64,000 nt of DNA from Candidatus Limnocylindria bacterium. GTDB lineage: Bacteria > Patescibacteriota > Saccharimonadia > Saccharimonadales > JAGQNK01. Positions 1-64,000 of this stretch are shown piece by piece; positions within the stretch are counted from its first letter, which is position 1, and every line of letters starts with the position of its first letter. Under the pieces are notes generated by a model, which was given only the letters and a program-made list of their open reading frames with translations, did not search any database and had not been told where the DNA came from. Location: assembly GCA_035489815.1 (NCBI GenBank), contig DATHJH010000042.1, positions 1,581 to 65,580 of the forward strand. The letters are read 5' to 3'. The translations under genes were made by a program, and so were the position numbers.

Positions 1-92
1 TGCAGAACAACAGGTGATTGGCCTTGGGCCTGCCGGTCCGCCAAGTAGGTAGACTTACCAACACCATCCGGGCCAAACAATATTTCGAGCAT
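1..92 (-). CDS. P-loop NTPase, N-terminal fragment (gene runs off the window edge)
   Basis: Reverse complement of 1-92 reads MLEILFGPDGVGKSTYLADRQAQGQSPVVL. GPDGVGKST fits the Walker A pattern GxxxxGK[ST]. It is absent from the ORF track because the window edge truncates it. Confidence 0.4.
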   Translation of the reverse strand, partial: MLEILFGPDGVGKSTYLADRQAQGQSPVVL

Positions 93-230
93 AGTGCTAC
101 TATAGAACATTTTAAGATATGAAGCACAACCGGGGTTCATCATTTGCTCCTATAGATGGCGGGTCCAGAGATCGGTGCATCGCAATACAATCAGCGATGC
201 GAACGGCAGGATCCTGCTGGGCGGCTTTAT

Positions 231-1046
231 CTACCCCGCAAAAGCCATCTCCTCTGTTGGCTTGAAATCGTATGCACCCATGCCGTCGTAAAACCTTTTA
301 GCCGTTTCCTGCATATCCACCCCACCTACACCCCTGGGGCCATCCAACCTGGCAGCCATGCCACTCAGGACTTCCAGGCATGTTGCTGGATGGGTTATGG
401 TTGCTCTGCCATATGAAAAATGGGGCATCTTATTTATGCCCGCCATCGCTAACAATAAACCTCCGCCCGTGAGTTCTACCAGGGTTGGCAAACCGTCGGC
501 GTCCAGCTTCATGACGAGTCGGCTGGTGTCAAGGCTAAGATTCATTTCACCAGCTACCCCATCTTGGTTTTGCCAGATATCTACCTGCGTGGTTGCACCC
601 CACAGCTCTTCTGAAACTCCTTTTGCAGATACGGCTAATTCCTGGGCGTCCGGGGTGATCCTAGCGTATGTTGCCAACCGTTGGTGATAGCGGGGGTCAC
701 TTTCTTCCACCCTGGCCGGCTGTATAGTGGTTTGGGTGCCAGCCGGGAGTTTTCGGACGCTGCTTAGTTCGCGGTCCTTGCTAAGAGGAAGCGGCTGACC
801 GGGCAAGATGCAATCTTCTATGTCTTTTCCTTGAACTGGATCAAACCTGCGGCCAGGATCGGCGTCGGGCGGTACTTCATAGCTTCTAAAATCACGTACT
901 TCCGTAGCCAAGTACTCTTCACGGAATTCTCGTCCCTCAAGATATAATTCGCGGCCGCCAGGGCCTGCCCATTGGCTTCCCTTAATCATACTTGGTCTTG
1001 AAAACTCACCCCACGTCACGAGTGTTGGTGCTATTTCTGGACTCAT
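231..1046 (-). CDS. hypothetical protein (271 aa)
   Basis: Longest ORF in this region. The plus-strand ORFs 156-416 and 358-687 are shorter shadows. No motif recognised by eye. Confidence 0.5.
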   Translation of the reverse strand: MSPEIAPTLVTWGEFSRPSMIKGSQWAGPGGRELYLEGREFREEYLATEVRDFRSYEVPPDADPGRRFDPVQGKDIEDCILPGQPLPLSKDRELSSVRKLPAGTQTTIQPARVEESDPRYHQRLATYARITPDAQELAVSAKGVSEELWGATTQVDIWQNQDGVAGEMNLSLDTSRLVMKLDADGLPTLVELTGGGLLLAMAGINKMPHFSYGRATITHPATCLEVLSGMAARLDGPRGVGGVDMQETAKRFYDGMGAYDFKPTEEMAFAG

Positions 1047-1199
1047 CTTCTTGCCTTGTTTACCTTTTTAGACCTTAGAGTATCATATTGGTCACACTTA
1101 GAACCAACTCCGAATCTTTTCCTCTTACTCCGACCAGTTATCGGATGATAAAAGTGCAGTATTTCGGTGCCTATACACATCGTGCTAGTATCACATATC

Positions 1200-1661
1200 A
1201 TGAGGAAATCCGAAGACCAGGCCCCTGAAGGGAATCTTTATAGCCAACTAGAAGCCATGCTACAGCCTGGCACCGACATACCTGGTGCTGTTCAAGAGCA
1301 CGACAGACCTATGTCTGCCGCAAACGCCAAGATAGATACGCTGCGTTTTACCCTGGAGGGGTTAACTGTTAGCATACGGCGATATGTCGATCGGGTAGTG
1401 GGCGGCGTACCCGACAACGATATGAAGGTCATGATTATGGCAGCGAGTCCAGGTACAAACTTACCCCTAGGCTACGCGGATGGCTTTGAGGAAGATGCTG
1501 TCGGGGGAGCCTTTGCCGTAAAGCCCGATGGAGAATTTTCTAATAGCCTTTCGCTTAGCTGGTCCTGCCGCGAGCATGGCCCGCTTACCCACGCGTCACA
1601 GGACATGCTTATTCAACTGGCTCTCGGCAATACCGTGCCCCCGAATCCAGCTCCGCGCTAA
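1200..1661 (+). CDS. hypothetical protein (about 153 aa)
   Basis: The ORF track gives 1167-1661 with a GTG start; the first ATG is at 1200 (MRKSEDQ...). No motif recognised. Confidence 0.35.
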   Translation: MRKSEDQAPEGNLYSQLEAMLQPGTDIPGAVQEHDRPMSAANAKIDTLRFTLEGLTVSIRRYVDRVVGGVPDNDMKVMIMAASPGTNLPLGYADGFEEDAVGGAFAVKPDGEFSNSLSLSWSCREHGPLTHASQDMLIQLALGNTVPPNPAPR

Positions 1662-2345
1662 GGCTAACTGCCAATTTATTCGCTGGGGTTATAGGTCCGT
1701 GCCAAACACCAACTCCTCCGGCAAATCAATTCTTTGCTTTTTCATGGCGGCATAGATCCCGGAAGCCGTTAGCCGAAGATCCAACCTTTTGCCACCTTCG
1801 TGACCCAACACGTTTGCCAATTCCCCTGAAATCTCCTGACGCTGCTCCGTGGCAGTAAGCGCAGCCCCGCCGGAAGCATATGGATCGATGTCAAGATCTA
1901 CGCCCAGGACATTCAGCAACCGATCACCCTCTGCACTCAGCCAAGTTACGTACCCCTTCGTCTAACACAATCCTCACTGCATTCTCCCCAGACCACAGCA
2001 AGACTCTGGCTCCGGGAGGGCGATCACCAGTTCCTTGGATCGTGACCGACAGATTCGTGTCCGGTCTCGCACCCATAGGGCCAGATGCATGCATAAATAG
2101 CTCTTTTGCCAGGGGCTATAAACATATTGGGCACTTCTGGGTCTTTCGACACTTTTCTAATAGAGGTTATCGTTTTCCCTCCCAGATTTTGGATACCATG
2201 CACCTCCCGGCCATCACCCATAAAGACAAAAAAATTTGTACTCTAAAAGTGTCCGGCCGGACACTTTTAGAGTACAGCGAAAGGTATCAAACTTGAAAAG
2301 TGACGCACAGTGGGCTGTAATGAGGATGTAAAAAGGAGGCCATGG

Positions 2346-2672
2346 ATGCTACTCACCACCACACACACTGTTCAGGACACAAAAGTCAGGGAATATGTTG
2401 GGATTGTCTCTGGCCAAGCAATATTGGGCGCAAATATTTTGAAGGACCTTTTGGCCGGTATACGGGATGTAGTTGGCGGACGCTCAACTGCCTACGAGAA
2501 GGAGCTCACCAAAGCCCGGGAAATTGCCCTCAAAGAGCTTGAGGAGCAGGCTAAAAAACTGAATGCAAATGGCGTGATTGGAATAGAGCTGGATTACCAA
2601 ACCCTTGGCCAAGGCAGCATGCTGATGGTTACAGCCAGCGGGACAGCAGTAAGGTTCGCGACTAAGAGCTAA
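2346..2672 (+). CDS. YbjQ/UPF0145-family protein (DUF74, heavy-metal-binding-like)
   Basis: Lies within ORF 2310-2672. AAGGAGG at 2333-2339 sits 6 nt before ATG 2346. [41 protein letters not shown]...[11 protein letters not shown] matches the YbjQ-type pattern as I know it. Confidence 0.8.
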
Positions 2673-2763
2673 TCCAATTCTCCCTGTTATAAGCAAAACT
2701 GAAGCAGCTGCCTTGATTTTGGTAGACCTTCAGTTTTGGCCGACAGGGAGGATTGGGTTAGCT

Positions 2764-2933
2764 CTAAGAACCCATTCCGAATCTCGCTTCTGATACCAAA
2801 AGTGATCCATTTCGAGCGACAATTTGTTTTGATTTCACTGGCGTAGCCATAGTTACGGCCGTGAAATTAGGGCGAATTGACGCCGGAATGGGCGGTTTTG
2901 GGACAGAATTGGAGATTTGGAATGGGTTCTAAG
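2764..2933. mobile_element. MITE-like element with 22-nt terminal inverted repeats
   Basis: ctaagaacccattccgaatctc (2764-2785) pairs with gagatttggaatgggttctaag (2912-2933) at 20 of 22 positions, one of them a G.U pair. The 126-nt interior has no ORF and contains a further hairpin (ttcactggcg...cggccgtgaa). Confidence 0.35.
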
Positions 2934-2962
2934 GCCTAAGCTCCCATCCTGACGGACATGGG

Positions 2963-3122
2963 CTGACCCACGTGCACTTTGTCATCCTGGGCCATGTGCT
3001 CAGCTTGACTGGGTATTGATTCAGAATCCAGTGGCAAAAATTGACTCCTTAAATGGACTGGATGCCGCATCTAGTGCGGCATGACAGGAACGGGGGTGAA
3101 TTTTAAAGTGCATGTGGGTCAG
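2963..3122. repeat. Inverted-repeat element, copy A of a 3-copy family (arm core TGACCCAC-N3-CACTTT)
   Basis: ctgacccacgtgcacttt (2963-2980) is the reverse complement of aaagtgcatgtgggtcag (3105-3122) with one G.U position. An inner gtcat/atgac pair lies at 2981-85 and 3081-85. The element is flanked by the 13-nt direct repeat cggacRtgggctg (2953-65 and 3123-35). Confidence 0.55.
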
Positions 3123-3164
3123 CGGACGTGGGCTGGCGAGTGCTAAACCTGTTACAATAACCTT

Positions 3165-3521
3165 ATGATTATCGAGCTGCTGCGCTGGTGGTATGGCCCA
3201 GGGTGGATTCTGGCGTTCAAGCGGATAAACACCCGCACGGCGAACGTCGCCCACGCCTTTTCAGCAGGTACTTTGCTCAAAACACTTTTTGCCCCGTGGA
3301 AACGCATCCAGTACACCGGCAAATCTTTTGACGCCAAGATGCATGCCATGATGGACAACCTTGTGTCCCGCACCGTTGGCTTTGTTGTCCGCCTGTTTGT
3401 GCTGATTGCGGCGCTGGTGATGATTGCCGGCAGCGTACTGCTTAGTACCGCCATTGTTGTAGCCTGGCCACTGGTGCCGCTGTTGATTATATTCAGCCTT
3501 TTCAGGGGAATTGCCGGATGA
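3165..3521 (+). CDS. small membrane protein (118 aa)
   Basis: The ORF has two long hydrophobic segments (VGFVVRLFVLIAALVMIAGSVLL, IVVAWPLVPLLIIFSLF). TACAAT at 3153-3158 lies 6 nt upstream of the ATG. The gene is directly followed by the Clp-like ATPase gene. Confidence 0.6.
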   Translation: MIIELLRWWYGPGWILAFKRINTRTANVAHAFSAGTLLKTLFAPWKRIQYTGKSFDAKMHAMMDNLVSRTVGFVVRLFVLIAALVMIAGSVLLSTAIVVAWPLVPLLIIFSLFRGIAG

Positions 3522-6060
3522 ATCCCGTTACAACCCAAAAGACCTACAAACTGTATCTATACATACGAACCATGCAGGCGTGTTCAACCGTTATTCAATG
3601 GCTGGAAGGGAAGTGGGTTGTAACGGGATGAACGGCACGTCCTTAAACCTTGGCAGCGTACGGGCTAAAAAGGCCCGGTTGGCTCTGCGCCTTAAAAAGG
3701 CCGGATACCTGGCGTATGCATCCGTTGGAGTCTTAGGCGGCCTGACTGCTCTGTATCTGTTGCTCCTGGAAAAGAACAAGCTTGGGTATCTGACGCTGGC
3801 CGCAGCGCTGTATGCACTCATGTGGGTGGTGTGGTTCAAGACTGAACTGGTCAAATTACCGCCAAAGAACCCCGGCAACAGCGTAGACGACCTGTTGGAC
3901 GCTGACTTTCTGGCCAAGCTCAAAAACCCGGTGACACCGCGCAGTGCCTGGGGTGGCCTGACTGGCCACTGGCAAGAGATATTCATCACCAACCGCTTGC
4001 AGCTGGATCCAAAGCTGGTTGAAACAGTGCTAAGTGACCGTGAAGCAGACATGGACCAGGTCTGGCAGCTGGCCCGCAAATTGCAATCTGCCCATGACCC
4101 CAATTCGCTCAGTGCCGGGACCGTTACGACCGCCCTGATTCTGTCGTCACCCGAGCTCACTGAGTTCCTTACCACACAAAACATCCGGCCGGAGGATACC
4201 CTCCAGGTCTTTGATTGGCTCAGCCGCGTGTTGGCCTACCAACAGCTGCCCAAACCGTATTTTGGCGGGATTGGTCGGGATTGGGCCTTTGGCTTTACGC
4301 CCAACCTGGAACGCTTCAGCACTAATATAAGCGCGCAAGTACAGGGCGGCGCTGGCCATGCCCACTTTATGTCGCGCAGCAGCTCCATAGACGCCATGAT
4401 CAACAGCCTCAACCAGGCGAGCGGAGGCATAGCTATAGTTGGTAACACCGGTATAGGCAAAACCTCTGCAGTCTATGCCCTGGCTGAACGGCTGCTGCAG
4501 GATAAATCCGTTGGCAGCATTCAAGACCACCAGGTCGTAGCGCTGAATGCGTCAGTTATATTGTCCGCTGCCAAGCAGGATCTGGAACGGACTATGCTGA
4601 TGCTGTTTGGCGAGGCTATGCAGGCCGGCAATATGATTGTCTTTTTGGACGAGGCCCAGCTGTTTTTCCAGCAAGGCGTCGGATCCTTTGATCTGTCGCA
4701 AATCCTGTTGCCGGTGCTGCAGAACCGCCGGCTGAAGCTGATCTGCGCCTTTAATACGACCGACTTCCAGCGGCTCAAAGTTTCTAATCCCGCATTAGCA
4801 GCAGCACTCACACCCGTCGTCCTGCCAGAGCCACCCCAGGCAGAAGTCCTTAAAATCGTAGAAGACAGCGCCCTAGGGATAGAACACCGCACCAGGACAG
4901 TCATCACCTACGAGGCCGTCCGCGAAGCCTACCGGTTAAGCGGACAGTATGTGCAGAATATGGCTTATCCAGGCAAGGCCATCAGCCTGTTAGAGCAAGC
5001 CACCTCCTACGCCGACAATACGGTCCTCACCGCCGTGAGCGTGCAACGTACTGTCGAAAGCACGCTGGGCGTAAAAGTCGGCGGCGTCCAGGGCGAGGAA
5101 GCCGATACACTCCTGCACCTGGAGGACCGTATACATGAACGCATGATCAACCAAACTAGGGCAGTTACCGTTGTGGCAAGTGCCCTCAGGCGGGCCAGGG
5201 CAGGGGTGGGCAACACTAAACGGCCGATCGGTAGCTTTCTGTTTCTCGGGCCTACCGGCGTGGGAAAAACAGAGCTAGCCAAGTCCCTGGCCGCAACCTA
5301 CTTTGGCGATGAAAAGAACATGATCCGCCTGGACATGAGCGAGTACCAGCAGCCAGGCGATGTCAGCCGCATGCTGTCGGACGGCAGCCAATCGGAAAGC
5401 CTGTTGTTGGCCATCCGCAAACAACCTTTCTCTGTGGTACTGTTGGACGAGATTGAAAAGGCGCACAGTAGCGTGCTTAACCTGCTGCTACAGCTGCTGG
5501 ACGAAGGGCAATTAACTGACATCAACGGCCAACCAGCCAGTTTCCGCAACGCGATTATCATTGTGACCTCCAATGCCGGAGCCAATGACATCATTGAACG
5601 CATTACCAAAAACCAGCCGCTGGAGGAGTTTGAACGGCCGCTTATCGACAAACTCATAGCCAGCGGCGTCTTTCGTCCGGAACTGGTCAACCGTTTTGAT
5701 GAAGTCGTACTGTTCAGGCCGCTCAATCAGCAAGAATTAGGACAGGTAGCGCTGCTGATGCTGGCAGAGGTTAACCGTAACCTGGCTAACCAAAACGTCA
5801 GTGTACAACTGACCCAGGCCGCGCTGGATAGTCTGGTCCGGCAGGGCTATGACCCGCAGTTTGGCTCCCGCCCCATGCGCCGTGTCATTCAGCGCACCGT
5901 AGAAGACGCCGTGGCCCAAAAAATCCTCAGCGGCCAGGCCGGCCCCGGAACAAAAATTCTGCTGGATTTACCAGACCTGCAAGATCAGCCGGCTCCCACC
6001 CCGCCTCCGCAGCAACAACCACCAATTTCATTCCCACCGTCGACACCACCTAAAACATAG
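3511..6060 (+). CDS. double AAA+ Clp/Hsp100-family ATPase with N-terminal transmembrane segments and a Pro-rich tail
   Basis: Two Walker A motifs (GNTGIGKTS, GPTGVGKTE) and Walker B-like IVFLDEAQ and VVLLDEIEKAH. RPELVNRFDEVVLFRPL is typical of the ClpA/B/C D2 module. The start is uncertain: TTG 3511, ATG 3598 or ATG 3628. Confidence 0.85.
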   Translation: MPDESRYNPKDLQTVSIHTNHAGVFNRYSMAGREVGCNGMNGTSLNLGSVRAKKARLALRLKKAGYLAYASVGVLGGLTALYLLLLEKNKLGYLTLAAALYALMWVVWFKTELVKLPPKNPGNSVDDLLDADFLAKLKNPVTPRSAWGGLTGHWQEIFITNRLQLDPKLVETVLSDREADMDQVWQLARKLQSAHDPNSLSAGTVTTALILSSPELTEFLTTQNIRPEDTLQVFDWLSRVLAYQQLPKPYFGGIGRDWAFGFTPNLERFSTNISAQVQGGAGHAHFMSRSSSIDAMINSLNQASGGIAIVGNTGIGKTSAVYALAERLLQDKSVGSIQDHQVVALNASVILSAAKQDLERTMLMLFGEAMQAGNMIVFLDEAQLFFQQGVGSFDLSQILLPVLQNRRLKLICAFNTTDFQRLKVSNPALAAALTPVVLPEPPQAEVLKIVEDSALGIEHRTRTVITYEAVREAYRLSGQYVQNMAYPGKAISLLEQATSYADNTVLTAVSVQRTVESTLGVKVGGVQGEEADTLLHLEDRIHERMINQTRAVTVVASALRRARAGVGNTKRPIGSFLFLGPTGVGKTELAKSLAATYFGDEKNMIRLDMSEYQQPGDVSRMLSDGSQSESLLLAIRKQPFSVVLLDEIEKAHSSVLNLLLQLLDEGQLTDINGQPASFRNAIIIVTSNAGANDIIERITKNQPLEEFERPLIDKLIASGVFRPELVNRFDEVVLFRPLNQQELGQVALLMLAEVNRNLANQNVSVQLTQAALDSLVRQGYDPQFGSRPMRRVIQRTVEDAVAQKILSGQAGPGTKILLDLPDLQDQPAPTPPPQQQPPISFPPSTPPKT

Positions 6061-6143
6061 GGATTGGTATTTGTTTAAAAGCAATGAGCTGAATGTAAAA
6101 TTACTTACAAACAAACATCGCTTCATGATGCTAAACTCTGCGC

Positions 6144-7427
6144 ATGCCTTTAGTAGAGCGTTTGAGAGCTAATGATTTTTTGCGGCACAATGCCATCTAT
6201 TTTTCGGGCTCTTTACTGATTGGAGCCCTGAATTATCTGTACTATCCGGTGCTGGGCCGGTTAATGCAGCCTACGGCTTTTGGCGAGGTACAGACCCTTG
6301 TTTCCCTGTTCCTGCAAATTGGAATATTTCTGTCGGTGCTGGCACTGGTGTCAATCAACATTATTGCCAACATGAAGGATGAGGTTCAGCGCAACCGGAT
6401 TAACCTGGAGCTGGAAAAGCTGGCGCTTTTAATCAGCGGCGTGCTGCTGGCAGCTTCTGTTATTTTAGGCCCGTGGCTGCAGAGCTACTTCCAGTTTGGT
6501 TCGCCGCTGCCGTTCAGCCTGCTGGCGCTGGCCGTTGTAGTAACGGTACCATTTACTTTTCGTACCGCCTATCTGCGGGGTAAGAAGCAGTTTAGCCGCA
6601 ATTCTTTGGCCTTTATCGTAGGGGCGGGCAGTAAGCTTATTTTGTCAGTGGCATTGGTAGCAATTGGGCTGAGCACGGCTGGCGCGCTTTTTGGGATAGT
6701 ACTTGCTCAACTGCTTGCCTTTACTTATGCGGCGCGCTATGCCCGGCGCTATGGTTTCACCGAATCCCTGCGCGGCCGGCTGTGGCGCATGCCGGATATG
6801 CGGCTGATTCGGCCAGAGCTTAAATACGCACTGTTAGTGTTAGCCGGGTCGTTGGCCGTAACAGTGCTGTATAGCGTGGATATTGTGGTAGTTAAGCATT
6901 ATTTTGATGTTCAGACTGCCGGGCTGTATGCCGGCGTTGCGACCGTAGCCCGCATTTTGTTTTTTTTGACAGCGTCTATTGCCCAGGTGCTGATGCCGTC
7001 CATTCGCTTGCAGCAATCGGCGGCAGAGAATCGACGAATACTGATCAAGTCACTTGTACTTCTGCTGGCCATCGGCGGCAGCGTTCTGGCCGTTTTTTGT
7101 GCGGTGCCAAAAATGGTAGTTGGTATTTTAATGGGTGAGTCGTACCAAACCTACGCCCACTTACTGCCCCGGCTGAGCGTGGCGATCTTTATTATATCGG
7201 TGCTGAATCTCATCGTCACCTACTATATGGCCCTTCGGTATTACCCTGCAGGAATCGTTATGGTCGCGGGTACGGCCATCACTTATATCTGGATGCACTA
7301 TTCGCATCACTCACTCCAAGCTGTTGTTGATAGCCTGCTGTATGGCAGCCTAACTATTCTGGTCCTGCTCAGCCTGTGGCTGGCCTGGACCCGCCGTAAT
7401 GTTTTAAGAGTGGGAGTCCTCCAATGA
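6144..7427 (+). CDS. MOP/Wzx-type polysaccharide flippase-like membrane protein
   Basis: 427-aa polytopic protein with roughly 12 hydrophobic helices. It is the first gene of a glycosyltransferase cluster, and its stop overlaps the next start. Confidence 0.6.
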   Translation: MPLVERLRANDFLRHNAIYFSGSLLIGALNYLYYPVLGRLMQPTAFGEVQTLVSLFLQIGIFLSVLALVSINIIANMKDEVQRNRINLELEKLALLISGVLLAASVILGPWLQSYFQFGSPLPFSLLALAVVVTVPFTFRTAYLRGKKQFSRNSLAFIVGAGSKLILSVALVAIGLSTAGALFGIVLAQLLAFTYAARYARRYGFTESLRGRLWRMPDMRLIRPELKYALLVLAGSLAVTVLYSVDIVVVKHYFDVQTAGLYAGVATVARILFFLTASIAQVLMPSIRLQQSAAENRRILIKSLVLLLAIGGSVLAVFCAVPKMVVGILMGESYQTYAHLLPRLSVAIFIISVLNLIVTYYMALRYYPAGIVMVAGTAITYIWMHYSHHSLQAVVDSLLYGSLTILVLLSLWLAWTRRNVLRVGVLQ

Positions 7428-8464
7428 ATCAACAGTTAATTTCAATCATCGTGCCGGTATATAACGAGGCGGCCAATCTGCCGCTGCTTTACAAAGAACT
7501 GACCAAGCATACCAACCTGTTGCCGTATCGGTTTGAACTGATCTTTGTAGACGACGGAAGCAGCGACGATTCACCGCGCGTACTGGCCCGACTGGCTAAG
7601 GCCCATAAAAACGTGCGTTTAATTCAGCTGGCCCGCAACTTTGGCAAGGAGGCTGCTATGGCAGCCGGGCTGCATGCCTCCAGGGGCGATGCCGTCACCC
7701 TTATGGATGCCGACCTGCAAATGCCGCCCAGCATTTTGGGACAGTTCCTGGAAAAGTGGCGCGATGGCGCGGAGGTTGTAGTGGGCGTTTTTGCCTCGCG
7801 CAAGATGAGCCGGCTGCGCAGTTTTGGCGCACATTGCTTTTACCGGATTATGCAGACCATTGGCCATACCAAGATCACACCTCACGCCACCGACTACCGG
7901 CTATTGGACCGCAAGGTCGTAGACAAGTACAATCACCTGACCGAACGCAACCGCATTACCCGCGGGCTGATTGACTGGCTGGGGTTTCAGCGCGACTATG
8001 TCTACTTCGATCAGGCAGAACGCTTAAACGGCACACCCACCTACAGCTTTCGCAAGCTTATCGCACTGGCCATGAACAGTTTTACCGCCTACAGCCTGGT
8101 GCCGCTCAAGATGGCGGGATACTTAGGAATCCTCATTCTGACTATTACCATTCCGGCAAGTATTTTTATGTTCGCGGAACGATTCCTCCTGGGTGATCCG
8201 CTTCACTTGTACCCAACAGGCACAGCCTTTCTGGCGATGATGATCATTTTTTTGGTTGGCGTCGTGTTGGCCTGTCTGGGTCTGATGTCGCTGTACATTG
8301 CACACATCCATGCCGAGGTTATCAACCGGCCGCTTTACGTTGTACGGACTGAAAATGCAGATGAAGTGCAGTTAATTCCCCGGTCCCAGCAAGACACCTC
8401 TGAACCACTTTCTGAGCCGGAGCGACTTGGAAAGCTTGGCGAAGCGGTGGAGGGAATAGAGTAA
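7424..8464 (+). CDS. GT2 glycosyltransferase, polyprenol-phosphate sugar transferase type (DPM1/ArnC/GtrB-like)
   Basis: ISIIVPVYNEAANL, FVDDGSSDDS and the DxD-type DADLQMPP are present, together with two C-terminal TM helices typical of this subgroup. Confidence 0.8.
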   Translation: MNQQLISIIVPVYNEAANLPLLYKELTKHTNLLPYRFELIFVDDGSSDDSPRVLARLAKAHKNVRLIQLARNFGKEAAMAAGLHASRGDAVTLMDADLQMPPSILGQFLEKWRDGAEVVVGVFASRKMSRLRSFGAHCFYRIMQTIGHTKITPHATDYRLLDRKVVDKYNHLTERNRITRGLIDWLGFQRDYVYFDQAERLNGTPTYSFRKLIALAMNSFTAYSLVPLKMAGYLGILILTITIPASIFMFAERFLLGDPLHLYPTGTAFLAMMIIFLVGVVLACLGLMSLYIAHIHAEVINRPLYVVRTENADEVQLIPRSQQDTSEPLSEPERLGKLGEAVEGIE

Positions 8465-8475
8465 AACTGGATGAA

Positions 8476-9603
8476 ATGGGTTCAATGAAAATCCTGTGGC
8501 TCACCTGGAAAGACCAGTTTCATCCGGAGGCAGGCGGGGCAGAAGTGGTTTGCCGCGAACTCACCAAACGGCTGGTGGCTGACGGGCACCAGGTCACCAT
8601 GCTGACTTGCGGTTACGGCGATGCTCTTGCCCGGGAAGATGTCGAAGGTGTCACTACCGTCCGGATTGGCAACAACCGCTACCTGCACCCTCTTCAGGCT
8701 GCCCGGTACTTCTGGCGTCATTTGCGCGGCCAGTTTGACGTCATCATAGAGGAAGTCAATGCGGCGCCGTATTTTAGTGTCCTTATGGAATCGAAAGCCC
8801 AACGCTTTTTGTTCTACCACCAACTGGAGCGCAAAGTCTGGTTTTATGAAAGTAAAGCACCGCTTAGTTACCTGGGCCACTATGTACTGGAACCTGCCGC
8901 CAGCCGGCTGCTAAGCCTGGCACGTGTACCGGTTCTGACCGTGTCGGAGAGTACTCGCGCGGACCTGGCCCGCCATGGGTTTAACCCTGATCGCACACAT
9001 ATCATTTCCGAGGGGCTGGAGATTGAACCGCTGCCAGACATTGCGGGTATACAAAAATACACCAGGCCAACTGTCCTGTCCTTGGGCGCTATGCGGGCCA
9101 TGAAGCGCACCCTGCACCAAATCGAAGCTTTTGAACATGCTAAAAAAATATTGCCGGATCTACAGATGAAGATTGCCGGACTTTCTACCGGCCCGTACGG
9201 CCAGAAAGTACTGCGACGCATTGCTGCCAGCCCCTTTGCGGCTGATATTGCATACCTCGGCCGCGTCAGCCGGGCAGAAAAAAAGGAACTGATGCAACGC
9301 AGCCACCTCATCACCGTAACTTCCGTTAAAGAAGGGTGGGGGTTGATTGTGACCGAGGCTGCCAGCCAGGGTACGCCAGCTGTGGTCTATGACGTTGATG
9401 GGCTGCGCGACAGTGTTCGCCATAATCAGACAGGCCTGGTGACTATGGCCGCGCCCAAGGCGCTGGCCCAGGGCATCATTGAGCTCCTGGCCGACCCCAA
9501 ACACTACCAACGACTGCAGAAAGCCGCCTGGGATTGGAGTAAGTCCATCACCTTTGATCAAAGCTACAAAGACTTTATGCATGTCGTAGGAGCAACCATA
9601 TGA
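8476..9603 (+). CDS. GT4-type (GT-B fold) glycosyltransferase
   Basis: C-terminal EGWGLIVTEAASQGTPAVVYDVDGLRDSV resembles the E-x7-E region of retaining GT4 enzymes. The length (375 aa) fits. Confidence 0.75.
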   Translation: MGSMKILWLTWKDQFHPEAGGAEVVCRELTKRLVADGHQVTMLTCGYGDALAREDVEGVTTVRIGNNRYLHPLQAARYFWRHLRGQFDVIIEEVNAAPYFSVLMESKAQRFLFYHQLERKVWFYESKAPLSYLGHYVLEPAASRLLSLARVPVLTVSESTRADLARHGFNPDRTHIISEGLEIEPLPDIAGIQKYTRPTVLSLGAMRAMKRTLHQIEAFEHAKKILPDLQMKIAGLSTGPYGQKVLRRIAASPFAADIAYLGRVSRAEKKELMQRSHLITVTSVKEGWGLIVTEAASQGTPAVVYDVDGLRDSVRHNQTGLVTMAAPKALAQGIIELLADPKHYQRLQKAAWDWSKSITFDQSYKDFMHVVGATI

Positions 9604-10433
9604 ACTTATCGAAACACCCCCTTGTTTCCGTCATTGTTACCACCCGCAACAATCAGGCCACGCTCAACGCATGCCTGCGCTCCATCACAGAACAAACCTA
9701 CAAACTCGTTGAACTTATCACAATAGACAACCAGTCCACTGACGAAACCAAAACCATTGCCCGCACCTATACGCCGCACGTTTTTGACAGGGGGCCAGAA
9801 CGTTCTGCCCAGCGCAACTACGCTGTAGCCAAAGCCAAAGGCCAGTATGTACTGATCATTGACTCTGACATGGAACTGGAGGCCAAAGTTGTCGCCCAGT
9901 GCGTCGAAGCCGTTCAGCTCAACCCGGATACACAAGCTGCTATTATTCCAGAAGAGTCTTTTGGGCAGGGATTCTGGGCACAGTGTAAGCGGCTGGAAAG
10001 GTCATTTTATGTTGGAGTCGACAGCATAGAAGCGGCCCGTTTCTTTGACAAAAAACTGTTTGAGCAGGCAGGGGGCTACAACGAATCTCAAACCGGGGCC
10101 GAGGACTGGGACCTTACCAACCGTATAGCTGCCCTGACCAGCATTGCCCGCATTCCGGAATATATCTTCCATAACGAGGGCCGGATCCGGCTGCGCACCG
10201 CACTCAAAAAAAGGTTTTACTATAACAAAGGCTTTTTACAGTATTACCGGTCCAGCCCGACTCATCAAAAACCAGCAGCCAGTGTTTTGAACTACTACAA
10301 ACTGTATTTGTCCCGCCCGGCCAAGCTCTTTCGTAACCCAATCCAAGGCATGGGCATGCTGTTCATGAAAACCTGCGAGTTCGGGACGGGTGCACTCAGC
10401 ATGCTGGCCGCCAAAAGGGAGGATGCCCGATGA
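9600..10433 (+). CDS. GT2 glycosyltransferase
   Basis: VSVIVTTRNNQATL...IDNQSTDET...IDSDMEL is the GT-A/GT2 signature. There are ATGA overlaps at both ends. Confidence 0.75.
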   Translation: MNLSKHPLVSVIVTTRNNQATLNACLRSITEQTYKLVELITIDNQSTDETKTIARTYTPHVFDRGPERSAQRNYAVAKAKGQYVLIIDSDMELEAKVVAQCVEAVQLNPDTQAAIIPEESFGQGFWAQCKRLERSFYVGVDSIEAARFFDKKLFEQAGGYNESQTGAEDWDLTNRIAALTSIARIPEYIFHNEGRIRLRTALKKRFYYNKGFLQYYRSSPTHQKPAASVLNYYKLYLSRPAKLFRNPIQGMGMLFMKTCEFGTGALSMLAAKREDAR

Positions 10434-11599
10434 AGATCCTTTTCCTGGGCACCCACGGACAAAAAAACTGGGGTGATGAACTCATGCTGCATGTCTTTGT
10501 GCACCAGCTTAGTCCGGTTGTAGATAAGTTTTATATAAATTCCTACGAACCAAAACTGACCGCCGAATATTTAAAACGAAAAGACGTCCAGGTGTTTAAC
10601 ACCAGGACCGACAAACTCAAACTCCTGGGCTACCTTTTTCGGGCCGATGCCGTGGTGTTTGGCGGCGGTAATATTTTGAAGGAGCTCTACACCGCCTACG
10701 GCGGCAGCCGCTACGCCACGCTAGGTATGATAGATACCATCACCAAAGCCGCCAAGCTGCTGGGCAAGCCAATCTACCTGTGCAATATAGGCATCGGCCC
10801 GCTGGAATCCAGCCAGGGCAAGCAGCTGACAAAAGCTATTGTTCAGCGGGCACGGCTGACCACCGTACGCGATAGCGGATCGTTTCAGACGTTAGGTGAA
10901 ATACAGGTAACTACTCCGCACTTACTATCCAGCGACGCTGTTTTTTCGGTTGATCGCCCGTACTTTGGCCTGTCTAAAACCCGCCAGCGGCGATCCATAA
11001 AGGACGTCACAGATTTGCAAAAAGTCGGCATCAGCCTGTGCCGCAACATCAGCAACAACGACAACTGGCACTATTTTATGAACAGCCTCGCTGCCGATGT
11101 CCTCCGCTTGTATAAGGCACATCCACGGCTCCAGTTTATTGGCCTGCCTATGCAGTTTGATGTCAGCAATAATAACGACCAGCAAGCCCTTCAGGAACTC
11201 CGCAGCCTGGTGCGCCAATCAGCACCGGATGTTTTGTTCGAGCTTGCCAAGCCCGAATCCATCAAGGATCTGGCCAGTGTCATTGACCAGACAGACCTTT
11301 TTATTGGCGAGCGTCTTCATGCGCTTATCCTCTCTGTAATCCTGGGTATTCCGGTGGTAGCGCTGGAATACGACGTCAAAGTCACTGGCGTGATGCAGGA
11401 TCTTGGGCTGAGCCGGTTCGGTATAAATATCAGTGAAAAGTTTGGCGCGGGCAGCATCTTCCGGGCCGCCCGGACTATAGCCAAAAACTACGGTCAAACT
11501 ACAGCCGATATAGCCGCCGCCTACCAAACCAGCCATGCGAATGCCGCCCAATCTTTGCAAGAAGTAACACAAGCGTTGAAAGAAGGTAGGTACGAGTGA
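10430..11599 (+). CDS. polysaccharide pyruvyl transferase family protein (CsaB/WcaK-like)
   Basis: GTHGQKNWGDELML, FGGGNIL and IGERLHALIL fit the PS_pyruv_trans pattern as I know it. Confidence 0.7.
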   Translation: MKILFLGTHGQKNWGDELMLHVFVHQLSPVVDKFYINSYEPKLTAEYLKRKDVQVFNTRTDKLKLLGYLFRADAVVFGGGNILKELYTAYGGSRYATLGMIDTITKAAKLLGKPIYLCNIGIGPLESSQGKQLTKAIVQRARLTTVRDSGSFQTLGEIQVTTPHLLSSDAVFSVDRPYFGLSKTRQRRSIKDVTDLQKVGISLCRNISNNDNWHYFMNSLAADVLRLYKAHPRLQFIGLPMQFDVSNNNDQQALQELRSLVRQSAPDVLFELAKPESIKDLASVIDQTDLFIGERLHALILSVILGIPVVALEYDVKVTGVMQDLGLSRFGINISEKFGAGSIFRAARTIAKNYGQTTADIAAAYQTSHANAAQSLQEVTQALKEGRYE

Positions 11600-12651
11600 C
11601 AGAACTGACCGACCTCCTTGATAAGCTACATAATCAGCGCAAACTAGACCACAGCCTGCTACTGGGTTACTACGGCGGTGGGAACTATGGCGATGAGTTT
11701 CTGATGGAGGTGTTAGCAAATTTACTCACAGCACGTGACGTCCAGGAGGTCACGATTACCTACCAGGATCCTAAAACCTATAAGACTTTCCACCATGATT
11801 TTGGCTACACGCTTTGCAACATGCACGACAAAAAAACACTGCTTCGGGCTGTCCTGAAAAGTAAAAACATTCTGGTTGGCGGCGGCGGACTGTGGGGCAG
11901 GGATTTTAACTTTAATGTGCTGCTCATGAGCATCCTCCTGTTTGTGAGCCGCTGGTTTTTGGGCAAAAAGGTTTACCTGCTGGGCATCGGCTATTATCAG
12001 TCCACGTCGCGACTTGGCCATGTCGGAGCCTGGTTGGCGGGCAGGGCAGCCAACGTCGTTTTGGCGCGGGACAAAGAAACGCTGGCTAACTTCCAGAAAG
12101 TCAATAAAAAAAACACGCACCTCAGCCGGGATATAGCCTGGTATGCAGACCGGATAGATGAAGCCGCCTACGCCAAAGATGTGGACAGACTGAATACAAA
12201 ATTTCCGGTACGGGGCAAAACGCTCTTTTATACGCTGAGAAAACTAGAAGGATACTACGACCTGATTGGGCGCTGCCTGAGTCAAAATCAGGATAAACCC
12301 AGCATAGCCGGACTGCTCGTACCGCGCCAGGTCCGCCCGGATGGGTTCCAGCTGCTTACAAATTGGCAAAAAGAATCTCCTGATCTGCAGATTTTTGACC
12401 TGGATTTCAACCCAATGGCGTTGTTTTACTTTTTCCGCAGGCACCGTAAAAACCTGGCGCTCATTGGCCCCCAGTATCACATCATCATTACCGCGCACCT
12501 CAACGACGTACCCTTTCTGCCGATTGTCTATGACAACAAAGTAGCCGAACTACTGAAGCAGATCAAGGACCCGCGCAAAGCCTTGCCGGCAGTAGGCTTA
12601 CAACAAGCCGACATCCAAAAGTTCATAGATGCCTTTTACAGGAGCAACTAG
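11596..12651 (+). CDS. polysaccharide pyruvyl transferase family protein (second copy)
   Basis: GYYGGGNYGDEFLMEVL and VGGGGLWG match the same family. GTG start overlaps the preceding stop. Confidence 0.65.
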   Translation: MTELTDLLDKLHNQRKLDHSLLLGYYGGGNYGDEFLMEVLANLLTARDVQEVTITYQDPKTYKTFHHDFGYTLCNMHDKKTLLRAVLKSKNILVGGGGLWGRDFNFNVLLMSILLFVSRWFLGKKVYLLGIGYYQSTSRLGHVGAWLAGRAANVVLARDKETLANFQKVNKKNTHLSRDIAWYADRIDEAAYAKDVDRLNTKFPVRGKTLFYTLRKLEGYYDLIGRCLSQNQDKPSIAGLLVPRQVRPDGFQLLTNWQKESPDLQIFDLDFNPMALFYFFRRHRKNLALIGPQYHIIITAHLNDVPFLPIVYDNKVAELLKQIKDPRKALPAVGLQQADIQKFIDAFYRSN

Positions 12652-15551
12652 TGAGTTTATTCCTATCTCACGGTGACTTCAGCTTTCCATTCACCTGGCC
12701 GTACTATTTCTACAAACAGTTGTTCATGTGGTCGTTCCGTACGGGCACACCCAATCCTGACGGCATTATAAAAATGCCGGGGCGGCTGCCGGAACTGGTC
12801 GTCTTTATGCTGGGAGGCAACAACTTAGTCGTAAGCTACTTCTTTATTTTTTCTTCGTTAGCCTTACTATTTGCGGCCTTCTATTTCTTTGCGGCCAGGT
12901 TTTTGCGCATACAAAACAAAGCTATCAGATGTCTGGGAGCATTGTTTTACACCCTTAACCCGGTAACGCTGGGCAACCTTGCCAAGACCGGGCTCATCGT
13001 GGCCGCCGCCATGCTGCCCGTTAGTCTGGTTGCTGTGCGCTACATTTTTATGAAGAAAAAGCTGCGCTACCTTTTGCTTTGGATCATCTGCCTGAACATT
13101 TCGCTTATTCACCCGTTTACCTTTATTGTGAATGGCGCAGCATCCGGCGGCTACTTCCTCTACCTGGCCTGGGAAAACAAACCCTGGCTGTGGGCCAGGC
13201 GGTGGACTTTTGTAGCGTTTGGCGTCATTGGACTGTTGCTAAGCGCCTACTTTTTATTGCCTATGGCCAGCATGCGCACGCTGAGTAAAGACATCATCAA
13301 CGACAGTGCCGCCGCCTCACCAACCGATTATACGGCCATGGTGGAAATACTCAGCACGCGGGACCTGCTGACCGGTTTTTCGCTGTCCAAGGACGTGGTG
13401 ATAGATTTTGCTTATTACGGCGGGCTGTATACCGGCATCTACTTTGCGGGGATTATTGCCTTTTATATGTTGCTGTTTGGCGTCTATCTGCTGGTGGAAA
13501 AGAAGTTGAGCGATGCCGACCGGCGGCGGGTCACCTTGTCGCTCACCGCCTTTTTGGCGCTTATTTTACTAGCCACCGTGACTGTGTGGAATGTTGACCG
13601 GCTTATAAAATTCCTCATCAAACTGCCAGGCGGCTGGGCCTTCAGGTCGCCGCTGAAATGGCAGCTGTACATCCCCTTGACCCTGGTCACGATGCTTGTA
13701 ATCCTACTGTCATATCTGGAAATCAAACGTACCCGGCGATTGCTGTATGGCGGGCTGATCATCGTATTCTTGCTCATGAACGCCTACTTACTGGCAGAAG
13801 TCGGGGCCAAGCTGCTGGTACCGCGCCGTGTCACGCATTTTGCGGGCCTGCAGCAAAAACCGTTCAATCACGAAAACATTTTACTCATCAGCAATGACAA
13901 ATGTGCCTCTACCGACATGGCTAACCGGCGCATCCGGACCGAGCTCAAACAAGTGCTGGTATCCAAGGACGTTCAGCTGAAACAAATCAGGCCTGACAAC
14001 GTTTCCACCATCAACCTGGACAGTTATAACTACGTGCTGGATTGTCAAAATTCCCTGCGGGAGCTGCTCAAGCAGAGCTATGACTTTCAGCTGGAAGATA
14101 CCTATGCCGACAATATGTTCCAGCTGTACGCCAATCGCCAGCCGCGCACCTACATATACACTTCGCGGTCACTTTTTTCCACGCCAGCAGAGCAGTTGGA
14201 GCACAAACAGGCTTTTGCCCAAAACGCGTTTGGGGAACCTTTCGACTTCATAGACGACCCGACGGAAAAAGAGGCACAGAATCCTCCCGTTACGAGCCCC
14301 ATTATCAAGCTCATTGACCCCTACCAGAAACTTGCACCGGGCAACATCCAGGAAAAGACACTAACCGCCTCTGCCGGGCTGACAGCCGGTGATCGCACCC
14401 AGGTATACATCCGTGGCACGAATCAGCCGCTTTATTTCCGTTATGATCCGGGCGGGCGGCAGCTGTCATTCAATGCCGCGCCCCAGAATGGCTACAAGGC
14501 CTTACCGGCCGGCAACACTTTCCAGCCAATCCCCATAAATATTCCTTCCGGTGAGGACACGATTAGTGTTACCTATACCGACAGCACTTACACCTACCAG
14601 AACCTCCTCCCCAATCCGTCGCTGGAGGAGGGGGCCTGGCAGCGGGAGGTCGGGGATTGCTATGCTGTCGACGACAAAGCGGACATTGGAATGGGCACGG
14701 ACCAGTCAGCCAAAAGCGACGGAAACCAGTCCTTGCAGCTGTGGTCCAAAAACCACATAGCCTGCAGCGGCCCTGCGGCTGTACCTGTCAAACCTGGTAA
14801 TTATTTGCTGGATTTTGACTACCAGAGCGACAGCGGCCAGCACGCCGGATACGCCCTGATGCTCAACAAACCAAATCGCACCATCCTCAGCAGTCGGCTA
14901 AAAGGCCCGCCCAAACAGTGGCTGCCATTCACCAGCACCTTTGCAGTGCCCAAATCCAGCACAGCGCTGCGGCTGCTTGTCCAGGCCTATCCGGACACCC
15001 CCGGCGTAGTCGCCGGCACAGCTCATTACGACAACTTCCGGTTACTGGCTGTTCCAGACGTCCAAAACAGATTCTATTTTGTCCAGCGGCCAGCCGCGGA
15101 GATGCAAAAACCTTCACACGTAGCCTACCGGGTCCTTAACCCTACCAAAAGTACCGTACACATACGCGGCGCCACGACGCCTTTTTACCTGGTTACCAAA
15201 GAATCTTACAGCACCAAGTGGCGCCTGGCCCTGGCGGACAAAGCAGCCTCCTGGCTGCCGTTTAGTCCAGTCAGGGCCGTGGCAGAAAAAAACCACCTGC
15301 GCGTCAACGGATCCATGAACGCCTGGTACGTCGACCCGGCTGAAGTATGCGGGCAGCAGGGCAGGGCAGGCTGCACCAAAAATGCTGACGGGTCATATGA
15401 CATGGAACTGGTAAGTGAATTCACCCCCCAGCGTTGGTTCTACCTTGGACTCCTGATCAGCGGCCTCACCTTTGCCGGCTGCCTGATTTACGTCGTGTTT
15501 GCCCTCTGGGGTACCCTGCAGCAGAGAGGCTATCACTTCAGACGGCCATGA
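12651..15551 (+). CDS. 966-aa polytopic membrane protein (GT-C-like) with a C-terminal jelly-roll/CBM-like domain and terminal TM anchor
   Basis: The N-terminal ~400 aa form many hydrophobic helices. The C-terminal part contains NLLPNPSLEEGAWQ...YDNFRLLAVP, which resembles CBM4/9-type sugar-binding modules. The final helix is WFYLGLLISGLTFAGCLIYVVFAL. Confidence 0.55.
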   Translation: MSLFLSHGDFSFPFTWPYYFYKQLFMWSFRTGTPNPDGIIKMPGRLPELVVFMLGGNNLVVSYFFIFSSLALLFAAFYFFAARFLRIQNKAIRCLGALFYTLNPVTLGNLAKTGLIVAAAMLPVSLVAVRYIFMKKKLRYLLLWIICLNISLIHPFTFIVNGAASGGYFLYLAWENKPWLWARRWTFVAFGVIGLLLSAYFLLPMASMRTLSKDIINDSAAASPTDYTAMVEILSTRDLLTGFSLSKDVVIDFAYYGGLYTGIYFAGIIAFYMLLFGVYLLVEKKLSDADRRRVTLSLTAFLALILLATVTVWNVDRLIKFLIKLPGGWAFRSPLKWQLYIPLTLVTMLVILLSYLEIKRTRRLLYGGLIIVFLLMNAYLLAEVGAKLLVPRRVTHFAGLQQKPFNHENILLISNDKCASTDMANRRIRTELKQVLVSKDVQLKQIRPDNVSTINLDSYNYVLDCQNSLRELLKQSYDFQLEDTYADNMFQLYANRQPRTYIYTSRSLFSTPAEQLEHKQAFAQNAFGEPFDFIDDPTEKEAQNPPVTSPIIKLIDPYQKLAPGNIQEKTLTASAGLTAGDRTQVYIRGTNQPLYFRYDPGGRQLSFNAAPQNGYKALPAGNTFQPIPINIPSGEDTISVTYTDSTYTYQNLLPNPSLEEGAWQREVGDCYAVDDKADIGMGTDQSAKSDGNQSLQLWSKNHIACSGPAAVPVKPGNYLLDFDYQSDSGQHAGYALMLNKPNRTILSSRLKGPPKQWLPFTSTFAVPKSSTALRLLVQAYPDTPGVVAGTAHYDNFRLLAVPDVQNRFYFVQRPAAEMQKPSHVAYRVLNPTKSTVHIRGATTPFYLVTKESYSTKWRLALADKAASWLPFSPVRAVAEKNHLRVNGSMNAWYVDPAEVCGQQGRAGCTKNADGSYDMELVSEFTPQRWFYLGLLISGLTFAGCLIYVVFALWGTLQQRGYHFRRP

Positions 15552-17206
15552 GACATGTAAAAAAGTCAACACTCATCATCTATAGCCTGGTTGCTCTGGT
15601 CATCTTGCTGCCGCTACTGGACAGGGGATATATCCTAACCTTGGATATGGTTTTTGTGCCTGACCTGCAAGTGCCAGGTAGCGTAAGCAGCAGCTATCTT
15701 TTGCACACCGGCCTGGCCATCCTGGGCAAGCTAGTACCAAGCGACATCGTTCAAAAACTGATGCTTTTCAGTATTCTGGTCTTTTCCGGATTTGGTGCCC
15801 ACCGGCTGTTTGAGCTCATCCATGCAAAAGTCCGTACAGAGGTCCGTACAGAAGCAGCAAACAGTGCGGCCGCATATTTTGCCGGTATCTTTTACATGAT
15901 TAACCCGTACACTTATTCGCGGTTTATGGCCGGGCAATATTCGGTACTGTTGGGCTATGCACTTTTGCCCTTTTTCGCAAACGCCTGGCTGCAGTTTTTA
16001 ACAAATCCGGCTAAAAAAACTACGTTGACAGTCGTGCTCTGGGCAGTGCTGATAAGTATAGTTTCCGTGCATAGCGTCGGCCTTATCGCCCTCCTGGGCT
16101 GTATTGGTCTGGGCGGGGCGTTATGGCAGAATCGTCAGCATAGCGCGACAGTGAAAAAGCTCTGCATGTACAGTCTGGGCGGGTTGGGGGTAGCTATGAT
16201 TCTCAGTAGCTACTGGCTCGTGCCGCTCGTGCTCGGCCATAACCAGACCGCGCGGACTATAGAAGGCTTTGGAACAGGGGATCATCAGGCTTTTGTCACT
16301 GCCGGCGGTCATGCCATCGGCCGGCTGGGAAATGCCGTGCGGCTGCAGGGTTTTTGGGCCGAGGATCGCGCCCTCTATGACTTGCCGCAAGAACGCATGC
16401 CTGCCTGGGGGCTTCTTATACTTGTACTCTGGGTGCTGGCTATCACCGGCGGCATCAGGTTTTGGCGCCAGGGCCAGCACCTGGAAACAGCCGTACTGGG
16501 CGCTGGTGCAGCCATCGCGGTCTTCCTGGCCGTCGGCGGCCTGAGTGGCTGGTTGGCTGGTCTGCCGCTGCTTGGCGGGTATCGTGAACCACACAAGTTT
16601 ACCGGTCTCCTTGCTTTGGCTTACGCTATTTTTGGGGGCGCTGGTGTGGCTGCTCTTTTGCAGCGGACCGAAAAACGGTTTGGCGGGACAGCCGCCAGCG
16701 CCATCATGGGCGCAGTCCTCGTCTTACCGCTTGCCATTACTCCCACCATGGTGTGGGGGTTTGCGGGGCAGCTGGCTCCCCGTCACTACCCCAAAGACTG
16801 GTTTGTCGTAAACCAAAGGCTGAACCAGGATACCAGCAATTTTCAGGTACTTTTTGTGCCGTGGCACCTGTATATGCCGTTCAATTTTTCTGGACGCACC
16901 ATTGCCAACCCGGCCATGAAGTTTTTTGACAAGCCCATTTTAAGCAGTGACGATCCAGAATTTCGCGGTGCTTCTACTACCTCGTCTACAGCCAGCATAA
17001 GGAGTGTTGGCAGGGTTCTGGCAGACGCATCAGGTCGTCAGGACCTTGGGCGGCAGCTGGCCGCCCATAACATTAAATACATCTTATTGGCGAATGAATC
17101 CGATGCTGAAAAATATCACTATATGGATGATCAGAAAGACCTGTATGTCATATCCCAAACTACTACGCTAAAATTATATCGGAATAAACTATGGGATAAA
17201 TTCTGA
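15548..17206 (+). CDS. polytopic membrane protein (GT-C/polymerase-like), about 552 aa
   Basis: The ORF track gives 15434-17206. ATG 15548 (MRHVKKSTLIIYSLVALVILL) overlaps the preceding stop as ATGA and is the likelier start. About 11 hydrophobic helices precede a soluble C-terminus. Confidence 0.5.
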   Translation: MRHVKKSTLIIYSLVALVILLPLLDRGYILTLDMVFVPDLQVPGSVSSSYLLHTGLAILGKLVPSDIVQKLMLFSILVFSGFGAHRLFELIHAKVRTEVRTEAANSAAAYFAGIFYMINPYTYSRFMAGQYSVLLGYALLPFFANAWLQFLTNPAKKTTLTVVLWAVLISIVSVHSVGLIALLGCIGLGGALWQNRQHSATVKKLCMYSLGGLGVAMILSSYWLVPLVLGHNQTARTIEGFGTGDHQAFVTAGGHAIGRLGNAVRLQGFWAEDRALYDLPQERMPAWGLLILVLWVLAITGGIRFWRQGQHLETAVLGAGAAIAVFLAVGGLSGWLAGLPLLGGYREPHKFTGLLALAYAIFGGAGVAALLQRTEKRFGGTAASAIMGAVLVLPLAITPTMVWGFAGQLAPRHYPKDWFVVNQRLNQDTSNFQVLFVPWHLYMPFNFSGRTIANPAMKFFDKPILSSDDPEFRGASTTSSTASIRSVGRVLADASGRQDLGRQLAAHNIKYILLANESDAEKYHYMDDQKDLYVISQTTTLKLYRNKLWDKF

Positions 17207-17218
17207 GGAAAGAGCACG

Positions 17219-17758
17219 ATGTCAAATATACACCCCGGGACACCGCAACCACGACCACGTGCATCAGTAGATGGTATTTTACGGCCGCGTACCGGAACCC
17301 GCCCAAAGCAAAGGCGGACTCCGCCGCTTCCTCACCTCCAACCGCTCGGATCACAACGGTCCTGGCCCGTTGAGACACCGGCCCCACCCGTTCACGCCAA
17401 GCCGCAACCCCAGGCTCCCGCCCGGCACAAAGCCAAGCCAAGCCGCAAGCGACATTCTTTTCGCACTGTCCTGCGCCTCATGCTGCAGGCAACAGCCGTG
17501 ATTGTGCTGCTGCTTCTGGGCCTCTTTTCCAGGTACGCTGTTATTGGCCAGGTTGTTATTGGCCTGTACGGTGTGGCTGCGCTGGTTATGCGCCTAGAAA
17601 GCCGGACAAGCTTTACGTTGGCCGTCATGGCGCTGGCCGTCGTGCTGGTTGCCAGTCTTCGTGCCGACACCGTACTGGCAGGGGCTTTTGCGATATACGC
17701 GTTCCTGTTACTGGCCATTGGCGCAATTTCTTTGGGCCGTGAAATTCACAATGCCTAA
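17219..17758 (+). CDS. Pro/Arg-rich protein with C-terminal TM helices
   Basis: The N-terminal half is P/R/K-rich and low in complexity. The C-terminal 90 aa form three hydrophobic helices. No family recognised. Confidence 0.45.
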   Translation: MSNIHPGTPQPRPRASVDGILRPRTGTRPKQRRTPPLPHLQPLGSQRSWPVETPAPPVHAKPQPQAPARHKAKPSRKRHSFRTVLRLMLQATAVIVLLLLGLFSRYAVIGQVVIGLYGVAALVMRLESRTSFTLAVMALAVVLVASLRADTVLAGAFAIYAFLLLAIGAISLGREIHNA

Positions 17759-17931
17759 GAACCTCTTATCCTTAGATGGAATCTCATAGAACCCATTTCA
17801 TAAAGTTTAAGAATTGTAAAATATCTCCTATTAGCTCCCTTAACTGAGGTGAGATAGAGGTATAACAGAGGTCCGTCAGAGAAAACCCCTTTGATAAAAT
17901 GATACGGTCACTAAAAGTATAAGGAGGGCCA

Positions 17932-18183
17932 ATGCGTCTAATGTCTGGAAAAGTACCTAAAGAAAAGCGATCCAAGAAAATAGTTCTAGGATTCGCTGGC
18001 CTCGCATCGGCAGCCGTGGTGAGCGCAGTCGGCTTTGCCGGTGCAACATCCGCCAAACCAGTAGCTACTCCCGGCTATGGCGGCAACAATAACAACCATC
18101 AGGAGATAAACACCGAAGTAGATCTGGACGTCAACGGTGACAACAATGTCATCAATGTCGTCATTAACTATTTCTTCGGGTAA
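17932..18183 (+). CDS. small secreted Asn-rich peptide precursor (83 aa)
   Basis: AAGGAGGG lies 4 nt before the ATG. A signal-peptide-like segment (IVLGFAGLASAAVVSAVGFAGATSA) is followed by a ~42-aa tail ending NVINVVINYFFG. A strong terminator follows immediately. Confidence 0.6.
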   Translation: MRLMSGKVPKEKRSKKIVLGFAGLASAAVVSAVGFAGATSAKPVATPGYGGNNNNHQEINTEVDLDVNGDNNVINVVINYFFG

Positions 18184-18203
18184 GCCCTGATAACCCAACC
18201 CCT

Positions 18204-18233
18204 AAGCTCCCTCTGCAAAGAGGGAGCTTTTTT
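18204..18233 (+). terminator. rho-independent terminator
   Basis: aagctccctct gcaa agagggagctt forms an 11-bp stem with a 4-nt loop and is followed by a T-run. Confidence 0.8.
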
Positions 18234-18333
18234 AAAGAGCATAATCTGGCCGTCATTCTGACAGACACGCAGGCGCAGAGATAGAGACGCCGCCTTGAAA
18301 AAGCATAAGGGGTACTCTACAGTACTACTATAA

Positions 18334-18882
18334 ATGGCCAGAAAACGCAGCCCGCAACCTCCTATTGTCCAACTTGCCCTTATTCACTTCCTGCTTATCC
18401 TGCTGTTTGCGGGAACTATTGTTGTGCATGACGCCTCGCAACTGATTGCACCGGCAGCTGTATTGCAGCGCTGGAAGCTTACCGCCGCCATGACCGTCCT
18501 GGTTACCGCGGTTTGGTATTTTGCCCGCATCAAACAGGATAGTTCTGCTTTTCAGAAATGGTTGATCGCCGCACTCGTTTTTGGAGATATCATTTTTACC
18601 TCACTCCTGGTGTATAGCGACCGTGGCATGGCCAGCCCTGCAGTCGCCCTTTACAGCCTGCCGATTGCCGTTTCTGCAGCTCTTCGCAGTCGCAGCGCTT
18701 TGTGGGCTACGGCAGTACTCAGTGCGACCGGCTATTCGCTGGCGGCAATAAAATACTTTGTTGATTACTTCAACGAAGGCTACAAGGTCCAGCTGTACGC
18801 GACAATAGGCTTGTACGGTACGGCGCTTTTCCTGCTTGTGCTTCTGCTGACAGTGGCGCTCCATACCAAAGCCGATACCTAA
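18334..18882 (+). CDS. integral membrane protein (182 aa, about 5 TM helices)
   Basis: The ORF is hydrophobic throughout. No family recognised. Confidence 0.5.
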   Translation: MARKRSPQPPIVQLALIHFLLILLFAGTIVVHDASQLIAPAAVLQRWKLTAAMTVLVTAVWYFARIKQDSSAFQKWLIAALVFGDIIFTSLLVYSDRGMASPAVALYSLPIAVSAALRSRSALWATAVLSATGYSLAAIKYFVDYFNEGYKVQLYATIGLYGTALFLLVLLLTVALHTKADT

Positions 18883-19052
18883 CCAGTATTGATACGGCAG
18901 CACACTTTAACTTATAGACATCACACCCTGAAAAAGGCACTCATCCCATGAGTGTGGGTAATGATGCCCACCTCTGAAACCATAAGCCGTTTGCGGTTAA
19001 TTACTTGTGGCAAAGGGATAGTCGCCTATACTAGTAATCGGGGCAATCATAC

Positions 19053-19247
19053 ATGAGTACACAAGAACAAGAAAAAATTATCAAAGAACTACGTGGCAAG
19101 GCAATTAAGATCACCATTGCTGATGGGGTTAAAGTCACCGATAAAGTTACCAAGATTGATAAAAAGACAGTGTGGGAAAAAGCCAAGCGAGCCGGAGAGA
19201 CCATAAATGACGACACTCTACCCACCCCTCATACGGCAGGAGCTTAA
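19053..19247 (+). CDS. putative antitoxin partner of the PIN protein (64 aa)
   Basis: Small charged ORF immediately upstream of the PIN-like gene and overlapping it by 41 nt. The assignment rests on position only. Confidence 0.35.
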   Translation: MSTQEQEKIIKELRGKAIKITIADGVKVTDKVTKIDKKTVWEKAKRAGETINDDTLPTPHTAGA

Positions 19248-19749
19248 AGACTACCATATCTTTTTAGATACGAACGTTTTTATCTATGCCTCAAAAAACG
19301 AGAGCTTCTTCAACTTTCTGGTCGACCTAAACAACCAGGCAGACTGTGCGTTTACAACCATTCCCTCGGTTTTGTTCGAGTATACACGGGGTTCAAATAG
19401 TGCTACTGAGTATGCCAAGCGAACTGACTTTCTGAAAAATATGGTGGAATCAGTAAACTCCATGAATTTTCTTAACTCTATACCGGACTTTCATATAGTA
19501 ATGGCGAAGGCCGACTCAAATAATAAGTCCTATACTGATTTCTTGCTTGCTGCTTGCCTGTACCAGTATCGTCACGTCAAGGTCGGGTTGCTCACTACCG
19601 ACCTTAAAGCATGCCCGTCATTCTTTCCGCGCAGTCACCTTGTAACCGTAGAGCACACCAACGAAGTCGTGAACTTTGGAGTCTACCAACTCAACCCTGA
19701 AGCGTACTCACAGGCCGCAGCTAAAGCCCTCGAAGAAGTCACCGAATAG
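19207..19749 (+). CDS. PIN-domain-like nuclease (putative toxin)
   Basis: N-terminal YHIFLDTNVFIYA is the typical first acidic motif of PIN domains. At 180 aa it is longer than VapC. Confidence 0.5.
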   Translation: MTTLYPPLIRQELKDYHIFLDTNVFIYASKNESFFNFLVDLNNQADCAFTTIPSVLFEYTRGSNSATEYAKRTDFLKNMVESVNSMNFLNSIPDFHIVMAKADSNNKSYTDFLLAACLYQYRHVKVGLLTTDLKACPSFFPRSHLVTVEHTNEVVNFGVYQLNPEAYSQAAAKALEEVTE

Positions 19750-20074
19750 CTATACTGAAGGCATGAACAAGCCTAAAAAGCCTGCCAGTGCCATGACCAG
19801 GGACGAGTTTTAGCAGTACTCAAGGAAAGTCAGCCGTAAAAAGAAAAAGATAAACATTCTACAACAATCTGTGGACAGTTTAAGCTTTTAAAGTAAATGT
19901 TCCGATCACACGCGACCCCCCCAAAAAAAACGCATGAATTCTTAAATAGCTCGTTCGCTCGAAGGATATCTTGAACAGGCTCTAAGGCTTCGCCAAGTGA
20001 AAAAACTTACAGCTTTCGCCCGGGTTTGGCGGCTACCATGGGTCTGCAGTCAAGTATAAGGAGGAAGTGCGGAT

Positions 20075-20221
20075 ATGAAAAAGTCCAAAGTTCTATCAAC
20101 ACCAACAAGGCTCAGGGACCTAAGCTTTGACGACCTCTACCCGGACGACGGCACCCAGCTAAAAGCCGAACTGCTAAATGCACGCAAGTGGCGGCAGTTC
20201 AAAAAAGAAATGACTACCTAG
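20075..20221 (+). CDS. small protein (48 aa), not in the ORF track
   Basis: TAAGGAGGA (20057-20065) lies 9 nt before ATG 20075. The ORF reads MKKSKVLSTPTRLRDLSFDDLYPDDGTQLKAELLNARKWRQFKKEMTT and stops at 20219-20221. Confidence 0.4.
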   Translation: MKKSKVLSTPTRLRDLSFDDLYPDDGTQLKAELLNARKWRQFKKEMTT

Positions 20222-20224
20222 AAA

Positions 20225-20929
20225 TCAAGGTGACTTTTTAGGCGACCCTACTATTTGTATGGCTGCCTTTTTAAAAACAATGCCCAGCCCATAATCTTCA
20301 TCCAGCAAACCATCCAGCTTGTCTGTACGCACGACATAGTTTTGTTTTTTGTAGCTTAAAACACCTTTTTGGTGGAGTTTTTTTAGTTCGATACCCGTTG
20401 TTTCACGCGTCAGGCCTATAAAGTTAGCCAGATCCTGCTGTGTAAGGGGCAGGCGTATCTGAACGACGTTCTTCCGCTGCTCTACTCCGAATCGAAGACA
20501 AAGGAAATGTATGGTGTTGAGGACCTTCTGTGAGGCTTTTGATTGTTCCAGGGCATTAATGCGCAGTTGCGTGTGCATGTGGGCACTGATTAACTGGTCC
20601 AGCAGAAAGGCCCGCGCTCTGCCGTGGGAAGCAAAGAACTTCTGGAGCTCTGCCGTCGGTATGCAGTAGACAGCTGTTTCCGTAAATGCCTCGTAATAGA
20701 ACTGTACGTGGTTGACCTTGCCAAAGGCCCACGCCAAGGGGAAGATTTCTGTGTCCAGGTCAAAGCCTATGGGCTTTTCCTCGCCAGCCAGGGTCAGGTT
20801 ATATGTTTTGACAATGCCGCTCTTGACGGCGTAGGCACATTCTGGCACTTCTCCTTGTACCAGAATAATCTCGCCTTTTTTGAAACGTTTGGTCCGGAAA
20901 TTCTTTAAGAAATTAAGATAATCATCCAT
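20225..20929 (-). CDS. Crp/Fnr-family transcriptional regulator
   Basis: The N-terminal cNMP-binding-like beta-barrel (FKKGEIILVQGEVPECAYAVKSGIVK) and the C-terminal HTH (LTQQDLANFIGLTRETTGIELKKL) are both present. Confidence 0.8.
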   Translation of the reverse strand: MDDYLNFLKNFRTKRFKKGEIILVQGEVPECAYAVKSGIVKTYNLTLAGEEKPIGFDLDTEIFPLAWAFGKVNHVQFYYEAFTETAVYCIPTAELQKFFASHGRARAFLLDQLISAHMHTQLRINALEQSKASQKVLNTIHFLCLRFGVEQRKNVVQIRLPLTQQDLANFIGLTRETTGIELKKLHQKGVLSYKKQNYVVRTDKLDGLLDEDYGLGIVFKKAAIQIVGSPKKSP

Positions 20930-21051
20930 AGAATATAGGTTACTGTGTTTGCGCCGTACTATTGTAAGCTATTTTATATTAGTTTAGATACAAAAATATT
21001 CCAACCCCCAAAGTTTCCCTGGGTCTCTCCAAAAGCATAAGACTACTCTGT

Positions 21052-21579
21052 TCAGGTCTTCTTGCCCCTGGAGGTCCTTGAAGACTTCACTGAACCGTAC
21101 TTCCCGCGAACCTGAAAGAGCAAATAAAACCCTACTGCTGAACCAATCAGACTAAAAACAAACGTACCCGCCCCGCGACCATGGATAAAGAGACTAAGTA
21201 CAGAGTAGGCGGCATTAATCAGCGCCCCCAGAAACAGCAGGTGCCAGCCACGCCTGCTTCGCTTCTTCAGTTCCGGGTAGGCCATCAGCAGGATAACGGC
21301 GTCCGCCACCAGCACCCCTATACCTACATAAATGATCGATTTGTCCGAACTGCTGACCGCCGCAGGGTAATTAACGTAAAACGAACCGTACTCAAACACA
21401 GATTCTGCGGCCCGCACCAGGTTCCAAAGCGCCCAGGCACCAAAAAGCTGCAACATGCCAAAGACCAGCGCAATCCAGGGCCAGACGCCCGCTAACGCCT
21501 CCCGGCTGCTGTCCGGCAGGGGCGGCGCACCCTTAAAAAACGCCTCCAGCTTATCCTCCAGCTTTTTAACCGTACCCAT
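21052..21579 (-). CDS. membrane protein (175 aa, 4 TM helices)
   Basis: ORF with four hydrophobic segments and a basic tail. No family recognised. Confidence 0.5.
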   Translation of the reverse strand: MGTVKKLEDKLEAFFKGAPPLPDSSREALAGVWPWIALVFGMLQLFGAWALWNLVRAAESVFEYGSFYVNYPAAVSSSDKSIIYVGIGVLVADAVILLMAYPELKKRSRRGWHLLFLGALINAAYSVLSLFIHGRGAGTFVFSLIGSAVGFYLLFQVRGKYGSVKSSRTSRGKKT

Positions 21580-21672
21580 CTTCTGGACCCCCTGTTAATA
21601 TGTTATATATGTTATCTAAAGCATAACCCCTGGAAGCGTCCTGTGCAATAAGTCCTGCCGGCAGGGTTCGGG

Positions 21673-21800
21673 TTTGACCCACCCTCACTTTTTGCCTCCA
21701 AAGAGGCTGACGTAACGTGAAGCCGGAGTCCGCCCCAAAAAAAGTGGGAGCGGTTTCCGCGCGGAACGTCTCTTTGGGGCGGAAAGTGAGGTGGGTCAAA
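21673..21800. repeat. Inverted-repeat element, copy B (about 31-bp arms, 64-nt loop)
   Basis: tttgacccaccctcactttttgcctccaaagag (21673-21705) pairs with ctctttggggcggaaagtgaggtgggtcaaa (21770-21800). The loop contains the palindrome ttccgcgcggaa. The element lies in the divergent spacer between the membrane-protein gene and the helicase gene. Confidence 0.6.
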
Positions 21801-21839
21801 CTCAGAGCTGGCACAAACGGGTAATAGGGTACAATAAGC

Positions 21840-24800
21840 GTGATGTCAGATTTTGCCAGGGAGTACAAACGGCTCAACGCCATGCAGAAAAAAGCCGTGG
21901 ACGCCACGGAGGGTCCGCTATTGGTCATTGCCGGTCCCGGCACAGGAAAAACACAGCTGCTCAGTGCCCGCGTAGCCAACATTTTGAAGCTGACAGACTC
22001 GTTACCCAGCAGCATACTCTGCCTTACTTTCACCGAAGCGGCGGCGCTGAACATGCGCGAACGCCTGCGGAGCATGATCGGTGAAGACGCCTACGGTGTA
22101 CATATAAATACATACCACAGCTTCGCCAGCGACATCATCCGCGCCAATCCTGATTTTTTTGAAACCGTCGACCTCCTGACAGGAGCAGATACTCGCATGG
22201 AGCGGCCAATCAACGACCTGGGCCAACTGGAAATCGTCAAAAGCATAGTTTACGGACTACCATTCACCGACCCGCTGCGCGGAGCACGGTATTACCTGAA
22301 AAGTGTCGTATCGACCATATCGGATCTGAAGCAGGCCAACATAGACCCAGAGAAGATGCGTGCCATCGCCAAGGATAACGCCCGGGTTTGCCTGGAACTG
22401 TCGCCGCGCATCCATGACCTGATGTCGCCTCATACACGCATGCCCGGCAAAGCCGGGGCGGCGCAGCAACTGTTTACGGGCTTCCGGAATGAGCTGGCAT
22501 CGGCCCAGGGCGAACTGGCCGACGCGGCCCTGAAAGAGCTGGACCGTGCGCTGGAATCTTCTGCCGAAGCCAACTCCACAAAACCGTTGACCGCCTGGAA
22601 GAACAGCTGGCTGCAAAAGGACGATACTGACCGGTGGTGCTTCACCAATCCGGCCGTCAACGATCGACTGCTGTCGCTGGCGACGATTTATGAAAAGTAC
22701 CAGGAAATACTTGAATCAACCGGCCAATATGATTTCAACGATATGATTCTGCGCACATTAAAAGCCCTGCAGGAAAAGCCGGAGCTCAAGTTCAACCTGC
22801 AGGAACAGTACCAGTACATCCTGCTGGACGAATTCCAGGACACTAATGCCGTCCAATTTGAACTCGTGCGGACGCTGGCCGACCATCCGGTTCACGAAGG
22901 CCGCCCGAACATCATGGCCGTCGGCGACGACGACCAGGGTATCTTTGCTTTTCAGGGTGCCGACATCGGCAATATGATCCAGTTTTTAGCCGCTTTCCGG
23001 GACGTAGAGGTCATAAATCTGGTCCAGAACTACCGCTCGCACCACGACATCCTGCACGTCGCCCACAACATTGCGGAGCAGATAGAATCGCGCATACATC
23101 ATTCGCTTGACGGTGTCACCAAAAACATTGAAGCCGCAGCAAGCGACCTGCCTGACAACGCGACTATAGCCCGGCACGAGTTCACTTCGGCCGCTGCTGA
23201 AAACGGCTGGATCGCCGATCAGATCGCAGAGCAGATTGAGAATGGCGTGCCAGCGCACGAAATCGCCGTACTGGCGCCTAAGCATGCCGTCCTGGAAACG
23301 CTCGTACCGTTTTTAAACAAACGGGGCATCCCGGTCACCTACGAAAAGCGCGAAAACATCTTTGAAACACCCGTCGTGCAGACAATCCTGCTGATGTGCG
23401 AGCTTTTGCGCGCCACAGCCAGAGGCGACCACTCCCTTATGGACCAGCTGCTGCCGAGGGTTCTGAGCCTGGATTTCTGGCAGATTCCGATCGAAACAAT
23501 CTGGCAGCTAAACTGGGACCACGCCCGCCAGCACCAGGAAGATACCAAACGCTGGGTCGAACGCACAGTATCGCTGCCGCGCACGGCCGAGCAAGTCAAG
23601 TTCCTGTTGCGTCTGGGCACCAACAACGAAACTTACGGTTTAGAATTGACACTCGATTATCTTACCGGTGCAAAACCGCTGCAGTACGACCACGCCAGCT
23701 ACACCTCGCCGTTGAAGCAGTTTTATTTTTCCGATTCAGCACTTAAGGATTCGTCGCTTCAGTTTTACGAGGCTATTTCGCACCTTTCCGTCATCCGCGC
23801 CCAGCTGCGCGAACAGCAGGCAAGGGAAGATCACCGCCTTGATATAGACAGTCTGCTGGATTTGTATGAGACTTACCAGGAAGCCGAGCAGCCGCTCATC
23901 AACACCCACCCGATCGCTCAGGCCGAATCGTCCGTGCAGCTGCAAACCGTTTACAAGGCCAAGGGCCTGGAATACGAGCACGTATACCTTACCAATTTGC
24001 AGGACGATGTGTGGGGCAGCACCGCCAAGGGCGGTAGCAACAAGCTGTCCATCCCAGCCAATCTGAAGCACATCCGGCACGATGCCTCCACCGAGGACAC
24101 GCTGCGCCGGCTGCTGTTCGTGGCTGTAACCCGCGCCAAACACGGTCTTGTACTGACCAGCCACGCCCAGTCCGAGTCAGGCAAAAAGACCCAAGCCGTC
24201 AAATACCTGCAGGAATTCGAAGAAAACGACCAGCATTACAGCGGCGTATTGCCGGATGGCGCAAACCGCATATTCATGACCGACCGCGAGCCCGAACAGC
24301 TGCAGAACGACGTCGACACACTGTGGCATAGCCGCCACACCGAACTGACGCCGACGCTCAAGAGCCTGCTGGGCGAACGGCTTGAGCGCTACGTCATGAG
24401 CCCGACCCACTTGAATACGTTCACTAACGTTGAATATTCCGGACCAATGGACTTCCTGCTTGGTCCGCTGCTACGCTTTCCGAAAGCCCCGACCGCCGAC
24501 AGCGTTTACGGCGACGCCGTGCACCGGGCGCTGGAGCAGTACCAAAAATCCTGGAAGGATGGCCGGGGAATCAGCATAGACCAAGCCATTGGCATTTTTG
24601 AAGCCCGGATGGAGCGCGGCTTTTTGTCAGACGTTGATAGAAAAGCTTTCACTGAGCGGGGCAAACGCGCCCTGCGGACTTATCTTGCCAAAAACGGCGA
24701 AAGACTGCGCCGCCCTGCCGAGGTAGAATTTGATTTCCGCCGTGAAGGCTGCGTGTTCGACCAGGCAGTATTGACCGGCAAAATGGACCGCCTGGAAGTC

Positions 24801-25169
24801 AACCAGGCCGACAAAACCGTGCGCATCATCGATTTCAAAAGCGGAAGCCCAAGCGCCAAATGGGGCAGCGACGGCAAGCATATCAACTACAAACAGCAGC
24901 TATATTTTTACAACCTGCTGATCGAAACGTCGCGGACATTCAAGGGTTATAAGGTCAACAGCGCGGCGCTGGAATTCATCGAACCGCTGCCGAACGGTGA
25001 ATCCGCGCCACCACTGGAGCTAAGGTTCGACCAAAAAGAATATGACGACTTCAAAAGACTGCTGCTGAACGTCTGGCAGCGCATTCATAACCTGGACCTG
25101 CCGGATATCTCTGGCTACCCGGCCAGTGCAACCGGCGTTCGGGCATTCATAAAATACCTGCTGGCCTAA
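21840..25169 (+). CDS. UvrD/PcrA/AddA-type SF1 helicase fused to a C-terminal PD-(D/E)xK (RecB/Cas4-like) nuclease domain
   Basis: LVIAGPGTGKTQ (Walker A), ILLDEFQDTN (motif II), VGDDDQGIFAFQGA, NYRS and VYKAKGLEYEHVYL are SF1 helicase motifs. The C-terminal MDRLE...RIIDFKSG...YKQQLYFY resembles the RecB-family nuclease motif. Confidence 0.85.
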   Translation: MMSDFAREYKRLNAMQKKAVDATEGPLLVIAGPGTGKTQLLSARVANILKLTDSLPSSILCLTFTEAAALNMRERLRSMIGEDAYGVHINTYHSFASDIIRANPDFFETVDLLTGADTRMERPINDLGQLEIVKSIVYGLPFTDPLRGARYYLKSVVSTISDLKQANIDPEKMRAIAKDNARVCLELSPRIHDLMSPHTRMPGKAGAAQQLFTGFRNELASAQGELADAALKELDRALESSAEANSTKPLTAWKNSWLQKDDTDRWCFTNPAVNDRLLSLATIYEKYQEILESTGQYDFNDMILRTLKALQEKPELKFNLQEQYQYILLDEFQDTNAVQFELVRTLADHPVHEGRPNIMAVGDDDQGIFAFQGADIGNMIQFLAAFRDVEVINLVQNYRSHHDILHVAHNIAEQIESRIHHSLDGVTKNIEAAASDLPDNATIARHEFTSAAAENGWIADQIAEQIENGVPAHEIAVLAPKHAVLETLVPFLNKRGIPVTYEKRENIFETPVVQTILLMCELLRATARGDHSLMDQLLPRVLSLDFWQIPIETIWQLNWDHARQHQEDTKRWVERTVSLPRTAEQVKFLLRLGTNNETYGLELTLDYLTGAKPLQYDHASYTSPLKQFYFSDSALKDSSLQFYEAISHLSVIRAQLREQQAREDHRLDIDSLLDLYETYQEAEQPLINTHPIAQAESSVQLQTVYKAKGLEYEHVYLTNLQDDVWGSTAKGGSNKLSIPANLKHIRHDASTEDTLRRLLFVAVTRAKHGLVLTSHAQSESGKKTQAVKYLQEFEENDQHYSGVLPDGANRIFMTDREPEQLQNDVDTLWHSRHTELTPTLKSLLGERLERYVMSPTHLNTFTNVEYSGPMDFLLGPLLRFPKAPTADSVYGDAVHRALEQYQKSWKDGRGISIDQAIGIFEARMERGFLSDVDRKAFTERGKRALRTYLAKNGERLRRPAEVEFDFRREGCVFDQAVLTGKMDRLEVNQADKTVRIIDFKSGSPSAKWGSDGKHINYKQQLYFYNLLIETSRTFKGYKVNSAALEFIEPLPNGESAPPLELRFDQKEYDDFKRLLLNVWQRIHNLDLPDISGYPASATGVRAFIKYLLA

Positions 25170-25226
25170 GTTTCTAAAAAACCGGCATCCCACTGGAAAT
25201 TTGTAGAACCTACCCGGGGATGAACT

Positions 25227-26594
25227 TCACAAGAAAGAACCAAAGAATTTTTTTGCCAAAGCCTTTGATTTAGTGCCAATACGAGCCGGCTCAACCAAAT
25301 CTTCCTGGTCATCAGCAAAGTCAGATACCAGCGCCCGGCGGGATTCAGCCAGTCTGTGGAAAACAACCCGGCGCAGCACATAGGCAGCCACTCCCACGCT
25401 CACACCAATTGTCAGATCAGTTATTACAGTTAGTACCAAAGTGACAAGCAAGGTTATATCAAAGTCTGCGGCATGACTCTTGATAGCACGTGATACTTCC
25501 TTGTATTCGCTGATGCGGATTGCAGTGACCAGCAGGACCGCGCTGAGAGCCGTCAGCGGTATGGTGTTAGCCACCGGCGCAAGCAACGCCAAAAAGACCA
25601 GTACCGTCAGGGCGTGGATAATGGTTGTAACTCTGGAAACAGCGTGACTCTTGATTGCCGTACCCGTGCGGGCAATGACTGCAGTGGCAGGGATGCCACC
25701 AAATAAAAAGGAACCGATATTTGCGATTCCTTGCGCCGTAAGTTCCTGGCCGGGGCGGTGCTTTGTCTTGGTTATTCTATCGGCCACCAGGGCACACAAA
25801 AGACTCTCAATGGCGATCAAAAACGCAATTTTGAGAGCAGGCACAATAAAAGCACCTTCAAACGTCGGCAGGTTGCTCACAAGCCGCGGCAATCCCTCGG
25901 CAATAGGACCGTAGGCGTTAGAAAGCGTTTTGACAGGCTGAAAATACGGAACAAATTTGCACAGCAGCGTCGCTACCGCCACTGCCAGCAGTGTAGACGG
26001 AATTTTAGCAATTGGTTTGAGCTTGTTTGCGCTCACAATAATACCAACCGACAACACGCCAAGCACCAGGGTCGGCAGGTGCAAAACACCGACGTGCTTG
26101 AGCGTTTCCAGGGTTTTTTCATGAAAGTGGGTGTGCGCTTCCAGCCCCGACAGGCCAAAAAAGGCATTAAGCTGACCAAAAAATATCACTATGGCCACAC
26201 CGGCCGTAAAGCCCAGCACTACGCTCTCCGGTATCCTGACGATCAGCTTTCCGACGCCAATGAGGCCGAATAGGATCAAAAAGAGCCCGGCAAGCATAGT
26301 AATCATCGGCAGGTTTTTCGCGCCGAACTGATTCACGGTTGCCACAAGGACCGGCACCATAGCAGCGGCAGGGCCCGAAACGCTGTAAGCCGAACCTGCA
26401 AAAAGGCCGGCCAAAAGGCCGGCTATTCCTGCGGTGTACAGACCGATAACCGGCTCTACACCTGCTGCGATTGCGAGGGCAAGCGAAAGCGGCAGGGCTA
26501 CTATGCCCACCGTTAAGCCTGCGCTGAGGTCCTTAATAAGTTTCGGTTTTGAATACCCGACTAGATCAGGAAAAAAATTCTGAACAACTCGCAT
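25227..26594 (-). CDS. SulP-family anion transporter (no STAS domain visible)
   Basis: 455-aa polytopic protein. The N-terminal LIKDLSAGLTVGIVALPLSLALAIAAGV is typical of SulP. The C-terminus is short and charged rather than a STAS domain. Confidence 0.75.
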   Translation of the reverse strand: MRVVQNFFPDLVGYSKPKLIKDLSAGLTVGIVALPLSLALAIAAGVEPVIGLYTAGIAGLLAGLFAGSAYSVSGPAAAMVPVLVATVNQFGAKNLPMITMLAGLFLILFGLIGVGKLIVRIPESVVLGFTAGVAIVIFFGQLNAFFGLSGLEAHTHFHEKTLETLKHVGVLHLPTLVLGVLSVGIIVSANKLKPIAKIPSTLLAVAVATLLCKFVPYFQPVKTLSNAYGPIAEGLPRLVSNLPTFEGAFIVPALKIAFLIAIESLLCALVADRITKTKHRPGQELTAQGIANIGSFLFGGIPATAVIARTGTAIKSHAVSRVTTIIHALTVLVFLALLAPVANTIPLTALSAVLLVTAIRISEYKEVSRAIKSHAADFDITLLVTLVLTVITDLTIGVSVGVAAYVLRRVVFHRLAESRRALVSDFADDQEDLVEPARIGTKSKALAKKFFGSFL

Positions 26595-26693
26595 GCTTAG
26601 CTTGCTCCTTAGTGGTTCGCACTCTGTACTGTACCGGTCGCAAAAAGAAAAACGCCCGGCAAAAACTTTATATTTTGCAGCGTTCCGAAACAG

Positions 26694-26722
26694 AGTATAC
26701 GCCTACGCAAACGCTGATGCAA
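26694..26722 (-). promoter_or_regulatory. sigma-70-type promoter candidate for the SulP gene
   Basis: The minus strand reads TTGCAT (26722-26717), a 17-nt spacer, then TATACT (26699-26694). This lies about 95 nt upstream of the start codon. Confidence 0.45.
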
Positions 26723-26822
26723 GCCGCGATTTTTATATTCCGCGGCGGCGGCGCCTGAGCCAAGAAAGCTGATGTCTATGTTTTGGCTTTTTCGTTGACG
26801 CTAGGAAGCGTCCTCCAGTTCA

Positions 26823-27248
26823 CTATCTTCGATGTCTGCGTTTCAAACCGGCTACCTGTAAGCGGACGGCTTGGCGGTCCATCAGGCTTTGGGCGTGTTC
26901 CAGGGACACCTGGTCTTTGGCCTCGGCTTTCATTTTTTGGGCTAGTTCGTAAGCTTTTTTGGCCTCTGCTTCATCAATATCCGTTTCATGGTCGGCTTCG
27001 TCCACCAGTACAGACAAAATATTATCGGATACCTCTATGACCCCGCCGTTGGTGGCAAACAGTTCCATGAAGTCATCCGGGTCAGTAGCCTTGCGACGAA
27101 CTTTTATAACCCCATGCGTGGCCACACTAATCAGCGGCATATGGCCGGGCAATACACCAATCTGGCCGGCCATAGTAGGCAGCTGCACCTCGTAGACATC
27201 ATCGTCAAATTTAGTACCACTGATAGTCTCTAATTTTAAACGAATCAC
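26823..27248 (-). CDS. atpC: F1 ATP synthase subunit epsilon
   Basis: GTG start. MIRLKLETISGTKFDDDVYEVQLPTMAGQIGVLPGHMPLIS is a typical epsilon N-terminus. Last gene of the operon. Confidence 0.9.
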   Translation of the reverse strand: MIRLKLETISGTKFDDDVYEVQLPTMAGQIGVLPGHMPLISVATHGVIKVRRKATDPDDFMELFATNGGVIEVSDNILSVLVDEADHETDIDEAEAKKAYELAQKMKAEAKDQVSLEHAQSLMDRQAVRLQVAGLKRRHRR

Positions 27249-27271
27249 TTTGTGATTCCTTTAAAATTAGG

Positions 27272-27299
27272 AAGTGAGGAGTGAGGAGTGAGGAGTGCG
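27272..27299. repeat. four tandem heptamers (R)AGTG(A/C)G
   Basis: aagtgag gagtgag gagtgag gagtgcg lies directly downstream of the four-helix-bundle ORF stop. The last copy forms the 3' half of the stem enclosing that ORF. Confidence 0.7.
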
Positions 27300-27300
27300 A

Positions 27301-27696
27301 TCATTTGCGATTCCTTGTAGATTTTATGAGACCGATTAATAATTTATGACCTTTTACGCTTTGACTATATAGGAGAAGCCTTGCATCTTCGTTTATATAG
27401 CCCACGTCAAGGGCAATGTACATAAAGCTCTGAAGTTCAGTTAGCGATCCGGCGGCAATGGTATAAAAATGAAGTTTATCAGCAATGGTTTGCCGGCTAA
27501 AACCTTCTGCTATATTGGCCGATACGGAGCTGGCTGCACGACGCATTTGGTTTGTCAGCGCGAACTGCTCGTCTTTAGGAAATTGACGAGTCAATATATA
27601 GGTTTGCTTCGCCAGCTCCCGGGCAGCCTGCCAGGCAAGTAGCTTTTCAAACGAATCCAGCTTACCGGGTTTTTCTTCTGACTCCACTCTTCGCAC
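27301..27696 (-). CDS. four-helix-bundle protein (23S rRNA intervening-sequence protein family, TIGR02436/PF05635-like)
   Basis: FEKLLAWQAARELAKQTY...FPKDEQFALTNQMRRAASSVSANIAEGFSR...AAGSLTELQS matches the family pattern. It is inserted between atpD and atpC. The start is GTG 27696 or GTG 27687. Confidence 0.85.
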   Translation of the reverse strand: MRRVESEEKPGKLDSFEKLLAWQAARELAKQTYILTRQFPKDEQFALTNQMRRAASSVSANIAEGFSRQTIADKLHFYTIAAGSLTELQSFMYIALDVGYINEDARLLLYSQSVKGHKLLIGLIKSTRNRK

Positions 27697-27713
27697 TCCT
27701 AACTTCGTTAAAG

Positions 27714-29433
<1,720 letters not shown>

Positions 29434-29599
29434 TTTTGAATTGCCTCCATACTCATCGCATTCATCTTAATCATTGATCACCATCCTCTCGCCCCAAGTT
29501 GTCAAGGGACCTCTCTTTCAAGCGGCGGCCAAGATCCAGCTCAAATTCGCTTTGCTGAGTCCATAGTTTGAAAGGGTTTTTCCATTCCATTATTTTTTC

Positions 29600-29941
29600 C
29601 TATCCACCCCAGTTACCAGTAAAATTGCGCATTACTCTCTCGGCCTCAACATCTGTTCTATTCTCTACCGCCATCTGAATGCCTTGTTCGTATGAAACTA
29701 CAATCTCACGGGCAATTTGCAAGGCTGCCCAGTCTAATGCCTCGGGCGTCATTACTCGATCTTCAGCTAAGGCATTCTCAAGGATACTGGTAGCATCAAC
29801 TCTGTGTTCTTCAAACCTCGCCACCATAGCACCTTCGTAGGCTGCCCGATCGTCCGAACCAAAAGCCTCTATCCAGGGCTGGACTTCACGATCGCCAATA
29901 GGACTTTGGCCTAAATTCAGTCCATCAGTTCCTTCGGTCAT
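29600..29941 (-). CDS. acidic ORFan (113 aa) embedded in the atp operon
   Basis: The ATG overlaps (ATGA) the stop of a relic copy of the atpG 3' end. The GGAGG inside that relic lies 7 nt upstream. Confidence 0.55.
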   Translation of the reverse strand: MTEGTDGLNLGQSPIGDREVQPWIEAFGSDDRAAYEGAMVARFEEHRVDATSILENALAEDRVMTPEALDWAALQIAREIVVSYEQGIQMAVENRTDVEAERVMRNFTGNWGG

Positions 29942-29947
29942 TTTATA

Positions 29948-29980
29948 GCCTCCGCGCCGCCGGTTATTTCTGCTACTTCC
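29948..29980 (-). repeat. relic duplicate of the atpG 3' end (encodes EVAEITGGAEAIK*)
   Basis: 31 of 33 nt are identical to 30552-30584, the real atpG C-terminus (ELAEITGGAEAIK*). Confidence 0.85.
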
Positions 29981-29984
29981 GGCA

Positions 29985-30545
29985 TCATGGATACAATAAC
30001 TCCTCTTTGATTTTTGCTATATCCCTGCCAACATAAATGACGTGCTTGATTTCGAACAATTCTCTAATGGCTGGAGTCATTGCAACACGCCGACTAGGAT
30101 TAGGGTGGGCAGTTTCAAAAGACTTGACCTGCAACGGGTCTGTTTGGGTAAACACTGGCTTCTCGCCTACTTCTCTGACGTGACTAATGTTGCCCACATC
30201 CCATGGGAGGGGGGAGTCGTATCGTGGGGTGTGCGGACCTACTGTAGATAACTCCGGGAAACGATCGACGACCCTCTGCTGTCTGTCGTTAAGTTTTTCA
30301 CGGCGTACTATAGGGTTGGCGTTGTACACTGCAACCACCAGAGCATGTATATCATCTCCCTCCATGACCTCATGCCATAGGCGAAGATCGTCCGAGGTGG
30401 GGTACGGAGGATTGTCAAGTGGCATGACGTCGATACCAAAGCGATTCGGTACATAGCCCGTCCAGCTCTCCATGACACTCCCATCATCTGAACGGGGGAC
30501 AGATAACGCCACGGTTACTCTTTCTGAGTCTGGAATCTTATTCAC
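29985..30545 (-). CDS. ORFan (186 aa) embedded in the atp operon, bracketed by the atpG 3'-end duplication
   Basis: GTG 30545 overlaps the atpG stop (GTGA), with GGAGG 7 nt upstream. No motif recognised. Confidence 0.55.
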   Translation of the reverse strand: MNKIPDSERVTVALSVPRSDDGSVMESWTGYVPNRFGIDVMPLDNPPYPTSDDLRLWHEVMEGDDIHALVVAVYNANPIVRREKLNDRQQRVVDRFPELSTVGPHTPRYDSPLPWDVGNISHVREVGEKPVFTQTDPLQVKSFETAHPNPSRRVAMTPAIRELFEIKHVIYVGRDIAKIKEELLYP

Positions 30546-31411
30546 TTGATGGCCTCCGCGCCGCCGGTTATTTCTGCCAGTTCCTGGGTGATTGCTGCCT
30601 GGCGGGCGGTGTTAAAGGCCAGGGTCAGGTCGTCTATCAAATCGGATGCGTTGTCGGTGGCATTTTTCATGGCCATCATGCGCATGGATTGTTCTGATGC
30701 AAAGCTCTCCAGGATAGCCTGCCAGATCTGGACCTCAATCAGCCGCAGTGCCACGCTGTCCAGCACTTCTTTGGGCGAAGGTTCCAGCGTGACATTATCC
30801 AGGCTATGGGCGTCTTCGTCGGTTTCCTCAAAACTGGCCGGCAACACCTGCAGGGCAGAAGCAATCTGGACAAGGTTGGACTTGAACTCGGTATAAAGCA
30901 GCTTGACCTCGTCCACGAATCCTTCAGCATACTGTTCTGTAATGGTATTCAGCAGTGGCCGCAGGTCATTGGCATCCGGCTGATCGCCAATGTCGTTGTA
31001 AACAGCCAATAGCTCTACGCCCTCCAGGGTGCGGACAAAGTTGGCACCTTTTTTGCCGATGGTTATGACCTTGGCGCTCACACCTTTGGCCTGGTCCTCA
31101 CGGATGGCTCGGGTTAGGCTTTTTAAAACATTGGTGTCATATGCGCCGGCCAAACCCTGGTTACTGGTGACAACCACATACAAAGCACGCTGTATGTCAC
31201 GCCTGGTAAACAGCGGATGGTCTTCTACATCTGTAATCTTGCTGAGGCGGGTCAGCAGGGAATAGGCTGCAATGCGATAATTCCGTGAACGCTGAGCAAA
31301 TTCCTGCGCCCGGCGCATTTTACTAGCCGCCACCAATTCCATGGCCTTAGTAATCTGCCGAGTGTTCTTGACTGAACCAATTCGTCGCTTCAGCGTAATC
31401 GTATTAGCCAT
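30542..31411 (-). CDS. atpG: F1 ATP synthase subunit gamma
   Basis: The ORF track gives 30542-31477. ATG 31411 yields MANTITLKRRIGSVKNTRQITKAMELVAASKMRRAQ, the canonical gamma N-terminus. The C-terminus is ...ITQELAEITGGAEAIK. Confidence 0.92.
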   Translation of the reverse strand: MANTITLKRRIGSVKNTRQITKAMELVAASKMRRAQEFAQRSRNYRIAAYSLLTRLSKITDVEDHPLFTRRDIQRALYVVVTSNQGLAGAYDTNVLKSLTRAIREDQAKGVSAKVITIGKKGANFVRTLEGVELLAVYNDIGDQPDANDLRPLLNTITEQYAEGFVDEVKLLYTEFKSNLVQIASALQVLPASFEETDEDAHSLDNVTLEPSPKEVLDSVALRLIEVQIWQAILESFASEQSMRMMAMKNATDNASDLIDDLTLAFNTARQAAITQELAEITGGAEAIK

Positions 31412-31754
31412 CAATATCTCCAGCCTGGCCGTCGATAATTCGCTGCATAAACTCAGCCAGACAGACCTCTCTGCCAATCAGAGTTCTGGTAGAAGTAAGC
31501 GTTGGGTCTGGGTCAGATGTCAAACTCCCGTCAAGCAACAGCCCGAGTACATGGCCGACATTACCCTGATTATGCGTAAGATCGTTTTCTATTGCGCCCG
31601 ACTCCACCAAGCTTACCTCAAGGATGGCCCCGAGCTGCGTGGCTAATTTGTCGTCCGGCATAACGGCAAAGTATTCTTCCATACCCGCTCTGTAAGTCTG
31701 AATGCGAGGATCTTCCCGCCAATTTTCAGCTGGTGGTTGCATGGGACTTGTCAC
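31404..31754 (-). CDS. acidic ORFan (116 aa) between atpA and atpG
   Basis: GTG 31754 lies 2 nt after the atpA stop (an internal ATG is at 31742). Its stop overlaps the atpG start by 8 nt. No motif recognised. Confidence 0.5.
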   Translation of the reverse strand: MTSPMQPPAENWREDPRIQTYRAGMEEYFAVMPDDKLATQLGAILEVSLVESGAIENDLTHNQGNVGHVLGLLLDGSLTSDPDPTLTSTRTLIGREVCLAEFMQRIIDGQAGDIDG

Positions 31755-31756
31755 GA

Positions 31757-33334
31757 TTACTTATTTGCCTTTGCTTTCATATCCTTAACTGGTTCTTCAT
31801 GAATATAGCTGGCGGCTACTTTTTGGGCGGTGTCCAGGATGGTTTTCTTACCTTCGTCGTCAGGAGCGTCACCTTTGTTCAGATTAGCAACCAGTTTCTT
31901 TTGTTCGTTCTTGAGTTCGCGCAGCAGGTTGGCCTCTGCTGTTTTGACCTTATCGAGTGGTACTTTGTCGAATGCCCCTTCGATAGCTGCGTACAGTACC
32001 GCGTACATTTCCCAGACGCTGAGGGGGCTGAACTGCGGTTGTTTGAGCAGTTCGGTCAACCGCTGGCCGCGTTCAATGCGCTGGCGGGTGTCAGCATCCA
32101 AGTCGGTAGAGAACTGGCTAAAGGCAGCTAGTTCGCGGAACTGGGCCAGGTCTACACGCAGACCCTTGGACACGCTTTTGACAGCCCTGGTCTGGGCATT
32201 GCCACCCACACGGGACACAGACAGGCCAACAGAAATAGCTGGGCGAATACCCTGGTAGAACAGGTTAGTCTCGAAGAAAATCTGACCGTCGGTAATGGAA
32301 ATCACGTTGGTCGGGATGTAGGCACTAATATCACCCGCCTGGGTTTCGATGATTGGCAGGGCAGTCAGGGAACCGGCCCCCAGGTCGTCAGACAATTTGG
32401 CTGCCCGTTCCAGCAGGCGTGAGTGCAGGTAAAAGACATCACCCGGATAGGCCTCTCGCCCGGGTGGGCGGCGCAGCAGGAGGGACATTTGTCGATAGGC
32501 GGCGGCATGCTTGGACAGATCGTCATAGATGATCAGGGAGTGTTGTTTGTTATCGCGGAAATATTCACCCATGGCTGAACCGGCATAGGGGGCCAGGTAC
32601 TGTAAACTGGCCGGGTCGGCGGCAGACGTCGCAACCACAATGGTCTGGTCCATGACGCCTTCGCGCTTGAGGCGCTCTACCAAACGTGCGACTTTGCTCA
32701 GTTTCTGGCCAATGGCTACATATATATTAATGACGCCGGTTTCCTGGCGGTGCTGGTTGATCATGGTATCTACCGCCACGGCTGTTTTACCGGTCTGACG
32801 GTCACCAATCAGCAACTCTCGCTGGCCGCGGCCAATCGGCACCATGGCGTCTATGGCAGTGATGCCTGTCATAAGTGGTTCATGCACGCTCTTGCGGTCC
32901 AGCACGCCGGGGGCGGGGCGTTCCACACGGCTGGTCCGGGTGGTTTTGATTGCACCCTTGCCGTCCAACGGCTGGCCAAGCGGGTTGACCACACGGCCGA
33001 CGAGCTCTGGACCTACTGGCACTTCCAGCACCTTGCCAGTCAGCTTTGCCTTGGCACCGGCTTTGACGACAACGTCATCACCCAGCAGCACCGCGCCGAT
33101 CTCGTCCTCACCCAGATTAAAGGCAAAAGCCGTTACTGCTACGCCGTCAGTAGCCTCTAGCTCTATCATTTCCGAGTAGCCGCAGGTGGTCAGGCCGTAA
33201 ATCCAGGCCACGCCGTCACCAACACGCGTTACCACACCAACGTTTTCTATTTCCGGCCGGGACTTTAGCTGGGTAATAGCCGCGCGGATGTCTTCTGATA
33301 ATTCTTTGATGGAGATATTGTCCATGGAGCTCAT
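31757..33334 (-). CDS. atpA: F1 ATP synthase subunit alpha
   Basis: GDRQTGKTA (Walker A) is present, and the sequence looks alpha-subunit-like along its full length (525 aa). Confidence 0.97.
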
Positions 33335-33345
33335 AATTTTGTACT

Positions 33346-33747
33346 TTATTCCTTAATGTTCGCCGTCAGGCGCTTAAACGCATCCAGTCTATCCTTGATC
33401 GTCAAATCCAGCTGTTCATTGGCCATCTGCAACCGGACACCGCCGACCACCGATGGATCCTTGCGGCTAATAATATGCACTGACTTGGCCTTGGGGTGTT
33501 CCTTCTTTAGGATTGCCTCCAGATCGCGGATGACATCATCACTCAGGTCATGAGCGCTAACCGCCACTGCCTCAACCACCCCATGCTGAGCCCGGTACTC
33601 CATGATGTCACGGATGAGGGACTCCAGATCGTCAGTGTCGTGAGTATCCAACAGGTAAGCCGCCACGGCTTTGGCCAATTTCTTAGAATCGTGCACCTGC
33701 AAGGTGCGTTCTCCAATAACTTCGGCCAGGTGGCGACGGGATATCAT
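33346..33747 (-). CDS. atpH: F1 ATP synthase subunit delta (OSCP-like, short)
   Basis: Lies between the b and alpha genes. C-terminal [25 protein letters not shown] is typical of delta. At 133 aa it is shorter than usual. Confidence 0.75.
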
Positions 33748-33750
33748 ATG

Positions 33751-34317
33751 TTACGACTTGCGCTTTCGGATGACTTTTTCAATAATTTCTGCGTCTTTTT
33801 TGGGGTCGACCTTTTCCCCAACGATCGCTTCAGTGGCTTCTGACACCAGACTCACTATATCTTTTTCAAGCTTGCGCTTGGCAGCTTCGGTTTCTTCGTG
33901 AATGCGGGCTTCTGCATCTGCCAGCATGGCCTCTGCTTTGCGATTAGAAGCCTTTTCGGCGTCACGCAGGACTTCCCGGGCTTCTTTGTGGCCGCCTGCG
34001 ATGATGCGGTCGGCCTCGTGACGGGCCTCGCGGGTAATCCGGGCGGCCTCCTGGTCCATCTTTTCTCGCTGACGCTCCAATTTCTGGCCCAAGCGCACGC
34101 CGTCATCAATGGTCTGGCGGCGCTTCTCCAGCATGGCGCCGATGGGCTTGAAAGCAAATTTCTTCAGCAGCAGAAAGACAAAGACAAAGGTAATCAACTG
34201 GATCAGAAAAGCCGAGCCGCTGACGCCCAAGGCACCAAGCCCGGTGGCTTCTTCGGTGTGACCCGCCGCCTCTTCAGCCGCGTGGGCCGCTTCTGCTGCA
34301 AATAGTGCTAAATACAT
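33751..34317 (-). CDS. atpF: Fo ATP synthase subunit b
   Basis: A single N-terminal TM helix (FLIQLITFVFVFLLL) is followed by a long, highly charged helix. The position in the operon fits. Confidence 0.85.
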   Translation of the reverse strand: MYLALFAAEAAHAAEEAAGHTEEATGLGALGVSGSAFLIQLITFVFVFLLLKKFAFKPIGAMLEKRRQTIDDGVRLGQKLERQREKMDQEAARITREARHEADRIIAGGHKEAREVLRDAEKASNRKAEAMLADAEARIHEETEAAKRKLEKDIVSLVSEATEAIVGEKVDPKKDAEIIEKVIRKRKS

Positions 34318-34337
34318 GTACTACTATTGTTCCTTGC

Positions 34338-34544
34338 TTAGATGATAAATAGAGAGGCGAATACCAGCAGCGCCATCAGCTCGACGATACCAATGATGAC
34401 CAAAATCTGGCCCAAATATTTGCTGGCCTCCGGGTTGCGGCCAACAGCATTCATGAATGACGAACCAATCAGGCCAATGCCAATAGCCGGGCCCAGCATT
34501 CCAAAACCCATCATAATGCCTTTGGCGAGTACTTCTGTATCCAT
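34338..34544 (-). CDS. atpE: Fo ATP synthase subunit c
   Basis: 68-aa helical hairpin with a GRNPE loop and the conserved carboxylate in GIVELMAL. Confidence 0.92.
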   Translation of the reverse strand: MDTEVLAKGIMMGFGMLGPAIGIGLIGSSFMNAVGRNPEASKYLGQILVIIGIVELMALLVFASLFII

Positions 34545-34598
34545 TTTGTTATATCTCCTTCGTTGATTACTTACTTAAACTTATGATTGCTATCTTCT

Positions 34599-35420
34599 TC
34601 AGGCTGCGACTGCCGCAGGCTCTTCATGATCCTCGGCGGCGTGGTCCTCACCGTGTTTAATGGCAACAGAGAGATAGGTCATACTCAGCATTACAAATAT
34701 ATAGGCCTGCAGTCCGCCTACCGCCAGTTCCAGCATGACGAACGGCAGGGAAGTGATCGGCGCCGCAAAGCTGCCCAGGTAGGTGAACACCGAAATGATG
34801 ACTTCGCCAATAGTGACATTCAAAAAGAGTCGTAGCGCCAGGCTGAATACCCGGATAAGTTCAGACAGCATTTCAAAGACGCCCAAAAAAAGCGTCAGCG
34901 GATTTTTCAGACTGCCGTTGAAATAGTGGCTGAGGTGTTTGAAGAACCCGGACTCTTTGATGGCAAAGTACTGTACCAGGGTCATAACAACCGCTGCCGC
35001 GGCCAGGGTGCCGTTCAAATCAGCAGTAAAGGGACGGAAAACCGGACTGCCATCTTTAGTCAATGCCTCACCCACGCCGGGCAACAATCCCAGCCAGTTA
35101 GAAAACATAATAAAGAAAAAGAAGGTCACAAAATACGGCGCGTACTGCAGGGCTTTTTTGCGCGAACCAAGCGAAGAAGTCATTTGATTCGTGATAAAAT
35201 CGCTGCCAATTTCCAAAAACTGTGTAAAGCCCCTCTTGGGGTGCAAGCTCACCCTGCGGACAACCAGGATAAAAACCACCAAAATGACAAACGAGCTTAT
35301 CCAGCCGTACAGCATAGAGTTGGTGATAGTGAAACCGCCAACCTCAAACAGAGTGCCAGGCGTAATGTGGACCGTCGGGCCCGAACTTTCTGCAGCAAAT
35401 TGTCTCATTAAACTAAACAC
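34599..35420 (-). CDS. atpB: Fo ATP synthase subunit a
   Basis: Polytopic protein. LALRLFLNVTIGE contains the conserved stator arginine. Confidence 0.9.
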   Translation of the reverse strand: MFSLMRQFAAESSGPTVHITPGTLFEVGGFTITNSMLYGWISSFVILVVFILVVRRVSLHPKRGFTQFLEIGSDFITNQMTSSLGSRKKALQYAPYFVTFFFFIMFSNWLGLLPGVGEALTKDGSPVFRPFTADLNGTLAAAAVVMTLVQYFAIKESGFFKHLSHYFNGSLKNPLTLFLGVFEMLSELIRVFSLALRLFLNVTIGEVIISVFTYLGSFAAPITSLPFVMLELAVGGLQAYIFVMLSMTYLSVAIKHGEDHAAEDHEEPAAVAA

Positions 35421-35739
35421 GTTTTCTTTTGCTTCCTTTCGCGTCCTCTTCGGCTTGGAGTTTATTCACGCCTTTGACAGTGTTCCATACCACAGTACAA
35501 GCTGCAAATGCCGCCAGAAAAAACCCTGCCAGGGTAAGCGACGGGGAAGTATCAAGCTTTTGGTCCAACTTCACCCCGGCCACCACCGGAATCACTACGG
35601 TCAAGGCAAGCTGCCAGCTCATAGTAAGCGCTGCAGTAAAAAACTGTTGCCTTGCATTAAAAGTATCTAAAGCCTGCTGAATGTCATCTCCAGGCTTATT
35701 CGATCTAGTCGTCGTCTTCCTGGCGGCGGCTTTTCCCAT
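35413..35739 (-). CDS. AtpZ/AtpI-like small membrane protein
   Basis: 108 aa with two hydrophobic helices. It is the first gene of the atp operon and overlaps the atpB start by 8 nt. Confidence 0.5.
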   Translation of the reverse strand: MGKAAARKTTTRSNKPGDDIQQALDTFNARQQFFTAALTMSWQLALTVVIPVVAGVKLDQKLDTSPSLTLAGFFLAAFAACTVVWNTVKGVNKLQAEEDAKGSKRKRV

Positions 35740-35802
35740 ATAGTGCGGATTATAACAGGGAAGCTAAGGTGTCGCAACAGTAAAATGGTATAATTCAGTT
35801 AT

Positions 35803-35991
35803 ATGCTTCTGCGCCTTTTTGCACACAACGGGATTGACCATGCAACCCATATGGAAGCCGCTGCTCACCAATCTAACCCCACCCTGGTGTGGGTGACTGT
35901 GGTAGTCGGTATAACTGCGGCCCTGGTATACACCATCAAAAGATCCCGGGGCAGTCGACAGGCCGAAGAAGTAGAAGAGGATGAAGAATGA
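35803..35991 (+). CDS. small membrane protein (62 aa) with an acidic tail
   Basis: One TM helix (LVWVTVVVGITAALVYTI). The stop overlaps the next start (ATGA). Confidence 0.4.
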   Translation: MLLRLFAHNGIDHATHMEAAAHQSNPTLVWVTVVVGITAALVYTIKRSRGSRQAEEVEEDEE

Positions 35992-36230
35992 AAGTTATCA
36001 TCTACACAACTACCTGGTGTGGTTTTTGCCAGATGGCCAAAAAGTACATGAGTCAACTGGGCATCGACTATGAGGAAAAAGACGTAGAGCGTGATCCGGC
36101 GGCCGCCAATGAGGCTGTCCAGAAATCCGGCCAAATGGGCGTTCCGATCATTGATGTCAACGGCACCATAATTATCGGCTTTGACAAACCCCGCCTGGAT
36201 CAAGCCTTTACTGCAAATAACCTGGCATAG
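35988..36230 (+). CDS. glutaredoxin-like (NrdH/Grx family) protein
   Basis: The CGFC redox motif sits in KVIIYTTTWCGFCQMAKKYM, and VPIIDVNGTIIIGF supplies the cis-Pro region. Confidence 0.85.
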   Translation: MKVIIYTTTWCGFCQMAKKYMSQLGIDYEEKDVERDPAAANEAVQKSGQMGVPIIDVNGTIIIGFDKPRLDQAFTANNLA

Positions 36231-36296
36231 TAATTGCATCTAGCGTATTGCGCTGGTGCCTATACACTATATATACTGTACCCAGGGGACAATTCT

Positions 36297-36953
36297 ATGG
36301 AACAGAATGAAGAGTTACCAGAGCAAGGTGCTGCGGGGGTGCTGGACACTCAAACGCCACATGACGAAACAGAAGGGCCACAAGGGCCTTTTTTTGACCC
36401 TGCGGCCATACTAAGCGAGGTGGTAGTCCAGGCCGTAGCGCACCGGGGACCTTGGAGTGGAGTCCCCTTCAGGTTTCAGGAAACAAATCAGAACTTTGTA
36501 GATAATGGCGTCGTAACGCCAACCCGGGAAACCCGGGTCCGTGCCGTGGTAAATGCCGTCAGAGCACTTGCCCCGGACAGCGTTGAGGCCCCGCCCGGGT
36601 CAAGTTCTGCGGCAGTTCGTGATAAAACTGCAAAGTTTCTGGCAGCCCTGGTTTCCGTAGACGGAGAGCCGGTACCTCGTCCGAGCTTACTCGACCCCGC
36701 TCTTGCCATTGAGCGAACATGGCAAGAGCTTAAGTTGCAGTTTGACCCGGTTACCCAAGCCTTCAGAGATGTTGCGTACACCTACCAGGACAGGCTAACC
36801 CCCTTAGAATTAGATCAGCTTAGGATGGATCTGGTGCTGACTACCAAAGGTGAAACCTTAAGGACCGTATACAATGAATTCGTCAAAAGGTATCGGCAGC
36901 AGCACGTCATCATAGACTTAAGAGAGACAAAAGGACCAGACCCTTCCGGGTAG
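36297..36953 (+). CDS. hypothetical protein (218 aa)
   Basis: The ORF track gives 36234-36953. ATG 36297 (MEQNEELPEQG) is preceded by AGGGGA. No motif recognised. Confidence 0.45.
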   Translation: MEQNEELPEQGAAGVLDTQTPHDETEGPQGPFFDPAAILSEVVVQAVAHRGPWSGVPFRFQETNQNFVDNGVVTPTRETRVRAVVNAVRALAPDSVEAPPGSSSAAVRDKTAKFLAALVSVDGEPVPRPSLLDPALAIERTWQELKLQFDPVTQAFRDVAYTYQDRLTPLELDQLRMDLVLTTKGETLRTVYNEFVKRYRQQHVIIDLRETKGPDPSG

Positions 36954-36984
36954 GGACATGGGTTTATGCTAGGGTGAATATACT

Positions 36985-37554
36985 ATGGCGTTTGAAGACT
37001 ACAAAACCAAAGATTCCGTGGTGATTGTCTATACGGGGGAGGGCAAAGGCAAAACCAGCGCTGCCGTGGGGCTCATGGCCCGAGCCCTGGGTAACCGCTG
37101 GAAGGTAGCATTTATTCAGTTCATCAAATACTGGGGCGTGGGGGAACACGTTTTCATCCGAGACATTATGCCTATGTATGAAGATGACTTGTTTTTTTAC
37201 AAAGGCGGCAAAGGCTTTTACCAGGCTGGCGATCTGAGCGAACAGCACATCACCGAAGATCAACACAAACAGGCAGCACAAGACACCTACGACATAGCGC
37301 TGGAATGTGTCAGCAGCGGCAATTACAACCTGGTCATTTGCGACGAGATCAACAATGCCGTGCACGACGGCCTGTTGGCAGAAAAACAGCTGGAAAAACT
37401 ATTTGCCAAACGTCACAAAAACACCAGCCTCTGCCTGACCGGCCGCGACTTCCCGGAAAAGTTGCTAAAACATGTAGATATAGCCACCGACATGACCAAA
37501 ATTAAACACCACTTCGACGACAAGTTCTTGGCTAATAAAGGTATCGATTTCTAA
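36985..37554 (+). CDS. CobA/BtuR-type ATP:corrinoid adenosyltransferase-like P-loop protein
   Basis: VYTGEGKGKTSAAVGLMARALG and LVICDEINNAV match the CobA/CobO family pattern. Confidence 0.75.
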   Translation: MAFEDYKTKDSVVIVYTGEGKGKTSAAVGLMARALGNRWKVAFIQFIKYWGVGEHVFIRDIMPMYEDDLFFYKGGKGFYQAGDLSEQHITEDQHKQAAQDTYDIALECVSSGNYNLVICDEINNAVHDGLLAEKQLEKLFAKRHKNTSLCLTGRDFPEKLLKHVDIATDMTKIKHHFDDKFLANKGIDF

Positions 37555-37570
37555 AAAATCACCCTAAAAC

Positions 37571-37597
37571 CTGCTATAGGGTACGACCCTATAGCAG
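37571..37597 (+). terminator. perfect 11-bp hairpin after the adenosyltransferase-like gene (no T-tract)
   Basis: ctgctataggg tacga ccctatagcag lies 17 nt after the stop. Because a U-tract is missing, its terminator function is uncertain. Confidence 0.3.
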
Positions 37598-37605
37598 AGA
37601 AGGGC

Positions 37606-37635
37606 TTGACGGGCTAAAGCCTGATTTTTTATATT
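37606..37635 (+). promoter_or_regulatory. sigma-70-type promoter candidate for hsp20
   Basis: TTGACG (37606-11), an 18-nt spacer, then TATATT (37630-35). This lies about 55 nt upstream of ATG 37690. Confidence 0.45.
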
Positions 37636-37689
37636 TTTTATGGGGGATTACCCTTATGATTAAAAAGGTAAGTGGTAAGGAGGTATTTT

Positions 37690-38142
37690 ATGAATGGACT
37701 TACAAATTTTGATCCTTTTGGCCAAATGCGGGCGTTACAAAAACAATTTTTTGACGATGACCGGGACAGCTGGTTTACACCTATCAAAGGCCTGCAGTTG
37801 GCCACCACAGATGTATATACCAAGGGCAACCAACTGCTGATTGAGGCGCACTTGCCCAACTTTGCAGACAAAGACGTGGAAGTCAGTGTAGACAACGGTG
37901 TCCTGGAAATCCGTGCCGAAAAGCGCGAAAAAGAAGAGGACAAGGACAAAAAGTACGTTATGCGCGAAAGTTCATCCAGCTTCTACCGCCGGCTGCGGTT
38001 GCCTGATCGGGCTGATGCCGGCAAAGTGGAAGCCCATATGGAAAACGGCATATTGAAAGTTACTGTACCACTGAAAGAATTGCCAGAACCCAAGCGTATT
38101 CAAATTAAAGCCGGCAGCAAGGGTAAGAACGGCAAAAAGTAA
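37690..38142 (+). CDS. Hsp20/alpha-crystallin small heat-shock protein
   Basis: TAAGGAGG precedes ATG 37690. The alpha-crystallin core is visible (DVYTKGNQLLIEAHLPNFADKDVEVSVDNGVLEIRAEK...SFYRRLRLP...GILKVTVP). Confidence 0.9.
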   Translation: MNGLTNFDPFGQMRALQKQFFDDDRDSWFTPIKGLQLATTDVYTKGNQLLIEAHLPNFADKDVEVSVDNGVLEIRAEKREKEEDKDKKYVMRESSSSFYRRLRLPDRADAGKVEAHMENGILKVTVPLKELPEPKRIQIKAGSKGKNGKK

Positions 38143-38167
38143 TCCGGCGGCGTGCTAGACTGGGCTT

Positions 38168-38680
38168 ATGCCACAAAAGCCCAGTCTATATATGCTGTTT
38201 GGCTATCCGGGAGCGGGGAAGACGACTGCCGCTGAGGTTATCAGCCAACTGACCGGCGCAGTGCTCTTGTCGTCAGACAAAGTCCGGCTGGAGCTATTTC
38301 CGCAGCCCACCTTCAGCCAGCTGGAACATGACGCCTTGTACTTAACCCTTGACGCCCGCACCGAGGAGCTCCTCAGAGCCGGCAAAAGCGTTATCTACGA
38401 CGCCAACCTTAACCGCTACCAGCATCGCAAGGACAAGTACGACATCTGTCGCCGGACCAGGGCGGTACCCCAACTACTCTGGGTACAAGCCAGACGGGAC
38501 CTGGCAAAGGACCGGGCCGTGCACGAAAGCCGTCAGCGCCTCTGGCCGGCAGGCGAAACACCGGACAAAATGTTTGACCGTATTGCCGACATCATTGAAG
38601 AGCCGGGTCCCGGCGAACCGTATATAGCCATAGACGGCACAAAAGTAACGTCCGCCTACTTACAACCCCTTTTAGTTTAG
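38168..38680 (+). CDS. P-loop kinase-like ATPase (AAA_33-like)
   Basis: The Walker A motif lies in MLFGYPGAGKTTAAE. The size (170 aa) fits small nucleotide or sugar kinases. Confidence 0.6.
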   Translation: MPQKPSLYMLFGYPGAGKTTAAEVISQLTGAVLLSSDKVRLELFPQPTFSQLEHDALYLTLDARTEELLRAGKSVIYDANLNRYQHRKDKYDICRRTRAVPQLLWVQARRDLAKDRAVHESRQRLWPAGETPDKMFDRIADIIEEPGPGEPYIAIDGTKVTSAYLQPLLV

Positions 38681-39142
38681 AGGGTCGTCTTGGAAAGAAG
38701 CCGAGACATTGGCCCGATCTGTGTGTGCTTTTCTTGCCATAATCGCCGCTGCGCCGACACCCAGAAGCAGGATGCCTCCTCCTAACCAGGAAAGAGTATT
38801 TGTGTCCTTTGCACTGTCCGGCAATTCCGGGCCGTCCGACGGAACAACTGCGTGCGAATCCAAATAGGCTTGGGAGTAATAATCTTCACACTCGCGTAAT
38901 GGCAGCTCTCTTTGCTCGCACACTTCCCGAGGAACGGGTCCGCCCGCCAGTTCTGCGGACTCAGTCGCGGAAATAAAGGTAAGGCTTGCAAGACTATCCG
39001 GGCTGTCTGGATCCGTACCTACGTCCGTGACGGTATTAGTGTAAATGTTTAGAACTTTTATGCAGTCTCCGGTATCCGCTAGTCCAATACACATTTCCGC
39101 GGGATCAGGGAAGGTTGCGTTATATGGAGTATGAGCTGACAT
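38672..39142 (-). CDS. hypothetical protein with a C-terminal TM anchor
   Basis: The ORF has an acidic ectodomain-like body followed by LGGGILLLGVGAAAIMA. No family recognised. Confidence 0.4.
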   Translation of the reverse strand: MSAHTPYNATFPDPAEMCIGLADTGDCIKVLNIYTNTVTDVGTDPDSPDSLASLTFISATESAELAGGPVPREVCEQRELPLRECEDYYSQAYLDSHAVVPSDGPELPDSAKDTNTLSWLGGGILLLGVGAAAIMARKAHTDRANVSASFQDDPLN

Positions 39143-39254
39143 ATTTTTGCCTTCTTGTTATTTTCTGATTTTATTATACCGCAATTTGCTTCACATAGTA
39201 AACTGCTTCATCCTTTCGCCAAACAAATGAGCTTGTTGCTGTAAAATACTGCTT

Positions 39255-39827
39255 ATGCTGAGTAAACGCCAAAAAAGAAAGCTGTTCAGCCTGCTGATAG
39301 GACTCGTCCTGGCAGGAGCCGGCTACATGCTGAGCCAGAACCCACCGCCGCCGGAGGTAATGGGGACTGTTTCGCCTGGATACTACAGAGTGGCAAGCGT
39401 GGAAGACGGCGACACCATCAGCGTAGACATGGACGGTAAAAAAGAACGCATTCGCATGATCGGCGTGGATACACCAGAGACCAAAGACCCCCGCAAGCCA
39501 GTGCAATGTTTTGGTCAGGCAGCTAGCGCTTTTACCAAGCAGCTCATAGGCAGCCAGTCTGTCCGGTTAGAGGCCGATGCCCTGAGCGACAACCGTGACC
39601 GCTACAGCCGTTTGCTCCGGTATGTCTACCTCCCAGATGGCAGGCTGGTTCAGGCAGAGATTATTCGTGGTGGCTACGGTTTTGCCTACACCAGCTTTCC
39701 ATTTACCAAGCTGGAAGAATTCAAAGGCCACGCCCAAGAAGCTCGCAACCAAAACCTTGGCCTTTGGAGCACCTGTGAGCCTACCCCTAATAAATACGGC
39801 GGTTTTACTTCAAATCCCGAAAACTAG
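39255..39827 (+). CDS. thermonuclease (staphylococcal nuclease/SNase-like), membrane-anchored or secreted
   Basis: An N-terminal hydrophobic anchor is followed by VEDGDTISVDMDGKKERIRMIGVDTPETKDP and RLLRYVYLPDG, both characteristic of SNase. Confidence 0.85.
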   Translation: MLSKRQKRKLFSLLIGLVLAGAGYMLSQNPPPPEVMGTVSPGYYRVASVEDGDTISVDMDGKKERIRMIGVDTPETKDPRKPVQCFGQAASAFTKQLIGSQSVRLEADALSDNRDRYSRLLRYVYLPDGRLVQAEIIRGGYGFAYTSFPFTKLEEFKGHAQEARNQNLGLWSTCEPTPNKYGGFTSNPEN

Positions 39828-40669
39828 GTATTCGAGTTGGGACGCGGGGCGAAAGGTTGTTTGGCTTTCTTCAGGGAAAACCTTTGAGATTGGGGGTCAT
39901 AAAACCTTCGGATGAGCTTGCCAGGGAAATAAAAAAGGATGTAGAGATACCTACAGACCGAGGCAAAAAGCCTCCGCTGCCCATGGCGGGCAAAGGTTTT
40001 TGTATGAAAGCTCATGTTATGCAGAAACTCGCGGGGTGAATCGTCCAGCCGGCGGGCAGAAACACCAGCCTTTAGACGCGGGTCATAGACAAGCTTGTAC
40101 CCCTTTTCCTCCAAATGTATGGTCAGGTCATAATCCTCAAAAAATTCACCTTCTACGCACAGACTGCTCCGTACATCCTCCCAGGCTGATCGACGAAAGA
40201 GCATATTACTGCCAAACAGCACTGCTGAACGATTGATAGCAAAGAGTGCTGATCTGATCCATCTGTCCCAAAAGTAAAAGAAGCGCTTGAAAGGCATGTC
40301 ATGATAATAGGCTGGACCAACGGCCCCCATAATTTCTGGATCAGCAAAAAGCCGGCGGGCAGTTGCCGACCACTCTGGTCCAAGGTAGGTGTCGGCGTCA
40401 ATCCGGCCGATGATGTCACCCCTGGCCGCATTTACCCCCCGGCTGCGGGTGGCCCGAAGTCCCTGTTTTTTTTCAGTCATAAGCCGTACGAAAGGAAAGG
40501 ATTTGGTTATTGCTGCTGTTTTGTCGGTAGAGTTGTTGTCCACTACTATCACCTCGTCTGGCGGTTCGGTCTGCTTGGCGATAGCTTGCAGGCAGTCGCC
40601 AATATGGGCTTCTTCGTTGTAGGCTGGTATAATTATTGATAGTGTTAATGGTTTTTTAGCTGTCCGCAT
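39824..40669 (-). CDS. GT2 glycosyltransferase
   Basis: The ORF track gives 39824-40714. ATG 40669 yields MRTAKKPLTLSIIIPAYNEEAHI, and VVDNNSTDKT and RIDADT motifs follow. Confidence 0.8.
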   Translation of the reverse strand: MRTAKKPLTLSIIIPAYNEEAHIGDCLQAIAKQTEPPDEVIVVDNNSTDKTAAITKSFPFVRLMTEKKQGLRATRSRGVNAARGDIIGRIDADTYLGPEWSATARRLFADPEIMGAVGPAYYHDMPFKRFFYFWDRWIRSALFAINRSAVLFGSNMLFRRSAWEDVRSSLCVEGEFFEDYDLTIHLEEKGYKLVYDPRLKAGVSARRLDDSPREFLHNMSFHTKTFARHGQRRLFASVCRYLYILFYFPGKLIRRFYDPQSQRFSLKKAKQPFAPRPNSNT

Positions 40670-40695
40670 CAACCTGAATAGTAACAAAAAGAAGA

Positions 40696-41814
40696 ATGAA
40701 GAAGAAAGACTCACGGATAAAAAGCCCGGATAAGGCGCATCCCTTTGTGCTTGTTCCTGTATTTTTGCTTCTAAAAAAGTGGTGGAACAAGAACATATGG
40801 CATAAGCTGCTGGGTGTCTTTATAGCCCTGGTAATCATTGTCATCGGCGGTGCCTATGGCATATCCCGCTGGTACGCCCTCCGGCACGACGGCGAACCGC
40901 TGCAGTTTGGGGTAACTTTTGTTGCCAATTACACCAGATATCTAGGTATAGACCCCAAGGAAACCTTCCATGCCATCCTCTACGACCTGGGTGCCAAACG
41001 CGTGCGGCTGGTCAGTTATTGGCGGGAAGGCGAACCTAAGCCCGGCCAGTACGATTTTAAAGAACTGGACTGGCAGTTCCGCATGGCAGAACAGGCCGGG
41101 GCCAAGGTCAGCCTGGCCATTGGCCTGCGCCAGCCGCGTTGGCCGGAATGCCACATGCCAAAGTGGGCAGAGGACAAACCCATGTCCGAATGGGCACCCA
41201 AACTCAAAGACTACATGCGTGAAGTCATCAACCGCTACAAAGACAGCCCGGCGCTGGAAAGCTGGCAGCTGGAAAACGAGTTCTTTATGAAGATCTTTGG
41301 CGATTGCCCGGACCACACCCGCGAACGGCTGGTAGATGAGTATAATTTTGTGAAATCCCTGGATTCAAAACACCCGGTTATTATTACCCGCAGCAACAAC
41401 TGGGGCGGGGTACCTATTCATGAACCCACGCCGGACCAGTTTGGCATAGCCGTCTACAAGCGCGTCTGGGACCAGAACCTTACCCACCGCTACTTTGAAT
41501 ACCCGTATCCGCCCTGGTTCTATGGCTTTTTGGGCGGGCTGGGGGAAATCATCTCCGGCAAGTCGCTGATTATTCATGAAATGCAGGCCGAACCGTGGAT
41601 TCCGGATGGCATGCAACTAAAGACTGCCTCGCTAGAAGAACAGGACAAATCCGTAAATGCCAAACGCCTGGCCAAGCGATTTGAATATGCCAAGGACACG
41701 GGCATCCGCACCATAGATACCTGGGGTGTAGAGTGGTGGTACTGGCGCATGGTAAAACACGGCGACCCCAGCCTCTGGAACGTTGCCAAAGAAGCCTTCG
41801 CAAACCATGAATAA
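40696..41814 (+). CDS. clan GH-A (GH5-like) glycoside hydrolase with an N-terminal TM anchor
   Basis: A TM helix (LLGVFIALVIIVIGG) is present. RLVSYW and ESWQLENE (candidate acid/base NE) and IHEMQAEPW (candidate nucleophile E) fit a (beta/alpha)8 retaining hydrolase. Confidence 0.6.
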   Translation: MKKKDSRIKSPDKAHPFVLVPVFLLLKKWWNKNIWHKLLGVFIALVIIVIGGAYGISRWYALRHDGEPLQFGVTFVANYTRYLGIDPKETFHAILYDLGAKRVRLVSYWREGEPKPGQYDFKELDWQFRMAEQAGAKVSLAIGLRQPRWPECHMPKWAEDKPMSEWAPKLKDYMREVINRYKDSPALESWQLENEFFMKIFGDCPDHTRERLVDEYNFVKSLDSKHPVIITRSNNWGGVPIHEPTPDQFGIAVYKRVWDQNLTHRYFEYPYPPWFYGFLGGLGEIISGKSLIIHEMQAEPWIPDGMQLKTASLEEQDKSVNAKRLAKRFEYAKDTGIRTIDTWGVEWWYWRMVKHGDPSLWNVAKEAFANHE

Positions 41815-42727
41815 CACCATCGATCCAAAAAAGTTCGGTGTCAGCTTTTCCGTCAAGCAGTGCCGCAAATTTGGGGTTGATCCAGTTCGTGCGCTGGACT
41901 GGTTAGTGCAAGACGCCGGATTCCGCCGCGTACGGCTAATGTCCTACTGGAACGAACATGAAAAAGAGCAGGGGAGGTTTGACTTTGCCGCCCTGGATAA
42001 GCAGGTTGAACAAGTACAAAAAGCGGGCGGTGTCATTACCATGTGCCTCGGTGCCCGGCAGCCCCGCTATCCGGAGTTTCACTGGCCGGACTGGGCCTGG
42101 AGTGCCTCCAAAGAAGAACGCGATAAAGCCTTGCTCAACTATGTCCAGGTAGTAGTTGAGCGTTACAAAGGTAATCCGGCTATCATCAGCTGGCAGCTCG
42201 AAAATGAGGCATTACTGACCAGCTTTGGCGAAAAAATTGAAATTGATCGAAAGCGTCTTCGCCAAGAGCTAGCAGTTGTCAAACAGCTTGACCCGTCGCG
42301 ACCGGTCATCATGAGCACCAGCGCCTCATGGGGCGTGCCAATCATTGGGCCAATTCCGGACATGTCGGCCTTTTCGTTCTACCTGATTCGATTTCACAAG
42401 GGCAAGTACACAACTACCTATCACGCCGCCTGGATCCACCGGTTGCGAGCCCTATTTATCCGTATTGTGTGGCGCAAACATAGTTCCATCCACGAACTGC
42501 AAATGGAACCGTGGGGACCAAAAGACATCTGGGAAATGACCCCAGAGCAGCAGGACGAATCCATGGGCCCAAAACAAATCCAGAAGAACTTTGCGGCAGG
42601 AAAGGCCACGCACCTCTACCCCTTGGACCTCTGGGGCGGAGAATGGTGGTACTGGCGCCTCAAAACCCTAAACGACCCCAGCACTTGGGAAGCCGTAAGA
42701 CAGAACCTGGATACTAACGCGGAGTAA
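41807..42727 (+). CDS. clan GH-A (GH5-like) glycoside hydrolase, paralog of the preceding gene
   Basis: The ORF track gives 41783-42727. ATG 41807 overlaps the upstream gene by 8 nt. It shares RLMSYW, ISWQLENE, IHELQMEPW and GGEWWYWR with its neighbour. Confidence 0.6.
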   Translation: MNNTIDPKKFGVSFSVKQCRKFGVDPVRALDWLVQDAGFRRVRLMSYWNEHEKEQGRFDFAALDKQVEQVQKAGGVITMCLGARQPRYPEFHWPDWAWSASKEERDKALLNYVQVVVERYKGNPAIISWQLENEALLTSFGEKIEIDRKRLRQELAVVKQLDPSRPVIMSTSASWGVPIIGPIPDMSAFSFYLIRFHKGKYTTTYHAAWIHRLRALFIRIVWRKHSSIHELQMEPWGPKDIWEMTPEQQDESMGPKQIQKNFAAGKATHLYPLDLWGGEWWYWRLKTLNDPSTWEAVRQNLDTNAE

Positions 42728-43760
42728 CCGACCGGAGAAAGTGGTTTACAGCCACAATTCCTGCAGCCGTAACCCCAAAATGCCCCAAGAAGTCGCCGTA
42801 GCTGTGATTGGCGCCCAGGATTTCTACAAAACTTACGGGATGCAAGCCAAACACCTGACTATTCGCGGCCTCCACCGCATCCACCGTAGGTTGGTGAGGT
42901 GTGATGAGGCTGTCACCTGCTCGAACAACAGTCGTTGGTATGTTAGCTTCACGCAATGCTTTTAGATCTTCAGTGAGTAAGCCTTGGGTGAAGCCTCCCG
43001 TAATTGCCCTATTTTCCGCTCTCTCCGTCCATATGCCACGCACAAACTTTGGGCTATGAATCAGCTCTTTTAAGATATCTATGCCGGCGCCCTTTATGCT
43101 TTTATTAAAACGCATACCCTCACGGACAAATTTAACAACACGCTCACCAGCAGAACTTGGCTCAGCGTGTGGCGGGTCACCCAACAGCACACCGCCCTCA
43201 ATATCAAAGTTTCGACTGGCATCTGTCATACGAACAGCCGCATGAGCGCTTGGCTGAGACCAGTTCACATCACCATATATTTTTCCAAAACCCATTCGGG
43301 ATGCTGCATCATTCTGTACACGAACAATAGGTGAAGCGTCTCCATCAGCCACTGCCATCAGACCGCTCTCTTCTAGGCCAAAGCTACTTGTTGCACTGGG
43401 TGCGGCTCGCAGGAACACGGGTACGGGTTTGCCTTCGTCGTCACGCAGGCCCTCTCGAAAGGCCAGTTCAGATACTACTTCAGCCCTGGCAACCAAATGC
43501 GGCCAAGGACCATTTCCAAAAGGAGCGTCCAAAGTTATAATCGCCTCACCAACACCTTCGGAGAGTGCTCTATGGCCGACAACGACTCCCTGCAAACCGG
43601 ATCTATCCTTTTCTGCAGTGTCAGCAACATCCACGAAGTACTGGGCGCCAAGTCGATTCAAGTGTTCATTGACGAGTTCAGTACCTTCGGTGAGCAATGG
43701 GTCGTCAATGCCGATCACCGTCTCAGGAGCAAAGAAGACGCTAGATGTAAGTTTAGTCAT
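42714..43760 (-). CDS. hypothetical protein (348 aa)
   Basis: Long ORF with no convincing competing frame. No motif recognised by eye. Confidence 0.5.
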   Translation of the reverse strand: MTKLTSSVFFAPETVIGIDDPLLTEGTELVNEHLNRLGAQYFVDVADTAEKDRSGLQGVVVGHRALSEGVGEAIITLDAPFGNGPWPHLVARAEVVSELAFREGLRDDEGKPVPVFLRAAPSATSSFGLEESGLMAVADGDASPIVRVQNDAASRMGFGKIYGDVNWSQPSAHAAVRMTDASRNFDIEGGVLLGDPPHAEPSSAGERVVKFVREGMRFNKSIKGAGIDILKELIHSPKFVRGIWTERAENRAITGGFTQGLLTEDLKALREANIPTTVVRAGDSLITPHQPTVDAVEAANSQVFGLHPVSFVEILGANHSYGDFLGHFGVTAAGIVAVNHFLRSVTPR

Positions 43761-43838
43761 AATTTTTATAAACTATACCATAAGTATAAAGTTTAGTCTA
43801 TAGCCATAAGTGTTTTTTTGCGCTAGAATGGCTGTATT

Positions 43839-44303
43839 ATGGGCAAAAAGAAACCCAACCAGACCAAACGCATCAGCAACAGGAGAGCCCGGTTTGATTA
43901 TGACCTGGGCGATGGGTTGCTGGTGGGAATTTCTTTGACCGGGGCAGAGACCAAATCTTTGCGGCGCGGGCATGGCCACATCCGCGGCGCATATGTGGTA
44001 GTAAAAGACGGCGAGCTGTGGCTTTTAAACGCCACCATTACCGGCGACAACGCCGTTCGGATTCCAGAGGAAGAACATACCCGCAGCCGCAAACTGCTTG
44101 CCAAAAGAAAAGAGATTGCTGAACTTATGGCTGCCAAACAACAAGGCCAGACCATCGTCCCGCTGGAAGTCCTGACCGGCGGCCGCTACATAAAAGTCCG
44201 CATATCAGCCGGCCGGGGCAAAAAACTTTACGACAAGCGTCAAACCCTCAAAAAGCGCGACGAACAACGCACCATCCAAGCCGCCATCAAGAAACATTTA
44301 TGA
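43839..44303 (+). CDS. smpB: SsrA-binding protein SmpB
   Basis: ISNRRARFDYDLGDGLLVGISLTGAETKSLR...GAYVVVKDGELWLLNATI and the basic C-terminal tail are typical of SmpB. Confidence 0.92.
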   Translation: MGKKKPNQTKRISNRRARFDYDLGDGLLVGISLTGAETKSLRRGHGHIRGAYVVVKDGELWLLNATITGDNAVRIPEEEHTRSRKLLAKRKEIAELMAAKQQGQTIVPLEVLTGGRYIKVRISAGRGKKLYDKRQTLKKRDEQRTIQAAIKKHL

Positions 44304-44369
44304 AACTGTAATTACATATTACGAAGCAATTGTAGTCCCTGTTACCCGGGCGTACAATGCATAAGCTAA

Positions 44370-45371
44370 ATGGCTGCGATGCTATATGGGGTAGACATGA
44401 GTAGACTTGCCAGAATTATTGCACTCCTTCGACTGACGACTCTGAGCGTCATTCTTTTTATAATGAGCAGCGCTATTGGGGCGGCATTGTATGTAAACGG
44501 CAATGTACAGCAGCTTTCGGGAGAACGCTTTAATCAGACGGTTGACCGGCTGGACACGCACATCCTGGAACGGATGGGCAACTATGCCGACCTGCTGTAC
44601 AGCAGCCGTTCCTACGCAGTCAGTACCACTCAGGTGACCCAGGAACAATGGAATGCCTTTTTCCGTAACCAAAGCACCTTTGACCGGCACCCGGGCATTA
44701 GTACCGTGAGTTATCTGCGGTTTTTCAACAACGCCCAGAAGTCGGACTTTCTACGGCAGATGCAGGCCCAACCGTACTTTGGCGGTAAAAAGTTTGCCAT
44801 TCGCCCGGCCGGTACCCGCGACCGCTATGCAGTTATCCAGTATGTCAGCACCAATAACGACGTCAAGGGCACGTTTGGTATTGACTCCTACGCCGGTCGG
44901 CCGCAGCGACAGGCCATGGACACAGCGGTAGGGACCGGTTTGCCCCAGGCCACTGAACTGTTTACCCTGGGCAGCGGAAAAAAGGGCTTTGCTATTTTTT
45001 TGCCGGCTTATAAAAACGATGCTGTGGACGGGTTTAGCATGATCAGCTTTCGAACCGAGGACTTTATAAAAGCCCTGTTTACCTACCCCGAACCGCATAT
45101 GCGCTATAAAATTGCCGATGTATCCGATCGTAGTGCACCGCAGGTGTTGCACCACTCAGCCAATTGGCAGGACGGGCTTGATCTGGAGCGAAAAGACACC
45201 ATAGACATCATGGGCCGCCAATGGGAAGTTACTTTTGCTGCCGACAGCAGCTATAACGTCAGTATGCATGCCCGGATTTTGCCGGTGCTGATTGTGCTGG
45301 TCGGCGTACTGCTGATCGCTCCAGTCCTGATTGCCTTTCGCAAACTTACCGGGGCAGGATCAAGTTCTTAA
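44370..45371 (+). CDS. CHASE-domain membrane protein without an output domain
   Basis: An N-terminal TM helix is followed by a ~230-aa periplasmic-type domain fitting the CHASE pattern (WNAFF...HPGISTVSYLRFF...YAVIQYVS...GIDSY...PQATELFTL...FAIFLPAY). A second TM helix follows and the protein then ends after about 15 aa. Confidence 0.6.
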   Translation: MAAMLYGVDMSRLARIIALLRLTTLSVILFIMSSAIGAALYVNGNVQQLSGERFNQTVDRLDTHILERMGNYADLLYSSRSYAVSTTQVTQEQWNAFFRNQSTFDRHPGISTVSYLRFFNNAQKSDFLRQMQAQPYFGGKKFAIRPAGTRDRYAVIQYVSTNNDVKGTFGIDSYAGRPQRQAMDTAVGTGLPQATELFTLGSGKKGFAIFLPAYKNDAVDGFSMISFRTEDFIKALFTYPEPHMRYKIADVSDRSAPQVLHHSANWQDGLDLERKDTIDIMGRQWEVTFAADSSYNVSMHARILPVLIVLVGVLLIAPVLIAFRKLTGAGSSS

Positions 45372-45834
45372 CCCGCAGCAGCCTGCGAAGGAACCGAAAG
45401 CGCAGGGTAGGCACTGCGGCTGTGATAACCACCGGAGCAACAATAATAGCAGTTACCGATGAATACGCCGGATTGCTGACAAAGGCCCGCCCCGCCCGGG
45501 TCATACGGACCAGAGGATTGTTGGCGTTCCGGCTGTCAGTATCCGGCCGTACCTGCGTTTGAGTGAGACGGGCACCAGACGGCACTGCAGCCGCCACCGT
45601 GGTGGGCACCCGGACGAGGGGGTCTGAACCTGCATGCGGTACCTCACCAATCACCGGACCGCACTCTGCCGGAGAAAGATAGGTAAGGTCGCTGCTGCCA
45701 TCACTGACCTGTTCGAACAAACAGCTCAGAGGCGCAACCTCCAGCCGTGCCTCTGAATCAACAGCACCGACCACAGGCGCAGTCACCACGCCCAAGCAAA
45801 CCAGCAGCCCGGTGATCACAAGGAGACTTTTCAT
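45346..45834 (-). CDS. small surface protein (162 aa): signal peptide plus C-terminal hydrophobic/basic anchor
   Basis: MKSLLVITGLLVCLGVVTAPVVGA forms the signal. The C-terminal VTAIIVAPVVITAAVPTLRFRFLRR looks like a membrane anchor or sorting signal. Its ATGA overlaps the stop of the 852-aa gene. Confidence 0.55.
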   Translation of the reverse strand: MKSLLVITGLLVCLGVVTAPVVGAVDSEARLEVAPLSCLFEQVSDGSSDLTYLSPAECGPVIGEVPHAGSDPLVRVPTTVAAAVPSGARLTQTQVRPDTDSRNANNPLVRMTRAGRAFVSNPAYSSVTAIIVAPVVITAAVPTLRFRFLRRLLRVKNLILPR

Positions 45835-48392
45835 CAGTTTGCCGTTACCGTCACCGTTAAGTTGAGGTTATAGGTCCCGGCTGGCTGCTCCGGCGGCACC
45901 TTTTGGGACGCGCCAACGCCTACGATATCCCAGTAGCAGTTGGTATTCGCACCAGAGGCAGAAGCAAGAGTCAGAGAATTGAGTGTGCCCTGAGCAAATG
46001 CCGCCAAACCGCCCAGGGAAATACCAGTGGCCGAACAACCGCTCTTTGGCGTAATAGTGGCAGTCGAGGGGTTTAGACTCAATTGGCCGGCCTCTCCGCT
46101 GTCTGCGTCTACGCCGTCACTACACCCGGCCGGGGAACCGGCGGCATCGTTGAAGTCGTAGTTGACACTGCCGGTACTCCACAAGGATGTATCGCCGCCG
46201 GTTGCCGCAACGGTCAACGACCAGTTGGGGCTGCCGGTGGTATTCGTGACCCGCACTTTCTGGCTGGAAGTACCTAACGTACCGGTGGGGGTAGTGCAGG
46301 CAAAGCTCAGCCCGCTGGACGACATGCTGACACCAGGGCTACTCACCCCGCAGCCGCTGCTGTCCACAATGTCCACGCCCAAAATACCCGTGCCGGGCGA
46401 CCGCCAGGCGGCATAGCGGTAGGTACTGCCGCTGACGTTTGTCTCCGCCGATGTCGTGGTGACTGAAAAGCCGTTGCAGATCAGGGCCGTGATCCGGTTG
46501 GTGGTGTTAGCCGTGTTGGCAAAATGCTGCGTCGCATTGCCAGCCAGCGAAGCCCCCCTGTGGACTCCGGTAGAGTTGGTAGTGCGTTTTACCCACACCA
46601 GATCCGGCTGGAAGCCCGCAGTTGTAATGTTTTGGGCTGCACCGGTGCCGCTGTAGCTGCCAACAGCAAAGTTGTCGCCGTTTTTAAACGCAAACCAGTG
46701 ATACAGATTGGCAGCGGCGTTGACAGTAGCGTCCGTTCCAACCTGGTAGCCGTCAGTCGTGAGGGCTTGCACACGATTAGCCCCCTCGGCCGTTGCTCCA
46801 AAGAACCCGGACAAATCACCGGCCATGGCCGAGGTCCGAAAGGTGCCGGCCGATGCCCCGCTCCTTTTGGCAGTCACCATATTTGGCTGGAAGGGCAGGC
46901 GGGTAATGTTGCGGCTGTCTATGCCGTTGCCATAGTAGGCGCCAATGGCAAAGTCGGCCGCGCCGGTGTTGGTGTAGGGGTCAAAGCCGCCAGCAAAGGC
47001 TTGCCACTGGTAGGTGTTGGCAGAGGTATTCACAATGGTGCTGGCACCCACCGTAAAGCCACCAGCGTCCAGAGAAGTAATCCCCCCGGTAAAATTGGCT
47101 GCTGCGTTAGAAAAATAGGCTGTACTGTTGCCGGCCATCAACCCCGTCCGAAACACCGAATAATTAGCAGCATTGTCTTTTATAATCACCAGTTCCGGCT
47201 GAAAGCCAAGTCCGGCAACAGACTGACCTGTACCGTTGCCGGTATAGGTGCCTGTTTCCATCTGAAAACCGCCGCTGACCGAATAGGCGGCAGCACCCCC
47301 AAAAGCCACCCAGTAAAATGTTGCCCCCGTTTCGTTCGTTTGGGCAGCCGTGCCCACCTGAAACCCATCGCTTTGCAAAGCCTGAACGGCATTTACCAGA
47401 TTGGCCGTTGCCGCACCTACAAAAGAAGAGCTATCGCCATAAGACTCCGGCCGGTTCATAACCGGGTCGCGGCTGGCAACGGTCGCCGAGGTAGCGTTTT
47501 TGACCATCACCAGGCTGGCCTGGAATCCCACGCCCGTAATGTTCCGGTTATCGGTGGCGTTGCCAGTGTAGGTGCCCTGGCTCATGCCTCCGGCCGTAGC
47601 CTTGAAGGCCACATAATAAAAGACGCCGGTGCTGGCGTTGTCCGTCGCCCCCACGTCAAAGCTGGTGGCCGCAAACGATCGAATATAGTTACCGGCCGTA
47701 TCCCTGGCTGCTGTAGTCAAAAACAACGTTTCGTTAGCCGGCTGGGACGCCACCCGGAAATGCCCGGCCACGGCAGTGGAGCGTTTGACCATCACAAAAC
47801 TGGGCTGAAACCCAGTCGTAATGGTCCGTGTGGCCGCTGCATTACCGGTGTAGCTACCAACGCAGTAATTGCCGGTGGCACTACAGTCAGAACCGGTGAA
47901 GGCCGTCCAGTAGTACAGCGCGTTGGCGGTATTTACGTTCGCCAGTGTGCCTACCGTAAAACCATCGGCCGTAAAAGTGATGTTCGTACCAGTATTGTCT
48001 GCTGCGGCACTGCTAAACGCCGTGGCGTTAGCAGGCATGGCCGACGTTTTAAAGACCATCACCCCGGCGTTGGTACTGGATTTGATCATCACCGTACTTG
48101 GTTGAAAACCAAGCCCCGTAATGGTCCGCCCAGCCACGCCCGTACCCACGTAGTACCCGCTTTGCATGGAAAAGTTAGCTGCCTGGGCTTTGTTGGTCAG
48201 GGTCGGTACCGTCGGTGCATCATTGGCACCCTCATCCACTACCCGTGAATCATGCAGCGACAGGTACAGGTTGTCGACAATCTTTGACTCATTCCATTTG
48301 GTAATCAGCATGTCGGCGGGGAAACCAAACAACAGGTTACTGACGACAATCAGTGCCGCCAGGCCTACTCTCAGAAGAGTGCTATTTTTCAT
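45834..48392 (-). CDS. 852-aa surface protein: N-terminal anchor, six ~95-aa repeats, C-terminal WxL-like domain
   Basis: Six repeats are marked by GFQP-x-(L/F)V-x-(I/V)K (GLGFQPSTVMIK, TGFQPSFVMVK, GVGFQASLVMVK, GLGFQPELVIIK, LPFQPNMVTAK, AGFQPDLVWVK). The last ~190 aa are paralogous to the 237-aa protein (NWSLTVAATGG...YNLNLTVTVTAN). Confidence 0.8.
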   Translation of the reverse strand: MKNSTLLRVGLAALIVVSNLLFGFPADMLITKWNESKIVDNLYLSLHDSRVVDEGANDAPTVPTLTNKAQAANFSMQSGYYVGTGVAGRTITGLGFQPSTVMIKSSTNAGVMVFKTSAMPANATAFSSAAADNTGTNITFTADGFTVGTLANVNTANALYYWTAFTGSDCSATGNYCVGSYTGNAAATRTITTGFQPSFVMVKRSTAVAGHFRVASQPANETLFLTTAARDTAGNYIRSFAATSFDVGATDNASTGVFYYVAFKATAGGMSQGTYTGNATDNRNITGVGFQASLVMVKNATSATVASRDPVMNRPESYGDSSSFVGAATANLVNAVQALQSDGFQVGTAAQTNETGATFYWVAFGGAAAYSVSGGFQMETGTYTGNGTGQSVAGLGFQPELVIIKDNAANYSVFRTGLMAGNSTAYFSNAAANFTGGITSLDAGGFTVGASTIVNTSANTYQWQAFAGGFDPYTNTGAADFAIGAYYGNGIDSRNITRLPFQPNMVTAKRSGASAGTFRTSAMAGDLSGFFGATAEGANRVQALTTDGYQVGTDATVNAAANLYHWFAFKNGDNFAVGSYSGTGAAQNITTAGFQPDLVWVKRTTNSTGVHRGASLAGNATQHFANTANTTNRITALICNGFSVTTTSAETNVSGSTYRYAAWRSPGTGILGVDIVDSSGCGVSSPGVSMSSSGLSFACTTPTGTLGTSSQKVRVTNTTGSPNWSLTVAATGGDTSLWSTGSVNYDFNDAAGSPAGCSDGVDADSGEAGQLSLNPSTATITPKSGCSATGISLGGLAAFAQGTLNSLTLASASGANTNCYWDIVGVGASQKVPPEQPAGTYNLNLTVTVTAN

Positions 48393-49353
48393 AACCTTCT
48401 ACGTAGGTATGCGCTTCCTGGGAAATCTGCTTCATGATGGCCTGGGCTTTGGCTTGATCATGCTTTTTGATCATGACGGTTAGCAGGTAAGGGCGATCGA
48501 GCAGGTAGACAATGCCGGAGTCCAGATAGTTTTTCTCCACGTTGTCTTCGCCGATCTTGTGCGAAAAGGCTGTGCCCTGCGGCAAACCAGCCGGTAACAT
48601 CCGGTTGAAAGGTGTTTGATTGAGCTGGTCCAAAATATACTGCGACCCGCTTCTTTTGAGGAAGCTGGAATTATACAGAGCGCGGAAGAGCCGGGAATAT
48701 TCCTTGGCAGAAACCTCGCTTTTTTCATCAAACAAGTCGTCCAGGCCTAGAGCGTCCTTTAACTCGCCCAGCTCTGTTTCTGACAAATTGCGCATGAGCA
48801 TCCGGTGAGCAGTGTTGTCGGACTGCGTTAGAAGCGCCTGCACTAGTTCCTGAATGGAAAAGCTGGTACCGACCGGTTTTTGATAGAGGGAACCGTAGCG
48901 CTGGTCCTTGTCCTGTTCAAACAGCACCAACCGGCTGTCCATGTGCCATTCGCCCTTTTCCACTTTTTTCATGGCTACCAGAGCGCTGGGCAGCTTGACC
49001 AAACTGGCGGGGTAAAACCTGGCTGTGTTGTTGATCTGAATGTTGGCACCGGTATTGAGGAACTCAAAGTACACGGAAATCGTATCGGCACCATCTTTTT
49101 CCACGATTTGGTTCAGCTTTTCGCGCAAGGGCTGGATGTTGACGATGAAGTGTTCTTGTGGAATGTAGTTCCGGGCAATATCAATAAAAGGGTATTTTTC
49201 GGCGGCCTTTTTTGCACTGTCGTCCCCGGACCCGCGTATCAGAAAACCCGCCGTCACGATGTTTGTTAGCAGCAACACGGCAAAAGCGGTGATAAACACC
49301 TTGGGACGAACGATACGCCGCTTGCGTGAAGCTGGTGGGTTATCGGCAGCCAT
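48382..49353 (-). CDS. class-A beta-lactamase-fold serine hydrolase (membrane-anchored)
   Basis: Contains S-x-x-K (PASLVKL), SDN (LTQSDNTAH) and a KxG-like HKIGE motif, plus an N-terminal TM helix. Confidence 0.7.
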   Translation of the reverse strand: MAADNPPASRKRRIVRPKVFITAFAVLLLTNIVTAGFLIRGSGDDSAKKAAEKYPFIDIARNYIPQEHFIVNIQPLREKLNQIVEKDGADTISVYFEFLNTGANIQINNTARFYPASLVKLPSALVAMKKVEKGEWHMDSRLVLFEQDKDQRYGSLYQKPVGTSFSIQELVQALLTQSDNTAHRMLMRNLSETELGELKDALGLDDLFDEKSEVSAKEYSRLFRALYNSSFLKRSGSQYILDQLNQTPFNRMLPAGLPQGTAFSHKIGEDNVEKNYLDSGIVYLLDRPYLLTVMIKKHDQAKAQAIMKQISQEAHTYVEGYEK

Positions 49354-49361
49354 GCACTGGC

Positions 49362-50537
49362 CTACTTTTTAGTTCTATTTTTAGTTCTAGAGGCCGACGG
49401 CTTGTCCTTTAGAATCTTGAGACGATAGCCTGGCTTGACGTGGTAGGGTGCCTTTAGGTGATTGACCCGTACGATAGTCTTCCAGGGCAGTCCGTAGGCT
49501 TCGGCAATGGCCTGAATATTTTCTCCTTCTTTTGCCACGTGCAGAGCGCCGTGCTTATGCCAGTGGTTCCGTGTTCGATGCCTGCGAATAAAAATACCTG
49601 CGCCAGCAACAACCAGGGCCAGGGAAGCCAGTTCAATGACTGCCGCCAAAGGTTTTGGACTAACAAGTAGCAAGCGCTTTTTACCAACGCTAGCCTTTTG
49701 GCCATCCCGGCCGATGCCTGCCGCCGGGTCAGGGTTGTAGGTTGCCTTTGCGCTGATCATATAGACACCGCCCCAGAAGGGTTCAGTCATATCAAAATTA
49801 AATTCGCTTTCGCCGCCAGCCAAGATGGGGAATTCGCCGCCGCTTTTGCGGACCGTGGTACCTAAGATAGTCTTGAGCCGGACATCTACGTCAGTATCCA
49901 GGGACACGTTACCGCTGTTTTTCAGTTGTGCGGAGACTATGTATTTGCCTGCGTCCCGCCGGCTATCCAGCCTACTAAAAAACAACCCCTTTTTGATGTC
50001 GCCCTTTACAGTTACCGCCACCCGGATGGCCGAACGAAAGGACAGGGCAATGCCGTTACCTGCAGCGGTCGGTGTCTGATTAGCCTCTTGGATAACTATG
50101 CAGCCGTTATGTTCGCCGCCCGCCGTACCGCCAGGCACTGCCAGCGTAAAAGGCACCTCCCGTTCACCGCCAGCCGGCAATGTGACCTTGCCAGTGCTCA
50201 AGCGAATCCACGCACCAACAGAACCGGGTTCATCCACTTTTTGAGCGCAGGCAAAGGCTCCGCCGCTTGATGCCTGCGAGTCAACACCGTAGACGTCTAT
50301 AGTTTTTTGTTTGTCGCTGTTGTTGTAGATCTTTACAGCATTGGTGGCTACTTGGCCAGCATCTACATCAAAGACAAATATAGATTTGGTGCGTGAATTG
50401 TTGGCATCCGGACGAGCAGGCTTGCCGCCAATCCCGCCAGATTCCACTGCGCCCGCCGAAGGCACCCCAAGCACCAGGGGAGCTAGAAAGACAACCCCCA
50501 CCAGTAGCCGAGAAAATTTGTAGCGTATGGCAGGCAT
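49362..50537 (-). CDS. DUF916/DUF3324-like cell-surface protein with a TM anchor and C-terminal LysM domain
   Basis: The ORF track gives 49362-50651. ATG 50537 yields a signal peptide (MPAIRYKFSRLLVGVVFLAPLVL). IFVFDVDAGQVATNAVKIYNNSDKQKTIDVYGVD fits the DUF916 pattern I know from WxL clusters. It also has the TM helix LAAVIELASLALVVAGAGIFI and the LysM-like segment HVAKEGENIQAIAEAYGLPWKTIVRVNHL. Confidence 0.6.
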   Translation of the reverse strand: MPAIRYKFSRLLVGVVFLAPLVLGVPSAGAVESGGIGGKPARPDANNSRTKSIFVFDVDAGQVATNAVKIYNNSDKQKTIDVYGVDSQASSGGAFACAQKVDEPGSVGAWIRLSTGKVTLPAGGEREVPFTLAVPGGTAGGEHNGCIVIQEANQTPTAAGNGIALSFRSAIRVAVTVKGDIKKGLFFSRLDSRRDAGKYIVSAQLKNSGNVSLDTDVDVRLKTILGTTVRKSGGEFPILAGGESEFNFDMTEPFWGGVYMISAKATYNPDPAAGIGRDGQKASVGKKRLLLVSPKPLAAVIELASLALVVAGAGIFIRRHRTRNHWHKHGALHVAKEGENIQAIAEAYGLPWKTIVRVNHLKAPYHVKPGYRLKILKDKPSASRTKNRTKK

Positions 50538-50545
50538 GGCCAATC

Positions 50546-51247
50546 CTACTGTGCAGTTGCCGTCAATGTCAGGTTGAGGGTATAAGAATCTGCAGCCTGT
50601 TCGGCCGGAATTGTCTGTGAAGCAGTGACGCCCGTGAGGTATCCGCGCCATATGTCATTTGAGGTACCGCCAGCATTAACCAAAGTGATACTGTCCAATG
50701 TGCCTTGGTTAAACCCGGCGCTAGAACCAACACTAACGCCAGTCGTATTACAAGACGCACAGTCCGTCGTAATAGCACCGACCGAAGGGTTGACGGTGAG
50801 CTGGCCAGGTGTGGCATCGGCGTCACCGGCAACATCAGTACAGCCAGCTGTCGTACCAGTCGGGTCGTTAAAGTCAATGTTCTGCGTTGCACCACCGTTT
50901 GCCCACCGTGCAGTGGCGCCTCCGGTGGCGGCCAAGGCCAGCGTCCAGCCGTTGTCCGCACCATCCGTGTTTGTAACATACACGCGTTCCGTGCCAGTTC
51001 CGAGGGTTCCGGTAGAAGCACTACCGCCTGCCTGACATTCAAAGGAAAAGCTCTTAGCAGACATTGCCACTGCCGGACTGGCAACCGGCACACGACTGGC
51101 GTCCATAATATCCGTAGCCAAGGTGTTACCGCCGCTAATAACCTGGCTAAAGGTAGAGTTAGATGCCGCGTATACCGCACTGCTACCAGCAAACACCATA
51201 ACCACCGCCAATGCGATCGCCTGTTTTAATAAAGCAGTTTTTTTCAT
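50546..51247 (-). CDS. WxL-like secreted surface protein (233 aa)
   Basis: GAGGGGG precedes ATG 51247, and a signal peptide is present. NGWTLALAATGG (a WxL motif) and the C-terminal YTLNLTLTATAQ resemble the two-motif WxL domain of Firmicutes. It is paralogous to the C-terminus of the 852-aa protein. Confidence 0.6.
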   Translation of the reverse strand: MKKTALLKQAIALAVVMVFAGSSAVYAASNSTFSQVISGGNTLATDIMDASRVPVASPAVAMSAKSFSFECQAGGSASTGTLGTGTERVYVTNTDGADNGWTLALAATGGATARWANGGATQNIDFNDPTGTTAGCTDVAGDADATPGQLTVNPSVGAITTDCASCNTTGVSVGSSAGFNQGTLDSITLVNAGGTSNDIWRGYLTGVTASQTIPAEQAADSYTLNLTLTATAQ

Positions 51248-51466
51248 GTTCCCCCTCAAATCCCCTTCATACCACTAATTACTCTAGATAGTAGCAGTCG
51301 CGCTTATGTTTGTAAATTAACTTACAGATTTTTCTGTTTTTTTGTGCATTTCCCGCCAGTTTACAGATACACAACTAGCAAGCTAGAGCAGCGGAGTTCT
51401 TTCCCTCAGTTAGCAAGCCAAGCTTAGCATAAGCAAAAAAGAAAGAGCAGATCTAAAATTACATAA

Positions 51467-51484
51467 TCCCGGGTAGCTCAATGG
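51467..51484 (+). repeat. duplicate of the tRNA-Asn 5' end
   Basis: tcccgggtagctcaatgg matches tccggagtagctcaatgg at 51907-51924 in 16 of 18 positions. Confidence 0.6.
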
Positions 51485-51554
51485 GTTCTCTGCACCTAAA
51501 AGGACATACTCAGCCCGCTTGCGGTAGAGTAAAGAATACTCTACCGCAACGATT

Positions 51555-51836
51555 ATGCCCAAAGAAAAGCGTACATATGCAGACAGAAGAGAGTACTTTA
51601 TTATGGCGGTTTCAAAACGCCGCCGCAGGATTAAAGAAAAAGCGATCGAACTCCTAGGCAGCAGGTGTCAAGTGTGCAGATATGACCGCTATCAGGGAGC
51701 CTTGATTTTCATCACGTTGACCCAAGCACAAAAGAGCTTCGGCATTAGCGGCAATGGGCACTCCCGGTCATGGGAGCGAGTAAAAGAAGAACTAGCCAAG
51801 TGTGTACTGGTTTGCGCCAACTGTCACGGGAGATAG
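51555..51836 (+). pseudogene. decayed small HNH endonuclease gene
   Basis: The ORF stays open but reads ALIFITLTQAQKS where an alternative frame of 51704-51736 reads DFHHVDPSTKE, the expected HNH block. After CANCH the expected REI.AGL tail is again in another frame (stop at 51881-83). Confidence 0.65.
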
Positions 51837-51906
51837 GGGCAGGTTTGGTGGAGATTGACCGACCATTTACTCTAAAAGACTGATACGATACAATATACGG
51901 TGTTGT

Positions 51907-52246
51907 TCCGGAGTAGCTCAATGGTAGAGCGATTGGCTGTCAGTTGGCAGCGCACCTGAGTAATCAGGTGATGAAAACAGGGTGAATTGCAGGAAACCTA
52001 CATCCTCGCAGAGGACACGGCAATCTGCAGCCAAGCTAGAAAGAGCAAAAGTTCATTAATGAACTGAGGTTTTCTAGAAGGTTCAGAGACTAGGGAGTGA
52101 GACTCAACGATAATCTCCCCGCGAGCGCCCTGCATCCTACGTAGCTTTATGCGAAGGAGGATGATGAAATAGTCCACGCTCCTGCGAAAGCAGAAGGTCT
52201 AAGTGTAACCAATAGGTTGCCGGTTCGAGTCCGGCCTCCGGAGCCA
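51907..52246 (+). tRNA. tRNA-Asn(GUU) interrupted by a group I intron (exon 1 51907-51940, exon 2 52206-52246, CCA encoded)
   Basis: The joined exons give a canonical cloverleaf: acceptor UCCGGAG/CUCCGGA, D arm GCUC-AAUGGUA-GAGC, anticodon arm AUUGG-CUGUUAA-CCAAU, T arm GCCGG-UUCGAGU-CCGGC, discriminator G73 and CCA. Confidence 0.8.
51941..52205 (+). ncRNA. group I intron (265 nt, no ORF), probably of the tRNA-intron (IC3-like) type
   Basis: P1 forms between exon GCUGU and intron GCAGC with a U.G pair at the splice site. P10 forms between intron GUUG and exon-2 UAAC. Other marks are a P2 hairpin with a GUAA loop (51953-70), AGAGACUA at 52085-92, a GAAA-capped hairpin at 52182-93 and a terminal G at 52205. 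Confidence 0.75.
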
Positions 52247-52353
52247 AAGCAAGCAGTCAAATAGTGAGACCGAGTTCTGTGACCGGTTTCTTCGTTTGAC
52301 TCCTTGGTGCCAGGAAGTTATTCATCAATGCAAAAACAGCCAGTTTTGGTTGG

Positions 52354-52377
52354 AACCGTCCGGAAGGGCGGTTTTTT
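52354..52377 (+). terminator. rho-independent terminator downstream of the tRNA
   Basis: aaccgtcc ggaa gggcggtt forms an 8-bp stem and is followed by TTTTTT. Confidence 0.7.
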
Positions 52378-52502
52378 GTTATTTACTTCAGTTATTTGGT
52401 TCCGAAGGCGACCCGTTCCTGTTGCGGGAACCAAGCAGGCGATAAGGAGACCGAGTTCCTAGATCGGTTTACTCAAATCCACATAATTCCAAGAAAATAA
52501 TC

Positions 52503-53144
52503 CTATTCTAGGTATAGCTTAGAGAATTTTTTGCCATCAATAACTTGCAGCACCGATCCATCGCCAATAGGGCTGCCGTCTGGCATGGTAGAAAATGTAT
52601 CGATACACCACACTCCATGTTTAACTTCATAACAGGTATCGGAAGGGGTATGCCCGAATACTTGAGGTATATTTTTGTATGTAATACTGCCGCCAGGTCG
52701 TGCCCAAAGAGGGCTTGTGTCATTCCATAGGCCAGTCACATCTTCTGCGCCAGACCATTCGTTTGCTATGCCAGCGTGAGAATAGGTAACGCCATCAATT
52801 TCGATAATAACAGGCAGGCCAGCCAGCCACTCCTTCAGTTTTTTATTTTCGGGCGCATTTATTAAAGTGTGTGTTATTGGGTTATAGCCGGTTTGAAATG
52901 ATGGTGTATCGTAAACATAGATATAATCATGATTGCCGAGTACTAAGCCAACTTTATTCTTATGCTTAATCTGCAGATCTCTTAGTGACTTCCAGGTGTT
53001 TAGAGTATTTTGCGGGCTAGCACTAAAGTCATCTGCAAAATCACCACAGAAAACAACCTTATCATAATCGTTAATGACTTTGGAGACTTTCTCAATAATC
53101 CAGATCTTCGTGTGGATGTCGCCAATTGCCAGTATTTTTCCCAT
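52503..53144 (-). CDS. calcineurin-like metallophosphoesterase (PrpE/ApaH-like)
   Basis: The motifs GDIHTK, GDFADD, GNHD and GH(T)P appear in the canonical order. Confidence 0.8.
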   Translation of the reverse strand: MGKILAIGDIHTKIWIIEKVSKVINDYDKVVFCGDFADDFSASPQNTLNTWKSLRDLQIKHKNKVGLVLGNHDYIYVYDTPSFQTGYNPITHTLINAPENKKLKEWLAGLPVIIEIDGVTYSHAGIANEWSGAEDVTGLWNDTSPLWARPGGSITYKNIPQVFGHTPSDTCYEVKHGVWCIDTFSTMPDGSPIGDGSVLQVIDGKKFSKLYLE

Positions 53145-53172
53145 GCCTACAGTATATCCCGTGGATCACTAG

Positions 53173-53526
53173 TTACGCCTGCTTGTGCAGTCTACGTATG
53201 CGCTCACGTACAGATTCTTGATATTGTGCAGGGTTTTGCATCTGGTGATAGGCACGAACAGCAATCACCTCAAAACGATCGTCATCTACAAGATACACAA
53301 TTGCTACTTTATGATTTTGCATCTGAACTTTGCGCACATCCGGATCGCCTTTGAATACGGCATTGGCTCGTGGCAAGTTTCCCAAGTTAGCTACGGTTTC
53401 CATAGCTTCATCAAAAAACCTCACCGCCGATTCAGCATCCACCAGCTCTTCATAAAATGCCATTAGCTCTGCAATATCGTTCTCGGCATCTTCTGTAAGA
53501 TTGACGCTATACTTTTGCACCAGCAA
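53173..53526 (-). CDS. ParE/RelE-family type II toxin
   Basis: 117 aa. YSVNLTEDAENDIAELMAFY...NLPRANAVF...VAIVYLVDDDRFEVIAVRAYHQ fits the ParE pattern. It overlaps the upstream small ORF by 20 nt. Confidence 0.7.
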   Translation of the reverse strand: MLVQKYSVNLTEDAENDIAELMAFYEELVDAESAVRFFDEAMETVANLGNLPRANAVFKGDPDVRKVQMQNHKVAIVYLVDDDRFEVIAVRAYHQMQNPAQYQESVRERIRRLHKQA

Positions 53527-53716
53527 GTTCCTGATATTTCTTTAAAATATCTTTCTTGGCCTGACTGAGCGGTATACGGTTTTTAGGATTTTTAGCAAGT
53601 TTAATGCGTCGTTCCAACTCAAGCCGAAACTCTTGGCTATTTTCGTCTACATTAATAACTTTGCTATTACTCATAGCTTTTATTTTATCACATTCCATGC
53701 ATAAAATATACGCCAA
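53507..53716 (-). CDS. putative antitoxin of the ParE-like toxin
   Basis: Small ORF directly upstream of and overlapping the toxin gene. The likely start is ATG 53674 (MSNSKVINVDENSQEF...), giving 55 aa. Confidence 0.5.
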   Translation of the reverse strand: MAYILCMECDKIKAMSNSKVINVDENSQEFRLELERRIKLAKNPKNRIPLSQAKKDILKKYQELAGAKV

Positions 53717-53732
53717 GATTTGACAATTAAAA

Positions 53733-53806
53733 GGGGTAAGCTAAAGTAAAACGAGCCTAAAATCAGGCGGTAATATTCGCTGGTTCGAATCCCGCCCCCG
53801 GAGCCA
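53733..53806 (+). repeat. degenerate tRNA-like relic ending in ...GGTTCGAATCC...CCGGAGCCA (copy 2 of the tRNA 3' end)
   Basis: 74 nt with a T-arm (one mismatch), a 3' acceptor strand and CCA, but only 4 bp of acceptor stem and no canonical anticodon arm. 53779-53832 is about 80% identical to 52219-52272. Confidence 0.6.
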
Positions 53807-53963
53807 GACCAAGCAGTGAAAAAGGTAGACCGTGCCTATGACTGGTTTCCCGATCCCGGGTTCTGTGAGTGTTCTAGCTTTACGTGACTCTCGTTTTTCA
53901 TTGGCTCAGCAGCCATAAACGGCTCGCTACCTCACTGGGGTTGCCGTGCTATCATTGGTAACT

Positions 53964-54478
53964 ATGCAAAAGTTCAGCCAAAAATACGCCGTCATACAAT
54001 TACTCGAAGACATGGAGGAAGGAGCCGAGTTTTCTGGTGACCGTTGGCCGCTCCACGTTACGATCGCTGATACACTTGCCGTTGATTGGAACAAAAACGA
54101 TTTACGCAAAAAGCTGGAGGGGCTGCTCGCCAGCCTGAAACCGGCTACAGCAACCAGCGACCATGACGAGTTCTTCGGGCCGGAGAAACAGACCCAGGTC
54201 ACAATATTGGACATGAGCAAAGAATTAGTCGACCTGCACTATAAAGTTATCAAACTACTGGAAAGCGCCGGAGCCGTGTTTAATGACCCGCAGTACGCAA
54301 GGAAGGCTTTCGGGCTCACGCAACCGTCCAGCCGCATGCACGCGTTAACAAAGGTGATGTGGTTACCTTCAAGGCACTCACTATAGTCGATATGTTTCCA
54401 AACAGCGATCCTTACCAGCGGAAGATACTTAAAACCATGAAGATCGGCCGCGGCCACTTGCGTCCTGAAGAGAAGTAA
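53964..54478 (+). pseudogene. 2H-phosphoesterase (LigT/2'-5' RNA ligase-like) gene with a frameshift
   Basis: The first H-x-T-x motif (RWPLHVTIAD) is in ORF 53946-54386. The second (FRAHATVQ) appears only in another frame, which is open from 54287 to the stop at 54476-78. Confidence 0.55.
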
Positions 54479-54496
54479 GTTTTGGAAACCCGTACC

Positions 54497-55258
54497 TCAA
54501 GCCTCCCAAAGCCGCCTGGGATTGTTACCATAGGAGGTGTCTATACATATGCCAAGCTCAGCAAGCTTGGCGTCCGCAATTTCAACCGGATGGAAGGCAT
54601 CTGTAGGCAACCTGTAGTGCTGTGCCCTGGAGACATAAAAGTCAAAATAACTATTGCGTTCGGGCGGCCCTGCAAAGTAAAGGCCGGCTTTATCAAGATT
54701 ACCCAAAACTGTCTTGGCCAACCCCTTAACCGGTACAAACGTCTTGTATACGTTGTCCCAATATTCCCGCCCTTGGCTTGGTTCATCAAGCAGCTTCTGA
54801 GTCCGGTCATCCGTGGTGCCCTGGCTGTCTTCACCATATATAGGCCCTGTCACAAAAACCACAAATTCAGGATTGGTAAGCACCATGGTTTGTTCGGCAT
54901 GCTTACGCCTGGCATAGTCTCCCAGCGAAGTGGCGGCAGCTAATGATCTGTTGCAGAATGCCGCGTCCGACGAAATATATACAAACTTCGTTTCATGCAG
55001 TTCGTCCAGCAAATCTGCAAAAGGATCGTCTGACACAGGGTATTCCTTTCCTGGCCAGGCCGTCCATATAACAGCATCCGGTTTTTGATCGGTAAGCGTA
55101 TTCCAGGTAGTTCTATCTTCAAGCTTGAACCTGGCAAGGCCGGCGCTTTCCTGCGAATGAAACGTCCCAAGCGCCTCATAGCCCATGGCGCGTGTTTGAT
55201 GCAGTATTTCTGATCCCAAGTAACCAGTCGCGCCGACAGTCAAAACTTTCATGTCCAT
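54497..55258 (-). CDS. NAD(P)-binding atypical SDR (NmrA/epimerase-like)
   Basis: ATG 55258 yields MDMKVLTVGATGYLGSEIL, a Rossmann GxxGxxG motif. The ORF track extends it to 55318. Confidence 0.7.
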   Translation of the reverse strand: MDMKVLTVGATGYLGSEILHQTRAMGYEALGTFHSQESAGLARFKLEDRTTWNTLTDQKPDAVIWTAWPGKEYPVSDDPFADLLDELHETKFVYISSDAAFCNRSLAAATSLGDYARRKHAEQTMVLTNPEFVVFVTGPIYGEDSQGTTDDRTQKLLDEPSQGREYWDNVYKTFVPVKGLAKTVLGNLDKAGLYFAGPPERNSYFDFYVSRAQHYRLPTDAFHPVEIADAKLAELGICIDTSYGNNPRRLWEA

Positions 55259-55324
55259 AGCATAGCAGCATTCTATTGCCTCTTGAGCAATTTCAAACAA
55301 ACGGCAACCTGCTATCATAGCATC

Positions 55325-56080
55325 ATGAAACAGAAACTATTGGCATTTAAAAACCGATGCAATCGGCTTACGGCGCGACTAAAAAATATTGACGTCTCAA
55401 ACAGACGGCACCAAAAAATGCTGCTAGGTACCGGGTTTGGAGTTCTTGTAGCGATTGCTTTGCTCACTGCGGGCATAGTACGTCTTAACAAAAGCCCGGC
55501 ACCGGAATCCGTGCCTTCACCCGGCACCACTGCTACAAACACAGGGCAACAAGCTGCTGAACCGCCCAGCCCATCGTCAGACACAGGCGGTACCAGCAAC
55601 CCAAGCAAGCCTCCTGCTCAACCCGGGTCCAAATCGGTCCCGGCCGGCCTCAACAACTCTTATAAGATAGCCCTGCCTGCTGGCTGGAGCGAAGTTTCGG
55701 GACCGACATATGGCGGGTGGCACGCTGCACTCAACACCTTTAGCGACGGGACCAGAAGCCTGGCCGTAATTGTAAACCTTGAATTCTTTGACCCGGCAGG
55801 ACCGCCAAGGCTAGATGCCAATTCAAAAGGAGAGGTTGGTGTACTAACGAGGGCAGGGGACAAAGTTGCCTTTGACCCGTCAAGTATTGTCTTCTGTGAC
55901 CCAGACCCAAAAAGCAACTGCGGAACGGGGGACGGTGAAACACAGCTCATATTGGGCCTCAGTACTATTTATGGCAACTCCTATTCCTTCATACTGCTCA
56001 GCGATGAACCGGAATCAATCAGCGAACTACACAATTTCGACGCTATTCTCAATTCAGTCACGTTAATAAAACCAAACTAA
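55325..56080 (+). CDS. membrane-anchored extracytoplasmic protein with a Pro/Ser/Thr-rich linker
   Basis: From ATG 55325, the TM helix LLGTGFGVLVAIALLTAGIV is followed by a low-complexity linker and a ~150-aa domain. No family recognised. Confidence 0.5.
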   Translation: MKQKLLAFKNRCNRLTARLKNIDVSNRRHQKMLLGTGFGVLVAIALLTAGIVRLNKSPAPESVPSPGTTATNTGQQAAEPPSPSSDTGGTSNPSKPPAQPGSKSVPAGLNNSYKIALPAGWSEVSGPTYGGWHAALNTFSDGTRSLAVIVNLEFFDPAGPPRLDANSKGEVGVLTRAGDKVAFDPSSIVFCDPDPKSNCGTGDGETQLILGLSTIYGNSYSFILLSDEPESISELHNFDAILNSVTLIKPN

Positions 56081-56135
56081 AAGAGGGTCTGTCGGTAAAA
56101 TCCCCCCCAGAGTAGGAAATTACTATAAAGAGCCG

Positions 56136-56209
56136 TGAGACACCAGAAATAAAGTGAGCCTAAAATCAGGCGGTATTTGAGTGTAGCTCGAATCCAGTCC
56201 CCGGAGCCA
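56136..56209 (+). repeat. degenerate tRNA-like relic (copy 3 of the tRNA 3' end)
   Basis: 56156-56175 is identical to 53753-53772 (gagcctaaaatcaggcggta). The last 22 nt (...tcgaatccagtccccggagcca) match copy 2 closely. A strong terminator follows directly. Confidence 0.55.
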
Positions 56210-56224
56210 AGCCACGATAGAGGA

Positions 56225-56256
56225 AATCAGAACTGTTAACGCAGTTCTGATTTTTT
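56225..56256 (+). terminator. rho-independent terminator
   Basis: aatcagaactg ttaacg cagttctgatt forms an 11-bp stem and is followed by a T-run. Confidence 0.8.
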
Positions 56257-56401
56257 GTATAGGCAGGCTAGCATTGAAACCAATCAATCATTTTATCTCT
56301 GTATACTTTTCAAATCCTGTCTAATCAAAATTACGACTTGCTCTATTGTTGTGAGCCAACCATGTCTTTAATTGCTTCACGATATACTGCATACTATTTG
56401 T

Positions 56402-57592
56402 ATGGATAAAAACGATATAAATGCGTTGCGTATAGCGAACTTTGTGAATACCACAAAACCTAATGGCAATAGATTAGCCACAACGGTCTACCTTGGCAAA
56501 ACAATTAAAGACAAGACTCACAGTAAGGTAAATGATTTCCTGCTACGGTGGCTAGACAAAGATGAAAAAATTATTGCCGTGGTTCAAGCAAATCGTTTCA
56601 AACCACAGGTGGGTGGTCTTATACTGACTAACCGCCGCTTACTTACATTGAATAGTCTAATCATAAAAATTGATAAAATAGTTGATGAAGTGCTTGCTGA
56701 TGATGCTTTGAATTTCATCCACGAGAAGGGTTTTGGCAAAGCCACGAAGCTTTATGTAATTAAAAAAGATGAAACAAAGGTATTCATAGGTTCAATAAGC
56801 AAAGAAGATGCAGAAGTATTACCTAGCTTCTTGCCTCAAATGTCAGGCGCACCCCAGTCCATTGTAGAGAAGATAAGCTCCGCGAAAACAGTCGAGTCTG
56901 ATGCTAAAATGCAGGCTTCAGTTGAAAAGGCACATGAAAAGGAGACGCAACAAGCGCACAAGAAAGAAGAGCGTTTAGCGGGAAAAGCTGATAAGCAAGT
57001 TGTTAAGCAAGAGCGTAAAGCAGCAGAACTTGCGGCGATTAAAGCTCGCGGCAGACAGCTTGGTTGGGCTCAACTTACATATAATGGTGGTTTCGGTAGC
57101 GATTACAAGTCCAATAAAACCGCCAATTTGGAATGTTATGAAAATGAAGTTTTGTTCAAACACCGTAAGGCACCAATTACCATTCCTGCAAACCAGATTA
57201 CGGGTTTTGAAATTACAGGTCAGAAACAGACCACTACAAATAGTCGTATCTCCGTTACTCGCATGGTAACGCTAGGCGTATTTTCACTAGCAGCACCAAA
57301 GCGTAATACTGTTACAACAAAAGAAGCGCATGTCCGTATTACACTCAAGGATGGGCGACAGTTATTCTTCCATACAACTACTGCTGCACAGGAAAAAATA
57401 CATCGCAAGCTGGCTGATGCCATATCACATTACAGTAGGCTACAGTCAACAGAGGGCGGCAAGCAACAACCACAATCCATGCACTCAGTGGATGCAGCCG
57501 GTGAGATTCTAAAATTTGCAGAACTAAGAAAGCAGGGGTTATTGACCGATGATGAATTTGAGGCAAAGAAAAAGCAGTTACTAGGGCTTTAG
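56402..57592 (+). CDS. PH-like-domain protein with a coiled-coil and C-terminal SHOCT domain
   Basis: The C-terminal AGEILKFAELRKQGLLTDDEFEAKKKQLLGL is a SHOCT motif. A central Lys/Glu-rich coil is present. The ORF track starts at TTG 56372; the first ATG is at 56402. Confidence 0.7.
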   Translation: MDKNDINALRIANFVNTTKPNGNRLATTVYLGKTIKDKTHSKVNDFLLRWLDKDEKIIAVVQANRFKPQVGGLILTNRRLLTLNSLIIKIDKIVDEVLADDALNFIHEKGFGKATKLYVIKKDETKVFIGSISKEDAEVLPSFLPQMSGAPQSIVEKISSAKTVESDAKMQASVEKAHEKETQQAHKKEERLAGKADKQVVKQERKAAELAAIKARGRQLGWAQLTYNGGFGSDYKSNKTANLECYENEVLFKHRKAPITIPANQITGFEITGQKQTTTNSRISVTRMVTLGVFSLAAPKRNTVTTKEAHVRITLKDGRQLFFHTTTAAQEKIHRKLADAISHYSRLQSTEGGKQQPQSMHSVDAAGEILKFAELRKQGLLTDDEFEAKKKQLLGL

Positions 57593-57792
57593 TAGGCAGA
57601 ATCTCGCTTAATTGCGATTATAACTTCATCTATCGTGGTGAGCCAATAAAAGAGTCCCTCATTGAGGTTCAACTTTTAAGTGCTTTCGTGAAACTATTTG
57701 CAAGGCTGGTGATTGCTCTCTTGGAACCCGTTCTAAGCACAGACGCCTTGTTGCAACTAGAGTAGTCCGCAAACAAACTGGTATACTAGCAG

Positions 57793-58521
57793 TTGCTATT
57801 CATCGGCTGGAGGGAGGGAATTATTTCTAAAAAACGGACCACAATATACTGGCCCAAGAAACTGGCGGCGCACAGAGTAAACCTGCGCCGTAGTTTGCGG
57901 CGGCTTGGCCGGGATCGCAGGCAGCTTGTGAGAGTGGGGCCTCTGGTTGTAGCACTGGTCCTCTTTAGCGCAACTATAGCGCAAAGGCACTTTACCTCAA
58001 CCGAATTCCGGATTGACCCCGCTGCTTATGGACCACTCCTCAATACCATTGCCAAAGGGGAAAGCAGGGGAAACTATAATGCACACTTTGGCAATGCCGC
58101 TAACAAAAGAATTCGTTTTACAGAAATGCCCGTCGGCGAGGTATTGCAGTGGCAAAAGGACTTTGTACGCAAAGGAAGTGTCAGCAGCGCGGTTGGAAAA
58201 TACCAGTTTATCAGACCAACCCTGCAGGGTTTGGTGCAGCAGCTCAGCCTAGACCCCCGCGTCGAGTTTGATGAAAAACTACAGGACAAGCTAGCCATAA
58301 AACTACTGGAAAGAAGGGGTGCGCACGCTTTCGTCCAGAAAAAGCTAACCCGCGAACAATTTGCAACCAACTTGGCCAAAGAATGGGCGGCCTTGCCGAA
58401 GGTAAAGGGGTCAAATCCCGGTGAAAGCTACTACGCCGGCGATGGCATCAACAAAGCTCACATCAGCATAGATGAAGTTTTCAAAGCACTTACAACGCTC
58501 CAAACCCAAGCGGCAATTTAA
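57793..58521 (+). CDS. lysozyme-like (lytic transglycosylase/GH104-like) protein with an N-terminal anchor
   Basis: IAKGESRGNYNA (candidate catalytic Glu) and SSAVGKYQFIRPTL resemble lambda-lysozyme/SLT-type domains. The start is uncertain: TTG 57793 or a GTG near 57930, just before the TM helix. Confidence 0.6.
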   Translation: MLFIGWREGIISKKRTTIYWPKKLAAHRVNLRRSLRRLGRDRRQLVRVGPLVVALVLFSATIAQRHFTSTEFRIDPAAYGPLLNTIAKGESRGNYNAHFGNAANKRIRFTEMPVGEVLQWQKDFVRKGSVSSAVGKYQFIRPTLQGLVQQLSLDPRVEFDEKLQDKLAIKLLERRGAHAFVQKKLTREQFATNLAKEWAALPKVKGSNPGESYYAGDGINKAHISIDEVFKALTTLQTQAAI

Positions 58522-58597
58522 GTGCTTTAGCGCAGAATAGGGGAAACCTTAGAACTAACCCATTCTCAGGAGAATCCGTTCGGTTTGCTATAATTAC

Positions 58598-59320
58598 TTG
58601 ATGACCGTGAAACATACTTTTTCTGCCATGCTCCAGCCAACTAACCACGCTTGTACGCAAGCCGCAACAGCAATGCTGCTCAGCCACTACGACCCCAGCG
58701 TAACAGTTGCGCAAGTTATGCGGGAATCTCCTACCCAAAAGAAGGACGATGGTAACGAGGCGGGATCAAGTATGCAGCGGCTGGCTACCTACTGCCTGGA
58801 CAAGGGGTATGAGGTCGAACTCTACAGCTTTGATGCGATAATCCTGGACCTAAGCTGGAGAAACCTATCCGATCAAGAACTGCTCAAAAAACTGGAAAAG
58901 ATCAAAGAGAGCCGTGAAGTAAAAAACTTGGGCAAAGGATCTACAAGGCAACTCATCGAAGAGTACATTGCTTTTATAAAAAAGGGCGGGAAGCTTATAA
59001 TCAAACCGTATCCAGATACTCAGCTACTTTCTGATCTAATCAAGCAAGGGCCTTTGTGTGTTGCAATCAGCCATCCCACCATGACCGGTGCCGGCCACAC
59101 CAAAAGCTTAGGAGTACGAGAAGACGTTCAGGACGACCTAGAAAACGGCATTAGCACTCACGCCGTATTAGCCTACGGCCAAGACAAGGCTGGCAACTAC
59201 TTGATCTCAGATCCTTGGGGAGATCCTCAAGACTATACCGCCACCCCAGATCAACTCATTGCTTCTATCATGGCCGCACAGTGGCTATGTGACAATATAA
59301 TTTTCAGAATCAGCTCTTAG
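58598..59320 (+). CDS. C39-like (papain-fold) cysteine peptidase domain protein
   Basis: LQPTNHACTQAATAMLLSHY supplies the Q...C motif and STHAVLAYGQDKAGNYLISDPWG supplies the His and Asp, in the order expected for Peptidase_C39-like domains. Confidence 0.55.
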   Translation: MMTVKHTFSAMLQPTNHACTQAATAMLLSHYDPSVTVAQVMRESPTQKKDDGNEAGSSMQRLATYCLDKGYEVELYSFDAIILDLSWRNLSDQELLKKLEKIKESREVKNLGKGSTRQLIEEYIAFIKKGGKLIIKPYPDTQLLSDLIKQGPLCVAISHPTMTGAGHTKSLGVREDVQDDLENGISTHAVLAYGQDKAGNYLISDPWGDPQDYTATPDQLIASIMAAQWLCDNIIFRISS

Positions 59321-59418
59321 CCTACGTATCCAGACATCTCATCAAAGTCTGGAGTATGTCCGCTAAGCCAAACCACAAAAATACCGTCAGTAGTTGCTGG
59401 CGGTATTTTATTTCGAAC

Positions 59419-59805
59419 TTACTTCAGGCGTTCAAGTACACCGCGGCGCTTCACGATGTTTTTGTAGTCCCATTGGATTTTTTTGGACTTTTCCAACCAG
59501 CGTTGCACATCTTTTGTGTTTACTTGATCTACGCTGGTGTAGCGAGCCTCGGCAGCCTTGAAACTGCCCTCTGGCTGGAGGTTCTCATCAAACGACTGGC
59601 CACTCCAAAAGAGTATTCTGACAGAGTCTTTGAGTACGTGATAGCCAACAATAGGGTTGCCATCCAGAAACCAAACCGGCGAGCCGTGCCACAATTTATT
59701 TTTTGCCCCGGGTAGGCTGCGCTGGATTTCTTTAGCCAGTGACTCGCAGATTACTCTCCGATCATCTTCCTGGGCGTCGTTGTAAGCCCCGATGTCCTTG
59801 TTCAT
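59419..59805 (-). CDS. DUF1801 (YdhG-like) domain protein
   Basis: ICESLAKEIQRSLPGAKNKLWHGSPVWFLDGNPIVGY...RILFWSG fits the DUF1801 pattern as I know it. Confidence 0.6.
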   Translation of the reverse strand: MNKDIGAYNDAQEDDRRVICESLAKEIQRSLPGAKNKLWHGSPVWFLDGNPIVGYHVLKDSVRILFWSGQSFDENLQPEGSFKAAEARYTSVDQVNTKDVQRWLEKSKKIQWDYKNIVKRRGVLERLK

Positions 59806-59865
59806 AACAGGTATTGTACGAGCCTGAACAGGTCATATCAAGCACAATCAGCCTATCGAGCCAGG

Positions 59866-60036
59866 CCCCATACTCACTTTTTCTCCACCCCCGTCATTCC
59901 GGCCTTGAGCCGGCCTGCAGGCAGGCCGGAGTCCAAGATAATGGGTTATTCCTCTGGACGGCTGGGTCATTCATCCTTCGCAGTCTTGCTACAGAGAACC
60001 GGGGCCTGGCATGACGGAAAAGTGAGAGTGGGTCAG
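59866..60036. repeat. Inverted-repeat element, copy C
   Basis: The right arm atgacggaaaagtgagagtgggtcag (60011-36) carries the family core. The degenerate left arm is ccccatactcactttttctccacccccgtcat (59866-97). A perfect 10-mer pair, gccaggcccc (59860-69) and ggggcctggc (60001-10), is also present. Confidence 0.5.
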
Positions 60037-60256
60037 ATTAAGTCCTACATAAATCGATACTCAGCATTTAAACCAACCTTTGCATCTGATAGCAGCGGGA
60101 TTAATCCCCATACAGTAGCTTCCTTCTGATTAACTTCAATTTTCTTGATTACTCCTCTTGTAATATCTTTCTTATCTGTAAAGTCCAAGTCCTTCGAGAG
60201 TATCCCCTCACAACATGGAAATATAATCGTAAGGACAATTACTGGGTTATGGGGCT

Positions 60257-61438
60257 TTACGCCTTACTGAAAGAAAGTATCGCCTCTGTGCGCATACGGT
60301 TTGTTAACGTTGAAGTGTTTTTCGAAGACGGGGGAGGTAAATAGCGCCTATTTGCGGGCAACTCACGCTCATTCTCAGATACCAGCCGTAAGCAGGCAAT
60401 CTCCGCTGCTGCTGTTACTGCCATAGTGTTTTTGATAAAAACTCCTTTTAGACATGAATTGCCGACCACCAGTAGGGCACGTCCGCCAGGCTTCAGGACG
60501 CGTTCAATTTCCCTCATCAAAGCCACCATATCTAATAAATACCTATTGAACATACCCTTCTCTTTAGAGCCAAGCTGCTCGTAAAACTCCATCTTTTGTG
60601 TCATGGCCTCTATTGTTCCGTCAGAGACATCTGAGTCGGGGCGCCTTTCTGCACCAATGCTTGTACTGCGGATTGTACGCAAATTAGCCAAACTGTGCCC
60701 TAACCACACTAGAGCCAATTTGTGCCCCCTCATATAATCAATTGCATTGAGGTAGGGAGGTGAAGTTATTACCATATCTACTTCAGCGTCAGATACGCCG
60801 AGATTGCGCGCGTCAGCCCTGCTGACCCTGGCAAGTGCAGTACTAGCTTGTGGTAATCTCGACGCCAATAGCTTTGCTGACTTTACGAAATTCGGAAGAA
60901 CTTCGTACTCATTGGTAAGCGTTACACGATGTGGGCGGCTATGTGAAGTATCCCTAGCCAAAGATGCTCCTCGTTCCTTAGTGATAATCAATCTACTGAC
61001 GGCAACTTTAAGAAATGCTTGCAATGAGCCACCATAGTTACTATTTATAAGCATCATGAGCCTGCGTAGATCATCGATTTGTTTTTGGGCAAACCAAAAG
61101 TCTATGAATTTTTGCGTCTCTGCGTCGTCATCGATCCAGGGTAAGTAGGTGTCTTCAAGAGGTAAGTTCCGAGCTTCTTCGGCCACTTTTATTGCTGCGC
61201 TCATTGCTTCTTCGATGTCTATCGGAGTAGTGTTGACTCCTGCAATAAGTACCGCCATAGGGTCAAGGTCACTCCCTATAGCCTCTATGCCGCATTCAAT
61301 TGCCATACGAAGTGTGGTGCCAGAACCGCACATAGGGTCAAGCACAATTGAAGTAGCAGGCAGTTTTTCACACTCGGCCAATGCTATTTCTGGTGCCATT
61401 CTGGCGGGGAACGGATGGATAGGTTTTAGTTTCTTCAT
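60257..61438 (-). CDS. SAM-dependent DNA amino-methyltransferase (N6-adenine or N4-cytosine), motif order X/I ... IV
   Basis: HPFPARMAPEIA...VLDPMCGSGTTLRMAIECGIEAIGSDLDP (AdoMet motif) is at residues 8-60 and ITSPPY (catalytic motif IV) at residues 224-229. The spacer between them is about 185 aa. Confidence 0.8.
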   Translation of the reverse strand: MKKLKPIHPFPARMAPEIALAECEKLPATSIVLDPMCGSGTTLRMAIECGIEAIGSDLDPMAVLIAGVNTTPIDIEEAMSAAIKVAEEARNLPLEDTYLPWIDDDAETQKFIDFWFAQKQIDDLRRLMMLINSNYGGSLQAFLKVAVSRLIITKERGASLARDTSHSRPHRVTLTNEYEVLPNFVKSAKLLASRLPQASTALARVSRADARNLGVSDAEVDMVITSPPYLNAIDYMRGHKLALVWLGHSLANLRTIRSTSIGAERRPDSDVSDGTIEAMTQKMEFYEQLGSKEKGMFNRYLLDMVALMREIERVLKPGGRALLVVGNSCLKGVFIKNTMAVTAAAEIACLRLVSENERELPANRRYLPPPSSKNTSTLTNRMRTEAILSFSKA

Positions 61439-61558
61439 TTAGTCCAAGTATACTTATGCTTGCCGGCGATTGACATACCTTATCTTTGAATACTGAAGGA
61501 TGCTGGTATATAGTGCAAGAAGTAAGCATCAATTAAGCTAAACAGAGAGCGTATTGAG

Positions 61559-63439
61559 ATGTCAGAGTTTGATATTAACAAGTTCAAGGGTGCAGCCGTT
61601 GAACATGCAAGTTTCCGATACGAGGACAACCTGAAAGCCCTTAAGGGTAGGGGTCTTTGGACTCAAGGCCTTGAGCAGGCAGTCGAAGGCTCGATCAAAA
61701 ATATCTCACATGAAGCAACACGCTCATTCGTAATCTACGGCGAGCCACAGAGTGGTAAGACCGGCATGATGATCGCATTGACCGCACGACTTTTAGACGA
61801 CGGCCACAAAATGATCATCGTGTTACTAAACGATTCTGTGCAGCTTCTTGAGCAGAACCTTGAGCGATTTGCGCGCTCTGGTCTCGATCCCGCTCCAAAG
61901 CGTTTTGCAGAGATAATGGATCCGAGCGTGGAGCCGCATAAGGGCAACTGGGTCATCTTCAGTAAAAAGAACGCCAGTGATCTAAAGAAGTTATTGTCGA
62001 GAATTGATACAATCCCCGCCCGAGTGGTTATAGATGATGAAGCAGACTATGCATCGCCCAACGCTAAGATAAATCAAAACGAAAAAACGAAAATCAACGC
62101 TCTTGTTGAAAAATTAATAGGCAAAGACGGAATCTACATTGGCGTAACTGCAACGCCGGCTCGTCTCGACTTAAACAATACGTTTGAGAATGACAACGAA
62201 AAATGGGTAGACTTTCCGCCCCATCCGCTATATACAGGGCAAGATGCGTTCTTCCCCACTGATAAAGCACACTCCGGCGATATCGATAGTCTAGACTATC
62301 ATCTCGTACTGCTACCTGAGGATCATGACGAGCCTAAGTTTTTACGCAAAGCCCTGCTTAGCTTTTTGGTCAACGTTGCCTACCTGAACCTCTACGAGAA
62401 CGAGAAAGAAGAAAATTACAGTATGCTCGTACACACAAGCGGCAAGAAAGTAGATCACTCCGAAGACTACAAACAGATCGTAAAGGCGCTCAATGCGCTC
62501 AAAGATGAGGATAACTCAAAATACGAAACCTACTTGAAAAGCCTGTGGGAAATAGCACGGGGTCGCTATGAGGGCAAGGAAGACTCAATAACAAAATATG
62601 TCAGGAACAATATCGGCCGAAACAATATTGTAGTCATGAACAGTAACACTGCTAAGGCCGCCGCAGAGTACAAGTCCGCCACCAGCCCTGCGTCTCTATT
62701 CACTATTGCCATTGGAGGTAACATTGTTTCTCGTGGCGTGACCTTCGACAACTTATTGTCGATGTTCTTCACTCGCGATGTGAAGCATAAAATACAGCAG
62801 GATACATACATCCAGCGGGCAAGGATGTTTGGGACGAGGGGCAGCTATCTTAAATACTTCGAGCTTCATATTCCTGACCAGCTCTACCTGAATTGGCAAA
62901 AATGCTTTGTCTTTCATCGACTTGCACTATCAGCAATCCGTTCAGGCCAAGGAAGCCCAGTATGGCTTGAGGATCGCAAGGTCTCTGCCGCCTCCTCTTC
63001 TAGCATTAACAAAACAACTGTAGTACTTGAAAGCGGCGAAATGAGCTGGCAAATCTTCTCTTATGCTCCAGGGATTGACGAAGGGCTAAAAAAGGACTTG
63101 AGCTCCACTCAAAAGCTGGCGCTGCTTAAATCACTAGTAGATGATAGTTGTCTGCCTGAGTACGTTATCGATTTCATTAGGGATTTCAGCCCCTACGGCG
63201 CAGAATCGTTGGCTATCCATTCTACCCAGACAATAGACAAGTATGAAAGTGCTGATGTAGAGAACATCCAACGTAGAAAAGGTTTCATATCTAGTGAGTA
63301 CCTAGAACGACAAAAATATCCGCGAGCTATACATCACATCAAGGTGATCAAAAACAATCAGGGGCGTGCGAGATTCTTCTATAAATATGCACCTGACGTC
63401 GGCAATATAAGGTTCCTTAGAAACCGACGTGCAAGGTAA
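61559..63439 (+). CDS. Z1-domain P-loop ATPase (putative restriction/defence component)
   Basis: GEPQSGKTG (Walker A), VIDDEADYAS (Walker B/DEAD-like), YIGVTATP, SMLVHTS and IGGNIVSRGVTF...QDTYIQRARMFGTRG match the Z1-domain family (PF10593) as I remember it. Confidence 0.7.
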   Translation: MSEFDINKFKGAAVEHASFRYEDNLKALKGRGLWTQGLEQAVEGSIKNISHEATRSFVIYGEPQSGKTGMMIALTARLLDDGHKMIIVLLNDSVQLLEQNLERFARSGLDPAPKRFAEIMDPSVEPHKGNWVIFSKKNASDLKKLLSRIDTIPARVVIDDEADYASPNAKINQNEKTKINALVEKLIGKDGIYIGVTATPARLDLNNTFENDNEKWVDFPPHPLYTGQDAFFPTDKAHSGDIDSLDYHLVLLPEDHDEPKFLRKALLSFLVNVAYLNLYENEKEENYSMLVHTSGKKVDHSEDYKQIVKALNALKDEDNSKYETYLKSLWEIARGRYEGKEDSITKYVRNNIGRNNIVVMNSNTAKAAAEYKSATSPASLFTIAIGGNIVSRGVTFDNLLSMFFTRDVKHKIQQDTYIQRARMFGTRGSYLKYFELHIPDQLYLNWQKCFVFHRLALSAIRSGQGSPVWLEDRKVSAASSSSINKTTVVLESGEMSWQIFSYAPGIDEGLKKDLSSTQKLALLKSLVDDSCLPEYVIDFIRDFSPYGAESLAIHSTQTIDKYESADVENIQRRKGFISSEYLERQKYPRAIHHIKVIKNNQGRARFFYKYAPDVGNIRFLRNRRAR

Positions 63440-63441
63440 AT

Positions 63442-63924
63442 ATGGTACGGGAATTTGAGTTTTATCATGGTGCGGCTCTTACTCGTCTTATTCACGGCCA
63501 CAAGAACATTAGTATCGAGCAATACTCAGCCGCTACCAGTAACGCATCCTATGTAATCAATGAGCAAGTTGGCCTTTACCTAAAGCATTCTACTAGCAGA
63601 CTTTCACCCTGGGTTTTCACCTTCAAGAAAGAGCATCAGGACGAAGTTCGAAAGATGAAAGATGGATTCGGAGAAGTATTTATTATACTAATTTGCGGCA
63701 AGGATGGCATGGTCTGCTTGAGCTACAAGGAACTGAGGCTTGCCCTAGATGACGATCACGGCCCAGCAGAGTGGCTAAAAGCCGCTAGGCGCACCCGAGA
63801 GAAGTACGCTATTTCAGGCACCGATGGCAAACTGAAGACGAAGATTGGTGAAAATGAGTTCCCATCGAAGATTATATCTTGTCTGGAAGACCAGGAATCC
63901 GACGGTGCTACACTAGCTACATGA
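63442..63924 (+). CDS. ORFan (160 aa) coupled to the Z1 ATPase
   Basis: It starts 2 nt after the Z1 stop, and its own stop overlaps the next start (ATGA). No motif recognised. Confidence 0.55.
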   Translation: MVREFEFYHGAALTRLIHGHKNISIEQYSAATSNASYVINEQVGLYLKHSTSRLSPWVFTFKKEHQDEVRKMKDGFGEVFIILICGKDGMVCLSYKELRLALDDDHGPAEWLKAARRTREKYAISGTDGKLKTKIGENEFPSKIISCLEDQESDGATLAT

Positions 63925-64000
63925 AAATCGTTGCCAAAGTCCTGCTTATTGACAGTGACGGGAGGATCCTCTTACTGCGCCGGAGCAATACCCACCCGCG
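63921..64000 (+). CDS. NUDIX hydrolase, N-terminal fragment (runs off the window)
   Basis: MKIVAKVLLIDSDGRILLLRRSNTHP is a typical NUDIX N-terminal beta-strand region. The NUDIX box itself would lie beyond the window. Confidence 0.45.
   Translation, partial: MKIVAKVLLIDSDGRILLLRRSNTHP

What the first reader, a model, noticed from the sequence alone, without database searches (positions are those of the whole stretch)
51467..51924. Decayed free-standing HNH endonuclease cassette bracketed by a duplicated tRNA 5' end
ORF 51555-51836 starts and ends like the widespread small HNH proteins (MPKEKRTYADRREY...CQVCRYDR...RSWERVKEELAKCVLVCANCH). Its catalytic block, however, is out of frame. The ORF reads ALIFITLTQAQKS, while another frame of the same nucleotides (51704-51736) reads DFHHVDPSTKE.

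Two compensating 1-nt indels therefore keep the ORF open while removing the His-His/Asp residues. A third shift after CANCH moves the expected REI.AGL tail into another frame, which stops at 51881-83.

The cassette is flanked by an 18-nt direct repeat of the tRNA 5' end (51467-84 against 51907-24, 16 of 18 identical). A perfect 11-bp hairpin (51521-47) precedes it. This looks like a former homing endonuclease gene sitting beside, not inside, the intron-containing tRNA. That would make it an intron plus free-standing endonuclease pairing caught in decay.
Basis: partly seen in the sequence, partly recalled or inferred. Interest (0 to 1): 0.6.

Follow-up and report, generated by a model that had tools for sequence, protein, structure and literature searches.

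The report
Dead HNH homing-endonuclease gene beside tRNA-Asn
This is a recently inactivated copy of a small selfish nuclease gene that, across Patescibacteria, lives inside or right next to the tRNA-Asn gene; it appears to have arrived here together with a foreign, intron-bearing tRNA-Asn and left an 18-base stump of the tRNA gene it displaced.

Summary
ORF 51555-51836 is an HNH gene broken by three 1-nt indels: -1 at 51703/04, +1 in the A-run 51730-33, and -1 at 51827-31. Repairing them gives a 109-aa protein up to 81% identical to hundreds of ~105-aa HNH proteins. Two separately assembled sequencing runs and a further assembly of another sample carry the same indels, so they are not assembly errors.

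In 80 genomes, this HNH family lies inside the group I intron of tRNA-Asn (52 loci) or immediately next to tRNA-Asn (about 23). The five closest intact relatives are all free-standing, directly upstream of an intronless tRNA-Asn.

The 18-nt "repeat" is not a target-site duplication. In sister lineages with 85% identical flanks, a complete intronless tRNA-Asn without any HNH sits at that position, and the window keeps only its first 18 nt. The working tRNA matches tRNAs of HNH-bearing genomes (68-69/75 nt), not the sister's (59/75). HNH, spacer and intron-containing tRNA therefore entered as one module and displaced the resident gene.

The tRNA-Asn intron at position 35/36 and its HNH genes were published in 2026. 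This is a new member of a known kind, of moderate interest.

The parts
51467..51484 (+). Stump: positions 1-18 (acceptor strand to D-loop) of a displaced resident tRNA-Asn gene of the TCCCGGG type. With the 3 bases before it (51464-84) it is 21/21 identical to the tRNA-Asn start in L087.
   Evidence: 18/18 identical to the 5' end of the complete intronless tRNA-Asn at the same place in sister contigs L123 and L124; homology stops abruptly after position 18. Only two matches to the 18-mer in the window, against 0.04 expected.
51485..51518 (+). 34 nt of unknown origin between the stump and the HNH leader; it contains the left junction of the incoming DNA.
   Evidence: No significant similarity to any fetched locus or to smpB 3' ends (p 0.3-0.95 against shuffles).
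51519..51554 (+). HNH leader with a perfect 13-bp inverted repeat (51519-31 / 51537-49, loop 5 nt). It takes the place of the usual -10 box.
   Evidence: Inverted repeat found; fold energy -22.6 kcal/mol. 21/27 identical to the leader of the intact HNH gene in L088, in the same register to the ATG, with no shuffle of 5,000 scoring as high. No TATAAT-like hexamer here, whereas 67 of 92 homologue loci have one, mostly ending 6-9 nt before the ATG.
51555..51883 (+). HNH endonuclease pseudogene. The present ORF is 51555-51836 (93 aa) and the ancestral stop is 51881-83. Lesions: -1 nt at 51703/51704, +1 nt in the A-run 51730-33, -1 nt at 51827-31.
   Evidence: Three-frame translations and nucleotide alignment with five intact homologues. 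The repaired 109-aa protein has 395 homologues, E down to 2.5e-54. It keeps 33 of 35 residues that are at least 90% conserved, while the actual product lacks D51, H53, H54, R92, E93 and G97. PF01844 matches 18 of 18 family members tested.
51866..51894 (+). Promoter-like site for the tRNA (TTTACT-17-TACAAT), overlapping the old HNH tail. It lies in a spacer homologous to the HNH-tRNA spacer of L086 and L089.
   Evidence: Consensus scan. The spacer GATACAATATACGGTGTTGT aligns with GCTACAATATGCGCTGTTAT in L086 and L089.
51907..51940 (+). tRNA-Asn(GUU) 5' exon, ending at U35.
   Evidence: ARAGORN in intron mode. P1 pairing GCUGU/GCAGC places the U-G wobble at 51940 (read from the sequence). The spliced tRNA is 68-69/75 identical to the intronless tRNA-Asn of L086 and L089.
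51941..52205 (+). ORF-less group I intron (265 nt) at anticodon-loop position 35/36.
   Evidence: Rfam RF00028, 81.2 bits, full-length match. This is the intron class described and shown to self-splice in PMC13011429. It is most similar to the introns of L013, L052 and L057.
52206..52246 (+). tRNA-Asn 3' exon with encoded CCA.
52352..52385 (+). Intrinsic terminator downstream of the tRNA.
53753..53806 (+). 20-mer GAGCCTAAAATCAGGCGGTA followed by a tRNA-Asn 3' remnant (53777-53806, CCCCGGA acceptor). It closes a block carrying the metallophosphoesterase gene and a ParE toxin pair.
   Evidence: The remnant is 97% identical to the 3' end of the L007 tRNA-Asn.
56156..56283 (+). The same 20-mer, a second tRNA-Asn 3' remnant (to 56213), then the native downstream flank of the resident tRNA-Asn.
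   Evidence: The 20-mer occurs exactly twice in the window. 56188-56283 is 80% identical to the sequence directly after the tRNA-Asn in L123 and L126.

Best explanation
The ORF is a recently inactivated free-standing HNH homing-endonuclease gene. It belongs to a family that in Patescibacteria is tied to the single tRNA-Asn gene, usually as the ORF inside its position-35/36 group I intron and otherwise directly beside it.

**Shown**
- The gene carries three frameshifts that remove the catalytic D-HH block and the conserved RE..G tail.
- It has no -10 box.
- It changes two conserved glycines.
- Everything else conserved in the family is still intact, so the decay is young.
- HNH, spacer and tRNA form one inherited module. 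The spacer and tRNA body match HNH-bearing genomes, while the left flank matches lineages that have a different, intronless, HNH-free tRNA-Asn at exactly this point.
- Only the first 18 nt of that resident gene survive.

**Inferred**
- The module entered by recombination anchored in homology on the tRNA side or further downstream.
- Its upstream end was joined illegitimately to the broken resident tRNA gene in the D-loop. This is what would be expected if an HNH-made break in the resident tRNA-Asn was repaired from a donor that lacked upstream homology.
- Once the module was fixed and no cleavable allele remained, selection on the nuclease lapsed. The gene then decayed by slippage in short homopolymer runs, the usual end of the homing cycle.
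- The intron-containing tRNA remains functional because it is the only tRNA-Asn detected in the 64-kb window and presumably in the genome.
For: - **Pseudogene.** locate the three indels against five intact homologues. One search shows the missing -10 box.
- **Reproducible.**
- **Family and its tie to tRNA-Asn.** (395 homologues; PF01844 in 18 of 18): of 80 genome loci, 52 are inside the intron, 12-14 upstream of an intron-containing tRNA-Asn, 3 upstream of an intronless one, and 5 adjacent on the other strand. Searches show the closest intact relatives are all free-standing.
- **Mobility.** The upstream neighbour differs between loci: smpB in L086, L088 and L089, a LexA-like gene in L087, and other genes in L083. 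The gene is absent from the close relatives L120, L123 and L126.
- **Module and displacement.** Spacer homology; leader homology to L088; tRNA 68-69/75 identical to L086 and L089 against 59/75 to L123. Sister contigs have a complete tRNA-Asn where the stump is, and the sister downstream flank reappears at 56188-56283.
- **Literature.** HNH genes in Patescibacteria tRNA-Asn 35/36 introns (PMC13011429). Free-standing endonucleases acting next to ORF-less or defunct introns in phages (PMC2790892, PMC3984707).
Against: - No nuclease activity or cleavage site is known for any member of this family, so the link between the HNH protein and the break that truncated the resident tRNA is inference.
- The right-hand junction of the incoming DNA could not be fixed. 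The locus also carries two further blocks ending in tRNA-Asn 3' remnants, so other recombination systems work here and could have produced the stump.
- The stump (TCCCGGG type) and the 3' remnants (CCCCGGA) do not fit together as one old gene.
- The 34 nt next to the stump match nothing.
- All five intact close relatives sit beside intronless tRNAs, so it is unclear what these enzymes cut and how their own tRNA is protected.
- I did not examine reads. Agreement among assemblies does not exclude a minority intact allele.
Confidence: 0.75

Rival explanations
1. The stump was made by a site-specific integrative element, not by an HNH-made break. The HNH-tRNA module is simply the leftmost block of a tandem array of islets that integrate at tRNA-Asn.
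For: Two further blocks to the right each end in a tRNA-Asn 3' remnant preceded by the identical 20-mer GAGCCTAAAATCAGGCGGTA. About 4.7 kb is extra relative to the sister lineages. tRNA 3' duplicates also follow the tRNA-Asn in L083, L088 and L123.
Against: Integration at a tRNA 3' end regenerates the 3' end and leaves 3' remnants. It does not leave a 5' stump or replace the whole tRNA body. No integrase gene was identified among the ORFs nearest the locus that were scanned against Pfam. The HNH leader, gene, spacer and tRNA are collinear with ordinary chromosomal HNH-tRNA loci.
Confidence: 0.12
2. One reading: a roughly 420-bp HNH cassette inserted into the 5' part of the tRNA gene and duplicated 18 nt of its target.
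For: A 16/18 direct repeat brackets the cassette.
Against: None of about 24 other free-standing loci has such a repeat. On this model the tRNA body downstream of the right copy should be the resident type, but it is 59/75 identical to the sister tRNA and 68-69/75 to tRNAs of HNH-bearing genomes. Its 3' acceptor strand pairs perfectly with the right copy and not with the left. The two copies differ at two acceptor-stem positions.
Confidence: 0.05
3. The stump is the old 5' exon of an intron that once contained this HNH ORF. The gene became free-standing when the exon was duplicated downstream of the ORF.
For: In 52 of 80 loci the 5' exon lies about 70 nt upstream of the HNH ATG, close to the 88 nt seen here. 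Switches between intronic and free-standing positions occur in the family tree.
Against: The window's HNH belongs to a clade whose intact members are all free-standing, and it shares their leader and spacer. Sister genomes show that the stump derives from an intronless tRNA without any HNH. The stump ends at position 18, not at the splice site (position 35).
Confidence: 0.04
4. The frameshifts are sequencing or assembly errors and the gene is intact.
For: All three indels lie in or beside short homopolymer runs.
Against: The sequence is identical in separate assemblies of two runs and in a MEGAHIT contig of another sample. The surrounding long ORFs are unbroken. The promoter is also lost and two conserved glycines are changed.
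Confidence: 0.02
5. The 93-aa ORF is kept open on purpose, as a catalytically dead protein that still binds nucleic acid, for instance helping the tRNA-Asn intron to fold or marking the locus.
For: The -1 and +1 shifts lie 26 nt apart and restore the frame. The basic N-terminal region and all four zinc cysteines are retained.
Against: There is no promoter-like site, and a -22.6 kcal/mol hairpin ends 5 nt before the ATG. A third shift truncates the protein. With three random +/-1 indels, a compensating pair is not unlikely. No other copy with this pattern was found.
Confidence: 0.03

Closest known systems
HNH homing-endonuclease genes inside the position-35/36 group I (IA) introns of tRNA-Asn(GUU) in Patescibacteria (Nakagawa et al. 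2026, mSystems, PMC13011429)
   Same: Same tRNA, same intron insertion site, same Pfam family (PF01844), and the same ARAGORN Thr(UGU) mis-call. In my sample 52 of 80 homologue loci have exactly this intronic arrangement.
   Different: Here the gene lies outside the intron, upstream of the tRNA, and is a pseudogene. [quoted passage not shown] It does not mention free-standing copies and concluded that most tRNA introns lack endonuclease genes.
Free-standing homing endonucleases beside ORF-less or defunct introns in phages: T4 mobE with the I-TevIII intron (PMC2790892), and collaborative or trans homing as reviewed in PMC3984707
   Same: A nuclease gene next to, not in, an intron-containing gene, with patchy distribution and different upstream neighbours. 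The same endonuclease family occurs both inside and outside introns, as the intron-invasion models predict.
   Different: This is a bacterial chromosome and a tRNA gene, not a phage protein gene. No cleavage site is known. The closest intact relatives accompany intronless tRNAs, so cooperation with the intron is unproven.
Homing endonuclease genes in phage tRNA gene clusters (for example T4 SegB, PMC13096335)
   Same: Endonuclease genes nested among tRNA genes. More distant relatives of this HNH (49-59% identity) sit in multi-tRNA arrays on large contigs.
   Different: SegB is a GIY-YIG enzyme. The window's copy lies beside a single chromosomal tRNA.
Homing-endonuclease life cycle of invasion, fixation, degeneration and loss (general model, from my own knowledge)
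   Same: A fixed element with fresh inactivating mutations, while related lineages have either intact copies or empty sites.
   Different: Here the invasion left a physical scar, the stump of the displaced target gene, which normal two-sided homing does not leave.

Membership tests
HNH endonuclease (PF01844, beta-beta-alpha-metal fold) | Significant match to the family profile | tested here: inconclusive
   The repaired protein scores 17.9-18 bits, E 0.003, below the gathering score of 21.4, and the actual ORF gives no match. All 18 aligned family members match PF01844 at E <= 0.01 (best 4.7e-6). The family profile matches the HNH domain of a group II intron maturase in the PDB (6me0, E 5e-4).
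HNH endonuclease (PF01844, beta-beta-alpha-metal fold) | Catalytic His in the D-x-HH block, plus two CxxC zinc pairs and the C-terminal CxxCH | tested here: not met
   The actual 93-aa product has IFITLTQAQK in place of DFHHVDPSTK and lacks H53 and H54, which are 100% conserved in 90 homologues. The four cysteines and H91 are kept.
Pseudogene | Frame-disrupting changes relative to several intact homologues, reproducible in independent data | tested here: met
   Three 1-nt indels against five homologues. The sequence is identical in assemblies of SRR7026476 and SRR7026477 and in an ENA contig. Reads themselves were not examined.
Homing endonuclease gene (free-standing) | Patchy presence among close relatives and varying neighbours on the far side, with a constant partner gene | tested here: met
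   Absent from L120, L123-L125 and L126. The upstream neighbour varies (smpB, a LexA-like gene, others) while tRNA-Asn is constant.
Homing endonuclease gene (free-standing) | Site-specific cleavage of alleles that lack the element, followed by copying of the gene into the break | not testable with these tools
   No biochemical data exist for any family member. The stump ending at tRNA position 18 is compatible with a break in the resident tRNA gene but does not prove it.
Collaborative (trans) homing pair: free-standing endonuclease plus ORF-less intron | The endonuclease target coincides with the intron insertion site, so the intron protects its carrier | not testable with these tools
   Twelve to fourteen loci, plus the window, pair a free-standing HNH with an ORF-less intron. 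However, the window's own HNH clade accompanies intronless tRNAs.
Patescibacteria tRNA-Asn 35/36 group I intron (PMC13011429) | RF00028 match above threshold, 5' exon ending in U paired with G in P1, intron ending in G, and spliced exons forming a canonical tRNA-Asn like intronless homologues | tested here: met
   81.2 bits against a gathering score of 50. U51940 pairs with G in P1, and G52205 is the last intron base. The spliced 75-nt tRNA is 68-69/75 identical to the intronless tRNA-Asn of L086 and L089, and ARAGORN draws a cloverleaf. Self-splicing was not tested here.
Target-site duplication by cassette insertion | The repeat is present at other insertions of the same cassette, and the DNA outside the repeats is continuous with the pre-insertion gene | tested here: not met
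   No repeat in about 24 other free-standing loci. The tRNA to the right is not the resident allele.

The most novel reading that the evidence does not exclude
The free-standing HNH genes beside tRNA-Asn are the trans-acting mobility engines of the 'ORF-less' tRNA-Asn introns of Patescibacteria, and of the tRNA gene itself. On this reading the window preserves a physical fossil of one such event. An HNH-made break in a resident intronless tRNA-Asn was repaired from a foreign HNH-tRNA(+intron) donor, using homology on one side only, so a whole essential tRNA gene was swapped between lineages. This would mean tRNA-intron mobility in this phylum has been underestimated, because the endonuclease genes were sought only inside introns.
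Probability: 0.3. Interest if true: 0.6.

Novelty: new member of a known kind. Interest (0 to 1): 0.4.

Why it matters
The pseudogene alone is ordinary. Its context is useful in two ways.

First, the same HNH family alternates between an intronic and a free-standing position next to one tRNA gene across a whole phylum. That is the raw material for models of how mobile group I introns are assembled from an intron and an invading endonuclease gene. It also qualifies the recent conclusion that most Patescibacteria tRNA introns lack endonucleases and are therefore hardly mobile.

Second, comparison with sister lineages shows that an essential single-copy tRNA gene was replaced by a foreign copy carrying an intron and an endonuclease gene, leaving a datable scar. 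Both ideas can be tested directly with a cleavage assay on a 107-aa protein.

Tried and rejected
1. **Stump as the former 5' exon of an HNH-containing intron.** This was my working idea. I rejected it because the closest intact relatives, the leader and the spacer are all of the free-standing type. Sister contigs also show an intronless, HNH-free tRNA at that spot.
2. **Remnants upstream of other free-standing HNH genes.** I searched each locus for its own tRNA 5' 18-mer with up to 4 mismatches. None was found.
3. **Origin of the 34 nt at 51485-51518.** I looked for similarity to donor smpB 3' ends or any fetched locus. Nothing was significant (blastn).
4. **Closer relatives of the broken gene.** I scanned JGI metagenome contigs. 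Nothing exceeded 80% identity and no copy shared the indels. The DNA of P0001, the best protein hit at 81%, could not be retrieved.
5. **A second HNH copy or fragment in the window.** tblastn gave only chance-level hits.
6. **An 11-nt complementarity between the CANCH codons (51816-26) and the splice-site region (51938-48).** Several such matches are expected by chance in 1.3 kb, so I dropped it.
7. **Stump and 3' remnants as two halves of one old tRNA.** The acceptor strands do not match (TCCCGGG against CCCCGGA), so they are not.
8. **NCBIfam scan.** No match for either the actual or the repaired protein.
9. **The hairpin as a repeated element.** It is unique in the window.
Full report

Yes. 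The frame-1 ORF 51555-51836 encodes 93 aa. It begins and ends like a small HNH protein but reads ALIFITLTQAQKS where the catalytic block should be. The +2 frame of the same bases reads LDFHHVDPSTKE, and later REIGAGLVEIDRPFTLKD with a stop at 51881-83.

A nucleotide alignment with five intact homologues shows exactly three 1-nt indels and no other register change:
- one base missing between 51703 and 51704;
- one extra A in the run 51730-33;
- one base missing beside the G-run 51828-30.

All three lie in or next to short homopolymers. The 18-mer at 51467-84 matches the tRNA 5' end at 51907-24 in 16 of 18 positions. These are the only two matches with up to 3 mismatches in the window, against 0.04 expected. 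The hairpin is 13 perfect pairs, not 11 (51519-31 with 51537-49).

**2. Are the frameshifts artefacts?**

No. Logan assemblies of two separate runs, SRR7026476 and SRR7026477, are 100% identical to window 50001-54500. An ENA MEGAHIT contig from another sample is 100% identical over 1,190 nt spanning the gene. I could not inspect reads.

The window belongs to a 91-kb contig of an NCBI third-party MAG labelled Candidatus Limnocylindria. The deposited protein numbering leaves no slot for an HNH product between the flanking genes. Relatives of the genes tested are mostly labelled Saccharimonadales or Patescibacteria, so the MAG label is doubtful.

**3. What family is it?**

Repairing the three indels gives a 109-aa protein with 395 database homologues of about 100-115 aa. 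E-values reach 2.5e-54 and identity 81%.
- The two exceptions are glycines next to the first CxxC (G36S, G42R).
- The product actually encoded lacks D51, H53, H54, R92, E93 and G97.
- PF01844 (HNH) matches all 18 aligned members, although the repaired window protein itself stays just below the Pfam gathering score.
- The family profile matches the HNH domain of a group II intron maturase in the PDB.

The gene is therefore dead, and recently so.

**4. Where does this family live?**

I fetched 80 loci from species-representative genomes, nearly all Patescibacteria MAGs, and ran ARAGORN with introns allowed.

| Position of the HNH gene | Loci |
|---|---|
| Inside the intron of a tRNA-Asn gene (5' exon about 70 nt before the ATG, T-arm 170-250 nt after the stop) | 52 |
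| Just upstream of an intron-containing tRNA-Asn, same strand | 12-14 |
| Just upstream of an intronless tRNA-Asn | 3 |
| Adjacent on the opposite strand | 5 |
| Downstream of the tRNA | 1 |
| At contig ends or without a tRNA | remainder |

ARAGORN often labels these tRNAs Thr(UGU). This is the 2-nt boundary ambiguity documented by Nakagawa et al. (PMC13011429). That paper described the position-35/36 group I introns of Patescibacteria tRNA-Asn, showed self-splicing, and found four introns with HNH genes. It did not look outside introns.

In the window, P1 pairing (GCUGU/GCAGC, U-G wobble at 51940) and the terminal G at 52205 give GU|U, which is Asn. The spliced tRNA is 68-69/75 identical to intronless tRNA-Asn genes.

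Most family members have a TATAAT-like hexamer ending 6-9 nt before the ATG, even inside introns (67 of 92 loci). This spacing suggests leaderless transcripts. The window has none.

**5. The window's own clade**

The closest intact relatives are P0004 (80%), P0011 (75%), P0003 (72%), L088 (71%) and L089 (68%). All are free-standing, 10-55 nt upstream of an intronless tRNA-Asn. In a neighbour-joining tree they form an all-free-standing clade with the window, while switches between intronic and free-standing positions occur elsewhere in the tree.
- The spacer between the HNH stop and the tRNA carries the tRNA promoter-like site TTTACT-17-TACAAT. It is homologous to the spacer in L086 and L089.
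- The 36-nt leader with the inverted repeat is homologous to the leader in L088: 21/27 identical in the same register, and no shuffle out of 5,000 scored as high.
- There the repeat is imperfect (-9 against -22.6 kcal/mol).
- The two substitutions that complete the palindrome in the window also destroy the TACCAT hexamer.

Leader, gene, spacer and tRNA are therefore one inherited module. The window's intron is instead most similar to introns of L013, L052 and L057, which accompany HNH genes of another clade.

**6. What is the 18-nt repeat?**

None of about 24 other free-standing loci has a copy of its tRNA 5' end upstream of the HNH gene. The decisive comparison came from the left-flank gene.
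- Contigs L123, L124 and L125 encode a secreted protein 94% identical to the window's and share 85% nucleotide identity over window 50407-51467. L126 is a more distant relative (80% protein identity).
- At the position of the window's 18-mer, all four carry a complete, intronless tRNA-Asn and no HNH gene.
- The window's 18-mer is identical to the first 18 nt of the L123 tRNA, and similarity ends there, in the D-loop.
- The working tRNA is only 59/75 identical to that resident type, but 68-69/75 to the tRNAs of L086 and L089.
- The sequence that directly follows the tRNA in L123 and L126 reappears in the window at 56188-56283.

The window therefore has about 4.7 kb extra relative to these lineages, beginning with the HNH-tRNA module. 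The "repeat" is the stump of the displaced resident gene.

**7. The wider locus**

To the right of the working tRNA lie two further blocks. Each closes with the identical 20-mer GAGCCTAAAATCAGGCGGTA followed by a tRNA-Asn 3' remnant (53753-53806 and 56156-56213). The first block carries the metallophosphoesterase gene and a ParE toxin pair.

In relative L120 the order is smpB, tRNA-Asn (with intron, no HNH), metallophosphoesterase. In L086, L088 and L089 it is smpB, HNH, tRNA-Asn. In the window smpB lies 7.2 kb upstream of the stump. The tRNA-Asn gene is evidently a recombination hotspot, and this weakens any single-event reconstruction.

**8. Most likely history and mechanism**

*Shown:* the gene is a pseudogene of a tRNA-Asn-associated HNH family. 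A foreign HNH-tRNA(+intron) module replaced a resident intronless tRNA-Asn. The left junction lies at tRNA position 18/19 and shows no homology beyond it.

*Inferred:*
1. The resident gene was broken, plausibly by the HNH enzyme of an incoming donor.
2. The break was repaired by copying the donor from the tRNA side or further downstream.
3. The far end was joined illegitimately to the broken end, because the donor's upstream context (for example smpB) had no counterpart.
4. After fixation the nuclease gene lost its promoter and picked up slippage indels.

This follows the free-standing and trans-homing logic known from phages (PMC2790892, PMC3984707). No member of this family has been assayed.

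The main rival is that an integrase-type event at this hotspot made the stump. 3'-end integration does not explain a 5' stump or a wholly replaced tRNA body. Cassette-only insertion with a target duplication, an intronic origin of the stump, sequencing error, and a purposeful dead-nuclease ORF are each contradicted by specific results, listed under the rival explanations.

**9. Novelty and score**

The intron class and its HNH genes are published. Free-standing endonucleases beside introns are known from phages. Decayed homing endonuclease genes are common. The window's feature is a new member of a known kind.

What goes beyond the literature I could search is the frequent free-standing position of this family next to tRNA-Asn in bacterial chromosomes, and the scar of a tRNA gene replacement. 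Interest is 0.4.

Noticed in passing
window 52247-56283: Two blocks downstream of the tRNA each end in the same 20-mer (GAGCCTAAAATCAGGCGGTA) followed by a tRNA-Asn 3' remnant (53753-53806 and 56156-56213). The first carries a metallophosphoesterase gene and a ParE toxin pair. They look like a tandem array of small integrated islets without an integrase gene.
   Followed up: partly
window 52261-52289, 52442-52470 and about 53820-53850: A hairpin-forming motif of about 29 nt (GAGACCG...CGGTTTC) recurs after the tRNA, before the metallophosphoesterase stop codon, and after the first 3' remnant. The corresponding tRNA flank in L120 is similar.
   Followed up: partly
L083 2010-2111; L088 downstream of the tRNA (about 2700-2800); L123 about 1700-1850 (minus strand): Downstream of intronless tRNA-Asn genes there is a second copy of the T-arm plus acceptor 3' strand, split inside the T-loop by a GC-rich insert of about 55-60 nt. 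It could be an att remnant or a structured RNA.
   Followed up: no
L099-L114 (for example L100, and L108 from a 485-kb contig): More distant relatives of this HNH (49-59% identity) sit between genes of multi-tRNA arrays on large contigs, several next to tRNAs with roughly 180-210-nt introns (called Asn, Ile(tat), Arg(tct) and Tyr by ARAGORN). These are possibly large phages.
   Followed up: no
92 homologue loci (L002-L098); window 51515-51554: In 67 of 92 loci a TATAAT-like hexamer ends mostly 6-9 nt before the HNH ATG, also when the gene is inside the intron. This suggests leaderless transcripts from a promoter internal to the intron.
   Followed up: partly
window 43839-51466: smpB directly precedes (HNH-)tRNA-Asn in L086, L088, L089 and L120. 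In the window 7.2 kb of other genes lies in between: a CHASE-domain protein, DUF7483, a beta-lactamase-like protein, a WxL-interacting/LysM protein and a secreted protein.
   Followed up: partly
whole window (NCBI proteins HTE22763-HTE22815): The deposited MAG is labelled Candidatus Limnocylindria (Chloroflexota). However, the HNH family, the tRNA-Asn 35/36 intron and several close protein relatives point to Saccharimonadales (Patescibacteria). The contig may be mis-binned or the label wrong.
   Followed up: partly
L086 1845-1872: Directly before the tRNA-Asn of L086 lies TTCCCCGGGTAAGCTAG, which resembles a decayed TCCCGGG-type tRNA 5' end. It may be another scar of tRNA replacement.
   Followed up: no
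L120 3894-4198 (minus strand): A close relative has an intron-containing tRNA-Asn (230-nt intron) between smpB and the metallophosphoesterase gene with no HNH gene nearby. The intron can therefore persist without a nearby endonuclease gene.
   Followed up: partly

Follow-up and report, generated by a model that had tools for sequence, protein, structure and literature searches.

The locus at 51907-52246 raises the question of what separates two tRNA-like segments that together would make up a single tRNA, and which tRNA that would be. The window analysed here is the whole stretch of 64 kb, and all of the features described below are on its + strand. The preliminary description read the locus as a tRNA-Asn(GUU) gene split by a 265-nt group I intron. 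We agree with this reading, and all of its coordinates hold. Judged from sequence comparison, this is very probably a tRNA-Asn(GUU) gene carrying, between positions 35 and 36 of its anticodon, a self-splicing group I intron of the Asn 35/36 class. The reading is supported by the match to a covariance model, the scoring of the joined exons as a tRNA, the existence of a homologue that splices in vitro, the covariation of the helices, and the identity of the predicted product to uninterrupted tRNA-Asn at 70 of 75 positions.

The split gene and its product

The intron (51941-52205, 265 nt) is identified by its match to Rfam, by homology and by covariation. The covariance model RF00028 (Intron_gpI) matches at 51931-52196 with a score of 81.2 bits, compared to a gathering score of 50 bits, and an E value of 4.4e-19. 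The match covers model positions 1-253 of 253 and is the sole Rfam match within the 64 kb. The intron was described as having no ORF, and indeed none of 60 aa or more was found within it.

Exon 1 (51907-51940, 34 nt) provides the 5′ strand of the acceptor stem, the D arm, the 5′ strand of the anticodon stem, and the loop nucleotides C32, U33, G34 and U35. Exon 2 (52206-52246, 41 nt) continues with U36, A37 and A38, the 3′ strand of the anticodon stem, the variable loop, the T arm, the 3′ strand of the acceptor stem and G73, and ends with an encoded CCA (52244-52246). Both exons are defined by ARAGORN, run on the joined exons, and by alignment. For exon 1, the alignment with exon 1 of 33 homologues shows no variation in U1 or in the CUGU end; for exon 2 there is the further evidence of covariation. 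The two strands of the anticodon stem, one in each exon, pair with each other over the intron, and all five pairs have compensatory changes among 34 aligned precursors. The joined exons, 75 nt in length, are called as tRNA-Asn(GUU) by ARAGORN, and the anticodon loop after splicing reads CU-GUU-AA.

The spliced tRNA is identical to the uninterrupted tRNA-Asn of relatives at 70/75 positions (L150) and 69/75 positions (L153). A U1-A72 pair together with G73 is typical of bacterial tRNA-Asn, and G73 is an identity element in E. coli. Both were pointed out in the preliminary description; they are present in the window and are invariant in 34/34 sequences. Comparison with the E. coli tRNA-Asn and tRNA-Thr sequences gave 53/75 in each case and is therefore uninformative.

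The gene has a promoter-like site, TTTACT-N17-TACAAT (51866-51894), which was located by a consensus scan 12 nt 5′ of the tRNA. Both of its hexamers are kept upstream of tRNA-Asn in related loci (alignment columns 333-362). A terminator-like hairpin followed by a T run (52352-52385), which is a match to the consensus only, lies about 105 nt 3′ of the tRNA. When ARAGORN was used without its intron option, no other tRNA was found in the 64-kb window, and the split tRNA-Asn was missed too.

Structure of the intron and a proposed splicing route

The precursor was aligned with its homologues, to give a set of 34 precursors. In this alignment 95.1% of cells are paired, versus 35-44% when the partners are slid, and 46/73 pairs have compensatory changes. 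On four of five measures of covariation, none of 500 shuffles reached the observed value, and on the fifth measure 4 did so. The U.G pair of P1, the P7 helix and the terminal G (omega-G) are invariant, the core helices P3, P4, P6 and P8 covary, and every base that is invariant in the family is present in the window copy. The z-score of the minimum free energy (MFE) is −4.45.

P1 is formed by CUGU (51937-51940) with GCAG (51947-51950), as placed by the Rfam alignment. The U.G wobble at the 5′ splice site, noted previously, is U51940.G51947, which is the conserved U.G of the Rfam model, and the splice site is directly after U51940. All four pairs of P1, including the U.G, are identical in 34/34 sequences, and C51941-G51946 can lengthen the helix. 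P2 (51953-51970) is a hairpin of 7 bp with a GUAA loop, in which 7/7 pairs have compensatory changes. The 5′ strand of P3 (51978-51984) has its partner at 52126-52132, with 98.7% of cells paired and compensatory changes in 4/7 pairs. The region 51988-52029 contains P4 (51988-51993 with 52024-52029; 99% paired, and three covarying pairs among the 34 precursors), P5 (51997-51998 with 52019-52020) and P5a (52003-52015, from the MFE fold). It is followed by P6 (52030-52032 with 52080-52082), which carries the extension hairpins P6a and P6b (52030-52082 overall) as indicated by covariation and the MFE fold.

The 5′ strand of P7 is GAGACU (52086-52091), with A52087 bulged, and its partner is AGUCC (52171-52175). 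P7 makes up the pseudoknot of the core together with P3. Each of the 34 sequences is able to form its five pairs, which never vary, so that P7 is assigned from conservation only. For this assignment we take as our model the P7 of Tetrahymena (G264-C311, with a bulge at A263), along with the order of the helices. By analogy, the guanosine-binding pair would be G52088-C52174. The string AGAGACUA at 52085-52092 had been taken for J8/7, and this is incorrect: it consists of J6/7, the 5′ strand of P7 and the A that follows. J8/7 is the sequence AUGAAAU at 52164-52170, which leads into the 3′ strand of P7 (52164-52175 together).

Between P7 and the 3′ strand of P3 there is an extra hairpin of 27 nt (52093-52119), which resembles P7.1 and is predicted both by RNAalifold and by the MFE fold. 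Four of its pairs have compensatory changes, with just 66% of cells paired in the MAFFT alignment. An insertion at this place is typical of subgroup IA. P8 (52133-52138 with 52158-52163, spanning 52133-52163) is 90.6% paired with four covarying pairs. P9 (52179-52196) is a hairpin capped by a GAAA tetraloop; it contains a single C.A mismatch, and 7/7 of its pairs covary; the final nucleotide of the intron, G52205, is G in 34/34 aligned homologues. The GUAA loop of P2, the GAAA-capped hairpin that we identify as P9, and the terminal G are thus all at the positions originally given. The P10 pairing stood less well. Its 4 bp can form in the window, as had been proposed, but it is not a conserved hallmark, being absent in 60 of 74 family members, and it therefore provides no evidence for the splice site.

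These features suggest how the window copy would splice. Transcription could start from the promoter-like site of the gene itself. The precursor would then fold with the arms of the tRNA intact, the anticodon stem holding the exons together, while the CUGU that ends exon 1 forms P1 with the guide sequence GCAG of the intron, and U51940.G51947 marks the 5′ splice site. A free guanosine bound at the predicted P7 pair would attack after U51940. The terminal G52205 would next occupy the guanosine site, and the 3′-OH of exon 1 would attack after G52205, joining ...CUGU to UAA... and restoring the CU-GUU-AA loop. RNase P would trim the short leader, and the CCA would already be in place from the gene. 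It is plausible that the window copy is the sole tRNA-Asn of a Saccharimonadia genome of roughly 1 Mb, and splicing would then be essential. In Table S2 of the study by Nakagawa et al. (mSystems 2026, PMC13011429), Saccharimonadia genomes have one tRNA-Asn, or none detected.

A known class of intron, and its rivals

The preliminary description implied that an intron in tRNA-Asn was novel. This is not so. Introns at position 35/36 were catalogued in 2020 as the class "Asn.4Ug" (Williams 2020, bioRxiv 10.1101/2020.01.27.920355), and the tRNA-Asn(GUU) 35/36 introns of Patescibacteria were characterised in 2026 (Nakagawa et al., mSystems 2026, PMC13011429). In the latter work, the homologue from the Saccharimonadia genome GCA_016700035.1 was spliced in vitro in a GTP-dependent manner and its 35/36 junction was sequenced, and a change of omega-G to C blocked exon ligation. 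The intron of GCA_016700035.1 is also the closest relative of the window intron in our alignment (76% identity over 301 columns), the range for Saccharimonadia members of the class being 67-76% over about 300 aligned columns. The junctions of the window intron align with those of the published members, which together with the CU-GUU-AA loop bears out the proposed insertion between positions 35 and 36. The class occurs in at least 73 genomes among the 120 matching genomes listed, and in many phyla; Patescibacteria are enriched among its hosts, though membership does not strictly depend on such a host. The window intron is one more member of this known class, and the arrangement itself is not new.

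The window intron shares with the Asn.4Ug class the host gene, the insertion point, the U preceding the splice site (U-1) and omega-G. It also shares the predicted extra hairpin after P7 and the core strings GGUGAAUUGC.GGAA, GCAGCCAAG, AAGGUUCAGAGACUA and GAUGA.AUAGUCC, the last of which is near-invariant across the tRNA-Asn intron family. It differs in that its P6 extension (P6a/P6b) is longer by about 40 nt, its P8 is longer as well, and it has the 4-bp P10. In addition, its HNH gene is decayed and lies beyond the intron, where members of the class otherwise have an intronic HNH gene or none. The published homologues were assigned to subgroup IA, and no tRNA intron of Patescibacteria to IC (PMC13011429); an entry in Table S5 of that work labels a Bipolaricaulota homologue as IA1. 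By analogy with these homologues, the window intron would be placed in subgroup IA.

The likeness that the preliminary description saw to the introns in Azoarcus tRNA-Ile(CAU) and Anabaena/Nostoc tRNA-Leu(UAA), which are of subgroup IC3, is a loose one. The AGAGACU strand of P7 is indeed similar, and these introns are likewise small, ORF-less and located in a bacterial anticodon loop, with a P1 that uses the final anticodon-loop bases of exon 1. In these introns too the anticodon stem is reported to align the exons (Zaug et al. 1993, in the citation given by PMC3984707). However, the IC3 introns are in other tRNAs and at other insertion points (34/35 and 36/37), and their core is compact, whereas the window intron has 27 nt of hairpin between P7 and P3′.

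The identity of the tRNA needs some care. The preliminary description proposed intron-aware tRNA searches, and ARAGORN in intron mode (-i) does find an intron-containing gene but names it tRNA-Thr(UGU), with the intron at 33/34. The same 265-nt intron would then lie two bases upstream, at 51939-52203. This shifted register also has a U before the 5′ splice site and a G at the end of the intron, because TG is repeated at both junctions. It would, however, put a U51938-A51949 pair at the splice site instead of a U.G, whereas all 34 sequences have the wobble at U51940, where the Rfam model also places it; and it would lose the terminal G in several homologues, whose introns end in AAG, ATG, TTG or CTG. 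The body of the tRNA, with its U1-A72, its G73 and its near-identity to uninterrupted tRNA-Asn, also argues for Asn. Moreover, the naming of these tRNA-Asn genes as Thr(UGU) by ARAGORN is a documented error, which the window shares with the class, and for the homologue the 35/36 junction was read directly (PMC13011429). We therefore consider tRNA-Thr to be scarcely credible. The failure of ARAGORN to find any tRNA without the intron option might even suggest that two unrelated tRNA-like fragments happen to flank something that resembles a group I intron by chance. The Rfam E value of 4e-19, together with the covariation and the common exon-intron organisation of dozens of homologues, refutes this idea completely.

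A further alternative accepts the tRNA-Asn(GUU) assignment, and holds that the split gene is the remnant of a past invasion, no longer functional and in decay, while another tRNA-Asn serves the cell. The locus has clearly been rearranged, in that the neighbouring HNH gene is a pseudogene and there are fragments of tRNA-Asn nearby. Nevertheless, the intron and exons keep all of the family-invariant positions and their helices are intact apart from the one mismatch in P9, in contrast to the three frameshifts of the HNH neighbour. The copy that was destroyed at this locus is the resident tRNA-Asn, and related genomes normally have a single tRNA-Asn. We conclude that a relic is very unlikely, and retain the reading as a probably functional split tRNA-Asn(GUU).

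For annotation, this is a further instance of standard tRNA finders missing or misnaming what is probably the only tRNA-Asn of a small genome (ARAGORN gives either nothing or Thr(UGU)), which distorts completeness estimates and the apparent codon capacity. The value of finding the intron is practical rather than conceptual. More interesting are the HNH pseudogene and an 18-nt stump of tRNA upstream of it.

The HNH pseudogene and the possible mobility of the intron

A free-standing HNH homing-endonuclease pseudogene (51555-51836) lies 70 nt 5′ of exon 1. Three indels are evident when it is set against six intact relatives: 1 nt is missing at 51703/51704, 1 nt is inserted near 51734, and 1 nt is missing at 51827/51828. 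Between them, these frameshifts abolish DFHHVDPSTK, putting the DFHH motif out of frame, and remove the C-terminus. The sequence of the locus, including the frameshifts, is identical in three independent assemblies, with no strain variation. The match to the Pfam HNH family is below the cutoff (15 bits, compared to 21.4). The reconstructed protein has 50-65% identity, over 88-93 aa, to 24 copies that are carried within tRNA-Asn introns, and 69-88% identity to free-standing HNH proteins, the closest intact relative being P0020 at 88%. The gene falls in a clade whose members are free-standing HNH genes found directly upstream of tRNA-Asn genes.

Further upstream, the 18-nt sequence TCCCGGGTAGCTCAATGG (51468-51485) matches the start of the uninterrupted tRNA-Asn at all 18 positions, both in L149 and in L155, where that gene occupies the syntenic site. 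It is what is left of the resident tRNA-Asn that formerly stood here. The homology of the flank with L155 stops at 51467. On the other side of the split gene, a copy of the tRNA-Asn 3′ end (22/25 matches) is found at 53782-53806, and the approximately 60 nt that follow it resemble the downstream flank of the split tRNA. This copy probably marks the far end of a small island integrated at the tRNA (52247-53781), which encodes a metallophosphoesterase, a ParE toxin and an antitoxin. In L157 the same island module is found between a tRNA-Asn and such a repeat.

Probably, then, the intron-bearing tRNA-Asn arrived together with the free-standing HNH gene, which has since decayed, and the pair displaced a resident uninterrupted tRNA-Asn. 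A more specific scheme is possible, though we hold it to be somewhat improbable as a whole. According to this, a mobile cassette of HNH plus tRNA-Asn was copied into the resident tRNA-Asn, leaving its first 18 nt, and the HNH gene then decayed. As part of the same scheme, the clade of free-standing HNH genes upstream of Saccharimonadia tRNA-Asn would be nested among the HNH genes that lie inside tRNA-Asn introns. Three states are found: a free HNH gene with an intron-less tRNA-Asn (seven loci), a free HNH gene next to a tRNA-Asn whose intron is ORF-less (L124 and this window), and an HNH gene inside the intron (25 of 73 genomes among the matches listed).

In collaborative (trans) homing, known from phage, a free-standing homing endonuclease and an ORF-less intron have the same target (Hausner et al. 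2014, PMC3984707). The present case is similar in that close relatives of the window HNH are found inside the same intron family. It differs in its cellular setting, a tRNA gene in a probable Saccharimonadia chromosome, and in that the window HNH is already a pseudogene. If the cassette scheme is true, the three states would form a cellular series for the assembly of mobile group I introns by collaborative homing, and would contradict the view that tRNA introns with no internal endonuclease gene are immobile. The HNH pseudogene and the stump suggest that such "endonuclease-less" introns can still be mobile, travelling as passengers with a free-standing endonuclease gene nearby. Because the published survey sought endonuclease genes only inside introns, it did not consider passenger mobility (PMC13011429). 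The HNH pseudogene, and the apparent displacement of a resident tRNA-Asn by this gene and the intron-bearing tRNA together, appear to be a new observation, whereas the intron itself is not.

A phage origin of the region was also considered and was rejected, since a blastn search of 50,697 phage records found no match to it. Genes for F-type ATPase subunits, a ClpB-like ATPase and an AddA-like helicase are present in the window, which is therefore taken to be chromosomal. The named relatives of its AtpD, at 86-92% identity, are Saccharimonadales or Saccharibacteria. It is worth adding that the label under which the metagenome-assembled genome was deposited (Chloroflexota, Limnocylindria) appears to conflict with this gene content.

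An interrupted tRNA-Asn gene and its splice register

Re-reading the sequence confirmed the preliminary description of two tRNA exons, 51907-51940 (TCCGGAGTAGCTCAATGGTAGAGCGATTGGCTGT) and 52206-52246 (TAACCAATAGGTTGCCGGTTCGAGTCCGGCCTCCGGAGCCA), separated by a 265-nt insert at 51941-52205. The joined exons form a 75-nt cloverleaf that ARAGORN scores as tRNA-Asn(GUU); without its intron option, the program finds no tRNAs in the entire 64 kb. The insert matches the Rfam model RF00028 (Intron_gpI) over the full model length, with 81.2 bits and an E-value of 4.4e-19. This score is far above the chance level, the gathering score being 50, and the match is the only Rfam match in the window. The finding is real and its interpretation as a tRNA-Asn split by a group I intron is right in essentials; the class is already published and experimentally validated.

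The register of the intron is ambiguous from the sequence alone, because 'TG' is repeated at both junctions. Moved two bases upstream, to 51939-52203, the intron would likewise be preceded by U and end in G, and the gene would become tRNA-Thr(UGU), which is the output of ARAGORN with the intron option. The same two-base mis-call by ARAGORN and tFind is documented by Nakagawa et al. (mSystems 2026, PMC13011429). Four lines of evidence settle the register as Asn. In the Rfam alignment, the conserved U.G pair of P1 is U51940.G51947, whereas in the Thr register the base before the splice site sits in a U-A pair. Across 34 aligned homologous intron-bearing precursors, CUGU/GCAG and its U.G do not vary, and neither does the G that ends the intron in the Asn register; the Thr register is left without a terminal G in several homologues, since their introns end in AAG, ATG, TTG or CTG. 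All 34 also have U1-A72 and G73 in the tRNA body, and the spliced tRNA is identical at 70 of 75 positions to uninterrupted tRNA-Asn(GUU) genes of relatives. Lastly, the in vitro splice junction of a published homologue, the Saccharimonadia intron of GCA_016700035.1, was sequenced and lies at 35/36 (PMC13011429).

Fold and class of the intron

Helices were derived from the Rfam alignment, RNAalifold (ten sequences) and inspection, and then mapped onto window coordinates. P1 pairs 51937-40 with 51947-50 and is followed by P2 (51953-70, with a GUAA loop), P3 (51978-84 with 52126-32), P4 (51988-93 with 52024-29), P5 (51997-98 with 52019-20) and P6 (52030-32 with 52080-82, which carries a long P6a/P6b extension). 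P7 pairs 52086-91 with 52171-75, and an extra hairpin (52093-52119) lies between P7 and P3'. The remaining elements are P8 (52133-38 with 52158-63), J8/7 (52164-70), P9 (52179-96, with a GAAA loop) and the omega-G at 52205. The GUAA loop, the GAAA-capped hairpin and the terminal G that had been picked out by eye all find a place in this structure; AGAGACUA at 52085-92, previously labelled J8/7, in fact comprises J6/7 and then the P7 5' strand.

Across the 34 precursors, standard pairs occupy 95.1% of cells, compared with 35-44% after sliding the 3' partners 1-3 columns, and both partners have changed in 46 of the 73 pairs. The observed values were reached by none of 500 shuffles on four of five measures, and by 4 shuffles on the fifth. 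P7 never varies, so its support comes from conservation and not from covariation. Shuffled sequences fold less stably: the precursor's minimum free energy is lower than theirs by 4.45 standard deviations. The two strands of the anticodon stem, which flank the intron, pair with each other, and all 5 of these pairs show compensatory changes. The P10 pairing proposed earlier (GUUG with UAAC) is present in the window, but 60 of 74 family members have no contiguous P10 pair, and P10 is therefore not characteristic of the family. The anticodon stem presumably keeps the exons aligned, as is reported for Anabaena pre-tRNA in a reference cited in PMC3984707.

The intron had been likened to those of Azoarcus and Anabaena. 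The predicted extra hairpin after P7, by which it differs from the IC3 tRNA introns, together with the published classification of its homologues, would place it with subgroup IA instead. Nakagawa et al. assign 25 of 28 introns at position 35/36 to IA and no Patescibacteria tRNA intron to IC (PMC13011429); one homologue carries an IA1 label in the accompanying supplement.

A tRNA-Asn intron had also seemed to be new. Williams (2020, bioRxiv 10.1101/2020.01.27.920355) raised the interrupted bacterial tRNAs from four classical to 21 types, which include 'Asn.4Ug' according to Nakagawa et al. The latter showed precise self-splicing of one tRNA-Asn 35/36 intron in vitro, with an omega-G-to-C negative control, and reported an HNH gene in four such introns (PMC13011429). 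Their Table S3 sequences can be aligned with the window along the whole precursor, the closest (76% identity) being the experimentally tested intron. Our own scan, of one genome per species with a pattern built on the region of P7 and J8/7, gave at least 120 matches. Among the matches listed, 73 of 120 are tRNA-Asn 35/36 introns, from Patescibacteria, Acidobacteriota, Cyanobacteria, Nitrospirota, Proteobacteria and other phyla, and ARAGORN labels 27 of these 73 as Thr. Being published and spread over many phyla, the class is both known and widespread, and the window holds one further member of it. The matches listed also include 14 introns in tRNA-Gln(CUG), mostly in Gammaproteobacteria, and single introns called Tyr, Asp, Arg, Ser, Met, Phe and Pro, all as named by ARAGORN (these non-Asn loci include L012, L044, L050, L056, L057, L060, L067, L077 and L078).

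An endonuclease pseudogene and a tRNA stump

The interest of the intron itself is modest, concerning annotation and estimates of genome completeness; the flanking endonuclease pseudogene and tRNA stump may reward more work. On the same (+) strand, 70 nt ahead of exon 1, an ORF (51555-51836) is homologous to the HNH homing-endonuclease genes found inside tRNA-Asn introns. Comparison with six intact relatives shows three single-base indels in this ORF (51703/4, near 51734, 51827/8); as a result, DFHHVDPSTK is no longer in frame and the protein is cut short. The indel-bearing sequence is identical in three independent assemblies, and the ORF is therefore a pseudogene. Among the 73 tRNA-Asn intron loci listed, the HNH gene lies inside the intron, in the P1 loop, in 25 and outside it in only one. 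The closest relatives of the window HNH (69-88% amino-acid identity) include seven distinct loci with a free-standing HNH gene 10-55 nt upstream of an uninterrupted tRNA-Asn, and one locus (L124) with the gene upstream of an intron-bearing tRNA-Asn. A neighbour-joining tree groups the nine free-standing upstream genes in a single clade that falls within the intron-borne genes, and the window HNH is sister to that of L124.

The nearest relatives of the locus, picked by the conserved gene at 50546-51259, are L155 and L156 (94% identity) and L157 (80%), loci that have an uninterrupted tRNA-Asn at this site and no HNH gene. Homology of the flank to L155 ends at 51467, immediately before an 18-nt stump (51468-51485, + strand; TCCCGGGTAGCTCAATGG) identical to the first 18 nt of the L155 tRNA. 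Read most simply, the comparison would mean that the resident tRNA-Asn received a copy of an HNH-plus-tRNA cassette and was cut off after its nucleotide 18, the endonuclease gene decaying afterwards. Such an event would resemble the 'collaborative homing' scheme (review by Hausner et al., PMC3984707). We found no description of the cassette arrangement in PMC13011429 or the searchable literature.

Upstream of the stump, TTTACA...TAGAGC (51361-51393, + strand) matches the promoter-like TTTACAGA-N-TAGAAT found ahead of the uninterrupted tRNA-Asn of L155 and L157; it is a candidate for an orphaned promoter, left behind by the displaced tRNA. It is worth adding that distant HNH relatives on the metagenome contigs L139-L142 (41-53% identity, ~180 aa, with an N-terminal helix-turn-helix-like extension) directly adjoin tRNA-Arg(UCU) genes in dense, phage-like tRNA clusters, which suggests that this HNH family repeatedly associates with tRNA genes.

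Host genome and downstream island

The window is chromosomal, judging by its proteins, which include the F-type ATPase alpha and beta subunits, a ClpB-like ATPase, an AddA-like helicase and a SulP transporter. At NCBI the proteins of the window (HTE22763-HTE22827, locus tags VK674_) belong to a MAG labelled 'Candidatus Limnocylindria bacterium' (Chloroflexota), where they lie on a contig of 91,338 bp. The named AtpD relatives (86-92% identity) are five 'Candidatus Saccharimonadales' or 'Candidatus Saccharibacteria' and one 'Verrucomicrobiae' TPA MAG, an AtpA cluster-mate at ≥90% identity is from Saccharibacteria, the nearest named HNH relative is from Saccharimonadales, and the nearest relatives of the intron are from Saccharimonadia. 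The contig therefore probably comes from Saccharimonadia (Patescibacteria), and was probably mis-binned. The 'Verrucomicrobiae' label sits on a 92%-identical AtpD, and is probably the same kind of error. The Saccharimonadia genomes listed in Table S2 of PMC13011429 have one tRNA-Asn, or none detected if it is intron-bearing, which makes it reasonable to suppose that the window gene would be the only tRNA-Asn of its genome.

Downstream of the tRNA is a small island (52247-53870) encoding a metallophosphoesterase (52503-53144), a ParE toxin (53173-53526) and a putative antitoxin (53507-53716), each of the three on the minus strand. One boundary of the island is the tRNA itself; the other is a copy of the tRNA-Asn 3' end (53782-53806), part of a diverged copy of the 3' end and the flank downstream of it (53782-53870). 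Layout and module recur in L157, with additional genes (SEC-C, CdiA_C). Extra 3'-end copies also lie downstream of uninterrupted tRNA-Asn genes in two related loci, L126 (3590-3610 and ~3770) and L155 (~6270-6290, reverse strand). The pattern of these copies indicates that tRNA-Asn would be a recurrent integration site in the lineage. A hairpin-forming motif, GAGACCGAG...GAYCGGTTT, occurs three times (52268-52295, 52449-52475 and 53827-53850), on the downstream side of both the tRNA and its 3' repeat; its candidate roles are terminator, processing site and attachment-site element.

Follow-up and report, generated by a model that had tools for sequence, protein, structure and literature searches.

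The tRNA-Asn locus and its partial 3'-end copies

The window, by which we mean the whole 64 kb stretch of DNA analysed here, contains a split tRNA-Asn(GTT) gene on the forward strand. Exon 1 (51907..51940, read from the sequence) is separated by a group I intron, located in the anticodon loop (51941..52205, +; Rfam RF00028, 81.2 bits, E 4e-19), from exon 2 (52206..52246, +), which supplies the T arm, the acceptor strand and CCA, and ends in the shared core GGAGCCA at 52240-52246. ARAGORN missed the split gene and recognized the spliced 75-mer as tRNA-Asn; this exon, copy 1 of three related 3' ends, is part of a predicted working tRNA with a group I intron. The working gene is itself a replacement. 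Homology between the window and its closest relative (L003) ends at 51467, where a stub of the ancestral tRNA-Asn gene begins (51467..51484, +); its 18 nt, TCCCGGGTAGCTCAATGG, exactly match the 5' end of that relative's intact tRNA-Asn. Between stub and working tRNA lies a decayed HNH-like endonuclease gene (51555..51915, +), recognized from its motifs and HNH core. The ORF at 51555-51836 has CxxC and CxxCH motifs, the HNH core LDFHHVDPSTKE is in a different frame, and the hand-repaired protein scored 17.9 bits against Pfam HNH, under the cut-off of 21.4.

Endings of the form TCGA(G/A)TCC...CCGGAGCCA occur at 52225-52246 (exon 2), 53785-53806 (copy 2) and 56188-56209 (copy 3), and a search of the 64 kb with a degenerate pattern for the T loop and acceptor end (TCGARTCCNNNCNCCGGAGCCA, up to 3 mismatches) returned exactly these 3 sites, against 0.07 in shuffled sequence. 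The original prediction had described the same three copies, and its finer observations were also borne out. Formal alignment of copies 1 and 2 gave 81% identity (52219-52272 against 53779-53832, 26 nt of trailer included) where about 80% had been estimated, and the 20-mer GAGCCTAAAATCAGGCGGTA is shared exactly by copies 2 and 3 and is found nowhere else in the window (0 in shuffles). Copies 2 and 3 are 76% identical across 68 nt, and neither received a tRNA call from ARAGORN or Rfam, in keeping with the view that neither is a complete tRNA.

The DNA between copies 1 and 2 (islet 1) encodes a metallophosphoesterase (52503..53144, -; Pfam Metallophos, E 2.4e-11), a ParE-type toxin (53173..53526, -; Pfam ParE_toxin, 27.8 bits) and, upstream of ParE, a putative antitoxin assigned by position (53507..53716, -). 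Islet 2, between copies 2 and 3, holds a 2H phosphoesterase-like ORF that is a candidate pseudogene (53946..54386, +; 25.3 bits against Pfam 2_5_RNA_ligase2, below the cut-off of 27), an NAD-dependent epimerase or NmrA-like dehydrogenase (54497..55318, -; Pfam Epimerase, 27 bits) and, from the ORF listing, a membrane-anchored protein (55283..56080, +), for which a 251-residue gene is called on the contig of the same strain. Pfam thus upheld the Metallophos, ParE_toxin and epimerase/NmrA-like short-chain dehydrogenase assignments made earlier for these blocks; the 2H phosphoesterase fell below threshold, and the anchored protein and the antitoxin matched no Pfam family. Past copy 3 lies a SHOCT-domain protein gene (56372..57592, +; Pfam SHOCT, 28.3 bits). 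Cargo genes in the window are oriented both ways, and the cargo is foreign by base composition, with a G+C content of 0.425 in islet 1 and 0.408 at 56210-57645 compared to 0.547 in the upstream core.

Copies 2 and 3 in a conserved module

Both partial copies fall within a conserved module of about 100 nt, here named U-T, in which a sigma-70-like promoter is followed by a 20-mer hairpin (U) and then by the T arm and CCA. The family numbers 21 copies, 2 in the window and 19 on 16 contigs from other samples (L numbers designate other loci), 3 of which carry two copies; 8 of the 16 contigs belong to assembled genomes labelled Saccharibacteria or unclassified 'bacterium'. Copy 2 (53707..53806, +; nhmmer 90.8 bits) comprises a promoter-like TTGACA-N16-TAAAGT (53720-53747; 10/12 matches in a promoter scan), the U 20-mer (53753-53772) and the T arm with CCA (53779-53806). 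Copy 3 (56111..56209, +; nhmmer 64.2 bits) has an intact U 20-mer (56156-56175), its promoter part is gone and its T arm is degenerate. The 17 copies that retain the promoter part, a set that excludes copy 3, all keep the promoter signature, with conservation at TTGA of the first hexamer and at the T, A and final T of the second, whose middle positions vary.

For both window copies a foreign copy is a closer match than the neighbouring one. Copy 2 and a copy from another metagenome (L012) are 87.7% identical, the body of copy 3 matches the L017 copy at 87.3%, and identity between copies 2 and 3 is 57.5% for the full module (107 columns) and 78.2% for the body. The upstream 75 nt of both have no tRNA counterpart and are conserved across genera. 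As far as their sequences can tell, copies 2 and 3 are portable members of a conserved family and not local scars of the resident tRNA, so their earlier reading as displaced ends of this tRNA gives way to membership in U-T. It had also been proposed that the scar reading would fail if both copies belonged to an expressed and conserved RNA of different function, and the U-T family establishes the conservation half of that proposal.

Trailer modules and B elements

The hairpin motif previously seen to recur in this region is real and is part of a larger trailer family, A, with nhmmer matches at 52248-52298, 52430-52473 and 53807-53855. Trailer module A1 (52247..52480, +; about 235 nt) was delimited by nhmmer, a terminator scan, alignment with five other loci and compensatory changes in its hairpin, and opens with a long hairpin (52247-52312), followed by a terminator (52352-52378), a T-like piece that has decayed (52400-52429) and another A start (52430-52473). 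Trailer A2 (53807..53855, +; nhmmer 36.2 bits), which follows copy 2, is the left part of an A module only. The terminator scan placed a strong terminator-like site at 52352-52375, after copy 1, contrary to the earlier claim that only copy 3 has a terminator behind it.

The terminator after copy 3 (56225-56256) lies in a B arm (56210..56290, +; nhmmer 50.9 bits), the left end of what we call a B element. The same arm occurs directly after an intact tRNA in L006, after a second fragment in L003 and after a U-T copy in L024, where at 7211 it is joined directly to the right-end, or P2, arm. This terminator, once taken for the original end of the tRNA gene, is the left arm of a small mobile B element and not the original tRNA trailer. 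In the window a first P2 arm (56335..56358, +), related to TTATAACTTCCTCTATCGTTGTGAGCCA in L006 and L024, ends in GAGCCA and closes an empty B element of 149 nt. B elements, whose two ends are conserved, vary in size (149 nt in the window, 0.45 kb in L024, 1.2 kb in L006) and are inserted either after a U-T copy or after a tRNA. Beyond the SHOCT-domain gene, a second P2 arm (57620..57645, +), with a 29 nt stretch 93% identical to L006 7150-7122, also ends in GAGCCA and is the last recognisable junction. The extent originally given to the array, 52206-56256, therefore holds for the three copies but not for the boundary, since the array continues to 57645 through these two P2-type junctions.

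Occupancy and recombinase genes at related loci

Comparison with related genomes, as the original prediction had advised, revealed that occupancy of the site differs. In L003 the tRNA and a second 3' fragment lie only about 170 nt apart, in L006 an element of 1.2 kb occupies the tRNA-Asn 3' site, and in L016 islet 1 is flanked by the tRNA on one side and by an exact copy of the last 26 nt of that tRNA on the other. Cargo blocks remain linked to the repeats in other genomes, rather than turning up in unrelated places without them: the metallophosphoesterase gene is equally spaced from U-T in L006, L016 and L017, and L025 has a 2H phosphoesterase homologue directly upstream of a U-T copy.

Elements of 5-11 kb at the tRNA-Asn end in relatives encode a rolling-circle replication protein and a large serine recombinase. 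The L016 recombinase has Resolvase, Recombinase and zinc-ribbon domains, and its homologues in L026-L039 (67-98% identical) are encoded on the strand opposite a complete tRNA-Asn, which their genes overlap by 42 nt, in elements with GGAGCCA at both boundaries. A conserved right arm, GATTGAnTnnTGTAGGGG-GAGCCA, closes the elements in four loci (5.4, 6.0, 11.0 and 11.3 kb); the right arm of recombinase-bearing elements is P1, not U-T, and P1/U-T similarity is not significant. The L038 element, beside the tRNA, and the L016 element, beside U-T, are 92% identical in DNA. Integration by the observed recombinase does not duplicate the T arm. The recombinase reading frame crosses the attachment site, and the last 11-17 residues of the protein are not the same in the integrated form as in the predicted circle; no free circular form was found, nor any viral contig carrying the site. 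These loci show the GGAGCCA end of tRNA-Asn to be a site-specific integration point in this Saccharibacteria clade, and on this point the earlier reading of the tRNA 3' end stands.

Junctions across the loci also show left and right partners shuffled between genomes exactly at GAGCCA. The tRNA is followed by A in the window and by B in L006. U-T is followed by A at copy 2, L006, L009, L015, L018 (twice) and L025, by B at copy 3 and L024, and by the end of the recombinase gene in L016, L017 and L025, while other arms precede A or B in L006, L010, L024 and L025. Arrays exist at other loci too: L018 and L025 have closely spaced pairs of U-T copies, and L013 has 10 co-oriented T-like GAGCCA sites across 11 kb.

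Origin of the array

On balance, we lean towards the view that the region of about 51.5-57.6 kb is mobile DNA accumulated at the tRNA-Asn 3' end by site-specific recombination at the core GGAGCCA, with a serine recombinase in trans as the likely agent. The repeats would be recombination sites that mimic the T arm, acceptor strand and CCA of tRNA-Asn, and U-T (copies 2 and 3) would be a portable site module, usually with a structured, terminator-bearing A trailer behind it; U-T may either travel in with each cassette or act as a resident, expressed docking site. Between the sites lie short recombinase-free blocks, whose cargo comprises toxin-antitoxin genes, phosphoesterases, a dehydrogenase, a surface protein and a SHOCT-domain gene. 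A large serine recombinase is likely to act in trans on these cassettes; its gene in relatives sits exactly at the junction, beside tRNA-Asn or U-T. As the 64 kb window contains no recombinase or remnant, in agreement with the original prediction that no integrase remains, this link comes from the relatives only; we infer that the same recombinase family moved the window cassettes, and we likewise infer the order of integration events. Large serine recombinases act on attP and attB and are not known to recombine hybrid sites. One tRNA could take repeated insertions only if the demands on the right half-site were relaxed, which is only suggested by the four unrelated trailers seen at right junctions.

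U is conserved farther from the crossover than a serine recombinase site needs, and is promoter-like, a combination that suits an RNA gene no less than a protein-binding arm. It is possible, if rather doubtful, that U-T with its A trailer is a resident small RNA gene derived from tRNA-Asn, with a predicted transcript of about 200 nt before, or about 54 nt after, 3' processing at CCA. As U-T keeps the T arm and end of the tRNA, it would also receive mobile elements that are aimed at tRNA-Asn, which would account for one element lying beside the tRNA in L038 and beside U-T in L016, and the islets would be ordinary DNA between two paralogous genes. The promoter signature conserved in 17 copies agrees with such a gene, as do the end of family-wide similarity at CCA, apart from the type-A trailers conserved among themselves, the U hairpin closing pair, which varies among G-C, G-U and A-U, and the A trailer hairpin, with four compensatory pairs and a terminator downstream. 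However, the U-T body has a weak consensus fold (-5.7 kcal/mol) with no two-sided covariation, the T stem as read from the family sequences often has 3-4 of 5 pairs, the acceptor strand lacks a pairing partner, and no Rfam family matches U-T. Paired copies 1-2.4 kb apart in three genomes, in varied contexts (in L018 and L025, two copies each, 1.0-1.4 kb apart), also speak against it.

Serial integration of two islands at the tRNA-Asn 3' end by a tyrosine integrase, with copies 2 and 3 as displaced ends and the integrases later deleted, is unlikely. It would explain the exact repeat of the last 26 nt of the tRNA after islet 1 in L016, a long identity block of the kind typical of tyrosine integrases, and the order tRNA-A, U-T-A, U-T-B is the one expected from tandem related elements; the T loop with its stem is reportedly a preferred core for tRNA-targeting integrases. 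Yet there is no tyrosine integrase in the window or among the examined neighbouring ORFs of related loci, and the sole recombinase observed at the junction is a serine recombinase. Nor does this history fit the tRNA-unrelated 75 nt conserved upstream of copies 2 and 3, their closer similarity to foreign copies than to the resident tRNA or each other, or the supposed original trailer B, which itself has variable DNA at its boundary and a P2 arm as its partner.

Exchange with no dedicated recombinase, in which tRNA-Asn and U-T serve as portable homology arms for homologous recombination after natural transformation or for duplication and deletion by unequal crossing-over, is very improbable: the shared stretches (26 nt for tRNA and U-T in L016, about 100 nt for pairs of U-T copies, about 235 nt for pairs of A modules) would suffice for occasional RecA-dependent events, and identity of the window with L006 is 87% across islet 1 and U-T and only 75% in the adjoining core gene, but junctions fall exactly at GAGCCA despite low flanking similarity, two-arm elements (B with P2, recombinase gene end with P1) point to site-specific events, and homologous recombination leaves arms unrelated to the target unexplained.

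Comparison with known systems

Under the favoured reading of recombinase-mediated accumulation, what lies downstream of tRNA-Asn is more than plain integration scars, with portable 3'-end mimics separating integrase-less blocks. Islander-type tandem tRNA islands, built by tyrosine integrases, similarly have direct 3' tRNA repeats that separate accessory blocks and occupancy that differs between relatives. In contrast, the window locus has no tyrosine integrase, its repeats are a conserved module with its own promoter-like element rather than resident tRNA copies, and its junction falls at the CCA end instead of within the T loop or the anticodon loop.

SCC islands in staphylococci are composite islands at the 3' end of rlmH (orfX), built by the large serine recombinases CcrAB or CcrC. 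The parallel would be that a large serine recombinase acts on the 3' end of a conserved gene and restores the site, that tandem elements pile up with short repeats between them, and that many units lack a recombinase and depend on supply in trans. The present target is instead a tRNA gene, the sites are tRNA mimics of 26-100 nt with promoter-like features as opposed to repeats of about 15-18 bp, and the host is an ultra-small Saccharibacteria cell.

The serine integrase of phage phiRv1 reportedly uses the REP13E12 repeat of Mycobacterium tuberculosis, an attB within a repeated chromosomal element that likewise provides several docking sites per genome. REP13E12, however, is 1.4 kb and unrelated to tRNA, whereas the window repeat mimics a tRNA 3' end, in arrays beside a genuine tRNA. 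Integrons and CALINs share the arrangement of short-cassette arrays with a conserved site between cassettes, in which toxin-antitoxin genes are frequent and a neighbouring integrase is sometimes absent, and L013 has 10 sites in 11 kb; they differ in that the window has no IntI tyrosine recombinase, its sites lack attC architecture and mimic a tRNA end, and its cassette genes face both ways. In mycobacteriophages, integration changes the C-terminus of a protein, mainly the repressor, beside a tyrosine integrase (PMC8092301). The recombinase frame that crosses the attachment site in the relatives' elements is comparable, but here the protein predicted to be altered is the serine recombinase itself.

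A split tRNA-Asn and three copies of its 3' end

Run on the unspliced sequence, ARAGORN found no tRNA anywhere in the window, because a group I intron (51941-52205; Rfam RF00028, 81 bits) splits the anticodon loop of a tRNA-Asn(GTT). The intron sits between U35 and U36, and besides its covariance model match, the exons at 51907-51940 and 52206-52246 splice to a valid 75-mer that ARAGORN calls as tRNA-Asn. It is absent from all eight distinct related tRNA-Asn sequences that were fetched. Upstream, an 18-nt stub (51467-51484) is identical to the first 18 nt of the intron-less tRNA-Asn of the closest relative, L003. After the stub come a perfect 13 bp hairpin (51519-51549) and, between this hairpin and the working tRNA, a decayed and frameshifted HNH-like gene (within 51467-51915). 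The acceptor stem of the working tRNA reads TCCGGAG, compared to TCCCGGG or TCCGGGG in relatives. An incoming allele with the intron has apparently taken the place of the resident tRNA-Asn gene, perhaps via endonuclease-driven homing.

A pattern of T loop plus acceptor end matched the window exactly three times, at 52225-52246 (exon 2, copy 1), 53785-53806 (copy 2) and 56188-56209 (copy 3), compared to 0.07 matches in shuffled sequence, in line with the original prediction that a tRNA 3' end occurs in three copies. The ~80% identity between copies 1 and 2 that had been counted by hand came to 81% over 54 nt when aligned, 26 nt of trailer included. Copies 2 and 3 are 76% identical over 68 nt and have in common, as predicted, an exact 20-mer that occurs nowhere else in the window. 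The same prediction that neither is a complete tRNA was borne out, as ARAGORN and Rfam found no cloverleaf or tRNA-like domain in either copy, and there is no 5' acceptor strand. A two-piece tmRNA or split tRNA half was rejected because of the Asn-type acceptor end (discriminator G; C3-G70 in the resident tRNA), the lack of a partner strand, and the co-occurrence of intact tRNA-Asn genes with sequences of this kind. Direct repeats of the target tRNA 3' part also mark island ends in a related locus, L016, where the order is tRNA-Asn, islet 1 and a copy-2-like sequence with an exact repeat of the final 26 tRNA nucleotides.

The distal copies belong to a conserved, portable module

A pattern scan for the 20-mer plus T loop found this combination on six metagenome contigs and in eight genome assemblies whose labels read Saccharibacteria or unclassified 'bacterium'; the assembled-genome scan gave 12 loci, four of which were excluded as chance matches from other phyla without flanking conserved sequence. 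A profile search found 21 copies in total of the ~100-nt module, which we call U-T. Two copies are present in each of the window, L018 and L025, and 13 other loci carry one each. The layout is TTGAcA, 16 nt and TAnnnT, then the U part GTAAGCTAAAGTAAAGC and GAGCCTAAAATnAGGnGGTA, ~10 variable nt, and the T arm with acceptor end TGGTTCGAATCCAGTCCCCGGAGCCA; similarity ends at CCA, except where a type-A trailer follows. TTGA is kept in the first hexamer, and variation in the second is confined to the middle positions, as would be expected of a promoter.

Copy 2 is nearest to the L012 copy (87.7%) and the body of copy 3 to the L017 copy (87.3%), compared to only 57.5% between copies 2 and 3 over the full module. 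Since copies in other genomes are closer than the neighbor within the window, copies 2 and 3 did not arise by local duplication and are not displaced ends of the resident tRNA. The proposal that the distal repeats were left behind by this gene thus fails, as both copies carry the conserved U part and match other genomes best. These copies belong to a conserved, portable tRNA-end mimic that occurs across Saccharibacteria, which shows that repeats of tRNA fragments are not always scars of the adjoining gene.

The consensus fold of the U-T body reaches only -5.7 kcal/mol and has no two-sided covariation, so this part is a weak candidate for a structured RNA, and we do not claim one. The closing pair of the U hairpin occurs as G-C, G-U and A-U variants. 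Rfam at permissive thresholds returned just the group I intron and genuine tRNAs from the window region and the U-T loci. On the minus strand, the U hairpin (53755-53768 and 56158-56171) reads GCCTGATTTTAGGC with a T-rich tail and scores as a weak terminator, which would end transcription from a recombinase gene to the right of U-T. Separately, one U-T copy in L013 is followed within 11 kb (2454-13401) by ten co-oriented sites, each a T-like sequence, G(A/G)GCCA and an A-rich start, most of which continue AAGTACTTATGCT. By eye, the ORFs between these sites include small toxin-antitoxin-like pairs (HicA/HicB-like; ribbon-helix-helix with PIN-like).

Content and limits of the array

Relatives were gathered through homologues of the gene directly upstream (50546-51247, minus strand), which are many, and on these contigs the DNA content at tRNA-Asn varies among genomes. 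In L003, whose upstream-gene product is 94% identical to that of the window, an intron-less tRNA-Asn is followed by a terminator, ~130 nt, a second 3' fragment, and the trailer seen after copy 3 (trailer B). The T loop of this second fragment holds a ~60-nt G+C-rich insert (1770-1850, reverse strand). In L006 (81% protein identity), trailer B lies directly 3' of an intact tRNA-Asn, and a copy of islet 1 (87% DNA identity) is found ~3 kb beyond, with a copy-2-like sequence at its end. The U-T copy of L006, with its type-A trailer, is followed by a 61-residue HTH_17 (excisionase-type) protein (3457-3642, reverse strand) and then an AlwI-type restriction enzyme with methyltransferases (1143-3460).

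Two trailer families are found to the right of GAGCCA. Trailer A always starts right after this motif, and its ~235 nt are kept in six loci (window 52247-52480; L009, L010, L018, L024, L025) regardless of the left partner. Its first part is a long hairpin with compensatory changes in 4 of 16 pairs, a second hairpin and a terminator (window 52352-52375) are also present, and toward its 3' end a decayed T-like piece precedes a repeat of the A start. This non-coding sequence matched no Rfam family.

Trailer B occurs after copy 3, after the intact tRNA of L006, after the second fragment of L003 and after one U-T copy of L024. In three genomes a conserved right arm, P2 (TTATAACTTCCTCTATCGTTGT-GAGCCA), lies downstream of B, the distance being 149 nt for the window, 0.45 kb for L024 and 1.2 kb for L006, and at position 7211 of L024 P2 is joined straight to B. 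Because B is paired with P2 and the two are joined in L024, B is the left arm of a small element and not the original tRNA trailer. The strong terminator after copy 3 had been taken as the original end of the tRNA gene; it sits within this left arm, and that interpretation is withdrawn.

In the window, P2 arms of the family common to L006 and L024, both ending in GAGCCA, lie at 56335-56358 and 57620-57645 and flank a SHOCT-domain gene, which the second arm closes, so the array reaches past the limits originally assigned to it. The full order is the old tRNA stub, the decayed HNH-like gene, the intron-bearing tRNA-Asn (copy 1), a first trailer A, islet 1, U-T copy 2, a truncated second trailer A, islet 2, U-T copy 3, B, 149 nt, P2, the SHOCT-domain gene and P2. 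Among the cargo proposed for the islets, the metallophosphoesterase, ParE and the epimerase/NmrA-like enzyme have Pfam support, and the 2H phosphoesterase of islet 2 scored below threshold. Farther downstream (60257-63439), genes for a DNA methyltransferase (N6_N4_Mtase) and for a Z1- and ResIII-domain protein have the look of a defence island, and the variable region may therefore run to the window end.

A large serine recombinase at the same junction in relatives

As originally noted, no integrase remains: no recombinase domain was found in the 40 largest ORFs of the window or in those around the islets, and tblastn with a recombinase from a relative found no remnant. That enzyme, a large serine recombinase of 504 residues, is encoded in L016 directly right of U-T on the opposite strand; it contains Resolvase, Recombinase and zinc-ribbon domains, and its final 11 codons read antisense through the T arm and acceptor end. 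It is followed by a gene matching a family of rolling-circle replication proteins (Phage_CRI). Serine recombinase remnants were also seen in L017, right of U-T, and in L025, right of its second U-T copy. Homologues are 67-98% identical and all from Saccharibacteria, and on their own contigs (L026-L039) the genes overlap a complete tRNA-Asn by 42 nt in antisense. An element-end recombinase with all three domains is thus present in L016 and L026-L039 and absent from the window. An element beside the tRNA (L038) and the one beside U-T in L016 are 92% identical in DNA.

The far end of these elements is defined in four loci by a second conserved right arm, P1 (GATTGAnTnnTGTAGGGG-GAGCCA), giving sizes of 5.4, 6.0, 11.0 and 11.3 kb; a terminator-like sequence follows P1 and differs in each. 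GGAGCCA is the sole repeat at both ends of all four elements, and no displaced tRNA 3' end or T arm was found at the far side within 10 kb. Crossover therefore falls within the final tRNA bases, and the T arm is not duplicated by integration. Recombinase-bearing elements were accordingly dropped as generators of U-T copies. A 10-nt match (GAATCCAGTC) at a plausible end of the L032 element was also set aside, as an estimated ~1.5 such matches are expected by chance and the real right junction is elsewhere.

The recombinase reading frame crosses the attachment site into tRNA-Asn or U-T in antisense (L016 5372-6886; L026, L032, L038, L039), such that the C-terminal 11-17 residues of the integrated form are not those of the predicted circular form, for example ...SEWLRGEDSNLRPGD* compared to ...SEWLPLHHSIS.... 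Viral contigs contained no match to U-T, the recombinase protein or the P1 arm pattern, and the site was thus not seen in free or viral form.

Tyrosine integrases, identified by the Phage_integrase domain, were not found in the window ORFs scanned, in a few neighboring ORFs of related loci, or in precomputed Pfam calls for L003-L007 and L026-L039; most ORFs beside U-T in L008-L025 were clustered against each other only. This clustering gave an apparent link between a Fic protein of L013 and the recombinase. The domains of the ORF are Fic and MarR-type, none of them from a recombinase, and the link is attributed to ORFs reading through U-T on the opposite strand.

Interpretation and comparison with known systems

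The locus is a place of repeated site-specific integration with no integrase left in the window. Serial integration at a tRNA 3' end, as originally proposed, is retained in that sense, and the displaced att scars of this gene are not. All loci can be parsed by two models. In the first, each block would bring both of its arms, U-T or P2 on the right and A or B on the left, and insert at the tRNA end, with the newest nearest the tRNA. In the second, U-T plus A would be a resident module, possibly transcribed, that provides extra docking sites, and elements would insert beside U-T as beside the tRNA. Four unrelated sequences lie right of the P1 junctions, which suggests that the enzyme makes few demands on the right half-site, and this would allow either model.

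Saccharibacteria have ~1 Mb genomes and live attached to other bacteria, and to our knowledge their gain and exchange of accessory genes is poorly understood. One tentative reading, which we consider rather less probable than its negation, is an undescribed cassette system of this group, in which a portable, promoter-bearing mimic of the tRNA-Asn 3' end (U-T plus structured trailer) would be the cassette-associated site for large serine recombinases and possibly also be transcribed into a tRNA-half-like small RNA. In the searchable literature, neither the module nor a recombinase directed at tRNA-Asn in Saccharibacteria was found described, and nothing relevant was found on Saccharibacteria together with serine recombinases, tRNA-Asn or mobile elements. 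A conserved docking module with a defined recombinase family would explain the movement between lineages of small gene blocks for toxin-antitoxin systems, restriction and surface proteins. A docking module at tRNA-Asn would mark variable regions for annotation and, paired with its recombinase, would serve as a natural landing pad for genetic tools in these bacteria, which are hard to manipulate. Interest would be greater if U-T is an attC-like site of serine-recombinase cassettes or an expressed RNA.

Among known systems, the tRNA islands of tyrosine integrases have similar tRNA 3' repeats and differ from this locus in that no tyrosine integrase was seen here and the distal repeats are not displaced tRNA ends. 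A tyrosine integrase is the usual enzyme at tRNA genes, whereas that of the relatives at this junction is a large serine recombinase. The build-up in the first model would be similar to that of staphylococcal SCC elements. The L013 layout resembles an integron array. The window has no IntI integrase, and its sites are T arm and acceptor mimics with a weak consensus fold and no R/L-box imperfect palindromes as in attC. If the cassette reading is true, the system would be the serine-recombinase counterpart of integron attC arrays.
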